IMG/VR virus record: IMGVR_UViG_3300032312_001422
Location: 128,001-192,000 of that record
Strand: one strand, 5' to 3'
DNA length: 64,000 bases
Source: a virus
Taxonomy: Duplodnaviria; Caudoviricetes
A model generated the notes under the pieces. The model was not told where the DNA came from and ran no database searches. It worked only from the letters and a program-made list of their open reading frames with translations. The translations under genes and the position numbers were made by a program. How positions within the stretch are numbered: position 1 is the first letter of the stretch; each line of letters begins with the position of its first letter. Shown here piece after piece: positions 1 to 64,000 of the stretch.

Positions 1-1224
1 AAATTTGTTAATGCTTATGTGGCAAATCATGATACTGTTGATGTAGATTCTCCTGGTAGTGTTCGACCAATCATAATTAAACGCAAGCAGATTAGAGGTG
101 TTATGAACATCCTATCCAACATGCCTGACTCAGAAAACAAAAAAACATTGGTATTGAACTTGTTTAGTAATCCTGCATATTTGTTACAGTTTATCCACGA
201 ATATCTTACCAACAAGGGCGAGAATGTTCCTCCGGTCAGCAATAATCCAGTTCAAGGCGAATTAGAAGAAGGCGAAGTAGTTCCAATGACTCAAGATCAG
301 TCTGTTCTACAGGCATACAATGATGTTCTTGAAATACTAAAAGCAAGTAAAACTAAACAACCTGATGTTGTTACTATGATGCGTCAAGACTGGGCCAGTC
401 GTTATAAACAACGTTTCCAAATCAGCACAGCACCAGACGGTAATTACTACATGCTTGATAAAACAACTAACCAACGTCATAGATTACCAGATCCACGTAC
501 ATTCCCCATGGAAGAAGATTCGTGGCACAACGGTCAAAACTCCTGGAGCAGTGAGCACGACCAATGGGCCAAAGAAAGCGTTGAAGAAACACGTTTGACA
601 GTGGGTGATCCTGTGGTTGTTACTGCACCAAATGAATACGAAGGCAAGACCGGCGAGATTAGCGAGTTTAGTCCAAGTGGTAAGTTCGTCATTGTCGACC
701 TGTATAACTACGGCGAACACAGCATGCACCTGAGTGATGTTGAATACAACAAATACGCTGACGAAGAAGTAGACGAAGGCTGGAGTGATGCAATGGTTTC
801 TCGAAGAACAGGCACGCCACGTACACCTTACTCGGTTTATATCAAAGGTAAAAAATGGAAAGACTTTTCTAATGACGATCACGCAGAAGCCGTAGCAAAC
901 AAATTACGAGCCAAGTTCAAGGCCGACGGACGTGATCCCAGTGTTATTACCATTGCCCCCACAGATATTCCGGAAGGTGTAGCGGAAGGTCAAACTGATT
1001 ACCAAAAGCGTAGACAGCGTGAGCGTGATGTAGATGCTGGTAAACCTGTTAGCCGCCAACCCCGGAACCCACAGACTGATTACGCTAAAAAACGTGCCAA
1101 GGAAAAACGTGACTTGGAGCAGTTTGGCGAAACTACCAACTACTGGACTAGACTACAGAATGAACGTAATACAAAAATTGCCAGTCTAGTAAATGAATTA
1201 AAAGAAAGCATTGAGAAAAAATAA
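1..1224 (+). CDS. 5'-truncated modular hypothetical protein (short modules joined by acidic xxE linkers; one SH3/KOW-like segment)
   Basis: Frame 1 is open from base 1 to TAA at 1222-1224; linkers ELEEG, SVEET, EVDEG, GVAEG, QFGET. Confidence 0.8.
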   Translation, partial: KFVNAYVANHDTVDVDSPGSVRPIIIKRKQIRGVMNILSNMPDSENKKTLVLNLFSNPAYLLQFIHEYLTNKGENVPPVSNNPVQGELEEGEVVPMTQDQSVLQAYNDVLEILKASKTKQPDVVTMMRQDWASRYKQRFQISTAPDGNYYMLDKTTNQRHRLPDPRTFPMEEDSWHNGQNSWSSEHDQWAKESVEETRLTVGDPVVVTAPNEYEGKTGEISEFSPSGKFVIVDLYNYGEHSMHLSDVEYNKYADEEVDEGWSDAMVSRRTGTPRTPYSVYIKGKKWKDFSNDDHAEAVANKLRAKFKADGRDPSVITIAPTDIPEGVAEGQTDYQKRRQRERDVDAGKPVSRQPRNPQTDYAKKRAKEKRDLEQFGETTNYWTRLQNERNTKIASLVNELKESIEKK

Positions 1225-1658
1225 TGGAACAATTAATCAAAGCGGCCAAGATTGGCTTTGCCAGCGAATACACTTTTTATCTAAAAGCACACTACTTTCA
1301 TTGGAACGTGGAAGGCCCAGACTTCAGCCAACTGCATGATCTATTTGGAAAAATCTACGAAGAAGTGTATGGTGCTATCGATCCATTTGCTGAAAAAATT
1401 CGTGCTATGGGAACCTATGCGCCAGGCTCCAGCAGCAGATTCAACATGCTGAGCCGCATAGAAGATGAAACCAGCATACTTCCAGCCGAAGCCATGGTAC
1501 AAGAATTACTACAAGATTCAGACAACATGGTCAAACTACTGAAACGAGTTTATGATGTTGCCGAAGCGGCAGGCGAGCATGGTTTCTCAAACTTCCTTGC
1601 GGAACGTATGGATGCTCATAGAAAACATAGTTGGATGCTACGTGCCACAGCAAAATGA
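1224..1658 (+). CDS. dps: Dps/ferritin-like DNA protection protein
   Basis: Dps motifs HYFHWNVEG, LHDLFGKIYEE, IDPFAEKIR, HRKHSWML. Confidence 0.93.
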   Translation: MEQLIKAAKIGFASEYTFYLKAHYFHWNVEGPDFSQLHDLFGKIYEEVYGAIDPFAEKIRAMGTYAPGSSSRFNMLSRIEDETSILPAEAMVQELLQDSDNMVKLLKRVYDVAEAAGEHGFSNFLAERMDAHRKHSWMLRATAK

Positions 1659-2143
1659 AAATTAACGAAGTTTTTTCACCCCTAGATGAAAAGTGGAGCC
1701 GGAAATACAAAAGCTCTATCAACTGTGCCAGCCCAAAAGGATTTAGTCAACGAGCTCATTGTGCGGGTCGTAAGAAGAATGAATCCAAAGAACACACAGT
1801 CAACAACTTTGTTCACAAGTTTGCCCCTTGGGTGGCCGAACAGCTGGATATCAAACAGTTACCCAAAATAGAATTGTTGGACAAGCCAATGAACACCAGC
1901 TTTGGCACCTACGATGCCGACAACAACTGTTTGTATCTGGTCACTGCCGGACGTCATCCCATTGATGTGTTGCGTACTCTAGCACATGAACTCACACACC
2001 ACAAACAAAATTTGGCTGGGCAGTTGGATGCAAACTCCGGCGACACTGGCACCGACGAAGAAAACGAAGCCAATGCCAATGCTGGCATAGTCATGCGTGA
2101 TTTTGCAAGTGCCAATCCAGAATACTTTGGGCAAGACAAATGA
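1655..2143 (+). CDS. zincin-like metallopeptidase domain protein with basic Cys-containing N-terminal module
   Basis: ATG at 1655 overlapping dps stop; HExxH in LRTLAHELTHHKQ with downstream E (ENEANA). Confidence 0.7.
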   Translation: MKINEVFSPLDEKWSRKYKSSINCASPKGFSQRAHCAGRKKNESKEHTVNNFVHKFAPWVAEQLDIKQLPKIELLDKPMNTSFGTYDADNNCLYLVTAGRHPIDVLRTLAHELTHHKQNLAGQLDANSGDTGTDEENEANANAGIVMRDFASANPEYFGQDK

Positions 2144-2217
2144 ACCCAAACGAATATCCAGTATACCCCGAAGACGACGGCTATGATAATCCAAGAAATC
2201 CTTACAGCCCCGTCTAA
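2140..2217 (+). CDS. possible 25-aa Pro/Tyr-rich microprotein MNPNEYPVYPEDDGYDNPRNPYSPV
   Basis: ATGA overlap with the previous stop; below the ORF-track cutoff; overlaps the next ORF by 35 nt. Confidence 0.4.
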   Translation: MNPNEYPVYPEDDGYDNPRNPYSPV

Positions 2218-2929
2218 CGATCCCAGAGAGGAATTAGATACGATACTTGCTAAATGTTGCGAGGCAGTTCTTGACGGTCAAACCGCTGACTCAGAGTTTT
2301 ACGGCATGGTTGGTGCATGTGTGGTATGTCCAGATGGTCAACTAGTATACGGTGTCAACTATCAAGCTGAAGATGGACGTAGAGTACACGCAGAACGTGC
2401 TGCCTTAGAACGGTGTGACAACGTTACGTCAGAATGTATAATTGTTACTACGCTAAGTCCATGCAATCGACCCATGGATGAACGTGTGGGTGAAAGTTGT
2501 GAAGACCTAATTGCCGAATACGGCATTGAACATGTGTATTGTGGATACAAAGATCCCACACAGGAAGGTGATGACAGCATTGAGACTCGCAATGAAAAAC
2601 TACGTGAGCTGTGTAAACGACTGGCCGACACATTCTTAGATGAAGCCCGTAAAAAGAAACGCAAGTCTCGTGGCGGTTACTATGTTGGATATCCTTGGTG
2701 GGGTACATCGGACAGCACTGGCGGTGAAGGTGGAGATGGCGGTGGTATGGCCGAAAATTTTCATGATGGCAAGGTCAAAGGCAAGAGTCGCCCGGGTCGT
2801 GTTAAACGTTCAGGTGCCAGTTGTAACGGATCAGTTACTAGTCTCCGTGCCAAAGCCAAAAAGGCATCAGGCGAACGAGCCAAGATGTATCATTGGTGTG
2901 CCAATATGAAGTCAGGAAAGAAAAAATGA
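2183..2929 (+). CDS. cytidine/RibD-type deaminase domain fused to a basic C-terminal module
   Basis: HAE (VHAERAA) plus TTLSPC...C zinc ligands; YCGYKDP resembles RibD. Confidence 0.7.
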   Translation: MIIQEILTAPSNDPREELDTILAKCCEAVLDGQTADSEFYGMVGACVVCPDGQLVYGVNYQAEDGRRVHAERAALERCDNVTSECIIVTTLSPCNRPMDERVGESCEDLIAEYGIEHVYCGYKDPTQEGDDSIETRNEKLRELCKRLADTFLDEARKKKRKSRGGYYVGYPWWGTSDSTGGEGGDGGGMAENFHDGKVKGKSRPGRVKRSGASCNGSVTSLRAKAKKASGERAKMYHWCANMKSGKKK

Positions 2930-3984
2930 GAGCAGATGAATTTATAACAGAAAATTTAAAGCAGTGGTTCAAAGACAAATGGGTAAGATTTGGTCCTGAT
3001 GGCAAGATCCGTGGCGACTGTGCTAGAGGATCGAGTAGTGAAGGCAAACCCAAATGCTTGCCACAATCAAAAGCACAAAGTTTGGGCAAAAAAGGTCGTG
3101 CCAGTGCCGCGGCCAAAAAGCGTAGAGAAGATCCAAACCCTGAGCGTCGTGGAGCAGCCAAGAACGTGGCCACTCGAGTCAAAGAAGATGAACTAGACGA
3201 AGCTTGCTGGAAAGGCTACCACAAAGAAGGTATGAAGACCATGTTTGGCAAACGCTACCCTAACTGTGTCAAAAACAAAAATGAAAGTTTAGAAGTGTAC
3301 GTTGATCGTGGCGAATGTCCCGGTTGTGGCGGTGCTATGGTTGCTGAAGATCAAATTGCAGAAAAACAAGACGCTTGCTACCACAAGGTCAAAAGTCGTT
3401 ATAAAGTATGGCCCAGTGCTTATGCATCAGGTGCCTTGGTTCAGTGCCGTAAGAAAGGTGCTGCCAATTGGGGCAACAAATCAAAAAACGAAAGTGTGGA
3501 GAATATGATGGATGAATTAGATAGAATTTTAGAACTTAGCACAGGTGTCAGTGCCAGCGAGCGAGCAGAGTTAGCAGAAGAGTTTGATCTTATTGAGTCA
3601 AACATTGACGATCTTGCTGAACGCAATTCAGTAGATGCAGAAGTGATCTGGGAAGACCTAGAATCACTAACTGATGATGAATTGTATGTGTTTGCAACTA
3701 CAACACCTGTAATGGAAGATTGGCAAAAGGCCAACAAGAAAGATCGTACTGCTGGTATGAGCCAAAAGGCTGTGAACGCTTATCGTAGAGAAAATCCAGG
3801 TTCAAAGTTAAAAACAGCAGTTACTACCAAGCCTAGCAAGTTAAAGCGAGGTAGCAAAGCCTCAAAGCGTCGCAAGAGCTATTGCTCACGTAGCAAGGGT
3901 CAAATGAACATGCACAATATTTCGTGTGCCAAAACTCCAGACAAGGCCATTTGCAAAGCACGACGTCGTTGGAACTGTGAATGA
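2926..3984 (+). CDS. modular basic protein, candidate internal head protein
   Basis: ATGA-coupled start MRADEFITE; several K/R/C-rich modules separated by xxE linkers. Confidence 0.75.
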   Translation: MRADEFITENLKQWFKDKWVRFGPDGKIRGDCARGSSSEGKPKCLPQSKAQSLGKKGRASAAAKKRREDPNPERRGAAKNVATRVKEDELDEACWKGYHKEGMKTMFGKRYPNCVKNKNESLEVYVDRGECPGCGGAMVAEDQIAEKQDACYHKVKSRYKVWPSAYASGALVQCRKKGAANWGNKSKNESVENMMDELDRILELSTGVSASERAELAEEFDLIESNIDDLAERNSVDAEVIWEDLESLTDDELYVFATTTPVMEDWQKANKKDRTAGMSQKAVNAYRRENPGSKLKTAVTTKPSKLKRGSKASKRRKSYCSRSKGQMNMHNISCAKTPDKAICKARRRWNCE

Positions 3985-4619
3985 GTCACATAGTAGCTAA
4001 CTTACCCGCTGTAAAATGTTTTGTTCGTAGAGAGTTTTTGTATGATTTTGAGCAAGGTCACGGTGAATTAGAACCTGTGTGGTGGGTTAGCATTAAAAGT
4101 TTAAGAGGTCAAGCATTCCGTATTGAAAGCTATCTCAATCAGTATGGTGCTTTGTATGACAAACTACCCTTGCATGCCTATTGTTGGAAGCCCATAGAAG
4201 GTGAACCACTACCGTTGGATTACCTACAGTTATGGGACTGTCTCAGTTACGATATCACTGTGATCAAAAAAGCACAACTACAAAGTATGCGTTGCAAGTT
4301 CAAACTCAAGAATGGAGCCTGGATGTCAGGCGAATACATGTTTACTGTGGACTCAGCACATCCAGACTTTAACACACTTGATACTGGCTTCTCAGAAGAT
4401 GTAGAAGATCACAAAAGCTATAACTTTATCCGGTGTGACAACGGACAGTTTGCCGCACAGCCCAACAACAGATTGATCATACTAGAACCCAGTAGCAATC
4501 CTCGAGAACTCAAACAGCCAGACTTTCGGGTATCCACTCGACGCTGGAGTGTGGAAACAGATCCCAAATGGGCTCTTGGCGACACCAATACTGTCATGTA
4601 TGAACAGGTAAAAAATTAA
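3981..4619 (+). CDS. hypothetical protein
   Basis: 212-aa ORF coupled to the previous stop. Confidence 0.8.
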   Translation: MSHIVANLPAVKCFVRREFLYDFEQGHGELEPVWWVSIKSLRGQAFRIESYLNQYGALYDKLPLHAYCWKPIEGEPLPLDYLQLWDCLSYDITVIKKAQLQSMRCKFKLKNGAWMSGEYMFTVDSAHPDFNTLDTGFSEDVEDHKSYNFIRCDNGQFAAQPNNRLIILEPSSNPRELKQPDFRVSTRRWSVETDPKWALGDTNTVMYEQVKN

Positions 4620-4625
4620 AACAAA

Positions 4626-4722
4626 TACACTACCTTAGGACGTTATGCGTTACTAGTGTATGCCCGGCTGCTGGGCTAACATATTTGGGAGTCGTGCCCC
4701 GGAATGTATGTTTAAAGTGAGC
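4626..4722 (+). ncRNA. candidate structured intergenic RNA (three consecutive stems)
   Basis: TACACTA/TAGTGTA (4626-32/4654-60), GCCCGG/CTGGGC (4662-67/4671-76), AACATA/TATGTT (4678-83/4707-12). Confidence 0.45.
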
Positions 4723-4764
4723 AATTATTTTTTCTATTAGAGTATTTCAATAAGTATATATTCC

Positions 4765-6291
4765 ATGTTTGACAAAAAAATATTATGCCTGGGCAACAAT
4801 TCTGCCAACACTGACCTGATGGTAAGTGAATTGGCCAAACAGGCCGGTGCTACAAATCATGGTTTAATTGATCAGATTCGCAATATTGAGTTGTTTGGTT
4901 ACTATCATACCACAGTGGCCGATTTAATTCCCGGCGAGATTGTTACTTTATCCGACCAATTTGATCATGTCATGTTATTGGATCAGCCATCGGAATCATG
5001 GTCTCATCCAGTGTTGTTTTCCAAGACCATGCATTTAATTAATATACTCAAAGAATCAAACCATTCTGTACTTTTTCAAAATCCCAAAACAGTAACACAC
5101 TCGACCTTTTTTCAAAATCTATTAGAAACCAACAAAAGTTTTTGCATTTATCCTTTTATACATTTGGTGTCTCGGGGAGATGGCAAAACCCATGTTTGTT
5201 CTAGATCATTCGAACCAGTAGCCGATATCAGCCAAGTCTCTGATTGGCAAAATAATCCCAGTTATCAACAGGTGCGTGAAAGCATGATAGATGGCAAAGC
5301 CTTGCCCAAACATTGTGGCTATTGTTACGATATAGAAAAAAATGGTGGGCGTGGTGCAAGATTCCACGAAACATTGGAGTGGACTTCAAAATTAAATATT
5401 ACCAGTCTAGAAGATCTCAAAAAAATTCAGTCGCCAGTGTATTACGAAATACGACCCAGTAATAAATGCAACATACAATGTAGATCTTGTGTTCCTAGAG
5501 ATAGTCATTTAATTGATCGAGAATTCAAGTCCATTGGCATGACCGGATTTAAAAAAAATACCGGAGACTACAATCAATACACAGGATTTGATATAGTAAA
5601 CATCGATTCTGTTGAACGACTGTATGTGGCTGGCGGCGAGCCTACTGTTATGCCTGAATTGTACGAATTTTTAAGAAAGTGTATAGCACAAGAAAAAACA
5701 AATTTTGAATTTATGATTAATACCAATGCTGCAAAAATTAGTCAGCCCTTAATGGATCTGTTTAAACAGTTTTCACGCTTGGGATTTAGCGTGAGCCTAG
5801 ACGGAGTTGGTGCAGTGAACGACTATATGCGATGGCCATCACAGTTTGATAGCATTGTAAAAAATACACATGCTCTGATTGATCAAGGTCATAGCGTGGC
5901 CTTTATTTCTGTAGTGTCTATATATAACATAACCAGCCTGTACAAATTAATGGAATTTCAAGACCAAGAATTTTATGGCATACCAGTGATGTTGCAATTC
6001 AACACATTCAAAGATGATTTGCAATCTGCTTACAATCACCCCGATACCAAATTGGCATTAGAATCTCTAGAGCGGTGCAAAAAAACCAATGCGTATGTGA
6101 ATTATTCTCGAGGAACCAAAAGTATCATCGATCAACTACATCAGCATTATGCTGGTAATCCCGCGTGTGATTTTGAAAAGTTAAAACAATTTTCAGAATT
6201 TAATGCAAAATTGGATTTATCACGAGGCCATAAACTGGAAGATTATATACCAGAACTTTCAAAAGAGCTCTTGCGTTTTCAAAATAAGTAG
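4765..6291 (+). CDS. radical SAM protein with Twitch/SPASM-like domain N-terminal to the SAM domain
   Basis: CNIQCRSC, AGGEPT, NTN; upstream FCIYPF...CS...CGYC. Confidence 0.88.
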   Translation: MFDKKILCLGNNSANTDLMVSELAKQAGATNHGLIDQIRNIELFGYYHTTVADLIPGEIVTLSDQFDHVMLLDQPSESWSHPVLFSKTMHLINILKESNHSVLFQNPKTVTHSTFFQNLLETNKSFCIYPFIHLVSRGDGKTHVCSRSFEPVADISQVSDWQNNPSYQQVRESMIDGKALPKHCGYCYDIEKNGGRGARFHETLEWTSKLNITSLEDLKKIQSPVYYEIRPSNKCNIQCRSCVPRDSHLIDREFKSIGMTGFKKNTGDYNQYTGFDIVNIDSVERLYVAGGEPTVMPELYEFLRKCIAQEKTNFEFMINTNAAKISQPLMDLFKQFSRLGFSVSLDGVGAVNDYMRWPSQFDSIVKNTHALIDQGHSVAFISVVSIYNITSLYKLMEFQDQEFYGIPVMLQFNTFKDDLQSAYNHPDTKLALESLERCKKTNAYVNYSRGTKSIIDQLHQHYAGNPACDFEKLKQFSEFNAKLDLSRGHKLEDYIPELSKELLRFQNK

Positions 6292-6299
6292 TATATAAT
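6271..6299 (+). promoter_or_regulatory. sigma70-type promoter with TAAGTA in the spacer
   Basis: TTGCGT-17-TATAAT, followed by GGAG and ATG 6324. Confidence 0.6.
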
Positions 6300-6323
6300 A
6301 TGTTTTTCAACTAGGAGATTCAA

Positions 6324-6584
6324 ATGTCAACACGCATGTTTAGCAATGAGCAAAAAGCCAAGCTCACCCAAATCATCAACGAAGGTATGGCTGTGCTACA
6401 AGAAATTGAAGATTTAAACGCTGGCTTAAATGATACAGTTAAAGCCATTGCAGAAGAAATGGAAATCAAGCCGGCTATCCTAAAGAAAGCTATCAAGATT
6501 GCCCAGAAATCCAAACTAGGTGAAACCAACAACGATCACGAAGAATTGAACACAATTCTTGAAACTGTGGGCAAAACACTTTAA
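6324..6584 (+). CDS. small helical DNA-binding protein, DsbA(T4)/GapR-like
   Basis: 86 aa; pattern LQEIEDLNAGLNDTVKAIAEEMEIKPAILKKAIK. Confidence 0.55.
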   Translation: MSTRMFSNEQKAKLTQIINEGMAVLQEIEDLNAGLNDTVKAIAEEMEIKPAILKKAIKIAQKSKLGETNNDHEELNTILETVGKTL

Positions 6585-6889
6585 TGTTTCCGTTCGGCGA
6601 CTGGCTCTATGCTACCTGGGGATATATCAAGCGAGATTACACAGAATGGCCTTTACGATTCTGTGCAGAAGTGTTTGCCTGGGCATGCAGTTTAGTCAGT
6701 GCTGTTATATTTGCATATAGCGTACCACACATACCAGTAATCCCGCTTTACAGCATTTTTATTGCTGGTTGCTTGGCCAGTGCATGGACCTGTTGGACCC
6801 GGGGCAGTTTTGGATTGTTGGCCAATTACATTTGTTTAATCACCATTGACGCTGTGGGATTGATTAGATTTATTGTTAAAACCATGTAG
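6584..6889 (+). CDS. small membrane protein
   Basis: About three hydrophobic segments. Confidence 0.7.
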   Translation: MFPFGDWLYATWGYIKRDYTEWPLRFCAEVFAWACSLVSAVIFAYSVPHIPVIPLYSIFIAGCLASAWTCWTRGSFGLLANYICLITIDAVGLIRFIVKTM

Positions 6890-6897
6890 TTTGGTCA

Positions 6898-7428
6898 ATG
6901 TTACATCAAGTGTTTGCTGATTGGGTGTACGAACATCAAGATCAAGATTTTGTAAACTATGCACAGTCTTGGTTTGATGGTTCAGCAGATTTAAATTGGA
7001 CTAATGAATTACGCAGTTTAAGAAATGCTAACAACATTGATCAAATAGATCAACTGTGTCAAACTGTGCCGGATCACGCATTTGTAAATTTTATCAATGC
7101 ACACGCCGACATATTTCTACAACAACAATACAATGATTTTTCCCAACGGTCGGTGCTGATTGGCATCTGGCCGTTTGCCATGACCACTGAGTTGTGTCAT
7201 GCTCTGCACCGGCATGATGAGTGCCACTTCAGCGGTACTTACTATGTAGAAATTCCTGCGGGATCTGGACCTATACAATTTCACAATGATACCAAAATCC
7301 AGACCATAAATCCCACGGCAGGTATGCTTTTAATTTGGCCCAGTCATATGCGTCATTCGGTTCCAAAAAGAGAGTTTGTTGGCACACGACGGGCAATTTC
7401 TTTTGATATTGCTCTTGCTAAACGCTAA
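6898..7428 (+). CDS. 2OG-Fe(II) oxygenase superfamily protein
   Basis: HxH (HRH)...FSGTYYV...GMLLIWPSHMRHSV...RRAISF. Confidence 0.78.
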   Translation: MLHQVFADWVYEHQDQDFVNYAQSWFDGSADLNWTNELRSLRNANNIDQIDQLCQTVPDHAFVNFINAHADIFLQQQYNDFSQRSVLIGIWPFAMTTELCHALHRHDECHFSGTYYVEIPAGSGPIQFHNDTKIQTINPTAGMLLIWPSHMRHSVPKREFVGTRRAISFDIALAKR

Positions 7429-7512
7429 GTAAGATAGTATAATATACAGAGTCGCTGACTTAATCAGCATGTAGAGCAAGTGTTGGCTCAAAGCAACACA
7501 CATTGGAGAGTT
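7415..7512 (+). promoter_or_regulatory. DNA polymerase promoter and structured leader
   Basis: TTGCTA-17-TATAAT (7415-7443); hairpins 7454-7468 and 7480-7499; GGAGAG SD before ATG 7513. Confidence 0.65.
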
Positions 7513-10173
7513 ATGAGTTATATAGATGCATTGTTTGATCGCGACAAAGATCGCATACACGTGGTAGAACGTGTGAATGGAGAACGTGTTTACACAGAGT
7601 ATCCGGCCAACTATGTATTCTACTACGACGATCCCAGAGGTAAATTTCGCACAATCTTTGACACACCTGTCACACGCTTTGCCACACGCAACGGCAAAGA
7701 GTTCCACAAAGAACAACGAGTCAATGGCAACAAACGCTTGTGGGAAAGTGATATCAATCCCATCTTCCGTTGCCTTGAAGAAAACTACCTAGGCGTAGAC
7801 TCGCCCAAACTACAAACAGCCTTTTTTGATATTGAAGTGGACTTTGATCCACTGAGAGGCTATTCAAAACCCGAAGATCCCTTTAATGCTATCACTGCTA
7901 TTTCAGTCTACATGGACTGGATGGACAAGATGGTCACGCTGGTGGTTCCACCCAAGAGTTATTCGTGGGAAACCGCACAGGAGATTTGCAACCAATACGA
8001 CAACTGCTTCTTGTTTGAACGAGAAGAGGACATGCTGAACACATTCCTTGACTTGATTGAAGATGCAGATATCCTGTCAGGTTGGAACAGTGAAGGCTTT
8101 GATATTCCCTACACTACCATGCGTATCACCAGAGTGCTGAGCAAGGATGACACACGTAGGTTATGCCTGTGGGGACAACTGCCCAAGCAACGTGTGTTTG
8201 AACGATTTGGTGCAGAGAACTTGACATTTGACCTGTTGGGTCGTGTTCACCTAGACTACATGCAACTGTATCGCAAGTACACTTATGAAGAACGTCACAG
8301 TTACAGTTTAGATGCCATTGCCGAATACGAACTGGGTGAACGCAAAACACAGTACGAAGGTACCCTGGATCAACTGTACAACAAAGACTTTCCCAAGTTT
8401 ATTGACTATAATCGTCAAGACACAATGATTCTTGCCAAGATGGATAAAAAGTTACGCTTTTTAGATCTTGCCAATGAACTGGCACACGATAATACTGTAT
8501 TGCTACAAACCACCATGGGTGCTGTGGCAGTTACAGAACAGGCCATTATCAATGAAGCTCACAGTCGTGGGCTAGTAGTACCTAACAGGAGAAGTAGAGA
8601 TGATCAAGGAGACACGCAAGCGGCAGGTGCCTACGTTGCTTACCCCAAAAAAGGCATGCACGAATACATCGGGGCAATCGACCTCAACAGTCTCTACCCG
8701 TCAGCGATCCGTGCTCTTAACATGGGGCCAGAAACAGTTGTTGGTCAGTTAAGAACTGTAATGACCGACCACTACATCCAAGAAAAGATGACCAGTGGAA
8801 GCAGTTTTGCTGATGCATGGGAAAACATGTTTGGTACCTTGGAGTATCAAGCGGTAATGAACATGGAGCCGGGCACAGAGATTACTGTAGACTGGGAAAG
8901 TGGTGGTTCGGATGTGATGAGTGCCGCAGATGTATGGCGCTTGATATTTGACAGTCGTCAGCCATGGACACTCAGTGCCAACGGCACAATATTTAAATAT
9001 AACGTCAAGGGCATTATCCCTGGCTTATTGGAGAGATGGTATGCTGAACGTAAGGAAATGCAAGCTAAAAAGAAAACCGCAACATCTGAGGAAGATGAAG
9101 CGTTCTGGGACAAAAGACAGCTGGTCAAAAAGATCAACCTTAACTCACTTTACGGTGCGATCCTCAACCCGGGTTGCCGTTTCTTTGACCAACGCATTGG
9201 CCAGAGTACGACGCTTACGGGCCGTATTATTGCCAAGCACATGGACGCACACGTTAACGAAGCTATTACCGGCCAGTATGACCACGTGGGGGCGAGCATC
9301 ATCTACGGCGACACGGACTCGGTCTATTTCTCAGCCTGGCCGCAAATCAAAGAGGAAGTAGCCGCGGGTCGCATGGAGTGGAACAGAGAAATCTGTGTAC
9401 AGTTATATGATACCATTGCCGAAAGTGTAAATGCCAGTTTCCCTGCGTTTATGGAACGTGCTTGTCATTGTCCAAGAGAGATGGGTAGTATTATTGCAGC
9501 CGGTCGTGAACTTATTGCATCAAAAGGCCTGTTTATCAAGAAGAAACGCTATGGTGTATTAATATTCGACATGGAAGGTGTGCGACTAGACACACACGGC
9601 AAGCCAGGCAAGATGAAGGCTATGGGCTTGGACTTGAAGCGGTCAGATACACCCAAGGTGGTACAGGACTTCTTGAGCGAATTGTTGATGGATGTGCTGA
9701 CAGGCGCCGGTCGAGAAGCAGTGATTGAAAAAGTCAAAGAATTTAAATTAATTTTTGCTACTAGGCCAGCCTGGGAAAAAGGTACTCCCAAACGTGTCAA
9801 CAACTTGACCAAGTATGCAGCCGAAGAAGCACGTCTAGGCAAAGCCAACATGCCCGGTCACGTTAGAGCTGCAATGAACTGGAACAACCTAAAGCGTATG
9901 CATGGCGACAACTACTCTACAACCATTGTAGATGGCATGAAAACCATTGTGTGTAAACTCAAAGACAATCCAGTAGGATATACTTCAGTTGGTTATCCCA
10001 CTGATGAAACTCATATTCCGCAATGGTTCAAAGACTTGCCGTTCGACGACAGCACAATGGAATCAACTATTGTAGATCAAAAAGTAGAAAACTTGTTGGG
10101 TGTACTAGAGTGGCGCATTGCCGAAAGCACAGATATTAAAACAACATTTGATGATTTGTTTAGTTTTGAATAA
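7513..10173 (+). CDS. polB: family B DNA polymerase with 3'-5' exonuclease domain
   Basis: FFDIE, GWNSEGFD, YNRQD (exonuclease); DLNSLYPS, KINLNSLYG, YGDTDS (polymerase); start chosen by SD. Confidence 0.97.
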   Translation: MSYIDALFDRDKDRIHVVERVNGERVYTEYPANYVFYYDDPRGKFRTIFDTPVTRFATRNGKEFHKEQRVNGNKRLWESDINPIFRCLEENYLGVDSPKLQTAFFDIEVDFDPLRGYSKPEDPFNAITAISVYMDWMDKMVTLVVPPKSYSWETAQEICNQYDNCFLFEREEDMLNTFLDLIEDADILSGWNSEGFDIPYTTMRITRVLSKDDTRRLCLWGQLPKQRVFERFGAENLTFDLLGRVHLDYMQLYRKYTYEERHSYSLDAIAEYELGERKTQYEGTLDQLYNKDFPKFIDYNRQDTMILAKMDKKLRFLDLANELAHDNTVLLQTTMGAVAVTEQAIINEAHSRGLVVPNRRSRDDQGDTQAAGAYVAYPKKGMHEYIGAIDLNSLYPSAIRALNMGPETVVGQLRTVMTDHYIQEKMTSGSSFADAWENMFGTLEYQAVMNMEPGTEITVDWESGGSDVMSAADVWRLIFDSRQPWTLSANGTIFKYNVKGIIPGLLERWYAERKEMQAKKKTATSEEDEAFWDKRQLVKKINLNSLYGAILNPGCRFFDQRIGQSTTLTGRIIAKHMDAHVNEAITGQYDHVGASIIYGDTDSVYFSAWPQIKEEVAAGRMEWNREICVQLYDTIAESVNASFPAFMERACHCPREMGSIIAAGRELIASKGLFIKKKRYGVLIFDMEGVRLDTHGKPGKMKAMGLDLKRSDTPKVVQDFLSELLMDVLTGAGREAVIEKVKEFKLIFATRPAWEKGTPKRVNNLTKYAAEEARLGKANMPGHVRAAMNWNNLKRMHGDNYSTTIVDGMKTIVCKLKDNPVGYTSVGYPTDETHIPQWFKDLPFDDSTMESTIVDQKVENLLGVLEWRIAESTDIKTTFDDLFSFE

Positions 10174-11123
10174 TGAAAAAATTAACTGAACTTGTTCGAA
10201 TTCGAGAACTGTTAAAAACAGAGTACACACCTCAGGATATCACGTTGGGTATCAACAGTTTGGAAAATCGCATCAGTGCCATTGCTAACGAAACGCCCTT
10301 GACAGATGTGCAGTTTGAAATTAATCAATTGACCGGAGATTTTGCTAGATTACATTCGGATTTACAATTTAGTCAATCGCGATTTGATCTTATCATTGAT
10401 AAAATAAATCAACAGATACAGGCAGAGGCAGCTCATTTGTTTACCAACAACTACGAATTAGAATTACGTGTAGAAGAAGAAGCAGTAAGCAATATACGAA
10501 AAGTTCGTGTGCTGGAGTTATCCGATTCTTTACAAACAGAAATCCATAATCGCATACAATTAAATACCAATTGGAAATATCCAGCACTGGAAATTGGGTG
10601 TCGAGATGGTGAATGGACCAAACACATTGTGGCCGCTGATCCTTTGTACGTTACTGATCACTACAGAGATTTTTTACAATCCACTGCTGGCCAGTTTCCA
10701 GATGAGTATCAACGCAGACTAAGACCATATCTTGTCAAAGATACCAATTTTGATGTGTTACCTCAGGGACAATTTGGATTTGTATTTTGTTGGAATTTTC
10801 TAAACTATCGCAGTCTTGATACCATAAAAGAATATCTTAAATCAGTCAAGGAACTGTTACGACCCGGCGGTGTGTTTATGTTCAGCTACAACAATGGTGA
10901 CATAACCGAATCAGCCGGTTATGCAGAAGGCTTTTGGATGACTTACATGCCAAAAAGCATGTTGATACCCATGTGCGAAAGTTTAGGTTTTGAAGTGCAC
11001 CATGACAGAGACGTTCGTGGCCAAGGCACTACAGTCAGCTGGCTTGAACTCAAACGACCTGGCACATTAGAAACGGTCAAAGCACATCAGGTATTAGGCG
11101 AAATAAAAAGACGAGACCATTGA
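10173..11123 (+). CDS. class I SAM-dependent methyltransferase with N-terminal coiled coil
   Basis: LEIGCRDG motif I; FGFVFCWNFLNY; LLRPGGVFMF. Confidence 0.78.
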   Translation: MKKLTELVRIRELLKTEYTPQDITLGINSLENRISAIANETPLTDVQFEINQLTGDFARLHSDLQFSQSRFDLIIDKINQQIQAEAAHLFTNNYELELRVEEEAVSNIRKVRVLELSDSLQTEIHNRIQLNTNWKYPALEIGCRDGEWTKHIVAADPLYVTDHYRDFLQSTAGQFPDEYQRRLRPYLVKDTNFDVLPQGQFGFVFCWNFLNYRSLDTIKEYLKSVKELLRPGGVFMFSYNNGDITESAGYAEGFWMTYMPKSMLIPMCESLGFEVHHDRDVRGQGTTVSWLELKRPGTLETVKAHQVLGEIKRRDH

Positions 11124-11148
11124 CTTTTTCTAAATACTACTATACAAT
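11120..11148 (+). promoter_or_regulatory. sigma70-type promoter with nested CTAAATA
   Basis: TTGACT-17-TACAAT; GGAG before ATG 11173. Confidence 0.7.
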
Positions 11149-11172
11149 TACTACACTTACGGAGAATAAAAA

Positions 11173-11907
11173 ATGTTTGATCACTTAAAAGATATTGTAC
11201 AACACACTTATGGCTTGGGCGTTATTAGCATGATTAAGGTCACAGGCGATGCTAACGGCACAGCCATTAATGCTTTTGACCAAGCTACCAAAACAGTGGT
11301 GCTGAATGCAGAATTCAAAGCACCCGTTGCCGAATTCCAAGGCGTGTTTGGTATGCCAAACTTGGATAGACTTAATACTATCCTTAACATTCCTGAATAC
11401 AAGGAAGGCGCAAAAATCACAGTAGCAAGTCAGAAAGATGCAGAAGGCACAGATGTTCCTTCCAGCATCAATTTTGAAAACAAGGGTGGCGACTTTAAAA
11501 ACTCATATCGCTTTATGAGCACAGCAGTCATTAACGATCAATTGAAGAACGTTAAGATGAAACCAGTCAAGTGGGGTGTGGAAATAGCACCCACAGCACT
11601 GAGCATCCAGAAACTAAAGTTTCAAGCAATGGCACACTCAGATGCTACAACATTTTCAAGCAAAACAGAAAATGGCGAACTAAAGTTTTTCTTTGGTGAA
11701 GCCAGCAGTCACGCAGGGTCATTTACGTTTGCTACAACCTCAGGTTCATTGAGCAAACAGTTGAACTGGCCAGTGGCTGTAGTTAACAGTATTTTGAGCT
11801 TGCCCGGAGACAAGACATTCAAGATCTCAGATGATGGTGTTGCTGAAATTACTGTAGACTCTGGTCTAGCTGTTTATCACTACATGTTGCCAGCACAAAC
11901 CAAGTAA
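11173..11907 (+). CDS. probable sliding clamp (gp45-like processivity factor)
   Basis: 244 aa with beta-rich pattern, near the DNA polymerase; no diagnostic motif, so inferred from size and context. Confidence 0.55.
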   Translation: MFDHLKDIVQHTYGLGVISMIKVTGDANGTAINAFDQATKTVVLNAEFKAPVAEFQGVFGMPNLDRLNTILNIPEYKEGAKITVASQKDAEGTDVPSSINFENKGGDFKNSYRFMSTAVINDQLKNVKMKPVKWGVEIAPTALSIQKLKFQAMAHSDATTFSSKTENGELKFFFGEASSHAGSFTFATTSGSLSKQLNWPVAVVNSILSLPGDKTFKISDDGVAEITVDSGLAVYHYMLPAQTK

Positions 11908-12557
11908 TGAAAGAAGCAGTTAGACACGGATACTTAGCAGGCGGTGGATTGCGTAGCCCAGATAAAAAACACTTTTATTTGAACATTCCCAAAAACGCCA
12001 GCACGTACCTGTCTAACACACTACTGGCCAATGGATGGCATTATCATACCTTGGGTGATGACAGTGACAAAATTACTCATGCCATGGTTGTGTTAAAAGA
12101 TCCAGTAGATCGTTGGGTCAGCGGAGTTGGTACATATATTAGCAGTTGGATATTAGGGCCAGGTTACGGCAGTGATCACTTTGTTGAAAATTATAATAAT
12201 TTATCCGAACGGCTGTTGTTTGAAACCTTGATACTGGATGACCATACTACACCACAGATTGCATATATCAACCAACTTGAACAACTATTACCAGGCGTAC
12301 CTGTTACATATTTTAAATTAGATCAATTTGTTGTTGACAATATGAGTGTTTGTATATCACAGTTATTGGACGTGCCCGCAGTTGAGTCAAACATTTCTGA
12401 GGATCATTATGATCAGCAAGTCGTAGTTAATTTTATAAAAAAACGAATACTAGCCGACTTTACATTAAAGGCCAAGGTAGTTGCTAGATTTCAAGAGGAC
12501 TACGATTTTATTAACCAAACACAATTTTACTATGAGCCAAGACAACTTAACCGCTAA
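11907..12557 (+). CDS. sulfotransferase family protein
   Basis: 5'-PSB-like NIPKNASTY and 3'-PB-like KDPVDRWVSG. Confidence 0.72.
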   Translation: MKEAVRHGYLAGGGLRSPDKKHFYLNIPKNASTYLSNTLLANGWHYHTLGDDSDKITHAMVVLKDPVDRWVSGVGTYISSWILGPGYGSDHFVENYNNLSERLLFETLILDDHTTPQIAYINQLEQLLPGVPVTYFKLDQFVVDNMSVCISQLLDVPAVESNISEDHYDQQVVVNFIKKRILADFTLKAKVVARFQEDYDFINQTQFYYEPRQLNR

Positions 12558-14097
12558 ACAATCAGACTATGCTGTGTTCCTTCCGGCCATCTCGGGCTTC
12601 TATGCCACATTCATAGGTAAGCAACGTGATCCGGTAGCAGGTCCTTATGTAGACCCGGCTAGATTCCCACAGGGCATAACAGATATGGAACAACTCAACT
12701 GGTTGAATGACCAGAAGGGCATGTTCCCATACAAGTGGTCGCTTTACTCCGGTGGCCACGCAAACCTTGATCTCGCCAAGCAGGACTGGAGCGAGGACAT
12801 GGTTCGCAATCGCGACCCAAACACACTAGTACTAGGTGACTCTGGTGGATTCCAGATTGCCAAAGGACTATGGGAAGGCGATTGGAAGGCCAATTCAGGA
12901 TGTCCCAAAGCACAGAAAAAACGAGAACAGGTTTTGGCGTGGCTTGACGGCATTGCTGACTACGGTATGACCCTTGATATTCCAACCTGGGTTGCACTAG
13001 ATAAAGAAGCAGGTAAGAAATGTGGTATTAGTACGCACCAGGAAGCTGTTGATGCTACCAAATATAACAATGATTACTTTATGGACAATCGTAAAGGTAT
13101 CAAGAACGGTGGCGTTAAGATTTTAAATGTATTACAAGGCGCCAACCACATTGAGGCTGACGATTGGTACGAAACCATGAAACACTATTGTGATCCTGTG
13201 CAACATCCAGACACACACTTTAACGGATGGGCCATGGGTGGACAAAACATGTGTGACGTGGAATTGATTCTCAGACGTTTAGTTACTCTACGTTATGACA
13301 ACTTGTTACAAGAAGGTGTTCACGATTGGATGCATTTCTTGGGCACAAGCAAACTAGAGTGGGCAGTACTGTTAACTGTGATACAACGAAACGTTAGAAA
13401 GTATGTAAATCCTAGTTTCACTATCAGCTTTGATTGTGCTAGTCCATTCCTTGCTACAGCCAACGGACAGGTATACTTTGAAAATGTGTTTCCCGACAAC
13501 GGCAAGTGGTCATACAGGATGGCTCCTAGTGCAGATGACAAAAAGTACGCAACAGACACACGCAAGTGGAGTGACGGAGTGGTAGCGGATGGCAAGTATC
13601 CACGTTGGGAAGACAGTCCACTTAGTAACTTGTTTAAAATGAAAGACATTTGCTACTACAAACCAGGCGATGTAAACAAGAATGGCAAAGAAGGCAAAAC
13701 GTCATGGGATAGTTTTAGTTACGCATTGTTAATGGGTCATAATGTATGGATGCATTTGACAGCGGTACAAGAAGCCAATCGTAGATTTGATGCCGGTGCT
13801 CATCCTGCCATGATGCGTAGCTCAGGCCCGGGTGGTGAATATTTTGAAGACATCGTAGAAGCAATCTTTGCTGCCCCAGATAAAGCAACATCGATGGAGA
13901 TCATTGATATGTATAAAGGAGATACCGGGTATTGGTGTGAAATTGTTGGTACTAGAGGATTCAAAGGCAAGAAAGCTGTTAACGGTAGTGCCAATTTTAG
14001 TAAATTGTTTTATTTTGAAGATGATGTAGAAATTGTAGAAGAAACAACAGAACAAGAATTTGATCAAACTAAACTAGACGCACTGGAGGCAGAATGA
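12532..14097 (+). CDS. TGT-fold guanine transglycosylase, DpdA-like
   Basis: GDSGGFQI, MTLDIP, NVLQG, GWAMGG, MHFLG, SFDCASP match the TGT barrel; no CxCxxC zinc site. Confidence 0.85.
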   Translation: MSQDNLTAKQSDYAVFLPAISGFYATFIGKQRDPVAGPYVDPARFPQGITDMEQLNWLNDQKGMFPYKWSLYSGGHANLDLAKQDWSEDMVRNRDPNTLVLGDSGGFQIAKGLWEGDWKANSGCPKAQKKREQVLAWLDGIADYGMTLDIPTWVALDKEAGKKCGISTHQEAVDATKYNNDYFMDNRKGIKNGGVKILNVLQGANHIEADDWYETMKHYCDPVQHPDTHFNGWAMGGQNMCDVELILRRLVTLRYDNLLQEGVHDWMHFLGTSKLEWAVLLTVIQRNVRKYVNPSFTISFDCASPFLATANGQVYFENVFPDNGKWSYRMAPSADDKKYATDTRKWSDGVVADGKYPRWEDSPLSNLFKMKDICYYKPGDVNKNGKEGKTSWDSFSYALLMGHNVWMHLTAVQEANRRFDAGAHPAMMRSSGPGGEYFEDIVEAIFAAPDKATSMEIIDMYKGDTGYWCEIVGTRGFKGKKAVNGSANFSKLFYFEDDVEIVEETTEQEFDQTKLDALEAE

Positions 14098-14609
14098 ACA
14101 GAGCAGGACACGAACAAGTAAATTTCTTTGTTGGCCGGGAAGTAGAGCATAGCCCGGCATTTGGACATAAAACTTTATTTGTAGTTGGTATTCAGTCTAC
14201 TGATGTTATTCTAAACACGGCCAAGAATAACAACTGCTCACACGTTTATTTTGGCGCAAACCAAAGTTTTCCTAATCCCAAAACCAACGATGGCGACACA
14301 TGGCGTGAATGGGAAGGTATGATTACCGGATGTTTACAACGAGGGATATTGTGTACCTTGGATTTGGACGTATCCAGTGTAGAAGGACTAGTTGAAGGTT
14401 GTTTAATTGAGTACAACAACTTTATCCCGATGATTTCGGTGAAATTGCCCTCTTTACAACTATTAGGATATAATGCTACAATAAAGCTCGACGACAAAGA
14501 CTTTGCGGCATCCAACCCCGGAGTATGGTGTCATCAGTTACATGATTTAAAGGACCGTAAAGTATTTACGGATTGGTCGAAGTACACACAAGACGAAGTT
14601 ATAAAATGA
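14094..14609 (+). CDS. hypothetical protein coupled to the TGT-like gene
   Basis: ATGA overlaps at both ends. Confidence 0.8.
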   Translation: MNRAGHEQVNFFVGREVEHSPAFGHKTLFVVGIQSTDVILNTAKNNNCSHVYFGANQSFPNPKTNDGDTWREWEGMITGCLQRGILCTLDLDVSSVEGLVEGCLIEYNNFIPMISVKLPSLQLLGYNATIKLDDKDFAASNPGVWCHQLHDLKDRKVFTDWSKYTQDEVIK

Positions 14610-15070
14610 ACCAAGAACAAAGAGAAGTAGTTGAAAGAATTAAAACAGCCGCACATCGCCAGATCTGGGTCACCTTCCAAAAGGAAGGAATTCATTGCTA
14701 TCCGGCTGCAGGCACGGATCCGGCACTAGCAACAGGAGATGAATACGATGTATCGTTTCTTGCTAATCCTCATCGCCATATTTTCCATTTCAGGGTGTCA
14801 ATTGATGTCTTCCACAACGACAGAGATATTGAGTTCATCCAGTTCAAACGCTGGCTCGAGAATCTTTACAGTGGGACCGGTCCCTTTAATCAAGATCGAG
14901 TATTAGAATTAAACTATAAGAGTTGCGAAATGATCGCCGACGACTTGTATGTACAAATTGCTGCACGTTATCCAAATCGTGCTGTCTCAATTGAAGTGTC
15001 CGAGGACGGTGAAAACGGATGCTTAATCAATTATAACCTTACCCGTCCAAGTCAATCAATTGTAATCTAA
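14606..15070 (+). CDS. QueD-like T-fold protein (DpdL-type signature)
   Basis: LANPHRHIF = LxxxHRHxF; SCEMIA; VSEDGENG C-terminus typical of the PTPS fold. Confidence 0.75.
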   Translation: MNQEQREVVERIKTAAHRQIWVTFQKEGIHCYPAAGTDPALATGDEYDVSFLANPHRHIFHFRVSIDVFHNDRDIEFIQFKRWLENLYSGTGPFNQDRVLELNYKSCEMIADDLYVQIAARYPNRAVSIEVSEDGENGCLINYNLTRPSQSIVI

Positions 15071-15081
15071 GGAGTATTAAA

Positions 15082-15342
15082 ATGGCCCAAGAATGGCTAA
15101 AGAAGTATCTTCGTTTCAAACCCGAAGTAGTAACCATCTTTGAAGATTTAGAACGCTATGAGCGTTTTTGTCGAGACTACGGTTATCCGTTTGACGAAAA
15201 AAATCTTTACAACGAACGCACTCCTTATGGTGAGTATATGAAGATGGTGCGTGGTCGCGAGCCTTGGGATCAGTGGCGTACTCCCAAGCGTGATCGTAAC
15301 ACGTTTAAACCACGTGATACAAATTGGAAACCCAGGGACTGA
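15082..15342 (+). CDS. hypothetical protein
   Basis: AAGGAG SD; 86 aa. Confidence 0.75.
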   Translation: MAQEWLKKYLRFKPEVVTIFEDLERYERFCRDYGYPFDEKNLYNERTPYGEYMKMVRGREPWDQWRTPKRDRNTFKPRDTNWKPRD

Positions 15343-15356
15343 TGAGGCGTTATAAA

Positions 15357-16547
15357 ATGCGTAAATTATGGTACATGGGGTTGGAGCCCTACAAAGCAAG
15401 ATACACTTTGCAACTACAAGAGTGGAATCGTAGTGTATTTGAACGTCGCGGCATTGATTATGAAATTGTTGAAGGCGAAACACTTTCAAATGACCAAGCC
15501 ATTGTTACAGGACAAGTGCTAGACGCACATGGTCGTACATACTTTGGTATGAGTCAGTTGATGAATCTTGTACGCAAGATGAAACAAGGAGAAGTTACCA
15601 ATGAAGATGTTATCTACTTTGAAGACATGTTTCAACCCGGTATCGAGAGCTTGCCTTACATTATGGATCAAATCGATTCTGCTCATCGTCCTCGCATTGC
15701 CGTTCGTTGCCTTGCACAAAGTATTGACCCCGATGATTTTGTTCATGTGTGGGGTATGCAGAAGTGGATGGGACTTTATGAAAAAATGGTGGATAGTTTT
15801 GCGGATATTATTTTAGCCAGCAACGAAGAGATGGCCATGCACATGAAGGTGGCCGGATGGGAAGGCAACATCTATAATATTTCAGGATTGGCCTTTGGTA
15901 AAGCAGAAGTACGTGGCCGTGTGCCAGGAGAACTAAAGCCATTTCAGGATCGTCGGTATCGTGTGGGATTTGCTGCACGTTGGGATCAAGAAAAGCAACC
16001 AGACTTTTACATGGACTTTATCGAAGCCTGGCATGACAAGTACAAAGATAATTTTCCAATGAATACAGTAGAGTTCTGTATCTTTTCAGGTGCCAAACTA
16101 AAATCAAACAACGACAGCTACATGGCTCGTACAAGAGATTTACAGGCTCGTGGTTTACTAACAGTTTATGAGGACTTGGAAAAAAATGATTACTATGCTT
16201 TGCTTAATAATACTCGTGTATTGTTCAATTGTGCTCTTCAAGACTGGGTCAGCAACACAGTATCGGAGGCAGACACACTCGGCGCTAATGTGCTTTATCC
16301 TGCTTATCGCAGTTTCCCTGAAACTTTTGCTAACGATCATACACGCTTATACGTCCCTTGGTCAATAGACGATGCAATGACCAAGTTGTGGGGTGCGTTG
16401 CAATCACCAAGTCCTAACATGGGCAAGATCAGTGACTGGACAGATGGTTGTATTGATCGGGTTGTAGATATTTTAGAAGGTAAAGGAGAGCAGTGGCGTC
16501 GTATGAGCACTGATTATCGTAAACATACTCATGAAAGCAAATATTAA
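15357..16547 (+). CDS. GT-B fold glycosyltransferase
   Basis: VGFAARWDQEKQPD; QDWVSNTVSEA..LGANVLYP resembles the GT-B donor-binding motif. Confidence 0.8.
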   Translation: MRKLWYMGLEPYKARYTLQLQEWNRSVFERRGIDYEIVEGETLSNDQAIVTGQVLDAHGRTYFGMSQLMNLVRKMKQGEVTNEDVIYFEDMFQPGIESLPYIMDQIDSAHRPRIAVRCLAQSIDPDDFVHVWGMQKWMGLYEKMVDSFADIILASNEEMAMHMKVAGWEGNIYNISGLAFGKAEVRGRVPGELKPFQDRRYRVGFAARWDQEKQPDFYMDFIEAWHDKYKDNFPMNTVEFCIFSGAKLKSNNDSYMARTRDLQARGLLTVYEDLEKNDYYALLNNTRVLFNCALQDWVSNTVSEADTLGANVLYPAYRSFPETFANDHTRLYVPWSIDDAMTKLWGALQSPSPNMGKISDWTDGCIDRVVDILEGKGEQWRRMSTDYRKHTHESKY

Positions 16548-16548
16548 A

Positions 16549-17754
16549 ATGACAACCAAAGATATTACCGCAGAACAATTGGTAGCTGTACTCAAATTTA
16601 CACCACGCACATACAAGATCAGTATGTGGGGCTACGGTGGCGAAAAAGTCATGGGCACAGTTAGTCGTGAAGTTTACGATTATTGCGTAGAAAACTGTGT
16701 TGATCTACAGGACATTGCCTGGGGCGACGAAGATCGTGTAGAAGAAATGGGTCTTGACATTGACATGTTGCCATTTACTCCGGGTTCGTGGTATGAATGC
16801 GATGACATGGCACATACCAACGGTGTGAGCCGTAATGCGGGTACACTACAAATCGAAGATGAAAACGGCAATGTTGTTTATGAGCGTAGTCTAGAAGATT
16901 GTGACGGCGGAAGCGATGATAGTCCAGAATGGTCCTGCTTTGATGAAGCATGGATTGGTAGCAAGCCTGCTGGTACTGTGGTATTTGTTGGATGCAGCAA
17001 TGAAAAAGGCACGTTCTTCGAAGGCGAAATTGAATTGACTGAACCGTTTGATATTACCAAACTGACCTTGCAATACGACGAAGTTGATGGTGAAGAACTG
17101 GTCAACTGTGTGCAGTACGATGGTGAGGACATTGACAACTGGGGCGGCAGTACTGACGGCAAGAGTAGTGACTTTGGTATGTATGTTGTGATAGACAGCA
17201 ACACATGGGAAACCTATAGTCCAGAAGAAAAAGACTGGGGTCACCCTGAGTATGGCACTAGCCCAAGCGACTGGGAGAAGTCTGAAACGTTTAAATTTGC
17301 CAAACAGAAACCTACCATTCCAGGTTATTACAATGCAGTATGGAAGCACTACGGAACTACCACCGGGTCGTTGTACTGGGATGGTACGGAGTTTGGCGAG
17401 TGGGAATACGGTAAGTTTAAACCACAAGCAGGTGTTGAGTCTTGGTCGGGCTATAACTGGGACACTAGCTCATGGGTCAATCAACCGCCTGAACCACCCA
17501 ATGTCATTTGCGATAACAAAGAGTGTGGATGGATTGGCAAGAGTGATGAACGCATCACTGATGAAGAGTATAATGATCATTGTCCTAACTGTGAAGGCAC
17601 AGACTTCTCATGGATTGACTATGATCCTGATACCAAAGCGGGTCGTGCCAACCGAGAAAAATTCTGTAAAGAATGGGATCCTGCGGTTGCAATGGATCGT
17701 ATTGTAGCATCCGTGCCCGAGGACGTTGCAACAAAGGCCAAATGGCCATTTTAA
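16549..17754 (+). CDS. acidic hypothetical protein with C-terminal zinc ribbon
   Basis: D/E-rich; CDNKEC...CPNC. Confidence 0.75.
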   Translation: MTTKDITAEQLVAVLKFTPRTYKISMWGYGGEKVMGTVSREVYDYCVENCVDLQDIAWGDEDRVEEMGLDIDMLPFTPGSWYECDDMAHTNGVSRNAGTLQIEDENGNVVYERSLEDCDGGSDDSPEWSCFDEAWIGSKPAGTVVFVGCSNEKGTFFEGEIELTEPFDITKLTLQYDEVDGEELVNCVQYDGEDIDNWGGSTDGKSSDFGMYVVIDSNTWETYSPEEKDWGHPEYGTSPSDWEKSETFKFAKQKPTIPGYYNAVWKHYGTTTGSLYWDGTEFGEWEYGKFKPQAGVESWSGYNWDTSSWVNQPPEPPNVICDNKECGWIGKSDERITDEEYNDHCPNCEGTDFSWIDYDPDTKAGRANREKFCKEWDPAVAMDRIVASVPEDVATKAKWPF

Positions 17755-17769
17755 CATAAGGAGAATGTT

Positions 17770-18447
17770 ATGAATACAGCAGTATATCGTAGTGCCGCTG
17801 GAATCAATGAAGCAATGGGTCGTGTGTATGGTCACATGAGTGTTGCTGTGATTATCAGTATGATTGTGAGTTATTTTGTAGGATCTAGTCCAGAGTTAGT
17901 TCAATTCTTTTTTACAGGCCTAACAAAATGGATTGTTATCTTTGCTCCGTTAGTGTGTATTTTAGCAATGACATTTGCGTCTGAACGGTTTAGTAAGGGT
18001 GGCCTACAATTATTCTTGTATGCGTTTAGTGCTCTTATGGGTCTGAGCTTTGCCACAATATTTGTCATCTACTCTATGGGCAGTATTGTCACAGCCTTTA
18101 TGGGTGGTGCTGTACTGTTTGGCACCATGAGCATTTATGGTTACTTTACCAAAAAAGATTTGACCAGTGTGGGATCATTTATGTTTGTGGGCTTGATTGC
18201 AATCGTTATTGCCAGCATTGTTAACATTTTTATTGGTAGCACAGTATTGCAAATGGTCATCAGTGCTATTGCTATCGTTGTGTTCTTAGGACTAACTGCA
18301 TACGATACACAAACTATTCGTCAAATAGTAACACGTGACAGCGACACTGGCCGCGAAGAAGTGTTAGGCGCACTTAGCCTATACCTAAACTTTATCAATA
18401 TTTTTATCAGCCTGTTGCAGTTGTTTGGTGGTCGTAATGATGACTGA
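17770..18447 (+). CDS. Bax inhibitor-1/YccA family membrane protein
   Basis: Multiple TM helices; GLTAYDTQ and ALSLYLNFINIF; AAGGAG SD. Confidence 0.92.
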   Translation: MNTAVYRSAAGINEAMGRVYGHMSVAVIISMIVSYFVGSSPELVQFFFTGLTKWIVIFAPLVCILAMTFASERFSKGGLQLFLYAFSALMGLSFATIFVIYSMGSIVTAFMGGAVLFGTMSIYGYFTKKDLTSVGSFMFVGLIAIVIASIVNIFIGSTVLQMVISAIAIVVFLGLTAYDTQTIRQIVTRDSDTGREEVLGALSLYLNFINIFISLLQLFGGRNDD

Positions 18448-18613
18448 TCCACGCTGTTGCGGTTCAGGCACTTGCATTATTAATGCAGAAGGCGAGTGCT
18501 GGTGCGGACAACGATGGGATGGTACTAAAATGTGCCAACCTTATTATATCAACGAATCCGGTATGAAGGTCAATGCCGTAACAGGAGATCTTATCCATGA
18601 CCAAAAAATTTAG
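18440..18613 (+). CDS. small Cys-rich protein
   Basis: MTDPRCCGSGTC...CWC...C; overlaps the previous stop. Confidence 0.55.
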   Translation: MTDPRCCGSGTCIINAEGECWCGQRWDGTKMCQPYYINESGMKVNAVTGDLIHDQKI

Positions 18614-18740
18614 AATTTGGCTAGCTCGTAAGATTTTAGGCAACCATTGTCCTTGCTATCAAATGGGCTATCACTCAATGGTAGATTTCCAACAGCGTAG
18701 TGCAGATGCTTTAGCCAAACACAAGGCAACAAAAGAATGA
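18597..18740 (+). CDS. 47-aa hypothetical protein
   Basis: Read from sequence (MTKKFRIWLARKILGNHCPC...); its stop overlaps ATG 18737. Confidence 0.55.
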   Translation: MTKKFRIWLARKILGNHCPCYQMGYHSMVDFQQRSADALAKHKATKE

Positions 18741-18940
18741 CAACCTTTACCACCGATGACATTGAAAGTTTAAAGACTGAATGGTTTCCATTTGATTTAG
18801 ATCCTGTCCACGAAGGCGAATACGAAGTAATGAGCTCTGCATGGCCGTGGGTGCATCGTGCAGGGTGGACCAAAAAAAACGGCTGGGGAGATTTACAAAT
18901 TGACCAATGGCGTGGATTAAAGGTACGGATTCCAGAATGA
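18737..18940 (+). CDS. hypothetical protein
   Basis: ATGA coupling at both ends. Confidence 0.7.
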   Translation: MTTFTTDDIESLKTEWFPFDLDPVHEGEYEVMSSAWPWVHRAGWTKKNGWGDLQIDQWRGLKVRIPE

Positions 18941-19914
18941 CTAGAAAAGTTGTAGTAACAGGTGGTTGTGGTTACATTGGTAGCCATGTAGCACGAGCAT
19001 TTAAACAGCAAGGCGATCATGTTACTATAATTGATCGAGTCCGACGTGATCACACACTTAAAGATATTGATGGACACTTTATCGGAGACTTTGTCAGTGA
19101 CGGAGCATTGAGTGTACTTATACACGCTGAACCTGATGTGATTGTGCATTGTGCTGGCACCAGCTTGGTAGGACCCAGCATGACCAACCCCGGCGAGTAT
19201 TGGGACAATAACGTGGTAAAGTTTATTAAATTATTAGATGTGGTTAAGAATTTACCCAAGCGACCACTGATCTTGTTCAGTTCAAGTGCCAGTGTGTATG
19301 GCGAACCTAACCGTTTACCAATTCCTGAAACACACAGGATAGACCCAATCAGCCCGTACGGCAATACCAAAGCCACTTGTGAACGCATATTAAAAGACTA
19401 TTACCTAGCTCATGCCGTTCCCAGTGTGTGTTTTAGATTCTTTAATGCTGCAGGTGCTGAGCCTTTTAATTATGACCTTGGCCAAGAACCCAACGCCACA
19501 CACATTGTGGCTCGAGTGCTAGAATCCATGTTGCGTAAAGAAGAATTTGGCCTAAATGGCACAGATTACAAAACACGTGATGGCACTTGTGTCAGAGACT
19601 ACATACACGTATGGGATCTAGCACAGGCACATATTATGGCTGCTGATCGAGCAGGAGAGGCCACCGGATGGGTTGGTGCTCAACAGATCAATCTTGGTAC
19701 CGGCGGTGGTATTAGCAATCAAGAAATTGTCGACTATGTCAAACAACATTACGATCCTGATTTCCGCACAGTTGTGAATTCACCCAGATTGGGAGATCCA
19801 GCTGAATTGGTAGCACAAGCGGATCGAGCCAATGAATGGTTAAATTGGACTGCTGAACACAGCGACATAAGTACTATTATAGACTCAGCTTATAAGTGGT
19901 ATACTCGGGTCTAA
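18937..19914 (+). CDS. galE: UDP-glucose 4-epimerase
   Basis: GGCGYIGSH, FSSSASVYG, YGNTK, RFFNAAGA, RDYIHV. Confidence 0.92.
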   Translation: MTRKVVVTGGCGYIGSHVARAFKQQGDHVTIIDRVRRDHTLKDIDGHFIGDFVSDGALSVLIHAEPDVIVHCAGTSLVGPSMTNPGEYWDNNVVKFIKLLDVVKNLPKRPLILFSSSASVYGEPNRLPIPETHRIDPISPYGNTKATCERILKDYYLAHAVPSVCFRFFNAAGAEPFNYDLGQEPNATHIVARVLESMLRKEEFGLNGTDYKTRDGTCVRDYIHVWDLAQAHIMAADRAGEATGWVGAQQINLGTGGGISNQEIVDYVKQHYDPDFRTVVNSPRLGDPAELVAQADRANEWLNWTAEHSDISTIIDSAYKWYTRV

Positions 19915-19930
19915 TCTCCCAAGGCCTACA

Positions 19931-20959
19931 ATGTATCAATACGCAGAACTTGTCCACTGGATGAGAAATCAAGACACCATGAAGATTCTGCCTGCACAGG
20001 TAGACATAGATCTAACCAATGTATGCAATCAAGATTGTTACTATTGCAACTCTGCCGACTTCCGTGCAGAAAAACCTGTGCAAAAGAAATACACAGAATA
20101 CATTGAGTTACTAGACAAGTTGGCTGGTTGGCGAGCACACACGCCTAACAGCTATGGCACAACACACACTATTACCTATCCCGGTGGTGGCGAACCCACT
20201 GTGTTGGTCAGTTACGAAAAGGTTATTGAGCATACTCTAGACCTAGGATTCCTGACCAGTTTAACCACAAATGGCAGTAACTTAGATAGCCTGCTGGATA
20301 CTGTTCATGTAGACAAGTTACGCAAGATGGCCTGGATTGGTATTGATATTGATGCAGGTACAGAACCTTTATATGAACAAATACGACGCAGTTTAACTGC
20401 TCGAAGTTTGTTTACCAAAGTATGCGACAATGCACGTGGCTTGATCGAAGCTGGCGTTAATGTGGACTTTAAGTGTTTGATTAATCCCTTAAATGACACA
20501 GAAGAAGCAATGAATGACCTGTTTCAGTTAGTTGCCGGCCTTGGCGGGCGTATGATATACTTCCGTCCTGTTATCATTGACAGTCAAGCATATCCCATCA
20601 CAGAGGCAACCATTGCTAGACTAGATCGATATAGCAAACTGTACAAACTACCTTACTGGGCCAATCAAAATAAAACATTGCCACGCAACTACAAGAAGTG
20701 TCACCAGATGTTTCACTTTCCTGTGTTTTGTGCTGATGGAAAAATTTATATCTGTTGTGAAGGCAAAGGCAATCCACAATTTGAATTGACCAATTGGGAC
20801 TCGGGTGACTTCCGCGATAGCTGGCTAAATGAACGTCATTATGACATATACAATAAAACCCGTGTGGAGTTTTGTGCTCCGTGCAGGCCAAATATCAGCA
20901 ACATACAAATACAAAACATTTTAGACAATCCCAAAAAAATAGAGACCTTATACCTATGA
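19931..20959 (+). CDS. radical SAM protein with C-terminal Twitch/SPASM domain
   Basis: CNQDCYYC, GGGEP; C-terminal KC...ADG..YICC...CAPC. Confidence 0.88.
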   Translation: MYQYAELVHWMRNQDTMKILPAQVDIDLTNVCNQDCYYCNSADFRAEKPVQKKYTEYIELLDKLAGWRAHTPNSYGTTHTITYPGGGEPTVLVSYEKVIEHTLDLGFLTSLTTNGSNLDSLLDTVHVDKLRKMAWIGIDIDAGTEPLYEQIRRSLTARSLFTKVCDNARGLIEAGVNVDFKCLINPLNDTEEAMNDLFQLVAGLGGRMIYFRPVIIDSQAYPITEATIARLDRYSKLYKLPYWANQNKTLPRNYKKCHQMFHFPVFCADGKIYICCEGKGNPQFELTNWDSGDFRDSWLNERHYDIYNKTRVEFCAPCRPNISNIQIQNILDNPKKIETLYL

Positions 20960-21318
20960 ATATCACATTTCCTGTTATTGAATTATTTGATCGCCTGGCC
21001 ATTGCTGACGTTAAGTTTAAACGCACTGGAGGTGCCAATGCTGAAGAACTGACTTGGTACATGAATCAAGCAATAGCATATGACATTGAAAAAATTGAAG
21101 ATCTATATACAAATCTTGTGGGCATACACAACGAAATATGGGAATTGGAATCACTGCTCAAAACAGGACGTGAGCAAGAATTAGGACTAGAAGAAATTGG
21201 CCGTCGTGCCATTGCCATTAGAGATCACAACAACAAACGTATTGCCATTAAAAATGCCATTGCTGAACGACTTGAATGCCTAGTACGTGAAATAAAACAA
21301 GATCACCTAAGCGAATAG
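20956..21318 (+). CDS. helical hypothetical protein
   Basis: ATGA-coupled start MNITFPVIELFDRL. Confidence 0.7.
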   Translation: MNITFPVIELFDRLAIADVKFKRTGGANAEELTWYMNQAIAYDIEKIEDLYTNLVGIHNEIWELESLLKTGREQELGLEEIGRRAIAIRDHNNKRIAIKNAIAERLECLVREIKQDHLSE

Positions 21319-22392
21319 TTTGTCAAGCATGGTTCTTGAAACCTTACCGGCGGCATTCTTAGGTACTTCGTCAACTTCTTTGAGCACAGTTGGATAACAG
21401 TATTGCCCCATAGACACTAATACTGTTTTAATTTGCGTTTTATTGTACGGGCCACTGTATACACATTTTACAGAGTCTGTGCCAAATACTGCCAGGTCTT
21501 TAAGATCAGGAAACACAGCATATAGTTTGTTTTCTAGGCTTAAAGGATCTAATTTGTAGCCGCGAACATTAATACGATCTACACTACGTCCTAGAATTCG
21601 AAAATAGCCTGCTTCATCTTGTTCGGCCAAATCTCCGGTGTCGAGCCAATCCGAATTAGCCACACTAGGACCTCGTATCAGTAGTTTACTTTGTTCAATA
21701 CGTGCTTCTACTCCATCAGGTAAACCCACTGTACCTATGCGTTGTTCTCCATCCAGCGGATTGGTCAAACAGTGACTACATGATTCTGTCATGCCAAAAC
21801 TTTCAACAATAGGCACACCAAACTGTTCTTTCATAGCAGAATACAGTTGCGGAGGTAAAGCAGAGCTAGCACTACGAACAAATCGTAAACTATCAAACCT
21901 TTGTTTCATCAGGGCTTTTAATATATCTGGAATACCAGTAATAAATGTAGGACTGTATTTGGATACTTCTTGTAATCGTCCAATGGGCAAAAATGTTGTT
22001 TCCATACCAATCATGCGACTCATCCAATACATCATTTGGCCGTGTGCATGCCATAGGCTCATTACACCAACATAACGATCATTGGCAGTAAGATTATAGG
22101 ATTTGATTATTTGACCACATACATAATTGACTTGCTGTTCGGTAAAACTGTAAAATTTACTATCGCCAGTTGTGCCTGAAGTATACCAGTAGACTTTTTC
22201 TCCAGGGTACTCAGCACCATCCCGCTCTTGTATGTTGTCGGCCGTGACCAATAGGCTCCAATCCGAATTGTTTAACAGGTATTGGTTTCGGTCAGCCGGC
22301 GCTGCAGGATTCAATACCATAATGCTATAATTTTTATCATATAGTGGTATGTAGTCCCAGGGGTTGGGTACACAAATGACAGCTCTTTTCAT
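21307..22392 (-). CDS. ANL-superfamily AMP-dependent acyl-CoA synthetase/ligase
   Basis: YTSGTTG, ESFGMTE, TGDL, GR..DRINVRG. Confidence 0.9.
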   Translation of the reverse strand: MKRAVICVPNPWDYIPLYDKNYSIMVLNPAAPADRNQYLLNNSDWSLLVTADNIQERDGAEYPGEKVYWYTSGTTGDSKFYSFTEQQVNYVCGQIIKSYNLTANDRYVGVMSLWHAHGQMMYWMSRMIGMETTFLPIGRLQEVSKYSPTFITGIPDILKALMKQRFDSLRFVRSASSALPPQLYSAMKEQFGVPIVESFGMTESCSHCLTNPLDGEQRIGTVGLPDGVEARIEQSKLLIRGPSVANSDWLDTGDLAEQDEAGYFRILGRSVDRINVRGYKLDPLSLENKLYAVFPDLKDLAVFGTDSVKCVYSGPYNKTQIKTVLVSMGQYCYPTVLKEVDEVPKNAAGKVSRTMLDKLFA

Positions 22393-22414
22393 TGGATTTT
22401 ATTAGTTGATATGG

Positions 22415-22422
22415 TATTTATA
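22415..22422 (-). promoter_or_regulatory. T4-late-type promoter TATAAATA
   Basis: Exact TATAAATA on the minus strand about 22 nt upstream of ATG 22392. Confidence 0.55.
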
Positions 22423-22448
22423 TTTCGATAAAAAATTATCAACACGTA

Positions 22449-22477
22449 TTGACTTGTAGATCTAAATACTGTATAAT
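22449..22477 (+). promoter_or_regulatory. sigma70-type promoter with nested CTAAATA
   Basis: TTGACT-17-TATAAT. Confidence 0.72.
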
Positions 22478-22489
22478 GTTAACATCAAA

Positions 22490-23410
22490 ATGAATAAACC
22501 TACACTTATAAATCTTAAAAATTTACCATACGGTGGTGCACAGTATGTACCCAGCAACGAACGAGAACAATTTGTTCGTCATAGTATCAAAGTATCAGCA
22601 GACAGCTTATGGTTACCACAGTTACAAGATGAATTTCTTGTTGCATATCGTCAATGGATTGGTGCTACCAAACTAAACACCATCGCAGGCCTAGACAAAT
22701 TTCCCGTATCAGCAGTTGCTCAAGGAACCACCGAAGCATTTGATAAATTTTATCTTAAAAATTCTGCTCGTCGTTTGAGATATTTCAAAGGTGAGTACAT
22801 GTATCATCAAGTGGCTGGAAGACAATACTTTGGAAGCGCCAGTACATTTATCGAAGATGAAGCACTGGACATTAATGATGCAGTGGTTGTCAGTTTGCCA
22901 TTCAGTGATACCGGCAATGAACATCCAAAAATGAAGGCCATGCTTGCGGAATGTACAAGATTGGGTATTCCAGTGTTGATGGATTGTGCATATTTTGGTA
23001 TTTGCAGTGGCATTGATTTTGATGTTGATCACGATTGTATCACAGACATAACCTTTAGTCTGAGCAAGACATTTCCAGTTCCCCATTTGCGTATTGGCAT
23101 GCGATTGACACGTGTCGATGATGATGACGCACTACTGGTCACAAACAAAACACAATATGTCAATCGGTTGAGCGTGGCAGTTGGGCTAGAACTCATACAA
23201 ATGTGGGACTGTGATACTATTCCCAATTTGTATTTGGAGACTCAAAAAGAATTTTGCAAAGCATTAGAAGTCGAACCAAGTAATTGTGTTATTTTTGGCA
23301 TAGACACTACTGAAAAATGGAAACAATACAATCGTGGTGGAGCAACCAATCGTTTATGTTTTGCCAAATACCTGCACGAAAAACAATTACCCATTGACTT
23401 CACAGTCTAA
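22490..23410 (+). CDS. fold-type I PLP-dependent enzyme (aminotransferase-like)
   Basis: LMDCAYF (PLP Asp) and FSLSKTF (PLP Lys). Confidence 0.68.
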   Translation: MNKPTLINLKNLPYGGAQYVPSNEREQFVRHSIKVSADSLWLPQLQDEFLVAYRQWIGATKLNTIAGLDKFPVSAVAQGTTEAFDKFYLKNSARRLRYFKGEYMYHQVAGRQYFGSASTFIEDEALDINDAVVVSLPFSDTGNEHPKMKAMLAECTRLGIPVLMDCAYFGICSGIDFDVDHDCITDITFSLSKTFPVPHLRIGMRLTRVDDDDALLVTNKTQYVNRLSVAVGLELIQMWDCDTIPNLYLETQKEFCKALEVEPSNCVIFGIDTTEKWKQYNRGGATNRLCFAKYLHEKQLPIDFTV

Positions 23411-23422
23411 ATATTATACAAT
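23394..23422 (+). promoter_or_regulatory. folE promoter, sigma70-type with nested CTAAATA
   Basis: TTGACT-17-TACAAT. Confidence 0.68.
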
Positions 23423-23459
23423 AATACAAAGTCATCCACGACACTAACTCGGAGAATAA

Positions 23460-24302
23460 ATGTCCAAAAATAAAGATAAAAACAAAGATAAAAATAAAAA
23501 TAAAGATCTACTATTTGATGCAATCAAAGCTACACAATACGTAAATGAAGCACCGTATCATCCCGGATACGAAGATGCTGTAATGCACATGAGCGATAAA
23601 GGTTACGAAGAAGGCAAGTATCTAGCCGATGCTATCCGATTTAATATGAAGCGTGATAAAAAACGTTTCTGGGCTGGTGACAACATCAGTGAATACTTGC
23701 ATGAAGGTGATAAAGAACGACTAATCGATGAAGCTACAGAAGCTTTTGAACGAGTGTTAGATACCTTGCTGATTGATCGTGAGAATGATCCTAACTCAAA
23801 AGGTACAGCACGTCGTTTGGCCAAGATGTATTTTAACGAAATTATGGAGGGCAGATATGCTCCAGCGCCAGATGCAACAGCTTTTCCAAATGATTCAGCG
23901 GATAGATACGAAGGTATGCTTGTGGTTCGTAGCGAACTGCGTTCTATGTGCAGTCACCATCATCAGCCTGTGTCTGGTGTTGCTTACATCGGAATCATTG
24001 CCGCAAATAAACTTATTGGCTTGTCTAAATATACTAGGATCGCTCAGTGGTGTGCTCGTCGTGGCACACTTCAAGAAGAACTATGTAACGACATCGCAAG
24101 AGAAATAATGCGGGCCACTGAATCAGAAAACGTGGGTGTGTATATCCAAGCGGTACACGGGTGCTGTGAGAATCGTGGCATTATGGCACACTCTAGTCTA
24201 ACGCAGACTACTGTGTTGCGTGGTAGTTTTCAAACAGACCCAGGAACCAAAAAAGAGTTCATGGACAATATTAAACTACAACAGGACTTTGCTCCTCGTT
24301 AA
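23460..24302 (+). CDS. folE: GTP cyclohydrolase I
   Basis: SMCSHHHQP, IGLSK, LQEE, HGCCENRG. Confidence 0.95.
   Translation: MSKNKDKNKDKNKNKDLLFDAIKATQYVNEAPYHPGYEDAVMHMSDKGYEEGKYLADAIRFNMKRDKKRFWAGDNISEYLHEGDKERLIDEATEAFERVLDTLLIDRENDPNSKGTARRLAKMYFNEIMEGRYAPAPDATAFPNDSADRYEGMLVVRSELRSMCSHHHQPVSGVAYIGIIAANKLIGLSKYTRIAQWCARRGTLQEELCNDIAREIMRATESENVGVYIQAVHGCCENRGIMAHSSLTQTTVLRGSFQTDPGTKKEFMDNIKLQQDFAPR
23466..23507 (+). repeat. short AAAAAYAAAGAT-type tandem repeat encoding KNKDKNKDKNKNKD
   Basis: Read directly at the folE 5' end. Confidence 0.7.
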
Positions 24303-24316
24303 GGAACATAACTACA

Positions 24317-24979
24317 ATGTTAGAAACCATATGTGAAGTATTAGAAGATGCGTACAAACGCAATTGGATTACCAGCCGTGATGGCAATGTGAGTATTCGT
24401 CATCACGACCGCGATCATTTCTACATCACTCCTAGTGGTGTGCGTAAACAGACACTACAACCTGATCAGTTTAAGAAAATTATAATTAAACCTCCAATGA
24501 CTTGGAACGAACCAGGCACAGGTTTATTAGCAGAACGTTGGGGGTGGAAAGAAGACACCTACACCGATATTAGTTCTAAACTACGACCCAGTGGAGAGAT
24601 TCCTTTGCATTTTGGTCTACAGAAACAGATGGGACAACACTTGGGAGAAGTCCGAGTAGTGGTACATGTGCATCCTACCTACTGCATTGCGGCCATGCAT
24701 GCCGGCATTGATTTGAGTACTGTGAGTGCGGCATTTCCAGAACTCAATCGATATACTCGGGTAGCACCCAATGTACCGGATGTTCCGCCAATCAGTCAAG
24801 AGCTTGCAGATAAATGTTTTGAAAAGCTAGGCCTAGATGATCAAGGTAACATTGCCTATGACATTGTGGGCATCAAAGGGCATGGAGTAGTTGCTATTGA
24901 TACAAGTCCGTGGCGTGCCTATGAGCACATAGAGCGATTAGAACACATTTGCAAGATTGTATTGGCCTCTAAAACATGA
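24317..24979 (+). CDS. class II aldolase/adducin family protein
   Basis: DGNVS, ITPSG, VVHVHPTY, KGHGVV. Confidence 0.88.
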   Translation: MLETICEVLEDAYKRNWITSRDGNVSIRHHDRDHFYITPSGVRKQTLQPDQFKKIIIKPPMTWNEPGTGLLAERWGWKEDTYTDISSKLRPSGEIPLHFGLQKQMGQHLGEVRVVVHVHPTYCIAAMHAGIDLSTVSAAFPELNRYTRVAPNVPDVPPISQELADKCFEKLGLDDQGNIAYDIVGIKGHGVVAIDTSPWRAYEHIERLEHICKIVLASKT

Positions 24980-25305
24980 TACCTAAAAGTTGGCGCATAG
25001 GATTTTTTAACTGGCTTGGTGCAGGCAAAATAACATTAACAGTAGATAAACCACAGGAATACTCAATGGGAAATACATACACAATAGGCGGTGGTGGAGC
25101 AGGGTTGGGCGGCCTTCAGCTTAATCCATCAACTCCACAAAGTAGTCAAACAATGACTGTCAAGATTACTCCAGCCAACGGTGGCACTATTGTTCAAATG
25201 CTAACTAGCGAATATAGCAACGGAGAGTTATATATTATTCCAGACGGAATAGACTTTGATAGGGAACTAGGTAAAATTATCACTATGAGCAAATTAAAAT
25301 CATGA
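24976..25305 (+). CDS. hypothetical protein
   Basis: ORF track; true start may be internal (MGNTYT). Confidence 0.6.
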   Translation: MIPKSWRIGFFNWLGAGKITLTVDKPQEYSMGNTYTIGGGGAGLGGLQLNPSTPQSSQTMTVKITPANGGTIVQMLTSEYSNGELYIIPDGIDFDRELGKIITMSKLKS

Positions 25306-25529
25306 TTACACAAAGCCTACAGGCTGTTATAACAGAAGTATCCGACCTATGGTCTTGGATGATTGGCATTGTTGCTGGTTGGGGTCTAACATTTACTCTT
25401 GTGGTCGCTGTACTGATATATGCACACATCAGAATTTCTAGATTGCAACGTAAGGTAACACAGCTTGAAAATCGTCATGTAACAGATGAGCGGGACCTTA
25501 GCTTACGTATAAGGAAGTTTGAAAAATGA
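25302..25529 (+). CDS. small membrane protein
   Basis: One TM helix; ATGA coupling. Confidence 0.65.
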   Translation: MITQSLQAVITEVSDLWSWMIGIVAGWGLTFTLVVAVLIYAHIRISRLQRKVTQLENRHVTDERDLSLRIRKFEK

Positions 25530-25615
25530 AATTAGGTGAACTAATCTCTATGGTTATTTTTGGAATTATCTTGGTTGCATTTATTTTTTATCAATATGGA
25601 CATCATGTAAAATGA
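25526..25615 (+). CDS. 29-aa hydrophobic microprotein
   Basis: MKLGELISMVIFGIILVAFIFYQYGHHVK; ATGA-coupled at both ends. Confidence 0.55.
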   Translation: MKLGELISMVIFGIILVAFIFYQYGHHVK

Positions 25616-26166
25616 GTAAAGTATATTACAAAGAATCAACAATTCGATCTTGGGTACACGATATTATCCGTGCTGTGAACGCAGATAATTGGCGCCCCGA
25701 TTATATTGTAGGTCTAACTCGCGGTGGACTAGTTCCTGCTGTGATGCTGAGTCATTACTTGGATGTACCAATGCATGCTCTTAAAGTAAGCCTACGTGAC
25801 GGCGATCATGGACCAGAAAGCAATGCATGGATGGCCGAAGATGCATTCGGTTGGATTGAAGGCGGGTATCGAGGGTTGGGTGGTGACGGTGCGTTTGATT
25901 TTACTATGCATGCTAAAAACATTCTTATAGTAGATGATATCAATGATACCGGCGCTACACTAAACTGGATTCGCAAAGATTGGCAAAGCAGTTGCTTACC
26001 CGATAACTCACGTTGGGAAAATGTATTTGGTAATAACGTTCGCTTTGCTGTATTAATCAATAACGAAGCCAGCGAGTTCACGGACGTGGACTATGTGGGC
26101 ATGTCAATAAACAAACTGGAAGAACCCATCTGGTGTGTTTTTCCTTGGGAAGAATGGTGGAGATAA
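25612..26166 (+). CDS. type I purine phosphoribosyltransferase (Gpt-like)
   Basis: GLTRGG; PRPP motif ILIVDDINDTGATL; FPWE. Confidence 0.88.
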   Translation: MSKVYYKESTIRSWVHDIIRAVNADNWRPDYIVGLTRGGLVPAVMLSHYLDVPMHALKVSLRDGDHGPESNAWMAEDAFGWIEGGYRGLGGDGAFDFTMHAKNILIVDDINDTGATLNWIRKDWQSSCLPDNSRWENVFGNNVRFAVLINNEASEFTDVDYVGMSINKLEEPIWCVFPWEEWWR

Positions 26167-26254
26167 ATAGTTATATCCCCAAAACAGCGGTCTTGGCGTC
26201 ATTCCCGCTTGATAAATTCTGCCGCCTATGCTATAATTAACATAGGAGAAATCA
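26162..26254 (+). promoter_or_regulatory. queD leader: late-type GATAAATA, pseudoknot-like RNA, SD-sequestering hairpin and overlapping sigma70 promoter
   Basis: AGCGG/CCGCT stem; loop GGCG complementary to CGCC; CCTATG/CATAGG; TTGATA-17-TATAAT at 26209-26237. Confidence 0.6.
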
Positions 26255-26704
26255 ATGGCAAAGTATTACTCAACAAAACATTACGGACACAACATTGGAT
26301 TGAGTGCTGTATTTAGACAGCCCAATGCCGATCATAGTCACTGTCACTTGCTACATGGCTACAGTCTAGCGTTTACATTCACATTTGGTTGTGATCAGCT
26401 AGACAACAAAAACTGGGCAGTGGACTTTGGCAGTCTCAAAGAACTAAAAGCCTGGCTAGAAGATCACTTTGATCACAAATTGGCTCTGGATCAACAAGAT
26501 CCGCACTTGTCCAAGTTCGAAGAATTACAAGCATTGGATCTGGTAGAGATCAGAATATTTGATGGTGTGGGTGCAGAGAAGTTTGCCGAGCATGCTTTCA
26601 ATTTTGCCGATCGATTGATTAGAGAAAAGACCGATGGTCGTTGCTATTGTGTCAGAGCAGAATGTGCCGAACACGGAGCCAATAGTGCAATCTACGAAGG
26701 TTAA
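26255..26704 (+). CDS. queD: 6-carboxytetrahydropterin synthase
   Basis: HCHLLHGY; VDFGSLK; FDHKL; AEKFA; EHGANSAIY. Confidence 0.9.
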   Translation: MAKYYSTKHYGHNIGLSAVFRQPNADHSHCHLLHGYSLAFTFTFGCDQLDNKNWAVDFGSLKELKAWLEDHFDHKLALDQQDPHLSKFEELQALDLVEIRIFDGVGAEKFAEHAFNFADRLIREKTDGRCYCVRAECAEHGANSAIYEG

Positions 26705-26960
26705 CGAAATCTTGGACATATTGCAAGAGGAGTGCGGTGAAGTTATTGTTGCTATCAGCAAAATTCGCCGTTTTGGTATTGACAATACGTACAAGGATGG
26801 TGGTACCCAGCGTGAACACCTGGTACAAGAACTAGGCGATGTTACATTGCTAGTAGAATTACTCAAGGCACACAATATTTTTACAGAAGCAGAATTACAT
26901 GAAGCACAAGTGAGAAAAAGTCAAAAATTAACACAATGGTCGAAAATATATGAAGATTAA
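26685..26960 (+). CDS. MazG-like nucleotide pyrophosphohydrolase
   Basis: GTG start after GGAG; LQEECGEV...ELGDV all-alpha NTP-PPase motif. Confidence 0.78.
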   Translation: MQSTKVNEILDILQEECGEVIVAISKIRRFGIDNTYKDGGTQREHLVQELGDVTLLVELLKAHNIFTEAELHEAQVRKSQKLTQWSKIYED

Positions 26961-27810
26961 AGTCAGTGAAATATTTTATAGTTTACAAGGCGAAGGTCGC
27001 TTTGTTGGAGTACCCAGTGTATTCCTTAGAACCTATGGCTGTAACTTTACCTGTTCAGGTTTTGGATGCAAGCCTGGAGAAAAGTCAACAGGTGCCGATG
27101 AGGTTGCTAAAAAGGTTGAACTGTACAAGACATTTACGGACTTGCCCTTGGTAGAAACAGGATGCGACAGCTATGCGTCATGGCACCCTGCTTACAAGCA
27201 TCTAAGTCCAACACTGACCACAGAAGAACTTGTGGAAAAGATGTTGACCTTGACTCCCAACAACCAGTGGGCCCAGAACAATGGCAATGATGTACACTTG
27301 GTTATCACAGGCGGTGAACCTTTGCTAGGTTGGCAACGTGCCTATGCAGAACTGCTGAGTCATCCCAGAATGGCAGACTTAAAAAATATCACATTTGAAA
27401 CCAATGGCACACAAGAACTACACGAAGACTTTAGAGATTATTTGATCGATTGGGCCAGTGACAAAGCTGGTCGTGAAGTTACATTCAGTGTCAGTGCCAA
27501 ACTGAGTGCAAGCGGCGAGACTTGGGAAGATGCTATCAAACCCAAGATTGTCAATATCTATCAAACTTACGGACATACCTATCTTAAATTTGTGGTAGAA
27601 ACAGAAGACCATGTAACTGAAGCAGTCCGTGCTGTGGACGCCTTTAGACATGATGGCTTCAAAGGAGTTGTATACTTGATGCCACAGGGCGGTGTAGTTG
27701 ATCCATACGAATCAAATAAACTAAACATTGCCAACATCTGTTGCAAACTGGGATTCAACTATAGCCCACGCTTGCATGTGGATCTCTGGGGCAACGGCTG
27801 GGGCAAATAA
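26950..27810 (+). CDS. queE: 7-carboxy-7-deazaguanine synthase (radical SAM)
   Basis: EIFYSLQGEG...FLRTYGCNFTC; TGGEPL; FETNG; YLMPQ; PRLH. Confidence 0.93.
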   Translation: MKIKVSEIFYSLQGEGRFVGVPSVFLRTYGCNFTCSGFGCKPGEKSTGADEVAKKVELYKTFTDLPLVETGCDSYASWHPAYKHLSPTLTTEELVEKMLTLTPNNQWAQNNGNDVHLVITGGEPLLGWQRAYAELLSHPRMADLKNITFETNGTQELHEDFRDYLIDWASDKAGREVTFSVSAKLSASGETWEDAIKPKIVNIYQTYGHTYLKFVVETEDHVTEAVRAVDAFRHDGFKGVVYLMPQGGVVDPYESNKLNIANICCKLGFNYSPRLHVDLWGNGWGK

Positions 27811-27811
27811 T

Positions 27812-28036
27812 ATGGCTCCCATACCGGGCATGGACCGATATGATCAGTTTCATGCACGAGCCGACTGGGATTACGTATTTGTCTGGTGGCCGAAACAATG
27901 TGAACTCACTAACCGTCAAATCTGGTTGCAACATGCATATCGTGGCACAGCAGTCTGGGTCGGCCCCGGTGAACCTGTGTTTGAATACAGATATCATGCT
28001 CCCCAGGAACACTTAATTTGGCAACTACAACAGTGA
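27812..28036 (+). CDS. hypothetical protein
   Basis: ATG immediately after the queE stop. Confidence 0.6.
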   Translation: MAPIPGMDRYDQFHARADWDYVFVWWPKQCELTNRQIWLQHAYRGTAVWVGPGEPVFEYRYHAPQEHLIWQLQQ

Positions 28037-28518
28037 CTGAAAAAAAATCCAATGTCACCGACGGACGAGAGAGTTTTGACGTCACAGTTGGCAATACCTT
28101 GGTTGCGTTTTTTAATCGCAACGTAAGCACGTATCCCACTGAAGCGGGTGGACCCAAGTTTGATCTTATTCCCGTTGAAAAGCAAAAAGACATCATGGTC
28201 AATGTGGCCCGTATGTATGCTCAACAGGAATACGACCGTATTACAGAATTGGTAACAGTATTACAAAAACAAGCAGCAGAACTCAAGCGTCGATTAGATA
28301 TTACCGACATGGTACATGCCGCCAAGTACGAGTTCCAAGTGTATCACGGCCAAACCTATTGGTTGGCTTACGAACACAACAAACAAGGCACTAGATTGAC
28401 CCACTTGGGCCCAAATGATTGGACCACAGGTGCGCCTGCAGATTATGAATATATTTGCCAGGTCAAGTGGTTGGGTGATTACACCTGGGTAGAAGTAACA
28501 GAACAGGATGCAAAATGA
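28018..28518 (+). CDS. hypothetical protein
   Basis: ORF track; start uncertain (GTG at 28033 is possible). Confidence 0.7.
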   Translation: MATTTVTEKKSNVTDGRESFDVTVGNTLVAFFNRNVSTYPTEAGGPKFDLIPVEKQKDIMVNVARMYAQQEYDRITELVTVLQKQAAELKRRLDITDMVHAAKYEFQVYHGQTYWLAYEHNKQGTRLTHLGPNDWTTGAPADYEYICQVKWLGDYTWVEVTEQDAK

Positions 28519-29477
28519 ATAAAATGATGATTTGGCCCGTGTGGGCAGTGGCAGTATTGACCACTTGGTTATACCTGATCTTGACCGGACCAGGTTTTGC
28601 CTTGTATGACACACACTGGCTGTATGCGGTTATGATGATATTTGGTTCAGCCATAGCCGGCTTCACTCCCGAGGGTGGCGGTGCTGTGGCATTTCCCATT
28701 CTGAGCCTGTACTTTAATATCACCCCGCCTGCGGCTAGAGACTTTAGTCTAGCCATACAAAGCATTGGCATGGTATCAGCGGCCATATGGATCTTGACAC
28801 GCAAAGGGCATGACCTACGAACATTTAGACACGTACCGTTCTATGCGGCTGTGAACATGATTGGTTTTGTGCTTATGACCACTGTGGCCGGTGCTGTTGC
28901 TTTCAAAACCGTACAGATGTTGTTTGTGAGTCTGGCCTTGGCCTTTATTGTGGCCTACTTGATCAGCCGTGGTCGTGGCACCGTGGATGATGTCGAACTC
29001 AAAGGTTCCCAATTTGTTACTTTTACAATATTTTCATTCATAGGTGGTTGTGCCTCTGCCATGTTCGGCACAGGCAGTGACATGTTGATTTACATTGCGT
29101 TGACCTGCTACTACGGCATGAAGGAAAAGATCAGCACAGACATCAGCATTGTGCTCATGGCTGTGATCACTGTGTTTGGCATTGCCTATCGTGGTTTGTT
29201 TTTGGATGCTGTACACCCGGACGTTTATTTGATGTGGTTGGCAGCTGCCCCGGTGGTGTTGTTTTTTGCTCCATTTGGTAACATACTGTTGGGATGGGTC
29301 CGTAAAGAAACCATGTTGTACACAGTACTGGCCATGAATGCTGTAAACTATTTTTACTTTATGAGTAAAAATCTAAATATGCTGACACCAACTGTGATAA
29401 CACTGGCATCATTTGTAATATTTTTTGTAGCAAGTTTTTACATTAAGAACATAAGGAATAAAAATGGGAATATTTGA
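28515..29477 (+). CDS. TauE/SafE-like sulfite exporter family membrane protein
   Basis: Repeated GxGGG-like loops (GFTPEGGGAV; FGTGSD); about 8-9 TM helices. Confidence 0.72.
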   Translation: MNKMMIWPVWAVAVLTTWLYLILTGPGFALYDTHWLYAVMMIFGSAIAGFTPEGGGAVAFPILSLYFNITPPAARDFSLAIQSIGMVSAAIWILTRKGHDLRTFRHVPFYAAVNMIGFVLMTTVAGAVAFKTVQMLFVSLALAFIVAYLISRGRGTVDDVELKGSQFVTFTIFSFIGGCASAMFGTGSDMLIYIALTCYYGMKEKISTDISIVLMAVITVFGIAYRGLFLDAVHPDVYLMWLAAAPVVLFFAPFGNILLGWVRKETMLYTVLAMNAVNYFYFMSKNLNMLTPTVITLASFVIFFVASFYIKNIRNKNGNI

Positions 29478-29850
29478 TCGCTTTAAAAAGAAACCCGAAA
29501 CAAAACCAGAAGCACCCAAGACTCGAAAAAAATCTGCCAAGGACTTGGCCACAGAAAAGGGTGAACCTTATGTGGCAATTCTTAGTGTGGACCTAGATCC
29601 CGACAACATTGGCAACGGTGCATTTGAGCTAGACTGGAATGACAAGTTTATTGCCAATCTGGTACGTGCTGGTTATCAACACAAGCCCGCAGACACAGAT
29701 GCAGACATGGTAGACCGTTGGTTTGCTGATGTATGTAAAAATGTAGTGGCAGAAAACTTTGAACAATGGGAAGCCAATCAACCCTTTGATGCACGTCCAC
29801 GCAATATTGAACGCAGAGATATCGGCGACGGTCGCACTGAAGTATCGTGA
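29464..29850 (+). CDS. hypothetical protein
   Basis: AAGGA SD; 128 aa. Confidence 0.75.
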   Translation: MGIFDRFKKKPETKPEAPKTRKKSAKDLATEKGEPYVAILSVDLDPDNIGNGAFELDWNDKFIANLVRAGYQHKPADTDADMVDRWFADVCKNVVAENFEQWEANQPFDARPRNIERRDIGDGRTEVS

Positions 29851-30575
29851 TACTGTATGTGAATGGCGATAGCCATAGTGCCGGTGCAGAATTAGCACAA
29901 GTTCGCAATGGAGTGCTATCAGAGTTCAACGACGACACTCGGCAGTATCAACCAGCACAAGGAAGTCAACACTGGCAAGCTGAATGTGTTAAACGCAGTT
30001 ACAGTCAACAGTTGGCCAATCACTTGGGTGCAGAGCTGGTTTGTGAAGCAGAGTCCGGTGGCAGTAGTGCAAGAACGCTACGAGTCACCCGCGAATATCT
30101 CAAACACAATCGTCCTGACCTTTTGGTTATTGGCTGGAGTCCAATTGAACGGGAAGAGTGGTGGCACAATGGTGTTGCATATCAAGTAACTGGGGGTGGT
30201 GTTAAATCAGTTCCTGCAGAGTTGGCTGACAGATACAAGCAATGGGTAATCAATAATTCTACACCCAGTGCCATCAATGCCAAGGCCGTGGCATTGCACA
30301 AAGAGATATTTGATTTCCATCAAGAATTACTTGAGATAGACGTACCACATGTGTTTTTTAACACATTCAACAGTTTTGAATTCATTGCTGACATGGGTGG
30401 CTCACCTGTTGACTGGAATGACTGTTTTGTTGAACCTTATTTGGAATCCTATACTTATTGTTTGTGGTTAAAAAATCAAAATTATCAAACAGTCAATTTG
30501 TCCAGCATGCATTTTGGTCCAGCCGGACATCGTGCCTGGGCCGATTTCTTATATCAACACTATTGTAAAAAATGA
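29847..30575 (+). CDS. SGNH-hydrolase-like protein (tandem paralog 1)
   Basis: NGDSHSAG block I; C-terminal HFGPAGH. Confidence 0.7.
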   Translation: MILYVNGDSHSAGAELAQVRNGVLSEFNDDTRQYQPAQGSQHWQAECVKRSYSQQLANHLGAELVCEAESGGSSARTLRVTREYLKHNRPDLLVIGWSPIEREEWWHNGVAYQVTGGGVKSVPAELADRYKQWVINNSTPSAINAKAVALHKEIFDFHQELLEIDVPHVFFNTFNSFEFIADMGGSPVDWNDCFVEPYLESYTYCLWLKNQNYQTVNLSSMHFGPAGHRAWADFLYQHYCKK

Positions 30576-31273
30576 TCTTATACGTAAATGGTGACAGTCA
30601 TAGTGCTGGTGCAGAAGCAGTAAACACATATTCGTTTGCTCGAGACGATAGCTTGTACTGGAACATGGATCGAGAACCGCATCCAGATAATCTACGTGTC
30701 AGCTACGGCTGTGAGTTGGCCAATATGCTGGGTGCCATACTACAATGTGATGCCGAGTCAGCAAGTAGCAACGACAGAATCGTTCGTACCACTTATGAAT
30801 CGCTTGACATTGTAAAACCCGAGTTGGTCATCATTGGGTGGTCAACATGGGAACGCGAAGAGTGGTGGCACGAAGGCACCCAACAGTATTGGCAAGTCAA
30901 TGCTGGTGGTGTTGGTGAAGATTGGCCGGCAGAAATCAAAGATCAATACCAGGGTTATATTTTAAACATCAACTACGATCATGCTGTTAGAAACGCACAC
31001 GAAAAAATACACCAACTGCATAGATATCTTGACCAGAGCAAGATACCACACATATTTTTCAATACCTTTGAGCCGTTTACAAAAACCTTAAAATTTGAAT
31101 GGGGCAACAGTTACATACACCCATACAATCCAGAATACACTTACTACAATTGGTTAAAGCAACGGGGATTCGAAACGGTTCGTCCCGGATCATACCATTT
31201 TGGTCCAGAGGCACATCGTGCTTGGGCTGAATTTTTATACCAAAATTATGTCCAAACGCTGTTGACAACTTAA
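30572..31273 (+). CDS. SGNH-hydrolase-like protein (tandem paralog 2)
   Basis: Identical N-terminus MILYVNGDSHSAGAE; HFGPEAH. Confidence 0.7.
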   Translation: MILYVNGDSHSAGAEAVNTYSFARDDSLYWNMDREPHPDNLRVSYGCELANMLGAILQCDAESASSNDRIVRTTYESLDIVKPELVIIGWSTWEREEWWHEGTQQYWQVNAGGVGEDWPAEIKDQYQGYILNINYDHAVRNAHEKIHQLHRYLDQSKIPHIFFNTFEPFTKTLKFEWGNSYIHPYNPEYTYYNWLKQRGFETVRPGSYHFGPEAHRAWAEFLYQNYVQTLLTT

Positions 31274-31290
31274 TCATTATATGCTATTAT
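31262..31290 (+). promoter_or_regulatory. sigma70-type promoter
   Basis: TTGACA-17-TATTAT. Confidence 0.6.
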
Positions 31291-31296
31291 AACTAC

Positions 31297-32292
31297 ATGA
31301 GATATCTACTTGTTGACACCGCTAATACATTCTTCCGTGCCAGGCACGCCGCACACCGTCAAGCTGATACTTGGGATAGGCTGGGTTTTGCTATTCAAGT
31401 AACACTAAATAGTGTTAATAAGAGCTGGAGAGACCAAAAGGCAGACCATGTTATTTTCTGCCTGGAAGGTCGTAGTTGGCGCAAAGACTATTATGAGCCT
31501 TATAAAAAGAATCGTAGTGTGGCTCGTGCGGCACTGACAGAAAAAGAAGCTGAAGAAGATGCATTGTTTTGGGAAAGCTTCGATACGCTCAAAGACTTCT
31601 TGGCTACAAAAACAAATTGCACAGTATTACAACACCCCGAACTAGAAGCAGATGATTTGATTGCTGGTTGGATACAAGCCCACCCACGTGATCATCACAC
31701 CATTGTGTCAAGTGACACAGACTTTCATCAACTGCTGGCAGAAAATGTAAATCAATATAACGGAATCGCAGATGAGCTCCACACTATTCAAGGTATTTTC
31801 GACAAGAAAGGTGCCCCAGTCAAAGATAAAAAGACTAAGGAACCAAAAACAATTCCGGACCCTAAGTGGATTCTTTTCGAAAAGTGTATGCGAGGAGATC
31901 CAACCGACAATATTTTTTCGGCGTACCCAGGGGTGCGTAAGGTGGGAAGTAAAAATAAAGTTGGGCTCCAAGAAGCCTTTAACGACAAAACAGCGAAGGG
32001 CTTTGCGTGGAATAATCTAATGCTACAGCGTTGGACCGATCACAACGGTGCCGAACATCGTGTGCTAGACGACTACGAACGCAATCGTGTGTTGGTAGAT
32101 TTAACTGCACAGCCCGATGATATCAAAGTCAAAATACGTGGCACCATAGATGGAAATAGTGTGCCACTTAACCGCCCCATGATTGGTGCTCATTTTTTAA
32201 AGTTTTGCGGCAAATACGATCTAGTAAAAATGTCAGAATACGCTGAACAATACACTAGATTTTTAGAAGCCAGTTATCCAGAAAAGGAATAG
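31297..32292 (+). CDS. 5'-3' exonuclease / T4 RNase H-like flap nuclease
   Basis: LLVDTAN, EADDLIA, SSDTDFHQL, GDPTDNI H3TH motif. Confidence 0.92.
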   Translation: MRYLLVDTANTFFRARHAAHRQADTWDRLGFAIQVTLNSVNKSWRDQKADHVIFCLEGRSWRKDYYEPYKKNRSVARAALTEKEAEEDALFWESFDTLKDFLATKTNCTVLQHPELEADDLIAGWIQAHPRDHHTIVSSDTDFHQLLAENVNQYNGIADELHTIQGIFDKKGAPVKDKKTKEPKTIPDPKWILFEKCMRGDPTDNIFSAYPGVRKVGSKNKVGLQEAFNDKTAKGFAWNNLMLQRWTDHNGAEHRVLDDYERNRVLVDLTAQPDDIKVKIRGTIDGNSVPLNRPMIGAHFLKFCGKYDLVKMSEYAEQYTRFLEASYPEKE

Positions 32293-32293
32293 T

Positions 32294-32464
32294 ATGTTAG
32301 ACAATTTTAGATCATGGTATTTGCGTAACCACAAAGAAATTACCTGGTTCCTTATTGGCTTTTTGGTCATGGCTGGCATGATTGACATTGGCCAGGGCGA
32401 CTACGTAGGTGCTGTTATCAGTTTTGGTATTGCTTATATCAATTATCTTTTTAGCAAAAGATGA
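32294..32464 (+). CDS. 56-aa membrane protein
   Basis: Read from sequence (MLDNFRSWYLRNHKEITWFLIG...); coupled to the next ATG. Confidence 0.6.
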   Translation: MLDNFRSWYLRNHKEITWFLIGFLVMAGMIDIGQGDYVGAVISFGIAYINYLFSKR

Positions 32465-32820
32465 TTTTTTTATTGTTGTTTGTGCTGGCTGTCAAGCATT
32501 GGATTGCAGATTTCGTATTGCAATTTGAATACATGGTTGAACAAAAAGGCACCTATGGCCTTATGGGCGGAATCGAACATGCCATCATGCATGGCGTGTT
32601 TACTGGCATCATAGTGACAGTATTTGTGAACAATGCACCGGTGGGTATAATGTTTGGTCTACTGGATAGTGTTGTACATTATCATGTAGATTACGTCAAG
32701 GCCAAATGGGGCACACGAAATGCCAACACACAAAAGTTTTGGATTCAATTGGGAGCCGATCAGTTGGCCCACTACACGTTCTATATCTGGTTGGTATGGA
32801 TCTTACAAGAAGCTATTTAA
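32461..32820 (+). CDS. His-rich membrane protein, DUF3307-like
   Basis: KHWIADFVLQ...HAIMH...HYHVD...DQLAH. Confidence 0.8.
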   Translation: MIFLLLFVLAVKHWIADFVLQFEYMVEQKGTYGLMGGIEHAIMHGVFTGIIVTVFVNNAPVGIMFGLLDSVVHYHVDYVKAKWGTRNANTQKFWIQLGADQLAHYTFYIWLVWILQEAI

Positions 32821-32829
32821 GGAGTCACC

Positions 32830-33306
32830 ATGAGTGATATTATTGCTAAACCCGTTGTAAAAAATAAATTTTGGATTGTAGAAGAAGGTGGAGAAAAGAT
32901 TGCCACCATCCAGGCCATTGAAGAAGGCGGCTTTGCTTATGTACATGATGAGCAAAGAGAACTGTTTCCATCAATCAAGATGATCAGTAAAAAATATAAC
33001 ATCGAATTTGTCAAGGCTGAAAAACCCAAGAAGGAAAAACTGGATGTGTATGATGTGTATGGATTTCCTACCAATACTCAGCCCAACAATGAAGTGTTAG
33101 ATGTTCAACGCTACTTGCCTATCTATACCAAGGGTGCCAAATCAAAAAGTTTCTTTTGTGCCGGCTACTACATTATTAAATTCAGTTCAACCTGGGTTCG
33201 TGCCTACTGTCCAAAATTGATTACATTAAATCGTTACGAATATCAGGGTCCATTCAAAACTCAAGACCGCATGATAGAAGCCATGCGAGAAGCCAATGGA
33301 CAATAA
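32830..33306 (+). CDS. hypothetical protein
   Basis: AAGGAG SD. Confidence 0.8.
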   Translation: MSDIIAKPVVKNKFWIVEEGGEKIATIQAIEEGGFAYVHDEQRELFPSIKMISKKYNIEFVKAEKPKKEKLDVYDVYGFPTNTQPNNEVLDVQRYLPIYTKGAKSKSFFCAGYYIIKFSSTWVRAYCPKLITLNRYEYQGPFKTQDRMIEAMREANGQ

Positions 33307-33514
33307 CGTATCTGTTCATGTACGCATGTTCAATGATCGGGTGCGGGCCATGAATCAAAGCAATGGTAAAATACTAACACTAAATGCTCAAGAAGCTCGC
33401 AACTTACATGCCGAAATATACGAGTTGCTGGCCACCATCAGTGGATTGAGTAAAAATACTGAAAATTCCATTGTTAAAACCGGTATAAGTATGGATGGTG
33501 GCGGTTTTAAATAA
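33296..33514 (+). CDS. hypothetical protein
   Basis: ORF track. Confidence 0.65.
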   Translation: MDNNVSVHVRMFNDRVRAMNQSNGKILTLNAQEARNLHAEIYELLATISGLSKNTENSIVKTGISMDGGGFK

Positions 33515-33563
33515 TATACGTATATTAAGAGATAAATAAACAGTATATCAAGGATAACTGAAA

Positions 33564-33851
33564 ATGTCTAGACCCAAGCCAACCGTACTGTTGGACCACG
33601 TTAATAAAACCACTTACAAGAGCGAGCAAGTGCTGGCCTCTGAAGGTATCTGGGCGGTGTTCTACGACAATCAACCTATCAATCTCAAAACACACAATAT
33701 TCTAGTGAGTTACCCCGGTCCCAAGTACAAAAAAGTAAGCTTCAGCAATAGCGGACATGCAATCAACCTCTGCAAGAAACTCAACACCTTGTTCAAGACT
33801 GACAAGTTCAGTGTGGTACTGTTACGTGCCGGCGACAAAATCTTCCCATAA
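33564..33851 (+). CDS. hypothetical basic protein
   Basis: GATAAATA and AAGGA upstream. Confidence 0.75.
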   Translation: MSRPKPTVLLDHVNKTTYKSEQVLASEGIWAVFYDNQPINLKTHNILVSYPGPKYKKVSFSNSGHAINLCKKLNTLFKTDKFSVVLLRAGDKIFP

Positions 33852-34212
33852 GCGTTACACTCAACGTCAACTGACAAAAATATTTGTTGAACAGGCTGAC
33901 TTTCCCATTGGCCAAACTACCGACCTGCAACTGCGTTGGTGGAAGAATCCCACAGACGACACCAGCCTAAGATTGAGTCTTGCCGGCCTACAATTTGTCA
34001 AGGCTGTGCTCAAACTACAAAGTTACGAATTTGCCTTGCCCAAAGAACTGACCAATCATCATTTGTTGAAATTGGAACGACAGTTCCGAAGCATGTATTA
34101 CCTGCTCAAACGTCAGAAAATTATAGTGTTTGAAGAAGAAGAAGCCATGATGCTGACCTTACACGGCAATGACCTGGCGTTGTATTTAGACAACATAGAA
34201 TCAACCAATTAA
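33757..34212 (+). CDS. hypothetical protein (true start probably downstream)
   Basis: ORF track; N-terminus overlaps the previous gene. Confidence 0.55.
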   Translation: MQSTSARNSTPCSRLTSSVWYCYVPATKSSHKRYTQRQLTKIFVEQADFPIGQTTDLQLRWWKNPTDDTSLRLSLAGLQFVKAVLKLQSYEFALPKELTNHHLLKLERQFRSMYYLLKRQKIIVFEEEEAMMLTLHGNDLALYLDNIESTN

Positions 34213-34241
34213 TTGACATAAAGTATTATTCCTATTATAAT
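34213..34241 (+). promoter_or_regulatory. consensus sigma70 promoter
   Basis: TTGACA-17-TATAAT exact. Confidence 0.8.
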
Positions 34242-34263
34242 ATAATTATTATCAATTAAAAGG

Positions 34264-34644
34264 ATGTTGATTATGAGACCGTTATGCGTTAATCATGGAT
34301 GCAAACGACTAGCTATGGAAAGTCATAAAGACGCCGCCGGCAATGTTCGATATCGTGTACATTGCGGGCATTGCCAAAAAGCCAGCTACGGCGGCCATTC
34401 GCACAGTCCTGGGGTCACTCCGTTTAAGACCGGTCGGTGCAGCAATGATGACGGTCACTTAGGATTTAACTGTTGCATTGATTATAAAAAAGCACCCTGG
34501 GCAGTTGGCATGACAGAAATTGATCATATCAACACAGACCCGCACGATAATAGATTAGAAAATCTACAAGAGTTATGTCCAATGTGTCACAAAAGAAAAG
34601 GCCGAGTAAATGGCGACTATAAAAGAAAAACGTATCTTGCTTAA
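34264..34644 (+). CDS. HNH endonuclease
   Basis: EIDHIN...NRLENLQELCPMCH; additional CxxC motifs. Confidence 0.85.
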   Translation: MLIMRPLCVNHGCKRLAMESHKDAAGNVRYRVHCGHCQKASYGGHSHSPGVTPFKTGRCSNDDGHLGFNCCIDYKKAPWAVGMTEIDHINTDPHDNRLENLQELCPMCHKRKGRVNGDYKRKTYLA

Positions 34645-35182
34645 AGAATCATTGAACAAGTTTACCAAAGCAAACTATACCAAAGTTAAACGCAGTACAA
34701 ACACTCATTGTGAAAGTTTAGCCATTACCGTTTCGGAACTTGAGCGACTAATTGGTCTGTATAGAGGTAATCATACTCCGCAAACTGCTCGGTTGATTCG
34801 AGACAGTATAGATCATTGGATTCGTAGATACCACGGATATGTGATTGAGGGAGGCATTGGTGCTCATTACAGCCAAGTGGGCGTAGACTTAAAGAACTGT
34901 ATTTTTGAGCATGTTATTCCTGCTGCCAAAGTTCGTGACATGCTTATACAAGGCGTATTAACTGCACCGCAGGCATTGAATACTCCCACTTGCTTTATTA
35001 GTAAAACAAACGATCAGTTGTTGCGTGATCATAAACGAGTGAGTACCAGTCCCGATTATTGGAATTTCTTCAAGCGTTACGATATATTTGACAATGTAGA
35101 ATTTTGCACGTATAATGGTGTTAGTATAGATCAGACAACCTGGACATTGGAAGATCACTTTAATTTCTTTAAGAATATATGA
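34610..35182 (+). CDS. hypothetical protein, possible His-Me nuclease
   Basis: FEHVIP followed by TCFISKTND. Confidence 0.6.
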   Translation: MATIKEKRILLKESLNKFTKANYTKVKRSTNTHCESLAITVSELERLIGLYRGNHTPQTARLIRDSIDHWIRRYHGYVIEGGIGAHYSQVGVDLKNCIFEHVIPAAKVRDMLIQGVLTAPQALNTPTCFISKTNDQLLRDHKRVSTSPDYWNFFKRYDIFDNVEFCTYNGVSIDQTTWTLEDHFNFFKNI

Positions 35183-35946
35183 TACCACTAATAACACAAA
35201 ATATAGCGACTAACATAGCCGGGCATACTCAGCAGGCATGGACCTATGGTGTGCCCAATGGCGATACTGGAGAAATTGTTGTTGCCTGTGGAATTAAACC
35301 ATTCTACGACGGTGCCGAGCAAAAAGGTGGTTCAACTACTATTGTAGATGTCAAAGTAGATCATGTAGCATACGATATTAAATGTAGAGATGTGCTGGGC
35401 ATTTTTACTCGAGAACCAAGTGCTAAACAAAAATCTGCCGATCAAAATTATTATAAGGTAGATGAAAATTTATTTGTACGAGTACCTAAGTCGGTTGAAA
35501 GCCCAGTTAGACGCCCTAGTGTAGACCTTGAAAACTTTCAAGGTAACTGCCAAACTATTATTACAGAACAAATACAAGAATATAAAGACTATGCTGATAG
35601 AACTACCGCAGATGCAGGATGCACTGAATTGCGTAGTTTGCTTTTTCTGTATGGACGTAATAAAGGATATAAAGCTATCTACATAGAAGAACAACCGTTT
35701 AATACCCCAACCCCTACTAGTTTTGATATCTATAAAAACACTAAAGGTAAACCGGCGGCATACTATGCACGTGATCACAAACTATTATACAAGTTATTAG
35801 ACTACAGCAAAGGTAGTACTAATTTTGTTAAACGATTTGATTGCACTAACGGATACCTATTTGTATGGCCTGATAAATTTTTATCTAATAAAATCACAGA
35901 TATCATTGAGTGGAAAGTTCACGGAAATCATTCATTAATAATATGA
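35179..35946 (+). CDS. hypothetical protein, possible PD-(D/E)xK restriction-like nuclease
   Basis: E...IVDVK...YDIK spacing; weak motif. Confidence 0.5.
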   Translation: MIPLITQNIATNIAGHTQQAWTYGVPNGDTGEIVVACGIKPFYDGAEQKGGSTTIVDVKVDHVAYDIKCRDVLGIFTREPSAKQKSADQNYYKVDENLFVRVPKSVESPVRRPSVDLENFQGNCQTIITEQIQEYKDYADRTTADAGCTELRSLLFLYGRNKGYKAIYIEEQPFNTPTPTSFDIYKNTKGKPAAYYARDHKLLYKLLDYSKGSTNFVKRFDCTNGYLFVWPDKFLSNKITDIIEWKVHGNHSLII

Positions 35947-36995
35947 GTTACTTAGAAGAAATTAAAAAGAAATACGATATTACAGATTACAAAGAAGCTA
36001 GTGTAGCGATACCCGAGCTTCCTACTGATGGTATTGTATTAATTGTAGGCACATCAGGCTCAGGTAAAAGTACTATCCTACGCAGTTTAAATAATACTCA
36101 TGCTCCTACCATTAGCCCATGTGCTGATGTTATCAGTAACTTTTCTACTGCTGAGCGAGGAGAAGAATTGTTACTGGCTTGCGGATTGCGTAGTATTCCT
36201 GCTTGGTTCCGAGCACCTAATACATTAAGTAATGGCGAGTACCATAGATTTGAAATGGCCTTGTTCTTAGATCAGGGTATCAATATTGTTGACGAGTTTA
36301 CCAGTGTTGTTGATCGTGATACTGCCAAAAGTCTTGCCCTAAGCATTCGTAAGTTTTACGATCGTCAAGGTAGTACCAATCCGTTGTACATTGCCAGTTG
36401 CCATAGAGACATAGTAGAATGGTTAGATCCAGACTACGTATATGACACAGATCTCTGTGTCTTAGAAAATCGGAGGTCACCCTTTCGACTGGGGACAAGA
36501 CCAGAACTTGCACTCACCATCAAAAGCTCAAGTGTCGACTATTGGAGATATTTCAGTAAGTATCACTATCTAGACACAGAAATTAGTAAGAGTGCTCATT
36601 ACTATGTGTTACTGTTAGGCGACAAGCCCATTGGCTTCCATGCCGCAATACATTCAACTAACAGAGATATTCATTCGTACTGGCGTGGTCATCGTACAGT
36701 AATCCTACCCGAGTTTCAGGGCATGGGTATAGGCACAGCATTTAGCGACGCTATTGCTGAAATATATGTGAGCCGTGGTCTAAGATACTTTAGTAAGACT
36801 GCTCATCCCAGCTTTGGTGAACACAGAGAAAAGTCAGACTTATGGCGCCCTACATCAATGAATCGGAAGAGTCGTGTGGGCAGTTACTTGAACAAGGACG
36901 GTACGGCACGTGAGATGAAGGGCTATGGCGGTACAACCACTGTTCGCGATGCTTATAGGGTTTGTTACAGCCATGAATACATTGGTAAGAAATAA
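35943..36995 (+). CDS. ABC-type ATPase fused to a GNAT acyltransferase (Mom-like)
   Basis: GTSGSGKST, LSNGE, IVDEF, ASCH; GNAT KYHYL and RTVILPEFQGMGIG. Confidence 0.85.
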   Translation: MSYLEEIKKKYDITDYKEASVAIPELPTDGIVLIVGTSGSGKSTILRSLNNTHAPTISPCADVISNFSTAERGEELLLACGLRSIPAWFRAPNTLSNGEYHRFEMALFLDQGINIVDEFTSVVDRDTAKSLALSIRKFYDRQGSTNPLYIASCHRDIVEWLDPDYVYDTDLCVLENRRSPFRLGTRPELALTIKSSSVDYWRYFSKYHYLDTEISKSAHYYVLLLGDKPIGFHAAIHSTNRDIHSYWRGHRTVILPEFQGMGIGTAFSDAIAEIYVSRGLRYFSKTAHPSFGEHREKSDLWRPTSMNRKSRVGSYLNKDGTAREMKGYGGTTTVRDAYRVCYSHEYIGKK

Positions 36996-36996
36996 T

Positions 36997-37749
36997 ATGA
37001 AAAAATTTGACAGTTTGGTCGTACTTGGTGATAGTTGGTCTTGGGGATCAGAGTTGTCAGAGGATACTCGAGTGGCCAGTAGATTTGATACGCTATTAGG
37101 AAACCAACTTGGACTAGAATGTGTCAATTTATCTAGAGAAAGTGCATCAAATTTTTGTCTTAAATGGCACTGGCTTGATTGGATTTCAACCAACCCTGTG
37201 TATAAAAATCCTTTGGTGATTGTGGGCATCACTGGACCTAACCGTTGGTTAATTTATAATAATCAAGCAGAATTTTTTCAAGAAGGCGGTGGCGGCCGTT
37301 TAGTAAACGAAGACGTAGTAATGTCCAATTGGGGCAACTCTCAAAAAACTGGCGGCTTTATAAGAGCATTTCCCAATTACATCGATGCACCAACTCCAGA
37401 AAAAACACGCTGTCAAGAAAATTTCTATCGTTACAATTACAACGATACCATGGCAGAAATTTATGCCATATGGGAAATTAATCAAATAAACTCAATGGTA
37501 CAATCATTTGGTGGCCAAGCAATATTTTGGTCTAATTTTCACAAATATACACAGGTCAATATGCCTTGGTGTCAACCCTTGCTAAAAACAATTCATTTGG
37601 TTGACGATCTGCAACCAATTGCAACCTTATTAAGAGCTGAAAGAAACATGCTGTGCCGTGGCGGGCACCCAAATGCAGACGGCCACAAATATATACAGCA
37701 TAGATTAATAAAATATATAGCTTCTGTTGCTGAAAAACAACACCCGTAA
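36997..37749 (+). CDS. SGNH-hydrolase-like protein
   Basis: LGDSWSWG; GGHPNADGH. Confidence 0.7.
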   Translation: MKKFDSLVVLGDSWSWGSELSEDTRVASRFDTLLGNQLGLECVNLSRESASNFCLKWHWLDWISTNPVYKNPLVIVGITGPNRWLIYNNQAEFFQEGGGGRLVNEDVVMSNWGNSQKTGGFIRAFPNYIDAPTPEKTRCQENFYRYNYNDTMAEIYAIWEINQINSMVQSFGGQAIFWSNFHKYTQVNMPWCQPLLKTIHLVDDLQPIATLLRAERNMLCRGGHPNADGHKYIQHRLIKYIASVAEKQHP

Positions 37750-37773
37750 CCCCCTGTTTTTAGGGGGTTTTTT
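37748..37773 (+). terminator. rho-independent terminator
   Basis: AACCCCCT-GTTTTT-AGGGGGTT followed by TTTT. Confidence 0.8.
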
Positions 37774-37789
37774 GTACTTAAAATTCCGG

Positions 37790-37818
37790 TTGATCCATAA
37801 ATCCATTAAATGTATAAT
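37790..37818 (+). promoter_or_regulatory. early-type sigma70 promoter
   Basis: TTGATC-17-TG-TATAAT; AAGGAG before ATG 37849. Confidence 0.72.
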
Positions 37819-37848
37819 GTATGTATAGTGATTAATAAGGAGCTAAAA

Positions 37849-38130
37849 ATGGTTGGACTAACAATAGTAGATGGTGATATCATCCGTAGCTATGATTTCA
37901 AACCCATGGCAGGACGTGATGATTGTTTTATCGAAGGTCAAGTGATTGATGCTCACAGTACCGAGCAAGGTTATCAGGCCTACAAGATCCGTGTTACCCG
38001 TGATCATTTTGGTGCTGACACCGATACTAATCAATCCGGTCCTGACAGTCGTGTGGGTCATGAAATATTTGTGCCTTGGAGAGTCAGCTTCAACGAGTTC
38101 CAAGGTCGTGTAATGAATCTTTCCAGATAA
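37849..38130 (+). CDS. hypothetical protein
   Basis: AAGGAG SD; start corrected from the track. Confidence 0.75.
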   Translation: MVGLTIVDGDIIRSYDFKPMAGRDDCFIEGQVIDAHSTEQGYQAYKIRVTRDHFGADTDTNQSGPDSRVGHEIFVPWRVSFNEFQGRVMNLSR

Positions 38131-38134
38131 GGCT

Positions 38135-38227
38135 GTGATGGGGCCGTGCGGTCCTTGGGGAGCCTTGATACCCCAGAAACAACGCAGTCACTTTTTACTG
38201 GTTTTTGACTCAAAATAAAAACCAGTA
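38135..38227 (+). other. structured intergenic element: three-way-junction-like fold, U-tract, then 11-bp inverted repeat
   Basis: GTGAT/GTCAC, GGGCC/GGTCC, TGGGG/CCCCA; TACTGGTTTTT/AAAAACCAGTA. Confidence 0.45.
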
Positions 38228-38248
38228 CTTTTTAACCAGGAGATTGAA

Positions 38249-38437
38249 ATGTCAAAATATCGTACCCGAGAAGAATACCAAGCAATGGTCCGGACTATGC
38301 CGGCTCAAGAATTATCATCCCTGCTAGATACTTTTTGGAGCTCGACCACATTGACTGAAGGCGAACGGGCCATTCGTGATGTACTTGATGCTGAAATGGA
38401 ACGCCGTATCATGGCCTGGGAAATCGCCGAAGTATGA
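38249..38437 (+). CDS. hypothetical protein
   Basis: AGGAG SD. Confidence 0.7.
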   Translation: MSKYRTREEYQAMVRTMPAQELSSLLDTFWSSTTLTEGERAIRDVLDAEMERRIMAWEIAEV

Positions 38438-38769
38438 GCAACCTGTTTCTTGTGTCGTGGGACTGCACGGGGCTTGAGGCTGTGATCAATATCACAGACT
38501 ATGAAAAAGAAGCCACTTGGGCCACACTCAAGAATGAAGATCCACCGGTTCGGTTGGGCAGTATGGTCAATCATTTGATGCTTCGTGCTAGGGCCAACAG
38601 CCAAAGACATTATGAAATCTATACCATGAATGTGGCGGAAGGTATTTCAGACGAAGATATTCGTGGTATGTTTGACGCAGATCCGCAAGGTTCGGCTGAT
38701 TTAATTCGTGATCGTGGTAATAAAATTTACAGCGATCGTGAAAATTTAGTAGACCGTAAAATCATTTAA
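38434..38769 (+). CDS. hypothetical protein
   Basis: ATGA coupling. Confidence 0.75.
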   Translation: MSNLFLVSWDCTGLEAVINITDYEKEATWATLKNEDPPVRLGSMVNHLMLRARANSQRHYEIYTMNVAEGISDEDIRGMFDADPQGSADLIRDRGNKIYSDRENLVDRKII

Positions 38770-38778
38770 TTGTATAAT
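38750..38778 (+). promoter_or_regulatory. early-type sigma70 promoter
   Basis: TAGACC-17-TG-TATAAT with spacer similar to those at 37790 and 40456. Confidence 0.6.
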
Positions 38779-38819
38779 AGTTCTATAGTAGTTAATTTTG
38801 TAGTAATTTTTAGGAGCCT

Positions 38820-39929
38820 GTGATGAGTACAACTATTAGTGAAAGCCGTACAGTAACACCAAACGAATGCCGTAGCAGATTGCTTCGTGCATTCAAAGTA
38901 AAACGTCCTGTTTTTATCTGGGGTCCTCCCGGAGTAGGTAAGTCAGAGCTTGTGGCTGGTCTTACCCAAGAATTGGGCGGTCATATGATTGACTTGCGTT
39001 TGGGTCAAATGGACCCAACTGACTTGCGTGGTATTCCATTTTATAACAAAGACAATGGCAAAATGGACTGGGCTGAGCCAGTTGAATTGCCAACCAAGGA
39101 AATGGCCGAGAAGTATCCGGTTATTACACTATTCTTGGATGAGATGAACGTGGCGGCACCTGCGGTGCAAGCGGCGGCGTATCAGCTGATCTTGAATCGT
39201 CGCTTAGGCACTTACTTCTTGCCAGACAATGTGGTTATTGTGGCTGCAGGTAACCGTGAGTCGGACAAAGGTGTCTCATTCCGTATGCCCATGCCCCTGG
39301 CCAATCGTTTCGTACATTTAGAAGTACGTGCTGATTACGATAGCTGGAACGAGTGGGCTGTGCAGAATCGTGAGCACAAGGACGTGGTAGGTTACATTGG
39401 TTTTGCCAAGCAAGACTTGATGGATTTTAACCCACGCTCAGCCAGCCGTGCCTTTGCAACACCACGTTCATGGCACTTTGTAAGTGAATTCTTACATGAC
39501 GAGGATGCCACAGATGCAGAATTGTCAGACTTGATCGCTGGTACTATTGGTGATGGCTTGGCAGTTAAGTTTATGGCACACCGCAAGGTTGCCAGCAAGA
39601 TGCCTAACCCAAGCGAAATTTTAGCAGGTAAGGTCAAGACCCTGGATGTCAAAGAAGTCAGTGCCATGTACTCCTTGACTGTATCCATGTGCTATGAATT
39701 GCAAGATGCTTATGCCAAACTAGGCAAGGAAAAGATCAGCCAATGGCATGGTATGGCTGATAACTTCTTCCGCTTTATGATGGATAACTTTACCACTGAA
39801 TTGGTTGTTATGGGTGCTAGAGTTGCGTTGACCACTTATAACTTACCACTAGTACCGGGCAAGCTCAAGAACTTTGATGAGTTCCATAAGCGTTACGGTA
39901 AGTACATTATCGCGGCAGGCGGTAAGTAA
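38820..39929 (+). CDS. MoxR-like AAA+ ATPase
   Basis: GPPGVGKS, LFLDEMN, AAGN, PLANRF, ATPRSW. Confidence 0.9.
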   Translation: MMSTTISESRTVTPNECRSRLLRAFKVKRPVFIWGPPGVGKSELVAGLTQELGGHMIDLRLGQMDPTDLRGIPFYNKDNGKMDWAEPVELPTKEMAEKYPVITLFLDEMNVAAPAVQAAAYQLILNRRLGTYFLPDNVVIVAAGNRESDKGVSFRMPMPLANRFVHLEVRADYDSWNEWAVQNREHKDVVGYIGFAKQDLMDFNPRSASRAFATPRSWHFVSEFLHDEDATDAELSDLIAGTIGDGLAVKFMAHRKVASKMPNPSEILAGKVKTLDVKEVSAMYSLTVSMCYELQDAYAKLGKEKISQWHGMADNFFRFMMDNFTTELVVMGARVALTTYNLPLVPGKLKNFDEFHKRYGKYIIAAGGK

Positions 39930-39984
39930 AAGGTTGCTGTCACAGGCAGGGGGCAGGCACACGCTGTAAGTCCTCCTTATTCTT

Positions 39985-40182
39985 ATGAACTATGACTTTT
40001 GTCCAGAACTAGATACTCCAGAGATTTGTGTAGTCATGAATCGTAAATGGTGGTTAGATAACAAAGAATCCATTGGCACTTGGTTAGGCCACGATAAGAT
40101 AGCACTAGGACAAATGATGTTATATATCCCCGACCCAGCAGACCGTACTTATTTTATGTTGAGGTGGCCACAATGGTCATAG
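39985..40182 (+). CDS. hypothetical protein
   Basis: ORF track. Confidence 0.6.
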   Translation: MNYDFCPELDTPEICVVMNRKWWLDNKESIGTWLGHDKIALGQMMLYIPDPADRTYFMLRWPQWS

Positions 40183-40475
40183 GTCCTTTACTTATAGTTG
40201 GTCTAGCTAGTGTGGCTTCGGTAGAAACCACCGGTAAAGGTCTAGCAGATCATGGTATCAGTGTTGTTCGCGATCAAGACTGCAAGATAAGTAGAAGCAT
40301 CAGCGGCAATGATATTTGCCGCCCCACAGCACCTGAACCACGTGCCACAGTCGCAGTTAGTCAACCCACAGCACCACAATTGATCAAGCCTAGTTCTAGC
40401 GTACAGAACATGGAAGATGTGTTTAATCAGCGACAAAACCGTGCTAACCAAAAGGTTGACCAAAAAATCAATTAA
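40164..40475 (+). CDS. hypothetical secreted or membrane-anchored protein
   Basis: Hydrophobic N-terminus. Confidence 0.55.
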   Translation: MATMVIGPLLIVGLASVASVETTGKGLADHGISVVRDQDCKISRSISGNDICRPTAPEPRATVAVSQPTAPQLIKPSSSVQNMEDVFNQRQNRANQKVDQKIN

Positions 40476-40484
40476 ATGTATAAT
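40456..40484 (+). promoter_or_regulatory. early-type sigma70 promoter
   Basis: TTGACC-17-TG-TATAAT. Confidence 0.72.
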
Positions 40485-40508
40485 ATATATAATACAGGAG
40501 CGAACAGA

Positions 40509-41759
40509 ATGACTACATTAGCAGAAAAAAGTAAAGTGGTAACAGTAACAGATCCCAAGACGGATGCTAGTGCCCGCGAAAAGCTGGTTACCGCACGTAT
40601 TGGTCTTTTACTCCGTGCTCCATTCTTTGGCAACCTTGCTACCCGCCTAACACTTATCAACGCAGACGACTGGTGTCCTACTGCCGCCACAGACGGCCGT
40701 AAGTTTTACTACAATAGCGAGTTCGTCAACAACCTTCCCCTAAAGCAATTAGAGTTCTTGGTCGGACACGAAGTGCTTCATGCGGTTTATGACCATATGG
40801 GACGTCGTGGCAACAGAGATCCAAAACTGTGGAACATTGCCGACGACTATTGTGTAAACTGGGACCTGGTAGAGCAACGAATTGGTGACAAGATTCCCGT
40901 TGCACTTTACGATAGCAAATACAAGGGCATGAGTGCAGAAGAAGTCTATGACGACTTGTATGAGAATGCTGACAAAATCAATATTGACGAACTAATGAAA
41001 CGTCTATTGGACGAACACTTGGATGGAGAAAGTGCTGATGGTGAGGGAGAAGATGGTGATAAACCCGGCAACGGTCGCCCACGCCTGAGCGAAGAAGAAA
41101 AGAAAGCCATTCGCGATGAAATCAAAGATGCAGTACTAAATGCCGCCAATGCGTCAGGTGCAGGTAATTTGCCGGGCGGTGTCAAACGCATGATCAAGGA
41201 TCTAACCGAACCTGTCATTAACTGGCGTGAGTTGGTCAACCAGCAGATTGAATCGACTATCAAGAGTGATTTTACTTGGCAACGTCCCAGCCGCAGAAGC
41301 TGGCATATGGATGCTGTAATGCCCGGAATGTTGCCCGGCAATCAAATTGACGTGGTTATTGGCATTGATACTTCAGGTAGTATTACTGACAACGATCTTA
41401 AAATATTCCTGAGTGAAATCAAAGGTATCATGGAAAGCTATGACGAATATCGTATCCATGTGTTGGGTTGGGATACCCAAGTACACAATCACGAAATATT
41501 CACATCAGACAATATTGCTGACATTGAGAGCTTTCAACCCGGTGGCGGTGGCGGCACAGATCCACATTGTGTTTGGTCATGGTTGGAAGAAAATCAGATC
41601 GAACCCAAGAAATTGATCATGTTTACTGACTACTGTTTCTTTGGCTGGAGCCCCGAGCAGGTAGAGCAGTATTGCGATACTGTATGGATTATTAAAGGCA
41701 ACAAAGAAGCCAAGCCCGAGTTTGGTGTGTATGCTCACTACGAGGATGCAGTAAAGTGA
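40509..41759 (+). CDS. metallopeptidase-VWA domain protein (MoxR partner, DUF2201-like)
   Basis: TAATDG, GHEVLH; MIDAS IDTSGS, GGGGTD, FTD. Confidence 0.88.
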   Translation: MTTLAEKSKVVTVTDPKTDASAREKLVTARIGLLLRAPFFGNLATRLTLINADDWCPTAATDGRKFYYNSEFVNNLPLKQLEFLVGHEVLHAVYDHMGRRGNRDPKLWNIADDYCVNWDLVEQRIGDKIPVALYDSKYKGMSAEEVYDDLYENADKINIDELMKRLLDEHLDGESADGEGEDGDKPGNGRPRLSEEEKKAIRDEIKDAVLNAANASGAGNLPGGVKRMIKDLTEPVINWRELVNQQIESTIKSDFTWQRPSRRSWHMDAVMPGMLPGNQIDVVIGIDTSGSITDNDLKIFLSEIKGIMESYDEYRIHVLGWDTQVHNHEIFTSDNIADIESFQPGGGGGTDPHCVWSWLEENQIEPKKLIMFTDYCFFGWSPEQVEQYCDTVWIIKGNKEAKPEFGVYAHYEDAVK

Positions 41760-41947
41760 ACTTACAAGATCTTAAACAGCAGGCAGGGATAGGAGACAAT
41801 CCTGATCAAGAAGGTCTGGATCTATTTGCCAAGTTGATTGTGCAAGAATGTGCCAACGAACTAATTAAATGGAAAAATCAACCGTTTCCGTATGATGAAG
41901 AATTTGGAGCAAGATTAATTAAACAACATTTTGGAGTTGAAGAATGA
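41756..41947 (+). CDS. hypothetical protein
   Basis: GTGA coupling. Confidence 0.65.
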   Translation: MNLQDLKQQAGIGDNPDQEGLDLFAKLIVQECANELIKWKNQPFPYDEEFGARLIKQHFGVEE

Positions 41948-42123
41948 CATACAGTTGGGTATTGATCATTGCTATGTTTAGCCCAGGTGGTGATTTTATA
42001 GGCAATCAAACTATCAACTTTGTCTCTAAAAAAGATTGTGAAGCAGTAAGAACACAGCTACCAAATTTAAATCAACCAATGCATGTTAAGTATAAAGGAC
42101 TGTGTGTAAATAATGGAATTTAA
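41944..42123 (+). CDS. 59-aa hypothetical protein with hydrophobic N-terminus
   Basis: Read from sequence (MTYSWVLIIAMFSPGG...). Confidence 0.55.
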   Translation: MTYSWVLIIAMFSPGGDFIGNQTINFVSKKDCEAVRTQLPNLNQPMHVKYKGLCVNNGI

Positions 42124-42412
42124 AAATCCCAAGGATCTAAAACCCAAGGCCGCACGTGAGCTGGCATTGGAGCTACAGTTGCGTATTCTCAAATTGGAAA
42201 ACTGTCTAGACGATCTTAGCCGTTCAGTAGAGATTGCTCAATTTACCAAACAGTATCAAGTAACCGAAACTTTTGTACGTGATGCCGAAACTTTGCTCAA
42301 GGATAGATTGGTACTGCCCGAAGCCAATCAAAGCAATGCCAAATTTACCTTGGTTGAAGGAGAATTGAGTCAGGAAACCATAGACTCTATCCGGTCCAAT
42401 GCTAAAGTATAA
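42113..42412 (+). CDS. hypothetical protein
   Basis: ORF track. Confidence 0.7.
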   Translation: MEFKNPKDLKPKAARELALELQLRILKLENCLDDLSRSVEIAQFTKQYQVTETFVRDAETLLKDRLVLPEANQSNAKFTLVEGELSQETIDSIRSNAKV

Positions 42413-42689
42413 CGAAGCAAATCCTCTAACAGTATTTGGCCTTAGAGAATTAGATCACTGCCCACCGCACTTTACCCCGGTCACGTTTGAGTTAAAATGT
42501 ACCGAAAAAACCATTTCAGATTGGATATGGACCAACCTAACTGGCAGGTTTTACTACGGTGAGCAGTATTACAAAGATGCTGATGCCAATGTACACAGCC
42601 ATCGCTGTGCCGCATTTGAAATAGCCGCAGAAGCCAGTATGTTTGCCTTGATACTGGATCAAATCAACACCTTCAATTTCGAGCTTTAA
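42399..42689 (+). CDS. hypothetical protein
   Basis: ORF track. Confidence 0.7.
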   Translation: MLKYNEANPLTVFGLRELDHCPPHFTPVTFELKCTEKTISDWIWTNLTGRFYYGEQYYKDADANVHSHRCAAFEIAAEASMFALILDQINTFNFEL

Positions 42690-42747
42690 AAAATTTTTCC
42701 GGTGGCTGTATAGATCGTAAATATATGCATAGTTTACGGAGATATCT

Positions 42748-43005
42748 ATGCAAGAACAAACAACACAACAAGAACAAGTAGCACAGCCCGACGAAGCCGC
42801 AGTTCAGTTACAATTATCGGACTTGATGCTGTGTGCCCAAGCACTTCAGTTGGCCAGCACACGTGGTGCATTTCGTACCGAAGAATTCACACAGGTTGGC
42901 GGAGTATTTGATCGCATTACTGCTTTTCTTAAAGCCAGTGGTGCATTATCATCATCTTCTGCACCAACCAGTGATGAAACAGTAGCCACAACAGCTGCTG
43001 AATAA
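42748..43005 (+). CDS. hypothetical protein
   Basis: TAAATA and GGAG upstream. Confidence 0.75.
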   Translation: MQEQTTQQEQVAQPDEAAVQLQLSDLMLCAQALQLASTRGAFRTEEFTQVGGVFDRITAFLKASGALSSSSAPTSDETVATTAAE

Positions 43006-43019
43006 AAGGAAAATTTAAA

Positions 43020-43721
43020 ATGATTAAACATGTGGGTAAACACAACAACAAAAGAATAGTATTACTATGGCGCCGTGTACCAAACGAGGATCATATGGCC
43101 TTGCTTGCATACAGCGAAACACTTCCACGTATGATTCATGACGAAGTTATGAAAGCATTGGAAAGCCCAATTGGTCAAAACGCCAAAGAATTCAGTGATG
43201 TGTTGTTCCGTACAACCATGGCTGATGGTCGTAATGCTCTCGAAGTGTTACACAAAGAAGGTTTTATCAAGAAAGTACCAACCAGCCAAGTGTTGATAAC
43301 TCCCACAATGAAATCCAGTGTACGTTTAGATGAACTAAACAGCATTCTAGACGAAATGGAAAAAGGTGAAGAGGCTATTAAGAAGTTGGCCGACATTGAT
43401 GCCAATGCAGGATTGCAAACTAAAAAACGTCGTACCGAAGGTCGTGAAGTTGGTATGCCGCCTAACAACGCCAGTATTAGCAGAACCAATCTTGATATTG
43501 AAGCAACCGATAGTGCCGCTGCCTATCTCAAAGGTGTACTAAGCGACGATGATTTGGCCACACAAAGATTAAGCCAGGCTGCTCAGATGCAAAAGCAAGC
43601 TGAGCAACTATTAGCCGAAGCCAAGCGTTTAACTGAAGAAGCACAATCACTAACACCTGCGAAAAATGTCAAAACAACAAGAGCCAAAAAAGCCACGCCG
43701 ACCAAGAAGCAAGCGGCTTAA
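43020..43721 (+). CDS. hypothetical protein with K/A/T-rich tail
   Basis: AAGGA SD; C-terminus PAKNVKTTRAKKATPTKKQAA. Confidence 0.8.
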   Translation: MIKHVGKHNNKRIVLLWRRVPNEDHMALLAYSETLPRMIHDEVMKALESPIGQNAKEFSDVLFRTTMADGRNALEVLHKEGFIKKVPTSQVLITPTMKSSVRLDELNSILDEMEKGEEAIKKLADIDANAGLQTKKRRTEGREVGMPPNNASISRTNLDIEATDSAAAYLKGVLSDDDLATQRLSQAAQMQKQAEQLLAEAKRLTEEAQSLTPAKNVKTTRAKKATPTKKQAA

Positions 43722-44013
43722 CTTAAACCGTAAAGATCAATGGGAAAAGCTCTTAAAAGAAGTAACCAAAGAACAAGTACCCATTAATGTCTTACGTTAT
43801 ATTACTGTTAATTTAAAAGATGGCACCAGTGTAGATGTCAACGTTGCTGAGATGATTGACGAAGGTGCCGATCCTGCTGTAGTGGAAAAAATTATCAATG
43901 CCAAACTAGAAGCCTTAGATGACATCATAAAAGATGTCGATTTTCATATAAGCGTAGACAGCGTGGCCAAAGTAATTCAACCGTTCACAGACAACTTACT
44001 CAAAGACTTATGA
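43666..44013 (+). CDS. hypothetical protein
   Basis: ORF track. Confidence 0.7.
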   Translation: MSKQQEPKKPRRPRSKRLNLNRKDQWEKLLKEVTKEQVPINVLRYITVNLKDGTSVDVNVAEMIDEGADPAVVEKIINAKLEALDDIIKDVDFHISVDSVAKVIQPFTDNLLKDL

Positions 44014-44510
44014 TAAATGCTATATTTGCCGTTGATTTCAACGGCGGTATGGGCCATAACGGAACGTTACCTTGGCCGCATAACGCTGAAGATTTACAAC
44101 ACTTTAAAAACTTGACTACCGGGCATGTAGTTGTCATGGGTCGCAAGACCTGGGACGATCCCAAGATGCCCAAGCCCTTACCCAATCGTACTGTGTATGT
44201 TGCCACCCATAGACCTGTGGCACATGCAAATCCGTTCAGCGGCGATGTGGAACAAAAACTGTTAGACCTAGAGCGTGAAAATCCCACTAAGAAAATATTT
44301 GTTATTGGTGGATCTGTTCTATTAGAAACTGCTCGTCCATTGTTTGATAGAATATACTTGACACACGTCAAAGGTACCTATCGTGCAGATACCAGAATAT
44401 ATGTAAAAGAGTTCTTGACTGGATTTCAACCTGTACGTGCTCAAGTAAGTCGAGATTTTCAATCAACATTTACGGTCTATGAGTCAATCTTCAAACGCAA
44501 AACAACCTAA
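44010..44510 (+). CDS. folA: dihydrofolate reductase
   Basis: GTLPWPH..EDLQHFK, VVMGRKTWD, PLPNR, VIGG. Confidence 0.95.
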   Translation: MINAIFAVDFNGGMGHNGTLPWPHNAEDLQHFKNLTTGHVVVMGRKTWDDPKMPKPLPNRTVYVATHRPVAHANPFSGDVEQKLLDLERENPTKKIFVIGGSVLLETARPLFDRIYLTHVKGTYRADTRIYVKEFLTGFQPVRAQVSRDFQSTFTVYESIFKRKTT

Positions 44511-45264
44511 AATATTTGTTGCAGGATCTAGCTGGGCTCGTGGAGAATGGGCTGCTGGTAATCCTGTGGTACAACACGATGGTATAAAACAGTATTTTGC
44601 AGATGCAGGATACACAGTGGTAGATGCCAGTCAAGCTCGCAGTTACCACAGTCGTGTAATTGCATATCTAGATAAAAAACTAAAAGAACACTATAACAAC
44701 AACGATGTTGTTTTTTTTATTATGGCTGATCCCTTGTTGGATCTTATTATGCCAGAACTTGCTGGACTAAATCTCAAACGTGACAGTGATGCCAGTAACT
44801 TGCCCGGGTTTACCAAAACCATTAAAACAGCCGGTGGGTTAATTAATTTGGTACGTCAACAGCAAGATAGCATTTACAATCAACTTGACGCTGTGGCTAA
44901 ACAATACAATGTCAATGTACATTGCATAGGCGGAACTTACAATGTAAATACCAACATATCTAGCAAGTATTCTAACCTGTTGCCCACTGTGCCAAGTTGG
45001 ATTTATTTGTTAGCAGGGCAGTATCGAGAACACCCAGGAACGGATAATCCAGAGTTTGGTATAACGTATACCTGGGGCATTGACTATATTGACTTATCCA
45101 CATACACCGTAGAATTTGCCAATCAAGTTCGGCAAGAATTTGGTGTAATATCTGACAGCACTAGAATAATGGATGAACTTATTTTTCACCCAGATGGCTT
45201 GCATCCTAACAGAGAAGGTCATACAATACTATATAAACACCTAACAGACTTATTACACTTATGA
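44479..45264 (+). CDS. SGNH-hydrolase-like protein
   Basis: AGSSWARG; DGLHPNREGH. Confidence 0.68.
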   Translation: MSQSSNAKQPKIFVAGSSWARGEWAAGNPVVQHDGIKQYFADAGYTVVDASQARSYHSRVIAYLDKKLKEHYNNNDVVFFIMADPLLDLIMPELAGLNLKRDSDASNLPGFTKTIKTAGGLINLVRQQQDSIYNQLDAVAKQYNVNVHCIGGTYNVNTNISSKYSNLLPTVPSWIYLLAGQYREHPGTDNPEFGITYTWGIDYIDLSTYTVEFANQVRQEFGVISDSTRIMDELIFHPDGLHPNREGHTILYKHLTDLLHL

Positions 45265-46172
45265 AACAATACCTAGACGCACTTCAACAAGTTCTTGAGC
45301 AGGGCGAGGTTCGAGACGACCGCACCGGTGTAGGCACTATCAGCCTGTTTGGTTTGCAACACCGTTATGATTTAAGTAAATCGTTTCCGGCAGTAACTAC
45401 TAAACGACTAGCATGGCGAGCTTGTGTGGGTGAACTGTTATGGATGATTGAAGGCTCAGGTAGTGAACGTAGACTGGCAGAAATTACACACGGTACCGCA
45501 GATGGTACAGCAACTATCTGGACTCCAAATGCACTTGCTCCGTACTGGAAACCCCGGGCCCAGTTTGAAGGTGACCTAGGTCGCGTGTACGGAGTACAAT
45601 GGCGTCGCTGGCGCACTCCTGTAGAACACAAAGCTGAAACATTTAAAGATGATTTTGGAAATATATATAATAGACAAGGGCTATTGCATATCAAAGAAGT
45701 TGATCAGCTACAAGAATTAATTGAAGGATTAAAGCAAGACCCGCATGGACGAAGACATATCATATCTGCATGGAACCCTGGTGAATTAGATCAGATGGCC
45801 CTGCCACCATGTCATGTGTTTGCACAATTTTATGTAAGTCAAGACGGCAAATTAAGTTGTCAAATGTATCAAAGAAGTTGCGACATGTTTCTAGGAGTAC
45901 CATTTAATATCGCAAGCTACAGCCTCTTAACGGCCATGATAGCTCAAGTGTGCGGCCTTCAGGTTGGTGAGTTCGTTCACGTTCTCGGCGATGCACACAT
46001 CTACTTGAATCATGTTGAACAGGTAAAAGAACAATTAACACGTGAACCATTACCTGCGCCAACTCTCTGGCTTAACCCAGACATTAAAGATATTACAAAA
46101 TTTACAATGACAGATATTCGTTTAGACGGATACCAATCACACAGTAGCATTAAAGCAGAAATGGCTGTGTAA
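45261..46172 (+). CDS. thyA: thymidylate synthase
   Basis: DDRTGVGT, LGRVYG, ALPPCH, YQRSCDMFLGVPFNIASY, DAHIY. Confidence 0.97.
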   Translation: MKQYLDALQQVLEQGEVRDDRTGVGTISLFGLQHRYDLSKSFPAVTTKRLAWRACVGELLWMIEGSGSERRLAEITHGTADGTATIWTPNALAPYWKPRAQFEGDLGRVYGVQWRRWRTPVEHKAETFKDDFGNIYNRQGLLHIKEVDQLQELIEGLKQDPHGRRHIISAWNPGELDQMALPPCHVFAQFYVSQDGKLSCQMYQRSCDMFLGVPFNIASYSLLTAMIAQVCGLQVGEFVHVLGDAHIYLNHVEQVKEQLTREPLPAPTLWLNPDIKDITKFTMTDIRLDGYQSHSSIKAEMAV

Positions 46173-46897
46173 TGACTTACAGTTATGTTCTTGCCTTTGG
46201 CGATAGTACTACTGCTGGAGCCGAACTAATTGAAAATGCTTTAGACTTGGATTCTATTAAAAAATTAAGTTTCTCAAATCAGTTAGCTGATAAATTAAAC
46301 ATACCTTGTATTAATTTTGCATGGCCTGGCGGTAGTAATGATCGAAGCTTACGTTTGTTACCAGAGGCATTGTTAACTTATCCCAACAGTCTTGTATTAT
46401 TCACCTATACTAGCTTTGATAGAACTGAATTTTTTACTCTAGATTTGGAAATGCAACAAAATGATAGACACGCTGGATTTGGCAAATGTTGGACTCATGT
46501 TAAATCTAGTAAAAGACATCAAGAATTAAACACACAATATCTTAAAAATTTTTATTATGATCCAATTGATTATAATCGATACAGAACATACAATATGATG
46601 TTAAATGTACAACTACTGTGTCAACAATATGCTAAAAACTATTTGCAAATTTTTTTGTATAAGCAATTAATATCATCACCCGACTATCAACAAGTAATCT
46701 ACGATAATATAGATAAAGATCACATTTACAAATTTGATTATGCAACTGAAAAAATTTACTGGAAGCACAATAATCACGGGTTTGGCAGTTTAGACCATTG
46801 GGCAAAAAGCAAAGGATATAGTTTTTGTAAACACGGTCATATTGGGCAAATTGCACATGACTCTTTTGCAAATGAATTGTATAATAAGGTAACATGA
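46172..46897 (+). CDS. SGNH-hydrolase-like protein (AT-rich)
   Basis: FGDSTTAG; GGSNDR; HGHIGQIAH. Confidence 0.68.
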   Translation: MTYSYVLAFGDSTTAGAELIENALDLDSIKKLSFSNQLADKLNIPCINFAWPGGSNDRSLRLLPEALLTYPNSLVLFTYTSFDRTEFFTLDLEMQQNDRHAGFGKCWTHVKSSKRHQELNTQYLKNFYYDPIDYNRYRTYNMMLNVQLLCQQYAKNYLQIFLYKQLISSPDYQQVIYDNIDKDHIYKFDYATEKIYWKHNNHGFGSLDHWAKSKGYSFCKHGHIGQIAHDSFANELYNKVT

Positions 46898-47841
46898 AAA
46901 TATTAGTTACTGGCGGAGCAGGTTTTATCGGACACGGTGTAGTTGCTAAACTAGAAAAACAAGGGCACGAAGTTTGTGTGCTTGATAACTTTACTAACTA
47001 TGGTGTCATCCCTGAAAGAGAAATTAAATCGCTACACGCAGAACGTTTGGCTCGACTTAAAACTACCAGCATACATCGTGTGGATATAAAAAACTATCAT
47101 GACGTAAGTCAGGTATTTGAAGAGTGCTTGCCCGATGTTGTGATACATTGTGCTGCTTTTCCTAGAGCCAAAGTGGTAGATCAAAATCCCGAAGAAGGAT
47201 GTGCTGTGCTTACCAGTGGGCTTGTTAACTTGTTACGTGCCAGCGAACGATGGAAGGTGCGTAGATTTGTTTATATCAGTAGTAGCATGGTCTACGGCGA
47301 CTTTGACATGATTGGCTACGAGGATATGCGATGTAGTCCAAAAGGCATCTACGGCATACTCAAACTTGCAGGCGAAGCATTAACACGAGATCATTGTGAA
47401 CGTGCCGGTATGGATCATGTTATACTACGTCCTTCAGCTGTGTATGGTCCACTTGATGTTGAGGATCGTGTGGTAAGTAAATTTTTAATTGCTGCAATAC
47501 AAAATAAAGAAATTGTGGTACACGGACCGGACGAGTTATTGGACTTTACTTTTGTTGATGATTGTGTGCGTGGTATTGTTAGAGCCGCTAATAGTTTTAA
47601 CAGTAGTGGACGTACTTATAATATTACTAGGGGCCAGAGTCGTACTTTATTAGAAGCTGCTGAACTGGCTATTGAAATTGCCGGTGGTGGTAGGATTAAA
47701 ATAGCTGATGCCAATCCCACATTTCCCAGTAGGGGAACACTGAGCAATATGCGAGCTGGGCAAGACTTTGGCTATCATGGGCGAGTTGATATAGAACAAG
47801 GTTTTCAAACATACTATGAGTGGCTACAGCGTACCGTTTAA
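46894..47841 (+). CDS. NAD-dependent NDP-sugar epimerase/dehydratase
   Basis: TGGAGFIG, SSSMVYG, YGILK. Confidence 0.9.
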   Translation: MKILVTGGAGFIGHGVVAKLEKQGHEVCVLDNFTNYGVIPEREIKSLHAERLARLKTTSIHRVDIKNYHDVSQVFEECLPDVVIHCAAFPRAKVVDQNPEEGCAVLTSGLVNLLRASERWKVRRFVYISSSMVYGDFDMIGYEDMRCSPKGIYGILKLAGEALTRDHCERAGMDHVILRPSAVYGPLDVEDRVVSKFLIAAIQNKEIVVHGPDELLDFTFVDDCVRGIVRAANSFNSSGRTYNITRGQSRTLLEAAELAIEIAGGGRIKIADANPTFPSRGTLSNMRAGQDFGYHGRVDIEQGFQTYYEWLQRTV

Positions 47842-48925
47842 CGGCATAGCCCGTCAATACCAAAATATCCGGGACGAGATCCTAGATGCCAGTGATCGTG
47901 CGTATCGTGGCGGGCAAGTATTAGATGGCCCGTATACGCAGATGTTTGAACGACATATGGCTCAACGATGCATGCGGCAATATAGTGTGGCAGTTAACTC
48001 TGGAACACAAGCATTGTTGTTTGCTCAGTTAGCTACTGCTCGAAGCAAAGGCATAGAAAAGATCATGATTCCCGGCATTAGTTTTGTTGCCACACTTAAC
48101 TCTGTGTTAATGGCCGGCAACGAACCTGTGTACTGTGATGTGGATCACAATGCCTTGCTAGATATAGAAACAATTGATTATGCCTTAGATGGACACATAG
48201 ATACTGTTATGTATGTTAACATGTTTGGCAATGTGTTAGACTACAATAAACTATTAAATGTTACCAAGTTTTTCAACGAAGATGTCAAGATAATTGAAGA
48301 TGCTGCACAAAGTTTTGGTGCCAGCTACAACGGTGTTCCATCAGGCAAACTAGGAGACGTAAGCGTACTGAGTTTTGATCCCACAAAAAATCTAAACAAT
48401 TACGGGTCAGGTGGAATGATACTCACAGACGACTATGATATCTATCAATTTGCTTTGGCTCTGAGGGACAATGGCAAAGTATTAAACCACGACTTTGCCG
48501 GCACCAACAGTAAGATGAGTGATTCAGACTGTGCTCAAATGTTAGTCAAGCTAAAATATTTTGATGGGTGGCAACGACGTCGTGCAGAAATTGCAGACTT
48601 TTATATAGAGCACTTGACTGACTGGGTAGATGTGCTGTTGCCCAATCAGGATGTAGAACATGCATGGCACAAGTTTGTTATTCGTACTGGATCACGTAGT
48701 GCCATGCAAGGCATGTTGGCCAGCAAAGGCATTGAAACTAAAATACACTATGAGCAACCGTTGTTTGAACATGCGGTAGGGTGGGACTATGTGGATTATG
48801 CTAGAGATATCATGCGTGGTAGCACAGCACACAGCAAAGAAGCATTGAGTCTGCCTATCTATCCTGAAATGACGGACACCGAAGTAGAACTTGTGGTTGA
48901 GTCTATCGAGGCTTACTTAAATTAA
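47816..48925 (+). CDS. DegT/DnrJ/EryC1/StrS aminotransferase
   Basis: VNSGTQAL, IEDAAQSFG, SFDPTKNL, LSLPIYP. Confidence 0.93.
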   Translation: MSGYSVPFNGIARQYQNIRDEILDASDRAYRGGQVLDGPYTQMFERHMAQRCMRQYSVAVNSGTQALLFAQLATARSKGIEKIMIPGISFVATLNSVLMAGNEPVYCDVDHNALLDIETIDYALDGHIDTVMYVNMFGNVLDYNKLLNVTKFFNEDVKIIEDAAQSFGASYNGVPSGKLGDVSVLSFDPTKNLNNYGSGGMILTDDYDIYQFALALRDNGKVLNHDFAGTNSKMSDSDCAQMLVKLKYFDGWQRRRAEIADFYIEHLTDWVDVLLPNQDVEHAWHKFVIRTGSRSAMQGMLASKGIETKIHYEQPLFEHAVGWDYVDYARDIMRGSTAHSKEALSLPIYPEMTDTEVELVVESIEAYLN

Positions 48926-50738
48926 AACGTTCTCTTAACCACTGCCAGTCAAAACTGAATTTTAATCGTTCGTAGTCGCCGCCAACTTCTGTGTAATACA
49001 CCACAGCATCTTTTGCTCCACAAATACTCCAATTGGCAAAATCTCCATTGGCAATGGTTAGCCAAACATTAAGTCTATGCTCAGTTTCTACAGTAGGCGC
49101 CGTGGCCATAAAATGTTGTAGTTTGATCACTTCACGAAAAGCAGTTCGCCAAGTCATCCACGGTGACTGATTGTAATGTGCTACACCACTTAGTATAGGA
49201 ACACTCTCGTGTGGTTGACTCAGGGTAAAGTCTATGCCTGGTGTGTTATTCTCCAGTACCAATCGTTTATTATAAGCAATAACACCTTGGTGTCCATACT
49301 CTAATCCGTTTACAGGATTACGAGCATTAAAAATATAATGTTTGGGTTCTTGGAAGTAATCGGGTAACCAGGTATGCCAAGGAAAAGTATTGCCCAAAAC
49401 TTCTAGTTTAGCAAACACAGCAAAGAACCAAGGTGTTGAGCTTTGTCTAGCAGCTTCTTGATAGGCAGCTGTTCGTCCGTTTATGCCACGTACCCATTTT
49501 GCATGATAGTTACTTTGGTAACACAAGTGATCGTACCATTTTTCTTCGTCAGGTTCGCCATTGCTGATATACACTATGTCAAGGCAATCACGGCCTCCTA
49601 GGTAGTCGTTTAACCTCGGTTTCGCGTCCTCAATGTAGGGATAATCGTAGATTTGTGTACGCAAATCCTCCTTGATATCTCGAGGTACTATCGCAGTAGC
49701 ACCTGCGGTACTAATTCGCACTACAGCACGGTCTTTCTTGGTCCATAAGCAAGGGTTATCGTGTAACACCAGATCTTTTTGGTTGGTGAACACAGCGTAC
49801 GGAGTTTCAAACTTGTAGTTTTTGATTTCGGTTACCAAGTCATCGGTTGCGTATTGATGCACTGGCATACCAAAACGTTCTACCTGCTGATCGTCACAAT
49901 AGTTGATAACATTGAACCAATCCAGTAACTCTAACTCAAACATCTGTTGGGTAAAACTGGGAACATGTATATAAAATGTATCTCCACGACGTTGATTGCC
50001 TGTGGGAAAGCAATGTATCATTTCTCGCTGTGCTTCGCTAGGATGCCAGGTAAAGTCAAACTGTGTATAATCACATACGCTACTAATGATCCATACATAT
50101 TCTGTAGTGGCCATGTTCATAATACGCTTGAACACGTTGAGATGGTTGTCCACATATCTTGTTCGCTTGATATCAGGATGATCTAATTTTAACAAATCAA
50201 ATTGATGACGTGCTATGCCGCCATTTAAGAAGTCCATGTAGAATATTTGTGTGGCACCGGCACGTATGCGTTGATCAGTCATGTACTTGACGCCGGCTGT
50301 GCCTGGATATACAGGGCCACCTTCACGTTGCCATTGTGTGGGGAAACGATATTCATAGTCAGGTTCAGTACGATCTGGATGCCAGCTATAATCAAACTTG
50401 CTATCGTCTATGTTGTCTGGCACTTGCCACAGGGCTCGCTCAGGACGACGTCGAACACTTTGTTCTGTGTGAAAGTGCCATTGTTGATTTTGATGAGTGC
50501 GTCGATTGGCCAGATATACTTCGCCGTTACGTTGATGCTGGCTAGGCCACACATGCAAGTGATCAGTTTCCCAAGGTACTGGCACGTATTCAAAGTCGAA
50601 GCCTGTGTAATCATTGCCCCCATAAATATACCAGTAGTGTGTAGTCTTACATTTATTAGCGGCATCTTCCAAAGAAGTCGCAGGTTGTTCAAAAGCAAAC
50701 AAGCCCGGTTTATCGCCAAAGTAAAAAACATCAAACAT
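48903..50738 (-). CDS. multi-module glycosyltransferase-like (GT-A-like) protein
   Basis: Three related modules (..D[VI][FV]Y..; [YW][FW][WY]I..; FD[FY].W.P). Confidence 0.55.
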   Translation of the reverse strand: MFDVFYFGDKPGLFAFEQPATSLEDAANKCKTTHYWYIYGGNDYTGFDFEYVPVPWETDHLHVWPSQHQRNGEVYLANRRTHQNQQWHFHTEQSVRRRPERALWQVPDNIDDSKFDYSWHPDRTEPDYEYRFPTQWQREGGPVYPGTAGVKYMTDQRIRAGATQIFYMDFLNGGIARHQFDLLKLDHPDIKRTRYVDNHLNVFKRIMNMATTEYVWIISSVCDYTQFDFTWHPSEAQREMIHCFPTGNQRRGDTFYIHVPSFTQQMFELELLDWFNVINYCDDQQVERFGMPVHQYATDDLVTEIKNYKFETPYAVFTNQKDLVLHDNPCLWTKKDRAVVRISTAGATAIVPRDIKEDLRTQIYDYPYIEDAKPRLNDYLGGRDCLDIVYISNGEPDEEKWYDHLCYQSNYHAKWVRGINGRTAAYQEAARQSSTPWFFAVFAKLEVLGNTFPWHTWLPDYFQEPKHYIFNARNPVNGLEYGHQGVIAYNKRLVLENNTPGIDFTLSQPHESVPILSGVAHYNQSPWMTWRTAFREVIKLQHFMATAPTVETEHRLNVWLTIANGDFANWSICGAKDAVVYYTEVGGDYERLKFSFDWQWLRERFNLSKPR

Positions 50739-51903
50739 GTATAACTTATCCAGTCATTACGAAAATATATTCCAACACCTACAAACTATTATAACAGATC
50801 CTAGGGTGGTTTACCTACACCCTTTTGGATCAACTCTACCAGAAAATCTAGAATTTCGAAGAAATGACATTGGTGCAGGACAGTTCCGTGGACCAATGTT
50901 TATCTTTTACGATCAAGAGCCCCTGGACCTTGAATACAACCGACCTGTGTTTGAAGCCATTACTGCTCTCGAACAAAAACCGTTTATTCTAGTATCCACT
51001 GAACGTGACAGTGATGAAGCCACTCGTATCTGTGAAGAGTTTCCATTTTTGCACATCAATTATTTCTTTCATATATTTGCTGCACACGATTGGTTCCGTG
51101 GACATCAGATGCTTCCAGGAATACAACTACCGCATGAACGTACATTAGAAAAAACATATATATCGTTTAATCGACTGACCAGTAATCGTCGTATCTATCG
51201 TAGTTTGCTAGTCAACGAGTTGTACAAAAACAATTTACTAGAACACGGCTATGTGAGTTACAGTCACCATTGTCCAGATGATGGAGCATTTGATGACAAC
51301 CTACGCCGAGGAGTTCCTGAATATGAGTTTGACTCTGCATATATCGAAGAAGCTATTGCTAACATAAAACAAATACCAGAGTTGCGTATAGACTTTGCTG
51401 GACAAGACATTCCCAATCAAAGTATGCTGCTGAGTCCTATGACAGAGCTAATGAAGAGCTTTGTATTTTTAGTAACAGAGACTTGCTTCTTTCAAACAAA
51501 AACACACTTGACAGAAAAGATATTTAAACCCATTGTGTTACGTATGCCGTTTGTACTTGCCGGCTGTGCTCATAACTTGGCATATTTGCGTAGCTATGGA
51601 TTTCGTACATTCGGTGATTACTGGGACGAAAGTTACGACACCATAGAAGATCCTGTACTACGCATCAAAGCTATCACACAGGTAATAAAAACCGTTAGCG
51701 AATTAAGTACAGAACAACAAATGACCATGTTGCTAGACATGCAACCTATATTGGAACATAACTATAATTTGTTCAATGATCCTGCGTTTATCAAACGTGA
51801 ATGGGATCATTTAATAAATTCTATCACAGCAATAGATCGTGCGTTTCAGCGTATACCCCCATACCGACTAGACGTTAGGACTGGTTTACCCGTCCCCATT
51901 TAA
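50737..51903 (+). CDS. glycosyltransferase-like protein (GT10/fucosyltransferase-like TEK motif)
   Basis: FLVTETCFF...HLTEKIFKPIVLRMPF. Confidence 0.55.
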   Translation: MYNLSSHYENIFQHLQTIITDPRVVYLHPFGSTLPENLEFRRNDIGAGQFRGPMFIFYDQEPLDLEYNRPVFEAITALEQKPFILVSTERDSDEATRICEEFPFLHINYFFHIFAAHDWFRGHQMLPGIQLPHERTLEKTYISFNRLTSNRRIYRSLLVNELYKNNLLEHGYVSYSHHCPDDGAFDDNLRRGVPEYEFDSAYIEEAIANIKQIPELRIDFAGQDIPNQSMLLSPMTELMKSFVFLVTETCFFQTKTHLTEKIFKPIVLRMPFVLAGCAHNLAYLRSYGFRTFGDYWDESYDTIEDPVLRIKAITQVIKTVSELSTEQQMTMLLDMQPILEHNYNLFNDPAFIKREWDHLINSITAIDRAFQRIPPYRLDVRTGLPVPI

Positions 51904-52087
51904 TTTGATCCCATACACGCTCATGTATAAAGTATAGAACAGTATTTGTTACCAATTGAATAGTTGCTATACTGCCCGCAATAACAAAATTTCCAGATAT
52001 CAAATAACTGATCCCAAACGTAGCACTACTACCGGTTATGCGCCAGGTAATAGTTTTTATTAAACTCCGTTTGGGTTTATCAATCAC
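51875..52087 (-). CDS. DUF2061-like small membrane protein
   Basis: RSLIKTITWR...YFIHERVW. Confidence 0.8.
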   Translation of the reverse strand: MIDKPKRSLIKTITWRITGSSATFGISYLISGNFVIAGSIATIQLVTNTVLYFIHERVWDQIKWGRVNQS

Positions 52088-52941
52088 TTTAATCCCAGCT
52101 CTTTACGAATCTTTGTGGCACTGATGTCAGTGATTGTTTCATCAAACGTTTCTTCCCCGCTGGTGTATCCTACTCCGCGGCCCCAACCAATGTGTACAAT
52201 GTTAGGAACTACCTGTATTTCATATTGCCCTTGATAGATAGGATCTAAGTCACGTCTAATAAATGCCTTGACTTTTGCCACCTCAAAAGGATTTGATCCT
52301 TGCCAGCCCTGTACATCACGTATCTGAATAACCACTTGCCCTGTACGCTGTATTAGTCGATCAAACAAGGCACGGTGCCCGTCATGCCAAGGTTGCCAAC
52401 GTCCCAACATTTGTACAGTTTCCTTCTTCCAATCAAACGTAGGACGGCGGCGATTGTCAATTATGTGTTGACCAATAAACTCAGCCCATTTGTCTGCATC
52501 TTGTTCTGTAACACGGAAGTCATACACGTCAGGCTCAACAAAGGCCGCATTGGTGTCGGCATAACGACCTTCGCGGATAGTGTCTACCCAGATGGTCCAG
52601 TCAGCTTTGAAGTTGTTACGCATCTCCACCAAGGGTGCAACAAAGTCACAGATCACATAGTCGCCGCCAGCTTCTATGCTGAACTGAAACATGCGTAGGC
52701 TTTGGCGGATACGTCCTTCATTGCTAAAATCCCAGTCGTTGTACTTGCGGCGAATGTCGTCGGCATTAAACCAAGTTACCTTAGCATCAAACCCGGTTAC
52801 TGGAAGTTGTTCGGCAGAATACATACTCATTGTTCCGTGCTGTTCCAAATACTTTTTAAGAGCACCGGCCAAGGTTGTTTTACCCGCACCCGGCAGGCCC
52901 ATGATTAAAATACGTTGTGTCATTTTATTTTCCTTTACCAA
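52084..52941 (-). CDS. APS-kinase-like P-loop domain fused to a HIGH-type nucleotidyltransferase
   Basis: GLPGAGKTT, NADDIR...DFS.EGR; LGRWQPWHDGH. Confidence 0.8.
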   Translation of the reverse strand: MVKENKMTQRILIMGLPGAGKTTLAGALKKYLEQHGTMSMYSAEQLPVTGFDAKVTWFNADDIRRKYNDWDFSNEGRIRQSLRMFQFSIEAGGDYVICDFVAPLVEMRNNFKADWTIWVDTIREGRYADTNAAFVEPDVYDFRVTEQDADKWAEFIGQHIIDNRRRPTFDWKKETVQMLGRWQPWHDGHRALFDRLIQRTGQVVIQIRDVQGWQGSNPFEVAKVKAFIRRDLDPIYQGQYEIQVVPNIVHIGWGRGVGYTSGEETFDETITDISATKIRKELGLK

Positions 52942-53477
52942 ATATCTGATGGTACTTCGGTGTTTCTAAATCCTTGATACAAACTCATTCTGTAGTTAGT
53001 GACTGGATGTTGCATGCCGTGTGGTATGCGTGTAGGACCTATCAGCATATATCCTGTGTTTGCTCGATAGGGTACGGTGTGCCATGCACCTTCGTCATAG
53101 CAACAGGTTCCCATATTTTCTGCACCGTCGCTGAGATAAACTTGTATATTAACACAATGATTGGGGCTGACATCTCCATCGTGTATGGTATTGATATAGC
53201 CGTTGTCGTCGTACCATAGTTGTGGACCATTTTGATATAACGGTCCAACACGTGGCTCGGCTGTTCTAACATATTTTTTTAATTCTGCATGTATCTGTTG
53301 TGCAAGATATTCATTAACTGATAAACTCAACTGTTGACGTTTTACATCTGTGTTATCATCTGAAATTTGATCCCATGTGGATCTGTCTTGATCAAAACTA
53401 GATGTCAGTCTTTGATAAAGAGCTGGACTAAACACATCAGTAAGTTGATAAAAATTTTCTGTAATTTTTACGAGCAT
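52935..53477 (-). CDS. 2OG-Fe(II) oxygenase-like protein
   Basis: IHDGD (HxD-like)...IQVYL...PHG...R.S. Confidence 0.62.
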   Translation of the reverse strand: MLVKITENFYQLTDVFSPALYQRLTSSFDQDRSTWDQISDDNTDVKRQQLSLSVNEYLAQQIHAELKKYVRTAEPRVGPLYQNGPQLWYDDNGYINTIHDGDVSPNHCVNIQVYLSDGAENMGTCCYDEGAWHTVPYRANTGYMLIGPTRIPHGMQHPVTNYRMSLYQGFRNTEVPSDIW

Positions 53478-54949
53478 ACACGTACTCCGTACAGTTGCTC
53501 AAAGCGATCTGCATCCGCACGATCATTAACCATGGGCTCGCCGCGAATATTTAGACTGGTGTTTAACAACATGGGACAACCGGTCATTACATACCACTTT
53601 TCTAGGAGTTCTCTAATGCCTGAGCCATCAGCTGCAACCGTCTGTACTCGGCTAGTGCCGTCGTGATGCACAATAGCAGGAAAAGCGTCAGGCATGCGGC
53701 AATGTGCGACTGACTGCATATAAGGACTATCACTGAAGCCGCGGGGCATATCAAAAAATAACTCAGCTTGCTCAGCCAGGATAACTGGCGCAAATGGCCT
53801 AAACTTTTGTCTACGTTTGATTTCATTGACACGGTCTTTTATATCTGGTCCACGCGGGTCGGCGAGGAGACTTCGGTTCCCAAGGGCACGAGGTCCAAAT
53901 TCGGCTCGTCCACTAGCAACTCCAACGATTTTATCGCGGAGTAAACAATCCAGGACGGCATTGACGGGATAGTTGCCGCCAATTGTGTGACCAAGGTATG
54001 CGTTGTTGAAGTCAATTCTTTTGCCATAGGCGAGTGCAGCGGCACCAAGACTACTACCAGCATCGCCAGGATTAGGCATGATCCAAATTTTTTCAAAATA
54101 ATCACCAAGATTACGATTAGCTAAACAGTTTAGGGCAACCCCGCCCATGTAAACCAAATTTCTGCTCCAGCCAAAGTCTTTGGCTCGACGCATAACATTA
54201 TATATCAAATTTTCACAAAAAGCCTGGCTAGATGTGGCTATATCGTATTCTAGATGTTTGGCTAAAAATTCCTCATCTACACCCAGGTGCAAATTTTGTA
54301 CAAATTCAATATCCCACTCATTGGACATTAATGCATTTTTAATTTGTGCAGCAACTTTAGGTTCGCCATAGGCTGCCATGCCCATTAATATGTATTCTTC
54401 TTCATTGGGTTTTAATCCCACACGCTGAGTCATTGCTGAGTAAAACAGGCCTATACTGTGTGGATATCTCTGTCCCCATAGTCTATGATATTTTGCTCGA
54501 CCATTATCGTAGTGAGCACCCCATATACTAATTGTGTCCCATTCACCAATAGCATCAATAACAACCACTGTGGCTCGATCAAATGTGCTAGTCTGGAATC
54601 CTGCTGCGGCGTGACTTAAATGATGACTGTGTGTGCTAACAGGAGTGCCAGAAAAGAATCCGCCTAGTTGTTGTTTAAGTACCTGGCGTGTGGTTAACTT
54701 ATCCCACTCTAGACCTTGCCCACTATATAACTGACGTAACTGTTTCTTCCACGGGGTTTCGTAGTAGGCAATGTGATCAATATGACGCCACCCGTTACAG
54801 GACAAGTCAAGAAGCATTTCCTTGTGTAGGTTGGGGTCATTCTTAATCTTGCTGTAGCGTTCTGAGTGCCCGGCATATAAGATTTCACCGTTGTTGATTA
54901 CTGTTGCGGCGGCATCATGGAAGCCAGCCGATATTCCTAATATGTTCAT
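53468..54949 (-). CDS. carbamoyltransferase (NodU/CmcH/TobZ family)
   Basis: HDAAA, SERYSK, HHLSHAA, DAIGE, GGVALNC, EFGPRALGNRS, RPFAP, LNTSLN. Confidence 0.95.
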   Translation of the reverse strand: MNILGISAGFHDAAATVINNGEILYAGHSERYSKIKNDPNLHKEMLLDLSCNGWRHIDHIAYYETPWKKQLRQLYSGQGLEWDKLTTRQVLKQQLGGFFSGTPVSTHSHHLSHAAAGFQTSTFDRATVVVIDAIGEWDTISIWGAHYDNGRAKYHRLWGQRYPHSIGLFYSAMTQRVGLKPNEEEYILMGMAAYGEPKVAAQIKNALMSNEWDIEFVQNLHLGVDEEFLAKHLEYDIATSSQAFCENLIYNVMRRAKDFGWSRNLVYMGGVALNCLANRNLGDYFEKIWIMPNPGDAGSSLGAAALAYGKRIDFNNAYLGHTIGGNYPVNAVLDCLLRDKIVGVASGRAEFGPRALGNRSLLADPRGPDIKDRVNEIKRRQKFRPFAPVILAEQAELFFDMPRGFSDSPYMQSVAHCRMPDAFPAIVHHDGTSRVQTVAADGSGIRELLEKWYVMTGCPMLLNTSLNIRGEPMVNDRADADRFEQLYGVRVCS

Positions 54950-55565
54950 TGATTTTTTCTGCTATTCTTTTGTGTCCCAACTCCAATGGATGTCCTAATG
55001 GTCCTCTTGGGCAATCTCCTTGCCACATATAAATTCCCTCAAACGGCCATCCTGGGTAATGGTTAGTATCGACCCCATCACATAGGTATTGTACACTATT
55101 CCATGCACCGTTGTAAAGCTGTTGATCAATTCCATTTAGGCTAACCATGATGTAAGGTTGATTGATGGATTTTAAATATCCCTGTAATGCCAATATCTGT
55201 GAAACCCATTTTTTATGAGCATGTAAATCATTGTAGTGATATTGGTAGTATGTTTCTAGCCAAGTTAGCCCAAACATCTGAGAGTGTAACTTTCCCACAT
55301 TTACATCCATTGTGCTACGTCGTCGGTCATTCCATATTTCCATTCGACTAGGCTCAGTCCACTGTACAATAACTAGATCAAATTTGTGTTGAACAGTTTC
55401 TTCTACAACCAATCTAAACGTACGATCATTGGATGCACCACCCATGCCTAAATTTTTTACTGAGCGATTGTTTAGTTTTCCAATCAAGTTAGGCCAAGCA
55501 GATTCTGCAGGATTTGGTAATTCTGCACCCTCTGTGAAACTACACCCAACTGCTAATATGTTCAT
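54915..55565 (-). CDS. SGNH-hydrolase-like protein
   Basis: GCSFTEG; GGASNDR; GHPLELGH. Confidence 0.72.
   Translation of the reverse strand: MNILAVGCSFTEGAELPNPAESAWPNLIGKLNNRSVKNLGMGGASNDRTFRLVVEETVQHKFDLVIVQWTEPSRMEIWNDRRRSTMDVNVGKLHSQMFGLTWLETYYQYHYNDLHAHKKWVSQILALQGYLKSINQPYIMVSLNGIDQQLYNGAWNSVQYLCDGVDTNHYPGWPFEGIYMWQGDCPRGPLGHPLELGHKRIAEKINEHIRNIGWLP
54937..54964. repeat. 28-bp direct repeat, copy 1 (second copy at 55553-55580)
   Basis: CTAATATGTTCAT-NN-ATTTTTTCTGCTA; 26 of 28 positions identical. Confidence 0.8.
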
Positions 55566-56184
55566 AAATTTTTTCTGCTATGATCGTGTGTCCTTGTTCC
55601 AGTGGATGTCCGCCAGGTCCGTGCGGTGTACCAAATGTCCATTCAGTTGATCCTGAATATGGCCAACCAATGTATGAGTTTATATCTATGCGTTGAACTA
55701 AGTGTTCATGTTGATTTTGTTTTTTTATAAAATCAATATTCCAACTCTCAGCATTACACGCACTAAACATCACGCAAGGAACGGCATTTGCACGACAAAA
55801 CGTTTGTGTTAAAACAATTTGTCTTATCCATTTGGCATAATAATATCCAGGCACATCGTATGCTGTCATGTACTTGATTAGATCACGTCGATGATCTGAG
55901 CAAGTTTGCATTCTGCGATAATCCCTACCTGCCCACAAATCAGTAATACTGATATCATCGGCAAACTCTTGTCTAGCTGGATCTGACCACCCAACAACAA
56001 TCAATGAAGCGCCATCAAATACAGCATCCATTGTACGCTTAACTATGCGGTAGTTTCCAGTTGCTGGTTTACCCCAATTGGTTACAGGTTGTTTTAATTT
56101 TTTACCTAGTAATGTGGGCCAGGCCGTGTCACGGTCAGTTAATTCTTCGCCGTAAGTAAAGCTATCTCCGATACAGTAAATCAT
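55540..56184 (-). CDS. SGNH-hydrolase-like protein
   Basis: GDSFTYG; ATGNYR; GHPLEQGH. Confidence 0.72.
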   Translation of the reverse strand: MIYCIGDSFTYGEELTDRDTAWPTLLGKKLKQPVTNWGKPATGNYRIVKRTMDAVFDGASLIVVGWSDPARQEFADDISITDLWAGRDYRRMQTCSDHRRDLIKYMTAYDVPGYYYAKWIRQIVLTQTFCRANAVPCVMFSACNAESWNIDFIKKQNQHEHLVQRIDINSYIGWPYSGSTEWTFGTPHGPGGHPLEQGHTIIAEKIYEHISSWV

Positions 56185-56282
56185 TTATAGATAAATGGAT
56201 CTCTTTTACGCAGTTCTTTTAACTTCTTGCGATAGCGTAACTCTAGCTTAATGCGATTGTAAATGTTTCGTAACCAGTTCAT
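56181..56282 (-). CDS. 33-aa basic microprotein MNWLRNIYNRIKLELRYRKKLKELRKRDPFIYK
   Basis: Fills the intergenic gap; ATGA-coupled to 56184. Confidence 0.6.
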   Translation of the reverse strand: MNWLRNIYNRIKLELRYRKKLKELRKRDPFIYK

Positions 56283-57030
56283 TGAATTTTCCTTGCATCA
56301 AAACGGATGCGTCTTTGTGTGCTTGTTCCAGTGGATGTGTAGTTCCTATAGGGTATTTATTCTCTACTGCCCACTGATAAAAACCTCTTGGTGTTTTGGT
56401 TTGGTTACTTCCTGTTCCGGCCGGGAACCAAAACCAACGGCTATGATCTATCTGTTTTAACAAACTTGCAATTACTGTGTCTGCCGTATTGATTGTATGG
56501 TTATTGAATATACTGTTGTCTGCACAGGTAAACAAGAATGGTATTTGTTTTAACGTCAAATAGTTTTGTAAGTACGTTATTTCTTTAAGACTGCTGTATA
56601 TTTCCCAGTACTCTGATCCGCCCACATGACGATAAAATGACTCAGCAAAGTCTGCCACACCTGTTTGTTGAGCACGTTTAATGGTCTGCTTTTGTGCTTC
56701 TAATATATCCGCATCTTCTGTAACAAACTCTTCTCGAATGCTATCCAAGTTGGTTTGAATAGTCCATGCATTAATGGCATACCAAGGCGATTTCTTTTGC
56801 CGGGTATCATATGCAAACCTAAATTCATATCTGCCAGGAAATGTCCATGACACTAGGACTCCGGTAACTCCGCCTTGTTCACAACGTTCTATAGTGGTAC
56901 GTGCAATAGCATCGTTGCCAAAGCCAGGCCAGGCCACACACTCGTTGGCACCTAGTAGTGCTGTAAATGTGTTGGCAGGACTTTGTAGTTCACTGCCGTA
57001 AACAAAACTATCTCCGGCTGCTATAATCAT
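56248..57030 (-). CDS. SGNH-hydrolase-like protein
   Basis: GDSFVYG; GFGNDA; THPLEQAH. Confidence 0.72.
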   Translation of the reverse strand: MIIAAGDSFVYGSELQSPANTFTALLGANECVAWPGFGNDAIARTTIERCEQGGVTGVLVSWTFPGRYEFRFAYDTRQKKSPWYAINAWTIQTNLDSIREEFVTEDADILEAQKQTIKRAQQTGVADFAESFYRHVGGSEYWEIYSSLKEITYLQNYLTLKQIPFLFTCADNSIFNNHTINTADTVIASLLKQIDHSRWFWFPAGTGSNQTKTPRGFYQWAVENKYPIGTTHPLEQAHKDASVLMQGKFNELVTKHLQSH

Positions 57031-58093
57031 ATCCAGGCTTCATCATATCTATTTGCTGTTGTTTATAAGTGGCATCAGACCAGCAGTAATCAAATGTTGC
57101 TCGTACTCCATCTACTTCTATTTGGTATATGTCCAAATGACTACTAAGTATATCCCATATGTGTTGATAGTCAGCTGTTCCAAAACTCTTTGTTAACTCC
57201 ACTTGTCCAATGGGCAAGTATCCTAGACTCAATTGAGGGTCTGCAGGGTCACGGTTGTTGGCTATTAACCATTTACGAAACTCTATTTGTTCCTTGGTAT
57301 GCCATGGATTACTATCGCCTAGCAAAGTTACATCGTTGCCCCACTCTACGTCGAACTCACCCGAATAGTATTTTAATTCTGTAATAGATTCGCATACTGT
57401 TTCCGTAAGCTCTGGTGCATGTTCATCACGGAATACTTCAAACAATGTTTTGCCTATCTGTGTCCAATGCATATACACTCCGCCTAGCACACGATCATAT
57501 CCGTTGATGGCAAACCCTGTGCGATGTTCTCCTTTGAGATCATACCGCTGTGCCTGTAGGAATGTGGTAATCTGGCTTGGGCGTACCCAATAAGGTGCTG
57601 TTGATTCTTTGCGTTGACTTAGAATTAAGTTTTCCATCTCGTGACAGATATTGTTTAATTGTCGTATAGCATACTTTGTTTCGTAGTTGGCACGTCGATA
57701 ATAATCACTTAGTCCCCAGACAGTTCCTTGCAAGCGTTCAAAGTGATTGTGTAATTGATTCATTACTGCATGATTAACACCATTATCTGCGTAATCAAAT
57801 CCACGTACAGAGTCTGGCGTAAATGTTTCGGGTATAATATATTCGCAACTACTACTGTTGATTATATCAACTGCTTGATTAAGTTCGTCGCAAAGATATT
57901 CCAATGTGCGGGCTGTGCGAGGGAAGCCCATAAAACAAAAATTCTTTTCTAGCAAGCGACCACTTTGTAATTCTAGCTTTAATGCAGATATCCAATCCTT
58001 TGCCAATTGATTATCTGCAGCCGTGATTGTGTAATCAACTTGATTGTTGTAGTTTAAGGGATTACGTAGGATTACTTTAATTGATTGAGTCAT
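57008..58093 (-). CDS. hypothetical protein
   Basis: 361-aa ORF overlapping its neighbours. Confidence 0.8.
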   Translation of the reverse strand: MTQSIKVILRNPLNYNNQVDYTITAADNQLAKDWISALKLELQSGRLLEKNFCFMGFPRTARTLEYLCDELNQAVDIINSSSCEYIIPETFTPDSVRGFDYADNGVNHAVMNQLHNHFERLQGTVWGLSDYYRRANYETKYAIRQLNNICHEMENLILSQRKESTAPYWVRPSQITTFLQAQRYDLKGEHRTGFAINGYDRVLGGVYMHWTQIGKTLFEVFRDEHAPELTETVCESITELKYYSGEFDVEWGNDVTLLGDSNPWHTKEQIEFRKWLIANNRDPADPQLSLGYLPIGQVELTKSFGTADYQHIWDILSSHLDIYQIEVDGVRATFDYCWSDATYKQQQIDMMKPGYDYSSRR

Positions 58094-59387
58094 ACCATTC
58101 CAGTGCCGCAGGTCTCAAGGACATTATGTCTCTAAAAGTATACTGGTCTTTTCGAATTCTTTCAATCTCTAATGTTCTGGCCTTGCCTTTACGCAGGCCT
58201 GCTTGGTAAGTGTCAGGCCATTGTTCAGCAAAAGTGGGTCTTGTTTTGAGTTGAATCAGTATATCCCGTAACGGGCCGGTAAGAGGGCGTTCCCCAGGAG
58301 TGCCATTCACAATTTCGTCTATCCAAGGATGCAGTACATCTTTGGGTAGTGCCAACGGGCTCATAATGATGTCTGGGCTAAACGAGAACACCACTTTTGC
58401 TAAAACATCTACTCCGAGTTCTTGGGCAAGCGTTTGTATCGCTTGTACTTCAAAGAGTCCTGGTGTAGTAAGAGTGAAGTCCAAACGGATCTGGCGGCGG
58501 CTACGGTTGTATGCAAGTCCTTCGCGGATGTTCTCAAGCCACTGATCAAAATCAAGACCTGATCGAATATACTCTCCAATTCTGCCCGTGCCGTCGATGC
58601 TTGCACAGATTTGCCAGTCACGTAGCCCAGATAAAATATCCCTAAACAGATTAATACCTCTATAATTGATCCTACTAAGATTTGTGTTGTATCTAGCGTA
58701 AACATTTTTTCCATCTCCAAGTTCGATAATACGCTTCATGTAACGCCAGTGTTGCTCGTACATAAGCGGCTCTCCTCCCACCCAATACACCTCTTCCACT
58801 CGGTGCTCCTCAACAGCAGTGGCAAACTCTTGCTCTACCTGGGTGTCTTGAAACTTTTCTATTTGTATCTTGACTTCGGGACGCATCCAGTTGTTTTTAG
58901 GATTTGTCAAGTCGATCATTGCGTGTTGTCGTTGCTCACTCTCCCAAGCACTACTCAACATGTCACCGCACATGCGGCACTTAAAATTACAAAGGTTACT
59001 AAATCTGTAATCCCACGAAACTGGCTTCATTGTCGTGTAGCCTGTTGCATCAGTATGCTCTATGGCTTGTAAATACTTATGCCCAAACAGCTGGTTAAAA
59101 TAACTACGGTAAACGTCTGTGTTTAATAGTTTGTCGTTGCACACTTCGCACTCGGGTAGTGTTTCCCCAGCCATCATACGACGACGCACACTACGCATAT
59201 GATCGCTGTTCCAATGTTGATCTAATGTAACGGGAATATACTGGCCTGTGCCACTTTTGGTATCAATATACTGCTCAAAGTTTTGTGCTGGCTCGCGGCT
59301 GGCGCAACACATGCGTCTTTCTGTTTGTGGACTCAAATATGTGTGTGTCCAAGGTGCCATGCACAAGGTTGCTGGTTTAAATTGCAT
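58077..59387 (-). CDS. radical SAM protein with N-terminal Twitch domain
   Basis: LCMAPWTH...MCC...CEVC; CNFKCRMC; VGGEPL. Confidence 0.88.
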   Translation of the reverse strand: MQFKPATLCMAPWTHTYLSPQTERRMCCASREPAQNFEQYIDTKSGTGQYIPVTLDQHWNSDHMRSVRRRMMAGETLPECEVCNDKLLNTDVYRSYFNQLFGHKYLQAIEHTDATGYTTMKPVSWDYRFSNLCNFKCRMCGDMLSSAWESEQRQHAMIDLTNPKNNWMRPEVKIQIEKFQDTQVEQEFATAVEEHRVEEVYWVGGEPLMYEQHWRYMKRIIELGDGKNVYARYNTNLSRINYRGINLFRDILSGLRDWQICASIDGTGRIGEYIRSGLDFDQWLENIREGLAYNRSRRQIRLDFTLTTPGLFEVQAIQTLAQELGVDVLAKVVFSFSPDIIMSPLALPKDVLHPWIDEIVNGTPGERPLTGPLRDILIQLKTRPTFAEQWPDTYQAGLRKGKARTLEIERIRKDQYTFRDIMSLRPAALEWYDSIN

Positions 59388-60447
59388 TTATATACTCAAT
59401 TGCTTGTTGTATTTTATCAACATTGGTTTTTGTAACATGATTGTAAAATGTATGATAGAAATGATTATGATTATAGTCAACTAATTCTTGTATTGCAGGC
59501 GAGTCTAACAAATCGTCTTGATCAAAGTTATCAATAAATTCAAATATTTTTTTATATCTAATACTGTCAACGTCTTTATCATAATCCAATTTAAATTCAG
59601 ATTCAAAAGATTCAAAGCCTAATAATTTTAATCTTTCTATACTGCGTTCTTGTGATACAAGCACAAAGCAACAACCAGTTACAATTGATTTCATTATTTT
59701 TTCTGTCAAATAGGCAACAGGTTGATCATGGCAAGAAACAAACATTGATTCACATGTCCACAATAACTTAGAATCTTTAAGTACACGATTATCGAGCGTC
59801 CACGTATGTCCGGGGGCTTTGATAGGATTTAAATGTATGTGATTTAATAATTCAATTTCTTTGTCTGTGATGTTTAATCCAAATTCAGATATCAACTGTT
59901 GGCAATACAATGTAAATGTTGTTTGATTATATTCAGCCGACGGAGTATTGCAAAATGTATATTGTAATTTATTGTCAAATTTATGTAGTAACTTTGCAGT
60001 CGCCAATGCTTTATGCATAGCGTTTCTATTAGACAGAGAACCATGTGTAAATTTTCTTGTGTGAAGTTTTGTATACTCTGGTTTTTGTAAAAAAGGAATA
60101 ATTGTGTGTAGATGTTCTATATAAAATATTTTTGTACGCTTAAACTCAGGGCCTTGATAAAATTGTGAAGTTAATAAAACTATCTGCTTGTCTGCAAATG
60201 CCGGATCGTTTTCCAATCTCTGTAGCATGTCAGTATTGAAACTTTCCCCAAATGCACACAGAATATAGATATCATAGTCTATCGGTGGATACTTAGGATT
60301 CCACCCAAGGCGGTCTATTAGATAGATACGTTTATCAGTTGATATTTGTTTTAAAAAAACAAGCAATTCTCCAAACTCTTTATCCAGTGGATAAGGGTAA
60401 TTATTTAAATTTCCGTTGTATGTAGTATGGTTGGCCTTAACCCACAT
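59377..60447 (-). CDS. glycosyltransferase-like protein (TEK motif, AT-rich)
   Basis: TCESMF...YLTEKIMKSI; related to 50737-51903. Confidence 0.5.
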   Translation of the reverse strand: MWVKANHTTYNGNLNNYPYPLDKEFGELLVFLKQISTDKRIYLIDRLGWNPKYPPIDYDIYILCAFGESFNTDMLQRLENDPAFADKQIVLLTSQFYQGPEFKRTKIFYIEHLHTIIPFLQKPEYTKLHTRKFTHGSLSNRNAMHKALATAKLLHKFDNKLQYTFCNTPSAEYNQTTFTLYCQQLISEFGLNITDKEIELLNHIHLNPIKAPGHTWTLDNRVLKDSKLLWTCESMFVSCHDQPVAYLTEKIMKSIVTGCCFVLVSQERSIERLKLLGFESFESEFKLDYDKDVDSIRYKKIFEFIDNFDQDDLLDSPAIQELVDYNHNHFYHTFYNHVTKTNVDKIQQAIEYINAI

Positions 60448-61654
60448 ATCCCATTGCCCGTGCTATTTCTTCATGTGTATCCATAAAGTTTTGTTTGCGA
60501 TGTTCGTCTGTGCGTTGCATTTTAAACAAGAACTCCTTACCGTCACTGCCGGTGCCATTTTTAATAAATTTAATTACACTATCAATTTCTTGTTGATATT
60601 TGTTATTTTTCCAAAATGTTGTTTTTAGTTTGTTTAGTACCAATTCCTGTGCTGCCGGAGTCATCATTTGTATGCTCATGTGATCCGGGCTATGCATCAT
60701 ATTAAAATAGATGTCACCAAATCTTTTTGTATCTGCCCAATCCAGTAGTTCATCTAAGTAGTAAACGTTTTGTATGTTTATGGTAAAGCATAACTGTGTG
60801 GTAATATTAGGAGTGTCAACAGCCTGCGTAAAATGCACATCATCAATAATTTTATTTGCTAATTCCCAATTGGCTCCGTAACGTTCATATTCAAAACGTG
60901 AGCCTACGTTGTCAATACTAAAGGCAATGTCAACTCGGCCAAACTCTTTCCACATTAAAATTTGTGGGGTACCAGGTTGTTGTGTAGCATTGGTGTTGTA
61001 GTGTATATCAATATTTTTACTGTATCCTTGATCTACTGCGTACTGTAATAAATCAAAGTGTTCTTGTATCATCCAGGGCTCGCCACCAGTGAATTCAAAG
61101 TACCGAATGTTGGGCAACAACTCACGCATGTTATCCCAGAATGTTTCAGTCTTGCGTGGCCATGCACCTTGCCGTAACCAAGTGTAGGCAATGTGTTCTT
61201 TTTTATTAATGCCTGGCATATAAGCAAGTTCTTCTTCGGCCCACTTGCTCGAACTCCACGATCCGCATATACGACATTTAAGATTACAAATGTTTCCTAG
61301 CTTTAGATCAACAAACCATAGCTGATCTGGATCATCGTTATCCCAATCCACTTGCTGATATAACTCTTTCAAACGAACTTGACTGTGTATACGTTTGCTG
61401 TCACGTCCCGCCGACTCTTCTTCCCAACAGCGACTACAGGTTGCAGGCTTTTCACCGCGTCTAAATTGTCTGCGTAAGTTTTGCATGTATTCACTGTGAT
61501 ATGCCACTTCCAAATTGGTTTCATTTAAGTCATACTTGTTGCCCAACTCATCTGTAATTTCTTCGTGTGCCATACAACAAGGTCGTGTAGTTCCCATCGG
61601 GCTGGCTTCGATACTAATCCAGGGCAACATACAAATTGTCTTAGGTAGGTTCAT
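60437..61654 (-). CDS. radical SAM protein with N-terminal Twitch domain
   Basis: ICMLPWI...PCC...CSRC; CNLKCRIC; TGGEPW. Confidence 0.88.
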   Translation of the reverse strand: MNLPKTICMLPWISIEASPMGTTRPCCMAHEEITDELGNKYDLNETNLEVAYHSEYMQNLRRQFRRGEKPATCSRCWEEESAGRDSKRIHSQVRLKELYQQVDWDNDDPDQLWFVDLKLGNICNLKCRICGSWSSSKWAEEELAYMPGINKKEHIAYTWLRQGAWPRKTETFWDNMRELLPNIRYFEFTGGEPWMIQEHFDLLQYAVDQGYSKNIDIHYNTNATQQPGTPQILMWKEFGRVDIAFSIDNVGSRFEYERYGANWELANKIIDDVHFTQAVDTPNITTQLCFTINIQNVYYLDELLDWADTKRFGDIYFNMMHSPDHMSIQMMTPAAQELVLNKLKTTFWKNNKYQQEIDSVIKFIKNGTGSDGKEFLFKMQRTDEHRKQNFMDTHEEIARAMGYVG

Positions 61655-62984
61655 AATCTTTTAAATTGGCTAGTTCCGGGAATGTTTCCCAAAAATCTTC
61701 ATTGCGTACTGTATCTAGTTTAGCACACTCCTCAACAAAGCGTGGCCACAGGTGACTTTGATCTGCACCTTTTAATAAATTCAATGTGCTACGGAATCCA
61801 TTGGTTGCACGTTTAAGATTGTCTTGTGACTGCAACCACTCGATATGTTGTTCGTATGCAGGCACAATAACATCACGTTTAAACTGTTCTGGAAAGATAT
61901 CTATGCGATACCATTCCGGGCTTTGGCAAATATTTACATTAAAGTCTTTGGCTTTAATCAGCCCCAACTCAGTCCACTCTCGATGGAAATCCAAAACGTG
62001 CAACACATTCATTGAACTGATAGTGGCACTGATATAAAAGTCCACATGCGGCACTTCTGCCTGCATGCGTTGACGGTTATCCACGGCTTGTGCCCAATCT
62101 GTTCCTTTACGCATCAGCTCGGCTCTGACTCCCGATGCATCTAGGCTGGCGCCAACACTAACATTCTTAAAGTGTTTCCAATAATCAAACACATGTTTAT
62201 CTTTGTAAGCCAACTCGCTGAAATTGGTGTTGTACTGAATACGCACATCTGTTTTACCGGCTTCAATCAACTTCTCCAGCAAGTAATAATGTTCTTTCAT
62301 AATTAGGGGTTCGCCACCAGCAAAGTACACCTGTTCAAGATGAGGTATGTGTGGCTCCATCTGTGCTAGCATACCGTCTTCGTCTCCGGTGGTGTACTCT
62401 ACACGAGCCATATCACGGCCAAGCACATCAGGAACACGATTATACAACTTGACATGATCGTTAAACCAGTTACTGCTGAAAATAGGCCCACAGCTGCGAC
62501 AACGGAAGTTACAAAGGTTGCTAAAACGAACGTCCCAATAACGTATTTTGAATTCAGGATTTGTGCCATCATCTTGTGTCCTTTCGATTTCATCTATATG
62601 ATGTCCATAGTTACGATTGGCATCGTTACGCATACTAAAAAATCCGTTGCGTTCTTGTTCGTAACATTTATTACACTCTTTACTCTTGATTTCTGTAACC
62701 ATGTTCTTACGCAGGTTACGATATGGTTCTTGATTCCACACTTGTTCCATGGTGTTTTTACGCAGGTCTCCAACTGGATGCCAATAGTCTGCTACACAAC
62801 AAGGATAAGCACGGCCATCCGGAAAAGCATGTAAGTGCATCCAAGGCAACATACAAAATGTTTCGCTTTTCATTAATAAATCTTGTTGTGTTTCACTGAG
62901 TTTGTCAGGTTCAATAAAATAAGGTTTACGTGCCATGTAGTCGTAACCCTTGTTGTAAAAGTCTTTTGTTGTATTTTCACTCAT
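61641..62984 (-). CDS. radical SAM protein with N-terminal Twitch domain
   Basis: FCMLPWMH...PCC...CNKC; CNFRCRSC; AGGEPL. Confidence 0.88.
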   Translation of the reverse strand: MSENTTKDFYNKGYDYMARKPYFIEPDKLSETQQDLLMKSETFCMLPWMHLHAFPDGRAYPCCVADYWHPVGDLRKNTMEQVWNQEPYRNLRKNMVTEIKSKECNKCYEQERNGFFSMRNDANRNYGHHIDEIERTQDDGTNPEFKIRYWDVRFSNLCNFRCRSCGPIFSSNWFNDHVKLYNRVPDVLGRDMARVEYTTGDEDGMLAQMEPHIPHLEQVYFAGGEPLIMKEHYYLLEKLIEAGKTDVRIQYNTNFSELAYKDKHVFDYWKHFKNVSVGASLDASGVRAELMRKGTDWAQAVDNRQRMQAEVPHVDFYISATISSMNVLHVLDFHREWTELGLIKAKDFNVNICQSPEWYRIDIFPEQFKRDVIVPAYEQHIEWLQSQDNLKRATNGFRSTLNLLKGADQSHLWPRFVEECAKLDTVRNEDFWETFPELANLKDYEPT

Positions 62985-63735
62985 ATAGTATATCTTTGTT
63001 TGTTAGTTGTGGTATTAGTATTTCTCGTAACCATCCTTCTGTTGCTTCTGGAAACTTAGGATGGAAATGATCATCTTCTAAATATTTGCGTTTTCTAGCC
63101 CAGTCGCCGTAGTAGTCGTCGTCATGTAACGGCAACCACGGTTCTTTGTCTAAGGACAAATTTAATTTAGCAAGTTCGGCACCGAAGTCAGCAAAATGCG
63201 GCGATGGAAAACTGTGTTTTTTATAATTCAAAAATGATGTATAACAATATGTGTATTGGTTAATCTTTAGATAGTTAGATAAATTTTGCATTGCCAACCA
63301 ACTGTGCAATGTTAAACTGTGGATAGACTGATATTTTGAATAGTCCACCAATGTTTTTATCAACGGTGTTGGGTTTTTTGCATTCCACCAGGCCCCGCCT
63401 ACTACAAGTTCATTGTAATCATCGTATTGGTAATTGAATGAATACTCTGTTGAAAAATTTGAATTTTTAGCATCAGTGATCCAGTCAATTCTGTTGATAC
63501 CGGACCACATTGCAATTACCAAGGTATCTTCTGTTGGTAATTTGTTCTTTTCTAGGTAAAGCATGATGCTTTTGCTAATGTGATCGTTACCTACTCCGGA
63601 TATGGCAAGATTATGTATCTGCATGCCGGTCCAGTCAGCTAACAAATTTGCCCAGCTCGAATGTCCGGGTATACGTCCTGTGTGATGCGTAAAACTACAC
63701 CCCGAAACTACTAAATGTTTAAATTTAGATTTCAT
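62977..63735 (-). CDS. SGNH-hydrolase-like protein
   Basis: SGCSFT; GVGND; DHFHP. Confidence 0.68.
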   Translation of the reverse strand: MKSKFKHLVVSGCSFTHHTGRIPGHSSWANLLADWTGMQIHNLAISGVGNDHISKSIMLYLEKNKLPTEDTLVIAMWSGINRIDWITDAKNSNFSTEYSFNYQYDDYNELVVGGAWWNAKNPTPLIKTLVDYSKYQSIHSLTLHSWLAMQNLSNYLKINQYTYCYTSFLNYKKHSFPSPHFADFGAELAKLNLSLDKEPWLPLHDDDYYGDWARKRKYLEDDHFHPKFPEATEGWLREILIPQLTNKDILYE

Positions 63736-64000
63736 TGTACCACTCTGCCAAATTGGAGAACGTCTCTACAAAGTTCTTACTGCGACGTTGATCGTATTGT
63801 GTAAAAAATTGTTTGAAGTCCTGTTGTAGTATACTTTGTTCTGCAGCACCCACATGCGGAGTTATAACCACATCAAGATAATCAATCAGGCGTTTTAATT
63901 GGTCAATTTCAAACGCATGGAACACACCAAAGTCTTTGTGCGTTTTATAAAATTCACTTAATTTTGTTCTGTATTGTGTTCGAATTGTGTCTGGTAGTAC
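63725..64000 (-). CDS. C-terminal part of a truncated gene, probably another radical SAM paralog
   Basis: Frame is open to the window end; C-terminus YDQRRSKNFVETF resembles LDTVRNEDFWETF of 61641. Confidence 0.55.
   Translation of the reverse strand, partial: VLPDTIRTQYRTKLSEFYKTHKDFGVFHAFEIDQLKRLIDYLDVVITPHVGAAEQSILQQDFKQFFTQYDQRRSKNFVETFSNLAEWYNEI

Follow-up and report, generated by a model that had tools for sequence, protein, structure and literature searches.

An ABC-ATPase-GNAT gene and nuclease-type genes in a hypervariable slot of an uncultivated jumbo phage

Does a run of nuclease-type genes leading into an ABC-ATPase-GNAT fusion make up one phage-borne restriction-modification (R-M) system, in which self DNA carries an acyl mark and any DNA lacking this mark is cut by the nucleases, or are these genes separate modules? 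We addressed this question for an island within a 64-kb window, i.e., the whole stretch of DNA that was analyzed, which belongs to a phage record of 288.8 kb that is about 80% complete. Gene structure, folds, motifs, synteny statistics, and breakpoints were computed here, whereas all biochemical activities and targets are those that we infer. The comparison covered hundreds of related phages; its contexts were sampled around the query genes and are not independent in phylogenetic terms.

Layout of the transcription unit

The region from 34213 to 37769 is a single compact five-gene transcription unit that runs from promoter to terminator (Table 1). The genes follow the promoter at 34213 in the order HNH, orf190, orf255, ABC-GNAT, and the SGNH-like gene, and their junctions are ATGA overlaps or 1 nt; the likely ABC-GNAT start overlaps the orf255 stop as ATGA. 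An exact consensus promoter ahead of the cluster, as noted in the earlier sequence-only reading of this DNA, was confirmed at every position. That reading had also described a cluster of overlapping genes at 34213 to 36995; the overlaps were found, but the end point was not, since the unit extends to the SGNH-like gene and its terminator. Only two perfect sigma-70 consensus promoters were present in the 64 kb, versus 0.05 expected, and there were six sites with at most one mismatch, all on the + strand, versus 0.92 expected. Such tight ATGA coupling behind one perfect promoter has the look of a single system, which speaks against independent modules.

Table 1. Features of the island and its borders, in window coordinates
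Feature	Coordinates	Strand	Remarks
Sigma-70 consensus promoter, TTGACA-17-TATAAT	34213..34241	+	12/12 match; left edge of the variable island
HNH126, free-standing HNH endonuclease gene	34264..34644	+	126 aa; N-terminal half Cys/His-rich; Pfam and PHROG profiles
orf190, FEH101VIP motif protein	34610..35182	+	Alternative start TTG 34637 possible
Second exact sigma-70 consensus promoter	35088..35116	+	Within the orf190 3' end, 63 nt upstream of the orf255 start
orf255, type II restriction-endonuclease-like PD-(D/E)xK protein	35179..35946	+	Assigned by fold; AT-rich; ATGA overlaps with both neighbors
ABC-ATPase-GNAT fusion	35943..36995	+	Likely ATG start 35943; longest ORF from GTG 35910
SGNH/DUF6071-like esterase candidate	36997..37749	+	250 aa from M25; longest ORF 36925-37749; Atlas record starts at M25
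Intrinsic terminator	37748..37769	+	GC-rich 9-bp stem and T-run; closes the unit

The island had been described as AT-richer in parts than the core genes. This was the case for orf255 (36.5% GC, GC3 25%), orf190 (38.2%), and the SGNH-like gene (38.6%), compared with 42.1% for the genome, but not for ABC-GNAT (41.9%) and the HNH gene (43.6%).

Predicted products of the island genes

ABC-GNAT has a soluble ABC-ATPase domain at about residues 1 to 190 and a GNAT acyltransferase domain at about residues 200 to 330. Pfam matched it with ABC_tran (2.7e-5) and Acetyltransf_1 (1.1e-5, above its cut-off), ABC ATPases in the PDB aligned to it over the signature and Walker B, and phrog_11143 matched it over its full length (residues 5 to 360, E 2.7e-78). 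Across 42 homologs, the ABC part was invariant at Walker A (G47..K53), the signature (S107/G109/E110), Walker B (D128-E129), and H165, and the GNAT part at H219-Y220-L221 and V264..P267..Q270-G271-x-G273-x-G275, the end of which, Q270-G271-x-G273-x-G275, is the canonical acyl-CoA loop (Q/R-x-x-G-x-G/A). The fusion and its HYL and V.P.FQG.GIG motifs, as read from the letters, were thus borne out by Pfam, phrog_11143, and this invariance. It shares the full-length homology, two domains, intact motifs, and jumbo phage origin of the phrog_11143 exemplar. In contrast to most relatives and to the loci in cellular genomes, it is without a ParB-like neighbor here, being flanked by nucleases and the SGNH-like gene.

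The ABC-ATPase-GNAT family is said to have been defined by Iyer et al. in NAR in 2013, with a predicted acyl mark on DNA bases. The closest GenBank relative of our protein, QAX98348.1 of Aeromonas phage AsFcp_2 (37% identity over 99%), is named in PMC7824862 (Iyer et al., Viruses 2021), where the family is predicted to make an uncharacterized acyl modification of DNA bases. ABC-GNAT belongs to this family of predicted DNA-base acyltransferases, and the sequence-only statement that fusions of Mom-like GNATs with ABC ATPases have been proposed computationally as DNA modifiers was correct in that the prediction covers the family. The family is very widespread: many phages carry it, the genomes of bacteria and archaea hold at least 568 relatives, and the prediction of a DNA acyl mark dates from 2013. 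In phiE255, a Mu-like phage, ABC-GNAT follows the tail-fiber genes, at the position that com-mom takes in Mu. As for the supposed Mom-likeness of the GNAT domain, no tie to Mom was found, and Pfam at E 0.1 gave only the generic Acetyltransf_1/_7/_6/_10 models. Mu Mom, a GNAT-fold modifier of DNA adenine at N6, resembles ABC-GNAT in its superfamily, its phage origin, and the proposed anti-restriction DNA modification; unlike Mom, ABC-GNAT carries an ATPase domain, and it is treated as a separate GNAT family in PMC7824862. PADLOC matches of ABC-GNAT to mad3, mad8, and PtuA were uninformative, reflecting the P-loop only. A tie of ABC-GNAT to deazaguanine (e.g., acetyl-preQ1) was rejected as a general link, since five complete GenBank phages with the fusion lack QueD.

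The assignment of the first gene to the HNH nucleases agreed with family profiles over the catalytic motif. HNH126 matched Pfam HNH_3 (1.8e-5; 24.7 bits, 0.1 bit below the cut-off of 24.8) and HNH (1e-3), eleven PHROG HNH families (best E 6.8e-8), and, weakly, the ZorE-type HNH models of PADLOC. It is probably a free-standing nuclease of the homing type.

The orf190 product belongs to a Pfam-orphan, phage-specific family of 277 homologs (161 representatives at 50% identity) with 22 invariant residues. It consists of a three-helix N-terminal part and an alpha/beta C-terminal part carrying F-E-H101-x-I-P ... N124 ... [D/H/N]135, and its AF2 model (pLDDT 95.8) placed E100-H101-x-x-P104, N124, and the D/H/N at position 135 in strand-strand-helix order. 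The motif read earlier as FEHVIP is present; for the His-Me fold proposed with it, the best and only named fold neighbor was an Atlas HNH_2 cluster with a TM of 0.48. No convincing named fold was found in the PDB (Foldseek and further structure searches, whose lists were filled by the N-terminal helical hairpin), AFDB clusters, BFVD, or Atlas. At the profile level, Pfam assigned no family to 63 members or to 10 distant representatives, HNH_4 was matched by 2 of the 63 with E of only about 0.1, and searching the genome up to E 10 gave no match for either GmrSD_C (PF07510, DUF1524) or HNH_2 (PF13391). The orf190 product is possibly a His-Me finger. A PDB profile match to ribosomal protein bS6 (E 0.0012) ran through W-x-R-R ... 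A-H-Y; this region is a beta-hairpin in bS6. We rejected the relationship because the pLDDT-96 model of orf190 has an alpha-helix (57-83) at this stretch. A ParB-like assignment of orf190 was rejected as well, hhalign against the LE3 ParB-like protein and the alignment of cellular ParB_N partners having given nothing.

Structure comparison showed that orf255 has a restriction-endonuclease-like alpha/beta core, and E32 (helix 28-39), D57 (directly before strand 58-60), and D66-I-K68 (strand 63-71) were invariant in 35 homologs. This fold and these invariant E32/D57/D66/K68 residues substantiated the earlier guess of a PD-(D/E)xK protein, and no family was assigned at the sequence level by Pfam, PHROGs, NCBIfam, or PADLOC. 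Its structural kin are the type II PD-(D/E)xK restriction endonucleases 3ndh, HinP1I, SwaI, NaeI, and EcoRV, together with Hjc resolvases. Unlike those type II enzymes, orf255 is without a cognate methyltransferase, and it is phage-borne, sporadic, and AT-rich. It keeps the catalytic E...D...D-x-K intact, has a perfect promoter of its own, and would be a recently acquired endonuclease with the restriction-enzyme fold.

The last gene encodes a protein with a GDS block (G-D-S-W-S) and a C-terminal G-G-H-P-N, both read by eye. Its Atlas language-model neighbors were DUF6071 (39-40% of members) and Lipase_GDSL (11%), with a score of 0.97, and Pfam at E 0.1 gave no match. Weak paralogs of this gene occur elsewhere in the phage genome. 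By tblastn against 50,697 GenBank phages, neither orf190, orf255, nor the SGNH-like gene had a match.

Exchange of genes in the slot and the ParB-like partner

The stretch from 34213 to 37722 is a hypervariable slot flanked by conserved DNA in the relatives. DNA similarity to near-identical relatives (L019 and L040) stops at 34203/34212, just 5' of the promoter. Across relatives, the flanks have 91-96% DNA identity, and similarity within the slot is regained only over ABC-GNAT (79-85%) and then from 37723. In the closest relative, L010, 34466-35138 is swapped, with the recombination breakpoint inside the HNH gene, and 36996-37722 is missing along with the SGNH-like gene, which is a further insertion by comparison with this relative. 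Near-identical phages swap HNH/orf190 alleles or are without orf255 and the SGNH-like gene, yet keep ABC-GNAT. We counted 25 distinct slot contents made up of 27 gene families; these include an N6_N4 methyltransferase (6e-39), N6-methyltransferase-like genes, ResIII helicases, HNH and other nucleases, a cell-wall hydrolase, and a ParB-like gene. In a sample anchored on the backbone, 27 of the 35 loci carried no island gene, and megablast with the island gave no match. By these comparisons, the slot is a hypervariable accessory-gene hot spot in a clade of jumbo phages that is large and uncultivated and, since its cargo in relatives includes R-M-type genes, a DNA-conflict hot spot. What is new here is that ABC-GNAT anchors a jumbo-phage hot spot that exchanges nucleases, methyltransferases, and helicases, and that it is ATGA-coupled to a restriction-enzyme-fold nuclease in a record with no methyltransferase, from a genome whose DNA probably contains deazaguanine.

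The sequence-only reading had named a lack of co-occurrence elsewhere as grounds for refuting it, and for the most part the genes indeed do not co-occur. Among 65 distinct ABC-GNAT contexts, orf255 was found in 2, the HNH gene in 9 (at variable positions), and orf190 in 22, and the SGNH-like gene was present in only 2 of 77 ABC-GNAT-anchored loci; conversely, ABC-GNAT was found in 2 of 13 orf255 contexts and only 10 of 71 orf190 contexts. The idea of an acylation-based R-M island thus keeps part of its basis, namely, one promoter-to-terminator unit of overlapping genes, a restriction-enzyme-fold protein with an intact active site as well as an HNH protein, the lack of a methyltransferase in the record, a family predicted to acylate DNA bases, and a slot that holds R-M-type genes in relatives. 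However, a single fixed system is contradicted by the rarity of orf255 and HNH beside ABC-GNAT, by the finding that ABC-GNAT in phages and cellular genomes stands by itself or beside ParB-like genes, by its retention where the nucleases and the SGNH-like gene are swapped or absent, and by relatives that have both methyltransferases and ABC-GNAT. We therefore consider it very improbable that the nucleases and ABC-GNAT form one R-M system, and lean slightly toward the five genes being separate, independently exchanged modules in a hot spot, not one co-evolved system, with ABC-GNAT as the most persistent element. As the integrated system does not hold, the value of the locus is mainly as a pointer to the ABC-GNAT family and two nuclease-type families. 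In many relatives, orf190 lies directly upstream of ABC-GNAT or orf255 with overlapping stop and start, and therefore some functional coupling may exist among orf190, orf255, and ABC-GNAT.

As far as gene neighborhoods tell, what recurs as a conserved partner beside ABC-GNAT is a ParB-like protein and no nuclease, which is also new here. A ParB-like gene, X, adjoins ABC-GNAT in 22 of 65 phage contexts, in LE3 a ParB_N gene overlaps it, and of the 80 bacterial and archaeal loci that were retained, at least 41 have a ParB-like partner. The 41 aligned upstream neighbors from cellular genomes share an L-I-D-G-H-L-R motif, and ParB_N was the only Pfam family that they matched (12 of 41, best 1e-12). 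X itself resembles ParB_N, DUF6551, and GmrSD_N, and its hhalign comparison with the cellular ParB_N partners had the expected motifs in register, but with an E of 0.029. Distant ABC-GNAT homologs are located in replication modules or beside ParB-like genes, not nucleases. A profile of X, searched at E 1, found no such gene in the 288.8-kb record, which is about 80% complete, so that a ParB-like partner could sit in the missing part. ParB-like proteins have been shown experimentally to activate phage DNA-base dioxygenases (PMC13229309). The arrangement in the relatives resembles that of these 5mYOX T-dioxygenases, with a ParB-like gene directly upstream of a putative nucleic-acid-modifying enzyme; unlike the Fe/2OG dioxygenases, the enzyme is a GNAT with an ABC ATPase, and its pair with a ParB-like gene is not intact here.

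ABC-GNAT would be an ATP-dependent acyltransferase acting after replication on DNA or another nucleic acid, elsewhere normally working with the ParB-like partner encoded just upstream, probably to evade restriction. Alternatively, it may acetylate a protein (host RNA polymerase, ribosomal, or defense), an RNA, or a small molecule instead of DNA, just as phiKMV Rac acetylates protein and TmcA carries out ATPase-coupled RNA acetylation. This would fit the generic Acetyltransf_1/_7 matches and canonical acyl-CoA loop of a protein in which no DNA-binding domain was recognized, and our literature search found no experimental paper on any family member; furthermore, the genome encodes several tailoring enzymes, among them the SGNH-like esterase next door, and these could point to chemistry on small molecules or glycans. 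A target other than DNA nevertheless seems unlikely to us, given that ABC-GNAT is consistently beside ParB-like, methyltransferase, and replication genes in phages and prophages, occupies the Mom-equivalent position in phiE255, and has partners of a kind known to activate DNA-base-modifying enzymes (PMC13229309).

The ParB-like gene is also a neighbor of orf190, in 50 of 71 contexts. Relatives of orf190 (about 185 aa, with E-H-x-x-P ... N) follow a ParB-like protein of 350-440 aa that has a D-G-Q-H motif and GmrSD_N clusters among its Atlas neighbors. The type IV restriction system GmrSD occurs as the split pair GmrS/GmrD, with a ParB-like DUF262 part and a His-Me DUF1524 part, and the size and order of the relatives' pair are similar. 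In contrast to GmrS/GmrD, orf190 has no GmrSD_C or HNH_2 match and only a weak fold match, and the ParB-like half is missing from the whole record. By this likeness, a ParB-like gene and orf190 would form a two-gene module with orf190 as its small subunit, which is stranded here without its partner.

Possible self-marking without a methyltransferase

The sequence-only reading reported no DNA methyltransferase, and PF01555, PF00145, and PF02086 indeed had no match anywhere in the 288.8-kb record, of which a missing part, with the record about 80% complete, could still hold one. In relatives, methyltransferases and ABC-GNAT coexist, and therefore acylation is not visibly replacing methylation. 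The window encodes FolE and QueD, which point to 7-deazaguanine in the DNA as a further candidate for the self-mark; a deazaguanine transglycosylase (TGT, PF01702; DpdA-like) was not found in the genome. If a self-mark is needed, acylation would be no more plausible a source of it than the 7-deazaguanine pathway.

The island nucleases would most likely attack host or competitor DNA, or act as selfish homing genes. A methyltransferase-free scheme in which one or more of them, above all orf255, destroy unmodified DNA of the host or a rival phage, with the phage DNA exempted by 7-deazaguanine, the ABC-GNAT acyl mark, or both, is conceivable, though we rate its chances as low. If true, the phage would carry a restriction system that is keyed to hypermodified bases. 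About equally doubtful is a narrower reading by analogy with T4, whose nucleases cut cytosine-containing DNA: orf190 and orf255 may be a nuclease module from a ParB-like, orf190, and orf255 array that cuts unmodified DNA, with 7-deazaguanine phage DNA being immune and ABC-GNAT an unrelated neighbor. FolE and QueD without a methyltransferase would fit such a module, although the deazaguanine in the DNA is something that we infer. The enzymes that orf255 matches best in structure have sites of G and C only, and no 4-mer palindromes are more depleted in the phage genome than CGCG and GCGC (O/E 0.52); structural neighbors, however, do not predict recognition sites, and we rejected the depletion as a sign of specificity, since 126 CGCG and 191 GCGC remain and such depletion is common. 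Gene order speaks both ways: four orf255 contexts are without orf190, which is much more widespread than orf255, but in 8 of the 13 distinct orf255 contexts orf190 lies directly 5' of orf255 (ATGA or near overlap), 7 of them also with a ParB-like gene.

Anatomy of the transcription unit

The record that holds the window is linear, 288,815 bp long and about 80% complete, with a GC content of 42.1%. No near relatives of it were found among GenBank phages, and it therefore represents an uncultivated jumbo phage. All features named in the sequence-only reading were found in the sequence: a consensus promoter followed by overlapping genes for an HNH protein (HNH126), a protein with an FEHVIP motif (orf190), a PD-(D/E)xK protein (orf255), and a fusion of an ABC ATPase with a GNAT domain (ABC-GNAT). 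A fifth gene and a terminator belong to the same unit but lie downstream of the stretch that this reading delimited. The exact promoter occurs only twice in 64 kb, versus 0.05 copies expected, and six sites are found in the window when one mismatch is allowed, every one on the coding (+) strand. The phage therefore uses sigma-70-type promoters, the two best of which sit in the island unit.

Features of the island, its surroundings, and the related cargo
Feature	Position	Strand	Basis or remark
FolE	window 23739-24272		2.7e-40
QueD/PTPS	window 26318-26701		1.7e-14
orf95	window 33564-33851		95 aa
orf151	window 33757-34212
Exact sigma-70 consensus promoter, TTGACA-17-TATAAT	34213-34241	+	12/12 matches
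HNH126	34264-34644	+	ORF
orf190	34610-35182	+	ORF
Second exact promoter, TTGACA-17-TATAAT	35088-35116	+	12/12 matches
orf255	35179-35946	+	ORF
ABC-GNAT	longest ORF from GTG 35910; real start ATG 35943	+	homologue alignment and sequence
Fifth gene, SGNH-like	36997-37749	+	ORF, same unit
Terminator, strong	37748-37769	+	closes unit
R-M-like cargo just upstream of ABC-GNAT, related phages	L057:4376-6002; L012:2940-4851; L014:1868-6005; L041:1236-4446; L008:7058-7897

The HNH126 and orf190 genes overlap, ATGA overlaps form the orf190/orf255 and orf255/ABC-GNAT junctions, and the ABC-GNAT stop and the ATG of the fifth gene are a single base apart. The same A-T-A-T-G-A stop/start overlap stands on both sides of orf255 (window 35165-35195 and 35929-35959), and in relatives without orf255 (the L037, L038, L016, and L063 junctions), orf190 is joined straight to ABC-GNAT by an ATGA overlap. 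The arrangement resembles what a cassette insertion of orf255 at precisely the orf190/ABC-GNAT junction would leave. Upstream of the island, orf95 is 74 to 96% identical in the 80 loci kept. At least 600 stretches of IMG/VR match orf95, a marker of a very large clade of uncultivated phages. The neighboring orf151 overlaps orf95 by ~95 nt in another frame and is conserved far less (about 30 to 99%).

Predicted identities of the island proteins

HNH126 matched the Pfam models HNH_3 and HNH slightly below their cut-offs and eleven HNH families in PHROG (best, 6.8e-8). No family was found for orf255, which has 33 metagenomic homologues, in the profile libraries Pfam, PHROGs, NCBIfam, and PADLOC. 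Its AlphaFold model, built with its alignment, has a pLDDT of 92.6, and the invariant residues E32, D57, D66, and K68 were placed by alignment and model on the canonical helix-strand-strand core. The predicted structure that the sequence-only reading had called for thus bears out its PD-(D/E)xK assignment. Judging by its motifs and its Atlas neighbors, DUF6071 and Lipase_GDSL, the fifth gene appears SGNH-like.

The orf190 family is found only in phages (277 homologues; 161 representatives at 50% identity) and has 22 invariant residues in its alignment; since the copy in the window keeps every one of them, it is probably still functional. The idea that orf190 is His-Me-like agrees with its motif (E-H101-x-I-P ... 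N124 ... D/H/N135) and with a strand-strand-helix order, but fold searches with its model (pLDDT 95.8) gave no convincing match, and the Pfam models GmrSD_C and HNH_2 did not match. The PDB searches were dominated by an N-terminal helical hairpin, and the sole named structural neighbor was an Atlas HNH_2 cluster (TM 0.48). We regard orf190 as a candidate nuclease only. The family profile also hit ribosomal protein bS6 in the PDB (E = 0.0012; residues 60 to 143, W-x-R-R ... A-H-Y), but the predicted secondary structure disagrees, and this likeness is probably a coincidence.

In 50 of the 71 distinct orf190 contexts, the gene immediately upstream of the orf190 homologue encodes a ParB-like protein, X (L016:3207-4430, L017:4206-5417, L011:3061-4296, and some 50 other loci). 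X is 350 to 440 aa long, carries Q-R and D-G-Q-H motifs, and has ParB_N, DUF6551, and GmrSD_N as Atlas neighbors, with no sequence match in Pfam, PHROG, or PDB. Together, by their sizes and motifs, X and orf190 look like a split GmrS/GmrD type IV module. X was not found in the present record, where HNH126 occupies its place next to orf190.

ABC-GNAT has Pfam matches to ABC_tran and Acetyltransf_1, and its whole length is covered by phrog_11143, a family of unknown function (2.7e-78). Its Walker A, signature, Walker B, H-loop, H-Y-L triad, and Q-G-x-G-x-G acyl-CoA loop are invariant across 42 homologues. The published prediction of this family as a DNA modifier (Iyer et al., PMC7824862) is real, but the family is not described there as Mom-like, and we found no experimental work on it in the literature. 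Two homologues with an in-frame stop inside the tblastn match (L012:4833-5900 and L069:6001-7017) may be pseudogenes or assembly errors.

Distribution of the island genes and the restriction-modification reading

We collected IMG/VR loci anchored on ABC-GNAT (77), orf190 (80), orf255 (14), and the conserved upstream gene orf95 (80) and scored them by BLAST and with profiles made from our own alignments. In 65 distinct ABC-GNAT contexts, the gene was alone among these families in 26 and accompanied by orf190 in 22, X in 22, HNH in 9, and orf255 in 2, so the single system does not pass the test of co-occurrence elsewhere that the sequence-only reading had set for it. The orf190 contexts held ABC-GNAT in 10 cases and orf255 in 2; among 13 distinct orf255 contexts, 8 had orf190 upstream (7 of these also X) and 2 had ABC-GNAT. 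The SGNH gene was present in 2 of the 77 ABC-GNAT loci, and none of the island genes was present in 27 of the 35 orf95-anchored loci with enough downstream sequence.

Against the closest relatives, whose island flanks are 91 to 96% identical, DNA similarity ends at 34203/34212, just ahead of the promoter, and resumes only across ABC-GNAT (79 to 85%) and then from 37723. One relative, L010, swaps 34466-35138 (the HNH end and orf190; 39% protein identity), encodes an orf255 protein 100% identical to that of the window, and lacks the SGNH gene. The five-gene array is common to only one near-identical relative. Between orf151 and ABC-GNAT, 25 distinct versions of the slot were seen, which together carry at least 27 gene families, among them a bona fide N6_N4 methyltransferase (6e-39), genes resembling N6-methyltransferases and Eco57I, ResIII helicases, and a cell-wall hydrolase. 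These breakpoints, counts, and varied contents mark the locus as a hot-spot of recombination in which DNA-conflict genes abound. Within this cargo, an uncharacterized 268-aa gene is paired with the N6_N4 methyltransferase and another of roughly 250 aa with an N6-methyltransferase-like gene, and Eco57I-like methyltransferases accompany ResIII helicases.

The proposal that the nucleases and ABC-GNAT form one acylation-based restriction-modification system thus stands in part. The DNA-conflict locus, a real nuclease of restriction-enzyme fold, and a predicted DNA acyltransferase are there; the single system is not supported, and the island is most likely a mosaic of independent modules. As the proposal had noted, DNA methyltransferases are not seen; the three main Pfam families for them (PF01555, PF00145, and PF02086) had no match in the record. 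FolE and QueD, identified by sequence, are consistent with a 7-deazaguanine DNA pathway, although no transglycosylase was detected by PF01702 (TGT). A phage whose genome carries substituted bases would have no need of a cognate methyltransferase, and such DNA is a simpler candidate for a self-mark than acylation. That the island nucleases spare the phage's own hypermodified DNA is a minority reading beside the mosaic, but it would be cheap to test experimentally. ABC-GNAT has no general link with deazaguanine, as QueD is missing from five complete phages that carry it. Genome-wide, CGCG and GCGC are the 4-mer palindromes with the strongest depletion (O/E 0.52 each); hundreds of sites remain, and we draw no conclusion from this depletion. 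ACGCGT, AGCGCT, and TGCGCA are absent from the whole genome, and GTGCAC has an O/E of 0.31.

Partners of ABC-GNAT

Distant ABC-GNAT homologues were found in replication modules, adjoining DnaB, ERF, Prim-Pol, and SF1 helicase genes, and in Leptospira phage LE3 a ParB_N gene overlaps the ABC-GNAT gene start. A scan of one genome per species for 185,579 bacterial and archaeal species gave at least 568 cellular relatives, many in Planctomycetota, Nonomuraea, gammaproteobacteria, and some archaea; the contigs (L265-L344) include Endozoicomonas and methanogen MAGs. The upstream ORF clusters at about 180 to 230 aa in the 80 loci kept, 41 of these ORFs align around an L-I-D-G-H-L-R motif, and ParB_N was the only Pfam family matched by the 41 (12/41; best, 1e-12). 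A ParB_N-type gene of roughly 185 aa lies directly upstream of ABC-GNAT in most cellular loci examined, making the two a widespread candidate two-gene pair in cellular genomes. These loci show that the conserved context of ABC-GNAT is ParB, not a nuclease. ParB-like proteins have been shown experimentally to activate phage post-replicative thymine dioxygenases (PNAS 2026, PMC13229309), a precedent for pairs of ParB and an enzyme in DNA base modification. Together with the ParB-like and replication neighbors, this precedent supports, by analogy, a DNA-directed role of ABC-GNAT.

In the Mu-like Burkholderia phage phiE255 (L087, 3947-5679), ABC-GNAT (gp29) follows the tail-fibre genes and is itself followed, with an overlap, by a gene for a Formyl_trans_N protein (2.9e-21). 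In Mu this position is that of mom, and the two genes may encode a pair of enzymes for acyl and formyl modification.

Follow-up and report, generated by a model that had tools for sequence, protein, structure and literature searches.

Variable genomic islands with tail fibres, GT8-type glycosyltransferases and radical SAM cassettes were described in pelagimyophages and cyanomyophages as the host recognition cluster (HRC), and their genes were proposed to modify the host O-chain (Zaragoza-Solas et al. 2020, PMC7029224). T4-like phages are known to collect accessory genes in the tail-fibre island (PMC7029224). Genes for glycosylation of the capsid and tail tube were reported in mycobacteriophages (Freeman et al. 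2023, as given in ref. 80 of PMC12582341). These genes and the PBCV-1 capsid glycosyltransferase A64R resemble the locus analyzed here in that predicted soluble phage or virus glycosyltransferases are found beside structural genes. To our knowledge, virion glycosylation in mycobacteriophages and PBCV-1 involves only glycosyltransferases, and tailoring by radical SAM, carbamoyl or SGNH enzymes is not known there. Among radical SAM sugar enzymes, we take BtrN, the butirosin 2-deoxy-scyllo-inosamine dehydrogenase, to be the archetypal Twitch enzyme, with DesII and BlsE as relatives. The radical SAM family to which the phage enzymes belong, NF033640 (N_Twi_rSAM) of NCBIfam, has a four-cysteine Twitch before the CxxxCxxC motif and exists as a catalogue entry only; a literature search on it found no paper and no function or assigned reaction, in agreement with the initial annotation, which had called the pathway uncharacterized.

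The window, a stretch of 64,000 nucleotides whose positions become genome coordinates when 128,000 is added, belongs to the 289-kb genome of an uncultured freshwater T4-like jumbo phage. The initial annotation described a near-continuous minus-strand array of tailoring genes at 51875-64000, and all its named parts were found there (Table 1). This array makes up the 3' half of a longer gene train, gap-free and some 25 kb in length, on the minus strand (genome 179,875-204,540), which begins past the tail-fibre genes of the phage; the 525-, 658- and 667-aa genes upstream of it are tail-fibre PHROGs. Neighboring genes of the train overlap by 4-35 nt nearly throughout, and its three intergenic gaps are each ≤80 nt. 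As judged from sequence, the train is a conserved, translationally coupled phage operon. The DUF2061 gene that closes it also follows the kinase-nucleotidyltransferase gene in several relatives. Beyond the end of the train, the adjoining NDP-sugar epimerase/dehydratase and DegT aminotransferase genes probably represent a sugar supply.

Table 1. Features of the operon and related genes within the window (window positions).
Feature	Position	Strand	Evidence
R0, solitary sixth N-terminal-Twitch radical SAM copy, 115-aa N-terminal extension	4765..6291	+	NF033640 252 bits, Cys pattern
NDP-sugar epimerase/4,6-dehydratase and DegT-type aminotransferase	46894..48925	+	PF01370 E 4e-44, PF01041 E 1.7e-75
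611-aa protein, C-terminal domain like GT-A protein u299	48903..50738	-	BLAST 24% over 228 aa, E 3e-10
C5, fifth 'TEK'-family gene, convergent on operon end	50737..51903	+	hhalign to C family prob 99.1, E 8e-19; BLAST 47% to C2
DUF2061, small hydrophobic protein, final gene of train	51875..52087	-	PF09834 E 4.5e-22
KinNT, P-loop kinase (APS-kinase-like) and HxGH nucleotidyltransferase	52084..52941	-	APS_kinase, NMNAT-type, phrog_10255 E 8e-43
u180, probable small 2OG-Fe(II) oxygenase, variable cassette	52935..53477	-	HxD...H...RxS motif
O-carbamoyltransferase (CarbT), NodU/TobZ/NovN type, core gene	53468..54949	-	Carbam_trans_N E 5e-38, Carbam_trans_C E 3e-48
S1, SGNH-like	54915..55565	-	G7, S9, N46, H192; weak GDSL/DUF6071 matches
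S2, SGNH-like	55540..56184	-	33% identical to S1
S3, SGNH-like, copy retained in conserved core	56248..57030	-	orthologues in 54 loci
u361, conserved core protein	57008..58093	-	AF2 pLDDT 80; cyclophilin-like barrel and inserted helix bundle
R1, N-terminal-Twitch radical SAM	58077..59387	-	NF033640 292 bits; own clade
C1, 'TEK'-family protein, variable cassette	59377..60447	-	TEK motif; paralogues C2-C4
R2, N-terminal-Twitch radical SAM	60437..61654	-	NF033640 337 bits
R3, N-terminal-Twitch radical SAM	61641..62984	-	NF033640 398 bits; SPASM E 1.1e-12, residues 44-108
S4, SGNH-like, variable cassette	62977..63735	-	missing from loci L009 and L013
R4, 449-aa N-terminal-Twitch radical SAM, 3' end (91 codons) in window	63725..64000	-	NF033640 283 bits

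The three full radical SAM paralogues noticed in the array (R1-R3) all exceed the curated whole-protein cut-off of NF033640 (170 bits). R4, R5, R0 and a seventh copy at genome 5319-6365 also belong to the family, and the scores of the whole set range between 207 bits (seventh copy) and 398 bits; R5, the fifth copy, is next after R4 outside the window and shows 281 bits. A fourth gene had been taken as a probable partial copy: it is a radical SAM gene, but a whole one cut by the window edge, and its complete ORF runs beyond it (genome 191725-193074). R0 is the gene at 4765 for which the same layout had been pointed out. This layout, with the Twitch domain ahead of the radical SAM domain, was confirmed by Pfam (SPASM/Twitch PF13186 at residues 8-108, PF04055 from residue 119 and CxxxCxxC at 123-165) and by the cysteine pattern; it is not a new observation, because it is what defines NF033640. 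R1 shows cysteines at 9, 27, 80 and 83, followed by C133xxxC137xxC140, and four invariant cysteines stand ahead of C158xxxC162xxC165. Both the Twitch four-cysteine set and CxxxCxxC are kept in 284 of 285 unique orthologues. R1 to R5 form five separate orthologous clades in the tree (SH-aLRT 98-100) and share 21-31% pairwise identity, as diverged paralogues. Thus, compared with the catalogue entry, the phage carries five diverged paralogues as a fixed ordered set among glycosyltransferases. The family is large: R3 has at least 6592 homologues, a search with the N_Twi profile at E≤1e-30 retrieved 6,369 clusters (50% identity), and viral clusters account for nearly all of its nearest neighbors in the Atlas. 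R4 is 50% identical to a protein of Ralstonia phage RsoM2USA.

The likeness to BtrN consists of a single predicted auxiliary [4Fe-4S] cluster with four cysteines, the C-x17-C ... CxxC spacing and a carbohydrate-related setting. However, Twitch is C-terminal in BtrN and N-terminal in the phage enzymes, and sequence similarity is marginal: positions 25-92 of the N_Twi profile match residues 168-237 of BtrN weakly (E 0.07-0.12), and BlsE is matched with an E of 0.006. The phage enzymes are not BtrN-type members, in view of the N-terminal Twitch, and BtrN is used here as a working analogy.

Glycosyltransferase genes are found in the upstream part of the operon, outside the window. The predicted model of u299 (locus L005, 9332-10231; pLDDT 80) is of GT-A type: every Foldseek match at E≤1e-3 (eight in all, three of them sugar-phosphate nucleotidyltransferases) has the GT-A-type nucleotide-sugar fold, although TM scores reach only 0.3-0.4. 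The best of them is A64R of PBCV-1 (2p6w, 1.7e-4), and the DGD motif of u299 (D67-G68-D69) is invariant. D1 and D2, which had no hit in a Pfam search, can be weakly assigned as GT8-like; the D1 profile matches glycogenin-1/GT8 at E 2e-4, a weak match confined to the first 110 residues. The 'TEK' family (C1-C5) has the motif TEK...PF(I/V)..G; C1 has four or five paralogues and is missing from the loci of the closest relatives. The motif and the paralogues bear out the family that had been called glycosyltransferase-like, while no HMM family match accompanies that name. The nearest named Atlas cluster of C1 is GT10 at 0.80, which is a lead only. The family was not placed among the GT10 fucosyltransferases, with no PF00852 match at E≤10 and no GT10 PDB chain in a profile search.

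The carbamoyltransferase call was firm. Carbam_trans_N and Carbam_trans_C score 132 and 164 bits (cut-offs 24 and 27), NovN, GdmN and TobZ are matched at E 1e-50 to 1e-38 with NovN best (1.3e-50), and orthologues are found in 60 loci. The two-domain architecture is shared with TobZ, NovN, GdmN and NodU, but at 493 aa the phage protein falls short of their 576-702 aa, and its 136 bits are far under the NodU equivalog cut-off of 1000 bits. KinNT had been read as an APS-kinase fusion. The fusion and its P-loop kinase half stand, with Pfam APS_kinase at 30.3 bits (cut-off 21.1), but the APS kinase equivalog TIGR00455 scores 24 bits, under its cut-off of 138.7; the partner is an HxGH/ISxTxxR nucleotidyltransferase. 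Its C-terminal half is of NMNAT/cytidylyltransferase type (residues 178-246 match NMNAT-type) with no sulfurylase match, and the protein carries GLPGAGKTT, GRWQPWHDGH and ISATKIR motifs. Four genes for SGNH-like proteins are present as described, with Gly7, Ser9, Asn46 and His192 invariant across six paralogues. Searches by HMM and by PDB sequence tie them weakly to GDSL families: 16-21 bits against Pfam GDSL families, under the gathering cut-offs of 23.6-32.9, and PDB profile matches that span block I only (E 0.017-0.2). The 2OG oxygenase assignment of u180 is retained as probable on the HxD...H...RxS motif, conserved in eight homologues, but not as an HMM family match, since HMM and PDB sequence searches gave none. 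The u361 model shows VIA Z scores of 7-8 to cyclophilins and a TM score of 0.61 (by row) to Atlas Cyclophil_like2, and Foldseek against PDB gave no match.

Eighty viral contigs retain one core order, u331-u104-D2-D1-(u122)-u299-R5-R4-R3-R2-R1-u361-S3-CarbT-KinNT. By sequence comparison the array is not a chance arrangement, since this order recurs at 46-93% protein identity, far beyond chance. The core comprises two GT8-like genes, a GT-A gene, five radical SAM genes, u361, and SGNH, O-carbamoyltransferase and kinase-nucleotidyltransferase genes. SGNH, 'TEK' and oxygenase genes behave as cassettes: relatives with roughly 90% identity differ by their gain or loss at gene junctions, an insertion pattern that agrees with the combinatorial character suggested for the pathway. 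The gene u331, more variable than any other in the set, encodes a G/S/T/N-rich protein; its variability and composition are as expected for a receptor-binding tip. In content (fibre PHROGs, glycosyltransferases, radical SAMs and cassette turnover) the island corresponds to an HRC, vrlC/gp14 borders aside, but the conserved five-radical-SAM core, its family and its order are not in PMC7029224.

Two sub-modules of the system are also carried by RsoM2USA, a cultured and unrelated Ralstonia phage. One of them shows fibre-u104-D2-D1-u299-R5 among tail sheath, tube and fibre genes; in the other, R4 is accompanied by SGNH genes and a carbamoyltransferase alone. N_Twi arrays of Vibrio phages are not adjacent to fibre genes. 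Natural fusions join the family to glycosyltransferases, N_Twi-GT2 in P0155 and GT2/GT7C-N_Twi in P0225, both within arrays of several radical SAM and GT2-type genes, and in a Bacteroidales locus two GT2 and two GT4 genes come after a run of three N_Twi genes. At the level of gene organization, these GT2 fusions and bacterial arrays connect the family with glycans. What the data establish is the gene content, the family membership, the conservation and the association of N_Twi enzymes with glycosyltransferases; each chemical step and the acceptor are inferred.

We consider it slightly more probable than its contrary that the operon encodes a pathway for glycan synthesis and tailoring in the cytoplasm, with a tail-fibre protein as the probable carrier. 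A glycan pathway, as suggested in the initial annotation, is supported indirectly by three predicted GT-A-type transferases, the O-carbamoyltransferase, the adjoining NDP-sugar enzymes, the N_Twi-GT2 fusions and the bacterial N_Twi/glycosyltransferase arrays. D2, D1 and u299, together with the variable 'TEK' proteins, would add sugars from NDP-sugars, supplied in part by the adjoining dehydratase and aminotransferase, and KinNT may activate a free sugar or polyol. R5 to R1 would each abstract a hydrogen atom from a C-H bond via the 5'-deoxyadenosyl radical, with the auxiliary [4Fe-4S] cluster, fully ligated by four cysteines, as an electron conduit as in BtrN; the outcome could be oxidation, epimerization, deoxygenation or cross-linking. 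The SGNH-like enzymes may put on or take off O-acyl groups, the TobZ/NovN-type enzyme would O-carbamoylate a hydroxyl, and the variable cassettes could generate strain-to-strain product diversity. The acceptor would most likely be a tail fibre or another virion protein encoded just upstream.

The initial annotation had left the target open between the virion, the host surface and a modified DNA base. The place of this chemistry bears on whether the glycan belongs to the virion or to the infected cell, whose LPS O-chain or capsule might be altered, for instance against superinfection by competing phages. O-chain modification has been argued for tail-fibre islands in which GT8 genes and 'radical SAM cassettes' occur (PMC7029224), and host-surface remodeling fits with the GT8-like D1 and D2 and with a cassette turnover like O-antigen diversity. 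However, a check of 29 proteins found no TM-like window in any of them, and the enzymes of the train lack membrane segments and signal peptides. The predicted catalytic serine of the SGNH-like proteins is residue 9, too near the N-terminus for a signal peptide to precede it, so these must be cytoplasmic. Furthermore, no phosphoglycosyl transferase, WecA-type initiating transferase or Wzx-type flippase was found in the whole phage genome, and a five-radical-SAM order kept from marine to freshwater phages would be odd for host-specific O-antigen chemistry. Host-surface remodeling is unlikely. A virion protein is favored as predicted target, since two phage lineages have these genes next to fibre genes and membrane segments are lacking, although adjacency could merely reflect the gathering of accessory genes in the island by T4-like phages.

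The radical SAM enzymes might instead modify protein or peptide side chains, for example by fibre cross-linking or epimerization, with the glycosyltransferases acting separately or only later. The nearest solved structures to the radical SAM core are the RiPP maturase TvgB, a cyclopropyl synthase (8VPO, E 4e-5), and viperin, rather than a sugar enzyme. Fibre genes are directly upstream, and other N_Twi fusion partners are TPR, Sel1 and subtilase-like domains. Because of these fusions, and of a Paenibacillus homologue within an ACP/KS/KR lipid-type cluster, N_Twi substrates may not always be sugars. On the other side, neither a precursor peptide nor a RiPP recognition element turned up in a train whose only gaps are the three short ones, the GT2 fusions and mixed arrays indicate sugars, and R4 keeps company with SGNH and carbamoyltransferase genes in RsoM2USA, which makes side-chain modification a rather improbable explanation.

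The characterized enzymes closest to the carbamoyltransferase (NovN, GdmN and TobZ) and to Twitch radical SAM chemistry (BtrN) act on antibiotics, and the adjoining DegT aminotransferase and dehydratase and the bacterial homologues in ACP-containing clusters would also suit a diffusible aminoglycoside- or nucleoside-like glycoside, or a modified sugar nucleotide, acting on the host or on competitors. Nevertheless, a scaffold synthase, an exporter and a resistance gene are all missing, two phage lineages have the operon within their virion tail module, and cassettes that change from strain to strain are more usual for surface glycans; we regard such a product as improbable, slightly more so than side-chain modification. 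Thymidine hypermodification pathways involve kinases and radical SAM enzymes, but hypermodification of the phage DNA with a sugar-bearing or carbamoylated base is very improbable for an operon that is placed in a tail-fibre island and has no DNA transglycosylase, DNA-binding domain or replication linkage.

Returning to the glycan pathway on a virion protein, a more specific proposal can be made tentatively, as a possibility that we hold with more doubt than confidence. The locus could represent an undescribed kind of virion glycosylation, in which soluble glycosyltransferases would glycosylate the tail fibre, five N-terminal-Twitch radical SAM enzymes beside or coupled to them would rewrite the chain, and strain-specific cassettes would diversify the coat. 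Such a system would occur widely among jumbo phages of aquatic habitats, and predatory Bdellovibrionota would have it too. Physical coupling is suggested by the existence of natural fusions between glycosyltransferases and radical SAM enzymes. We know of no characterized precedent in glycans for the proposed radical editing.

The fixed five-member set amid sugar-type genes gives the N_Twi family a concrete biochemical setting. Since RsoM2USA is cultured and carries two of the sub-modules, the system is open to laboratory work. Should its product be attached to tail fibres, it would matter for host recognition and for the arms races between hosts and abundant phages of fresh and marine waters, and the system would bring new radical reactions to carbohydrate enzymology.

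The stretch 51875-64000 is filled by 14 minus-strand ORFs and, when the genome was extended beyond the window (bases 128,001-192,000 of the 288,815 bp IMG/VR virus record), these proved to be the 3' half of a single unbroken gene train. Adjacent genes share overlaps of 4-35 nt almost throughout, and between u331, a fibre-like protein rich in G/S/T/N, and the DUF2061 gene only three gaps were found, of 63-80 nt, which agrees with the near-continuous operon proposed in the initial annotation. The 4194-aa protein at the upstream end shows no domain in the Pfam search, and the upstream genes of 525, 658 and 667 aa encode tail-fibre proteins according to PHROG. The T4 late-promoter motif TATAAATA showed no genome-wide enrichment and no occurrence on the operon strand, and sigma-70 promoter and terminator scans gave results at chance level. 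An apparent 80-nt intergenic gap results from a frameshift in the radical SAM gene R5, whose ORF in the record has 429 aa versus 460 aa in orthologues, with the residual C-terminus (NEHDKRRKTDFLKTF...) in a different frame. This shift in a T-run may be a homopolymer assembly error.

Five radical SAM genes, R1 to R5, were found in the train, where R5 comes after R4. R1, R2 and R3 show the SPASM domain at residues 8-108 and score 292-398 bits against the NCBIfam model NF033640 "N_Twi_rSAM", whose cut-off is 170 bits. The reversed order of the Twitch-like domain is real in these three genes; however, it already defines this curated but functionally unannotated family. The supposed partial copy at the window edge is indeed a radical SAM paralogue, but a whole gene of 449 aa, R4, that the edge cuts. 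The solitary gene R0, also taken to be of the same kind, exceeds the cut-off and is one of seven such copies in the genome. There are about five radical SAM genes besides these, and the phage's overall complement is unusually large. Alignment of six paralogues, with 21-31% identity, shows that all keep the four N-terminal Cys (C-x17-C-x41-CxxC), CxxxCxxC and GGEP. Both Cys patterns are intact in 284 of 285 unique orthologues, so that the genes are not degenerate, a possibility that the initial annotation had raised against its own reading. The phylogenetic tree divides R1-R5 into five distinct orthologous clades (SH-aLRT 98-100), R4 and R5 being a deep sister pair. The R3 orthologue profile had no match in PDB, and no relevant paper on NF033640/N_Twi_rSAM was found in the literature search.

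Coordinates of the features discussed (window positions unless another record is named)
Feature	Position	Strand	Remark
Gene train	genome 212,257-224,841 (4194-aa gene), tail-fibre genes, to window 51875 (DUF2061 gene)	minus	part after the tail-fibre genes about 25 kb
R0	4765-6291	plus	solitary N_Twi copy
R1	58077-59387	minus	Pfam SPASM ahead of radical SAM domain
R2	60437-61654	minus	Pfam SPASM ahead of radical SAM domain
R3	61641-62984	minus	Pfam SPASM ahead of radical SAM domain
R4, part in window	63725-64000	minus
R5 frameshift	L005:2094-2330 (genome about 193,094-193,330)		just past window end; 1-nt shift in T-run, 31 codons ahead of usual stop
Seventh N_Twi copy	genome 5319-6365	minus
Other radical SAM genes	genome 74082-74459, 147943-148596, 197266-197664, 238251-238676
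Dihydrofolate reductase	44010-44510	plus
SGNH-like	44479-45264	plus
Thymidylate synthase	45261-46172	plus
SGNH-like	46172-46897	plus
611-aa gene	48903-50738		u299-like domain
C5	50737-51903	plus	fifth "TEK" paralogue, convergent
KinNT	52084-52941		kinase-nucleotidyltransferase
u180	52935-53477		putative 2OG oxygenase
N_Twi genes of phage K566	L007, record 161,548-168,284
Paenibacillus sp. cluster	L135, GCA_015558675.1, 7965-18642

Among the tailoring genes, the assignment of the carbamoyltransferase (CarbT) is firm. The four SGNH-like proteins (S1-S4) have invariant Gly7, Ser9, Asn46 and His192 in common, with weak matches to the GDSL family. KinNT, described as an APS-kinase fusion, contains a P-loop kinase; its fused partner, in which the motifs HxGH and ISxTxxR are present, is a nucleotidyltransferase. 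The putative 2OG oxygenase keeps HxD...H...RxS in eight homologues, but has no HMM match. The "TEK" protein, described as glycosyltransferase-like in the initial annotation, is one of five paralogues (C1-C5); no HMM assigns this family, and it has no match in Pfam, PDB or PF00852. The orthologue profile of D1 matches glycogenin (GT8) in the N-terminal 110 residues (E 2e-4). The model of u299 shows a GT-A domain (pLDDT 80) in which DGD is invariant, and every significant Foldseek match is a GT-A-type nucleotide-sugar fold, with the PBCV-1 capsid glycosyltransferase A64R at the top. The 361-aa protein u361 is confidently modeled, its recognisable part being limited to a predicted cyclophilin-like barrel with a helical insertion; neither a sequence search of PDB nor Foldseek against PDB (E<=0.001) gave a match, its AFDB relatives are all uncharacterised, and the Atlas feature search was empty. 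The adjoining plus strand carries an NDP-sugar epimerase/dehydratase, a DegT aminotransferase and two further SGNH-like genes. The latter are interleaved with dihydrofolate reductase and thymidylate synthase genes, an odd spot for this cassette family.

A scan with the R3 pattern gave 80 viral contigs, onto all of which each operon protein was mapped. The core, in fixed order, consists of u331, u104, D2, D1, (u122), u299, R5, R4, R3, R2, R1, u361, S3 (plus S1 or S2), CarbT and KinNT, with protein identities from about 90% to 46%. In a marine subset R1 precedes R2 and u361 is mostly missing. L009 and L013, the nearest relatives at about 90% identity, have none of the cupin, C2, S4 and C1 genes, four cassettes whose positions in this phage coincide precisely with junctions between genes; these insertions fit the combinatorial character proposed for the pathway. 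The whole operon in phage order is also found in contigs assigned to bacterial MAGs, namely L095 (183 kb) and L096 (148 kb), both placed in a Haliscomenobacter MAG, and L089-L094, all of which are probably mis-binned phage contigs. Furthermore, N_Twi genes occur in K566, K567 and QD01, T4-like Vibrio phages available in culture, and are very distant from those of this phage (21-25% identity); K566 has four, located away from fibre genes and near PagP-like and NAD-salvage genes.

Of the 6,369 representatives that the paralogue profile retrieved at E<=1e-30, many join two or three complete Twitch-plus-radical-SAM modules in tandem within a polypeptide of 800-1400 aa (examples among P0122-P0147), which suggests that consecutive N_Twi paralogues work as one unit. 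Additional domains were also seen in proteins with a single module: P0155 has a C-terminal GT2 domain (PF00535, E 5.6e-17), P0225 an N-terminal GT2/GT7C domain, and others bear TPR, Sel1 or subtilase-like domains. GT2-type genes are present in the arrays of both glycosyltransferase fusions, together with numerous additional radical SAM genes (P0155) or UDP-glucose dehydrogenase (P0225). Bacterial homologues of R3 (31-41% identity) have heterogeneous neighbourhoods, therefore the substrate is not defined by genome context alone: in a Bacteroidales genome two GT2 and two GT4 genes follow a set of three N_Twi genes, a spirochaete has an array with ACP, methyltransferase and GT2, R3-like and R5-like genes co-occur in Bdellovibrionota, and the surroundings of one solitary homologue are uninformative. 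In Paenibacillus sp., an N_Twi gene lies within a cluster of ACP, KR, two KS, AMP-ligase, GT2, thioesterase, FabA and ACPS genes, possibly a glycolipid or aryl-polyene-like pathway.

On balance, it seems somewhat probable that the glycosyltransferases build a sugar chain on which the five N_Twi enzymes would each perform one radical tailoring step. In Twitch enzymes the auxiliary cluster has an electron-transfer role, as in BtrN, whose alignment with N_Twi is weak. A four-Cys auxiliary cluster with no open iron site suggests the same role here, which would make the editing oxidative or redox-neutral. The SGNH enzymes would process O-acyl groups, the TobZ/NovN-type enzyme would attach carbamoyl groups, and KinNT would activate a donor; KinNT could instead be an unrelated NAD-salvage-type gene.

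No TM-like hydrophobic window was found in the 29 proteins checked, the SGNH catalytic Ser, at residue 9, is too close to the N-terminus for a signal peptide to precede it, and the genome shows no Bac_transf, WecA-type or Wzx-type genes. These data point to operon chemistry that is predicted to be cytoplasmic and would need a soluble or host-supplied acceptor. Tail-fibre genes adjoin the operon here and in 80 of 80 relatives. In the cultured, unrelated Ralstonia phage RsoM2USA, fibre-u104-D2-D1-u299-R5 (217-223 kb) lies among tail sheath, tail tube and fibre genes, and SGNH-R4-SGNH-SGNH-CarbT at a separate genome site (123-129 kb). The predicted cytoplasmic chemistry, the fibre adjacency and the RsoM2USA placement favour a virion protein as the putative acceptor, by analogy with PBCV-1 A64R and with mycobacteriophage virion glycosylation (Freeman et al. 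2023, as cited in PMC12582341). Remodeling of the host surface is an unlikely alternative to this reading, and is in line with the host O-chain modification that PMC7029224 proposes for such islands. Radical modification of protein side chains is a little less likely still; the closest solved radical SAM core is that of the RiPP enzyme TvgB. We regard a diffusible glycoside as an improbable product of the operon, and DNA hypermodification as very improbable.

The N_Twi family and this type of island are already catalogued. The one paper found with a bearing on this region, PMC7029224, calls islands of this type "host recognition clusters" and describes GT8 genes and radical SAM cassettes there, and no relevant paper was found on radical SAM, glycosyltransferase and tail-fibre genes together in jumbo phages. 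The conserved five-paralogue radical SAM core among glycosyltransferases is undescribed, as is its cassette diversification. The glycosyltransferase-radical SAM fusions, the five-clade tree and the cassette insertions in relation to near-identical relatives are contributed here, and the split sub-modules of RsoM2USA provide a bench handle on the system.
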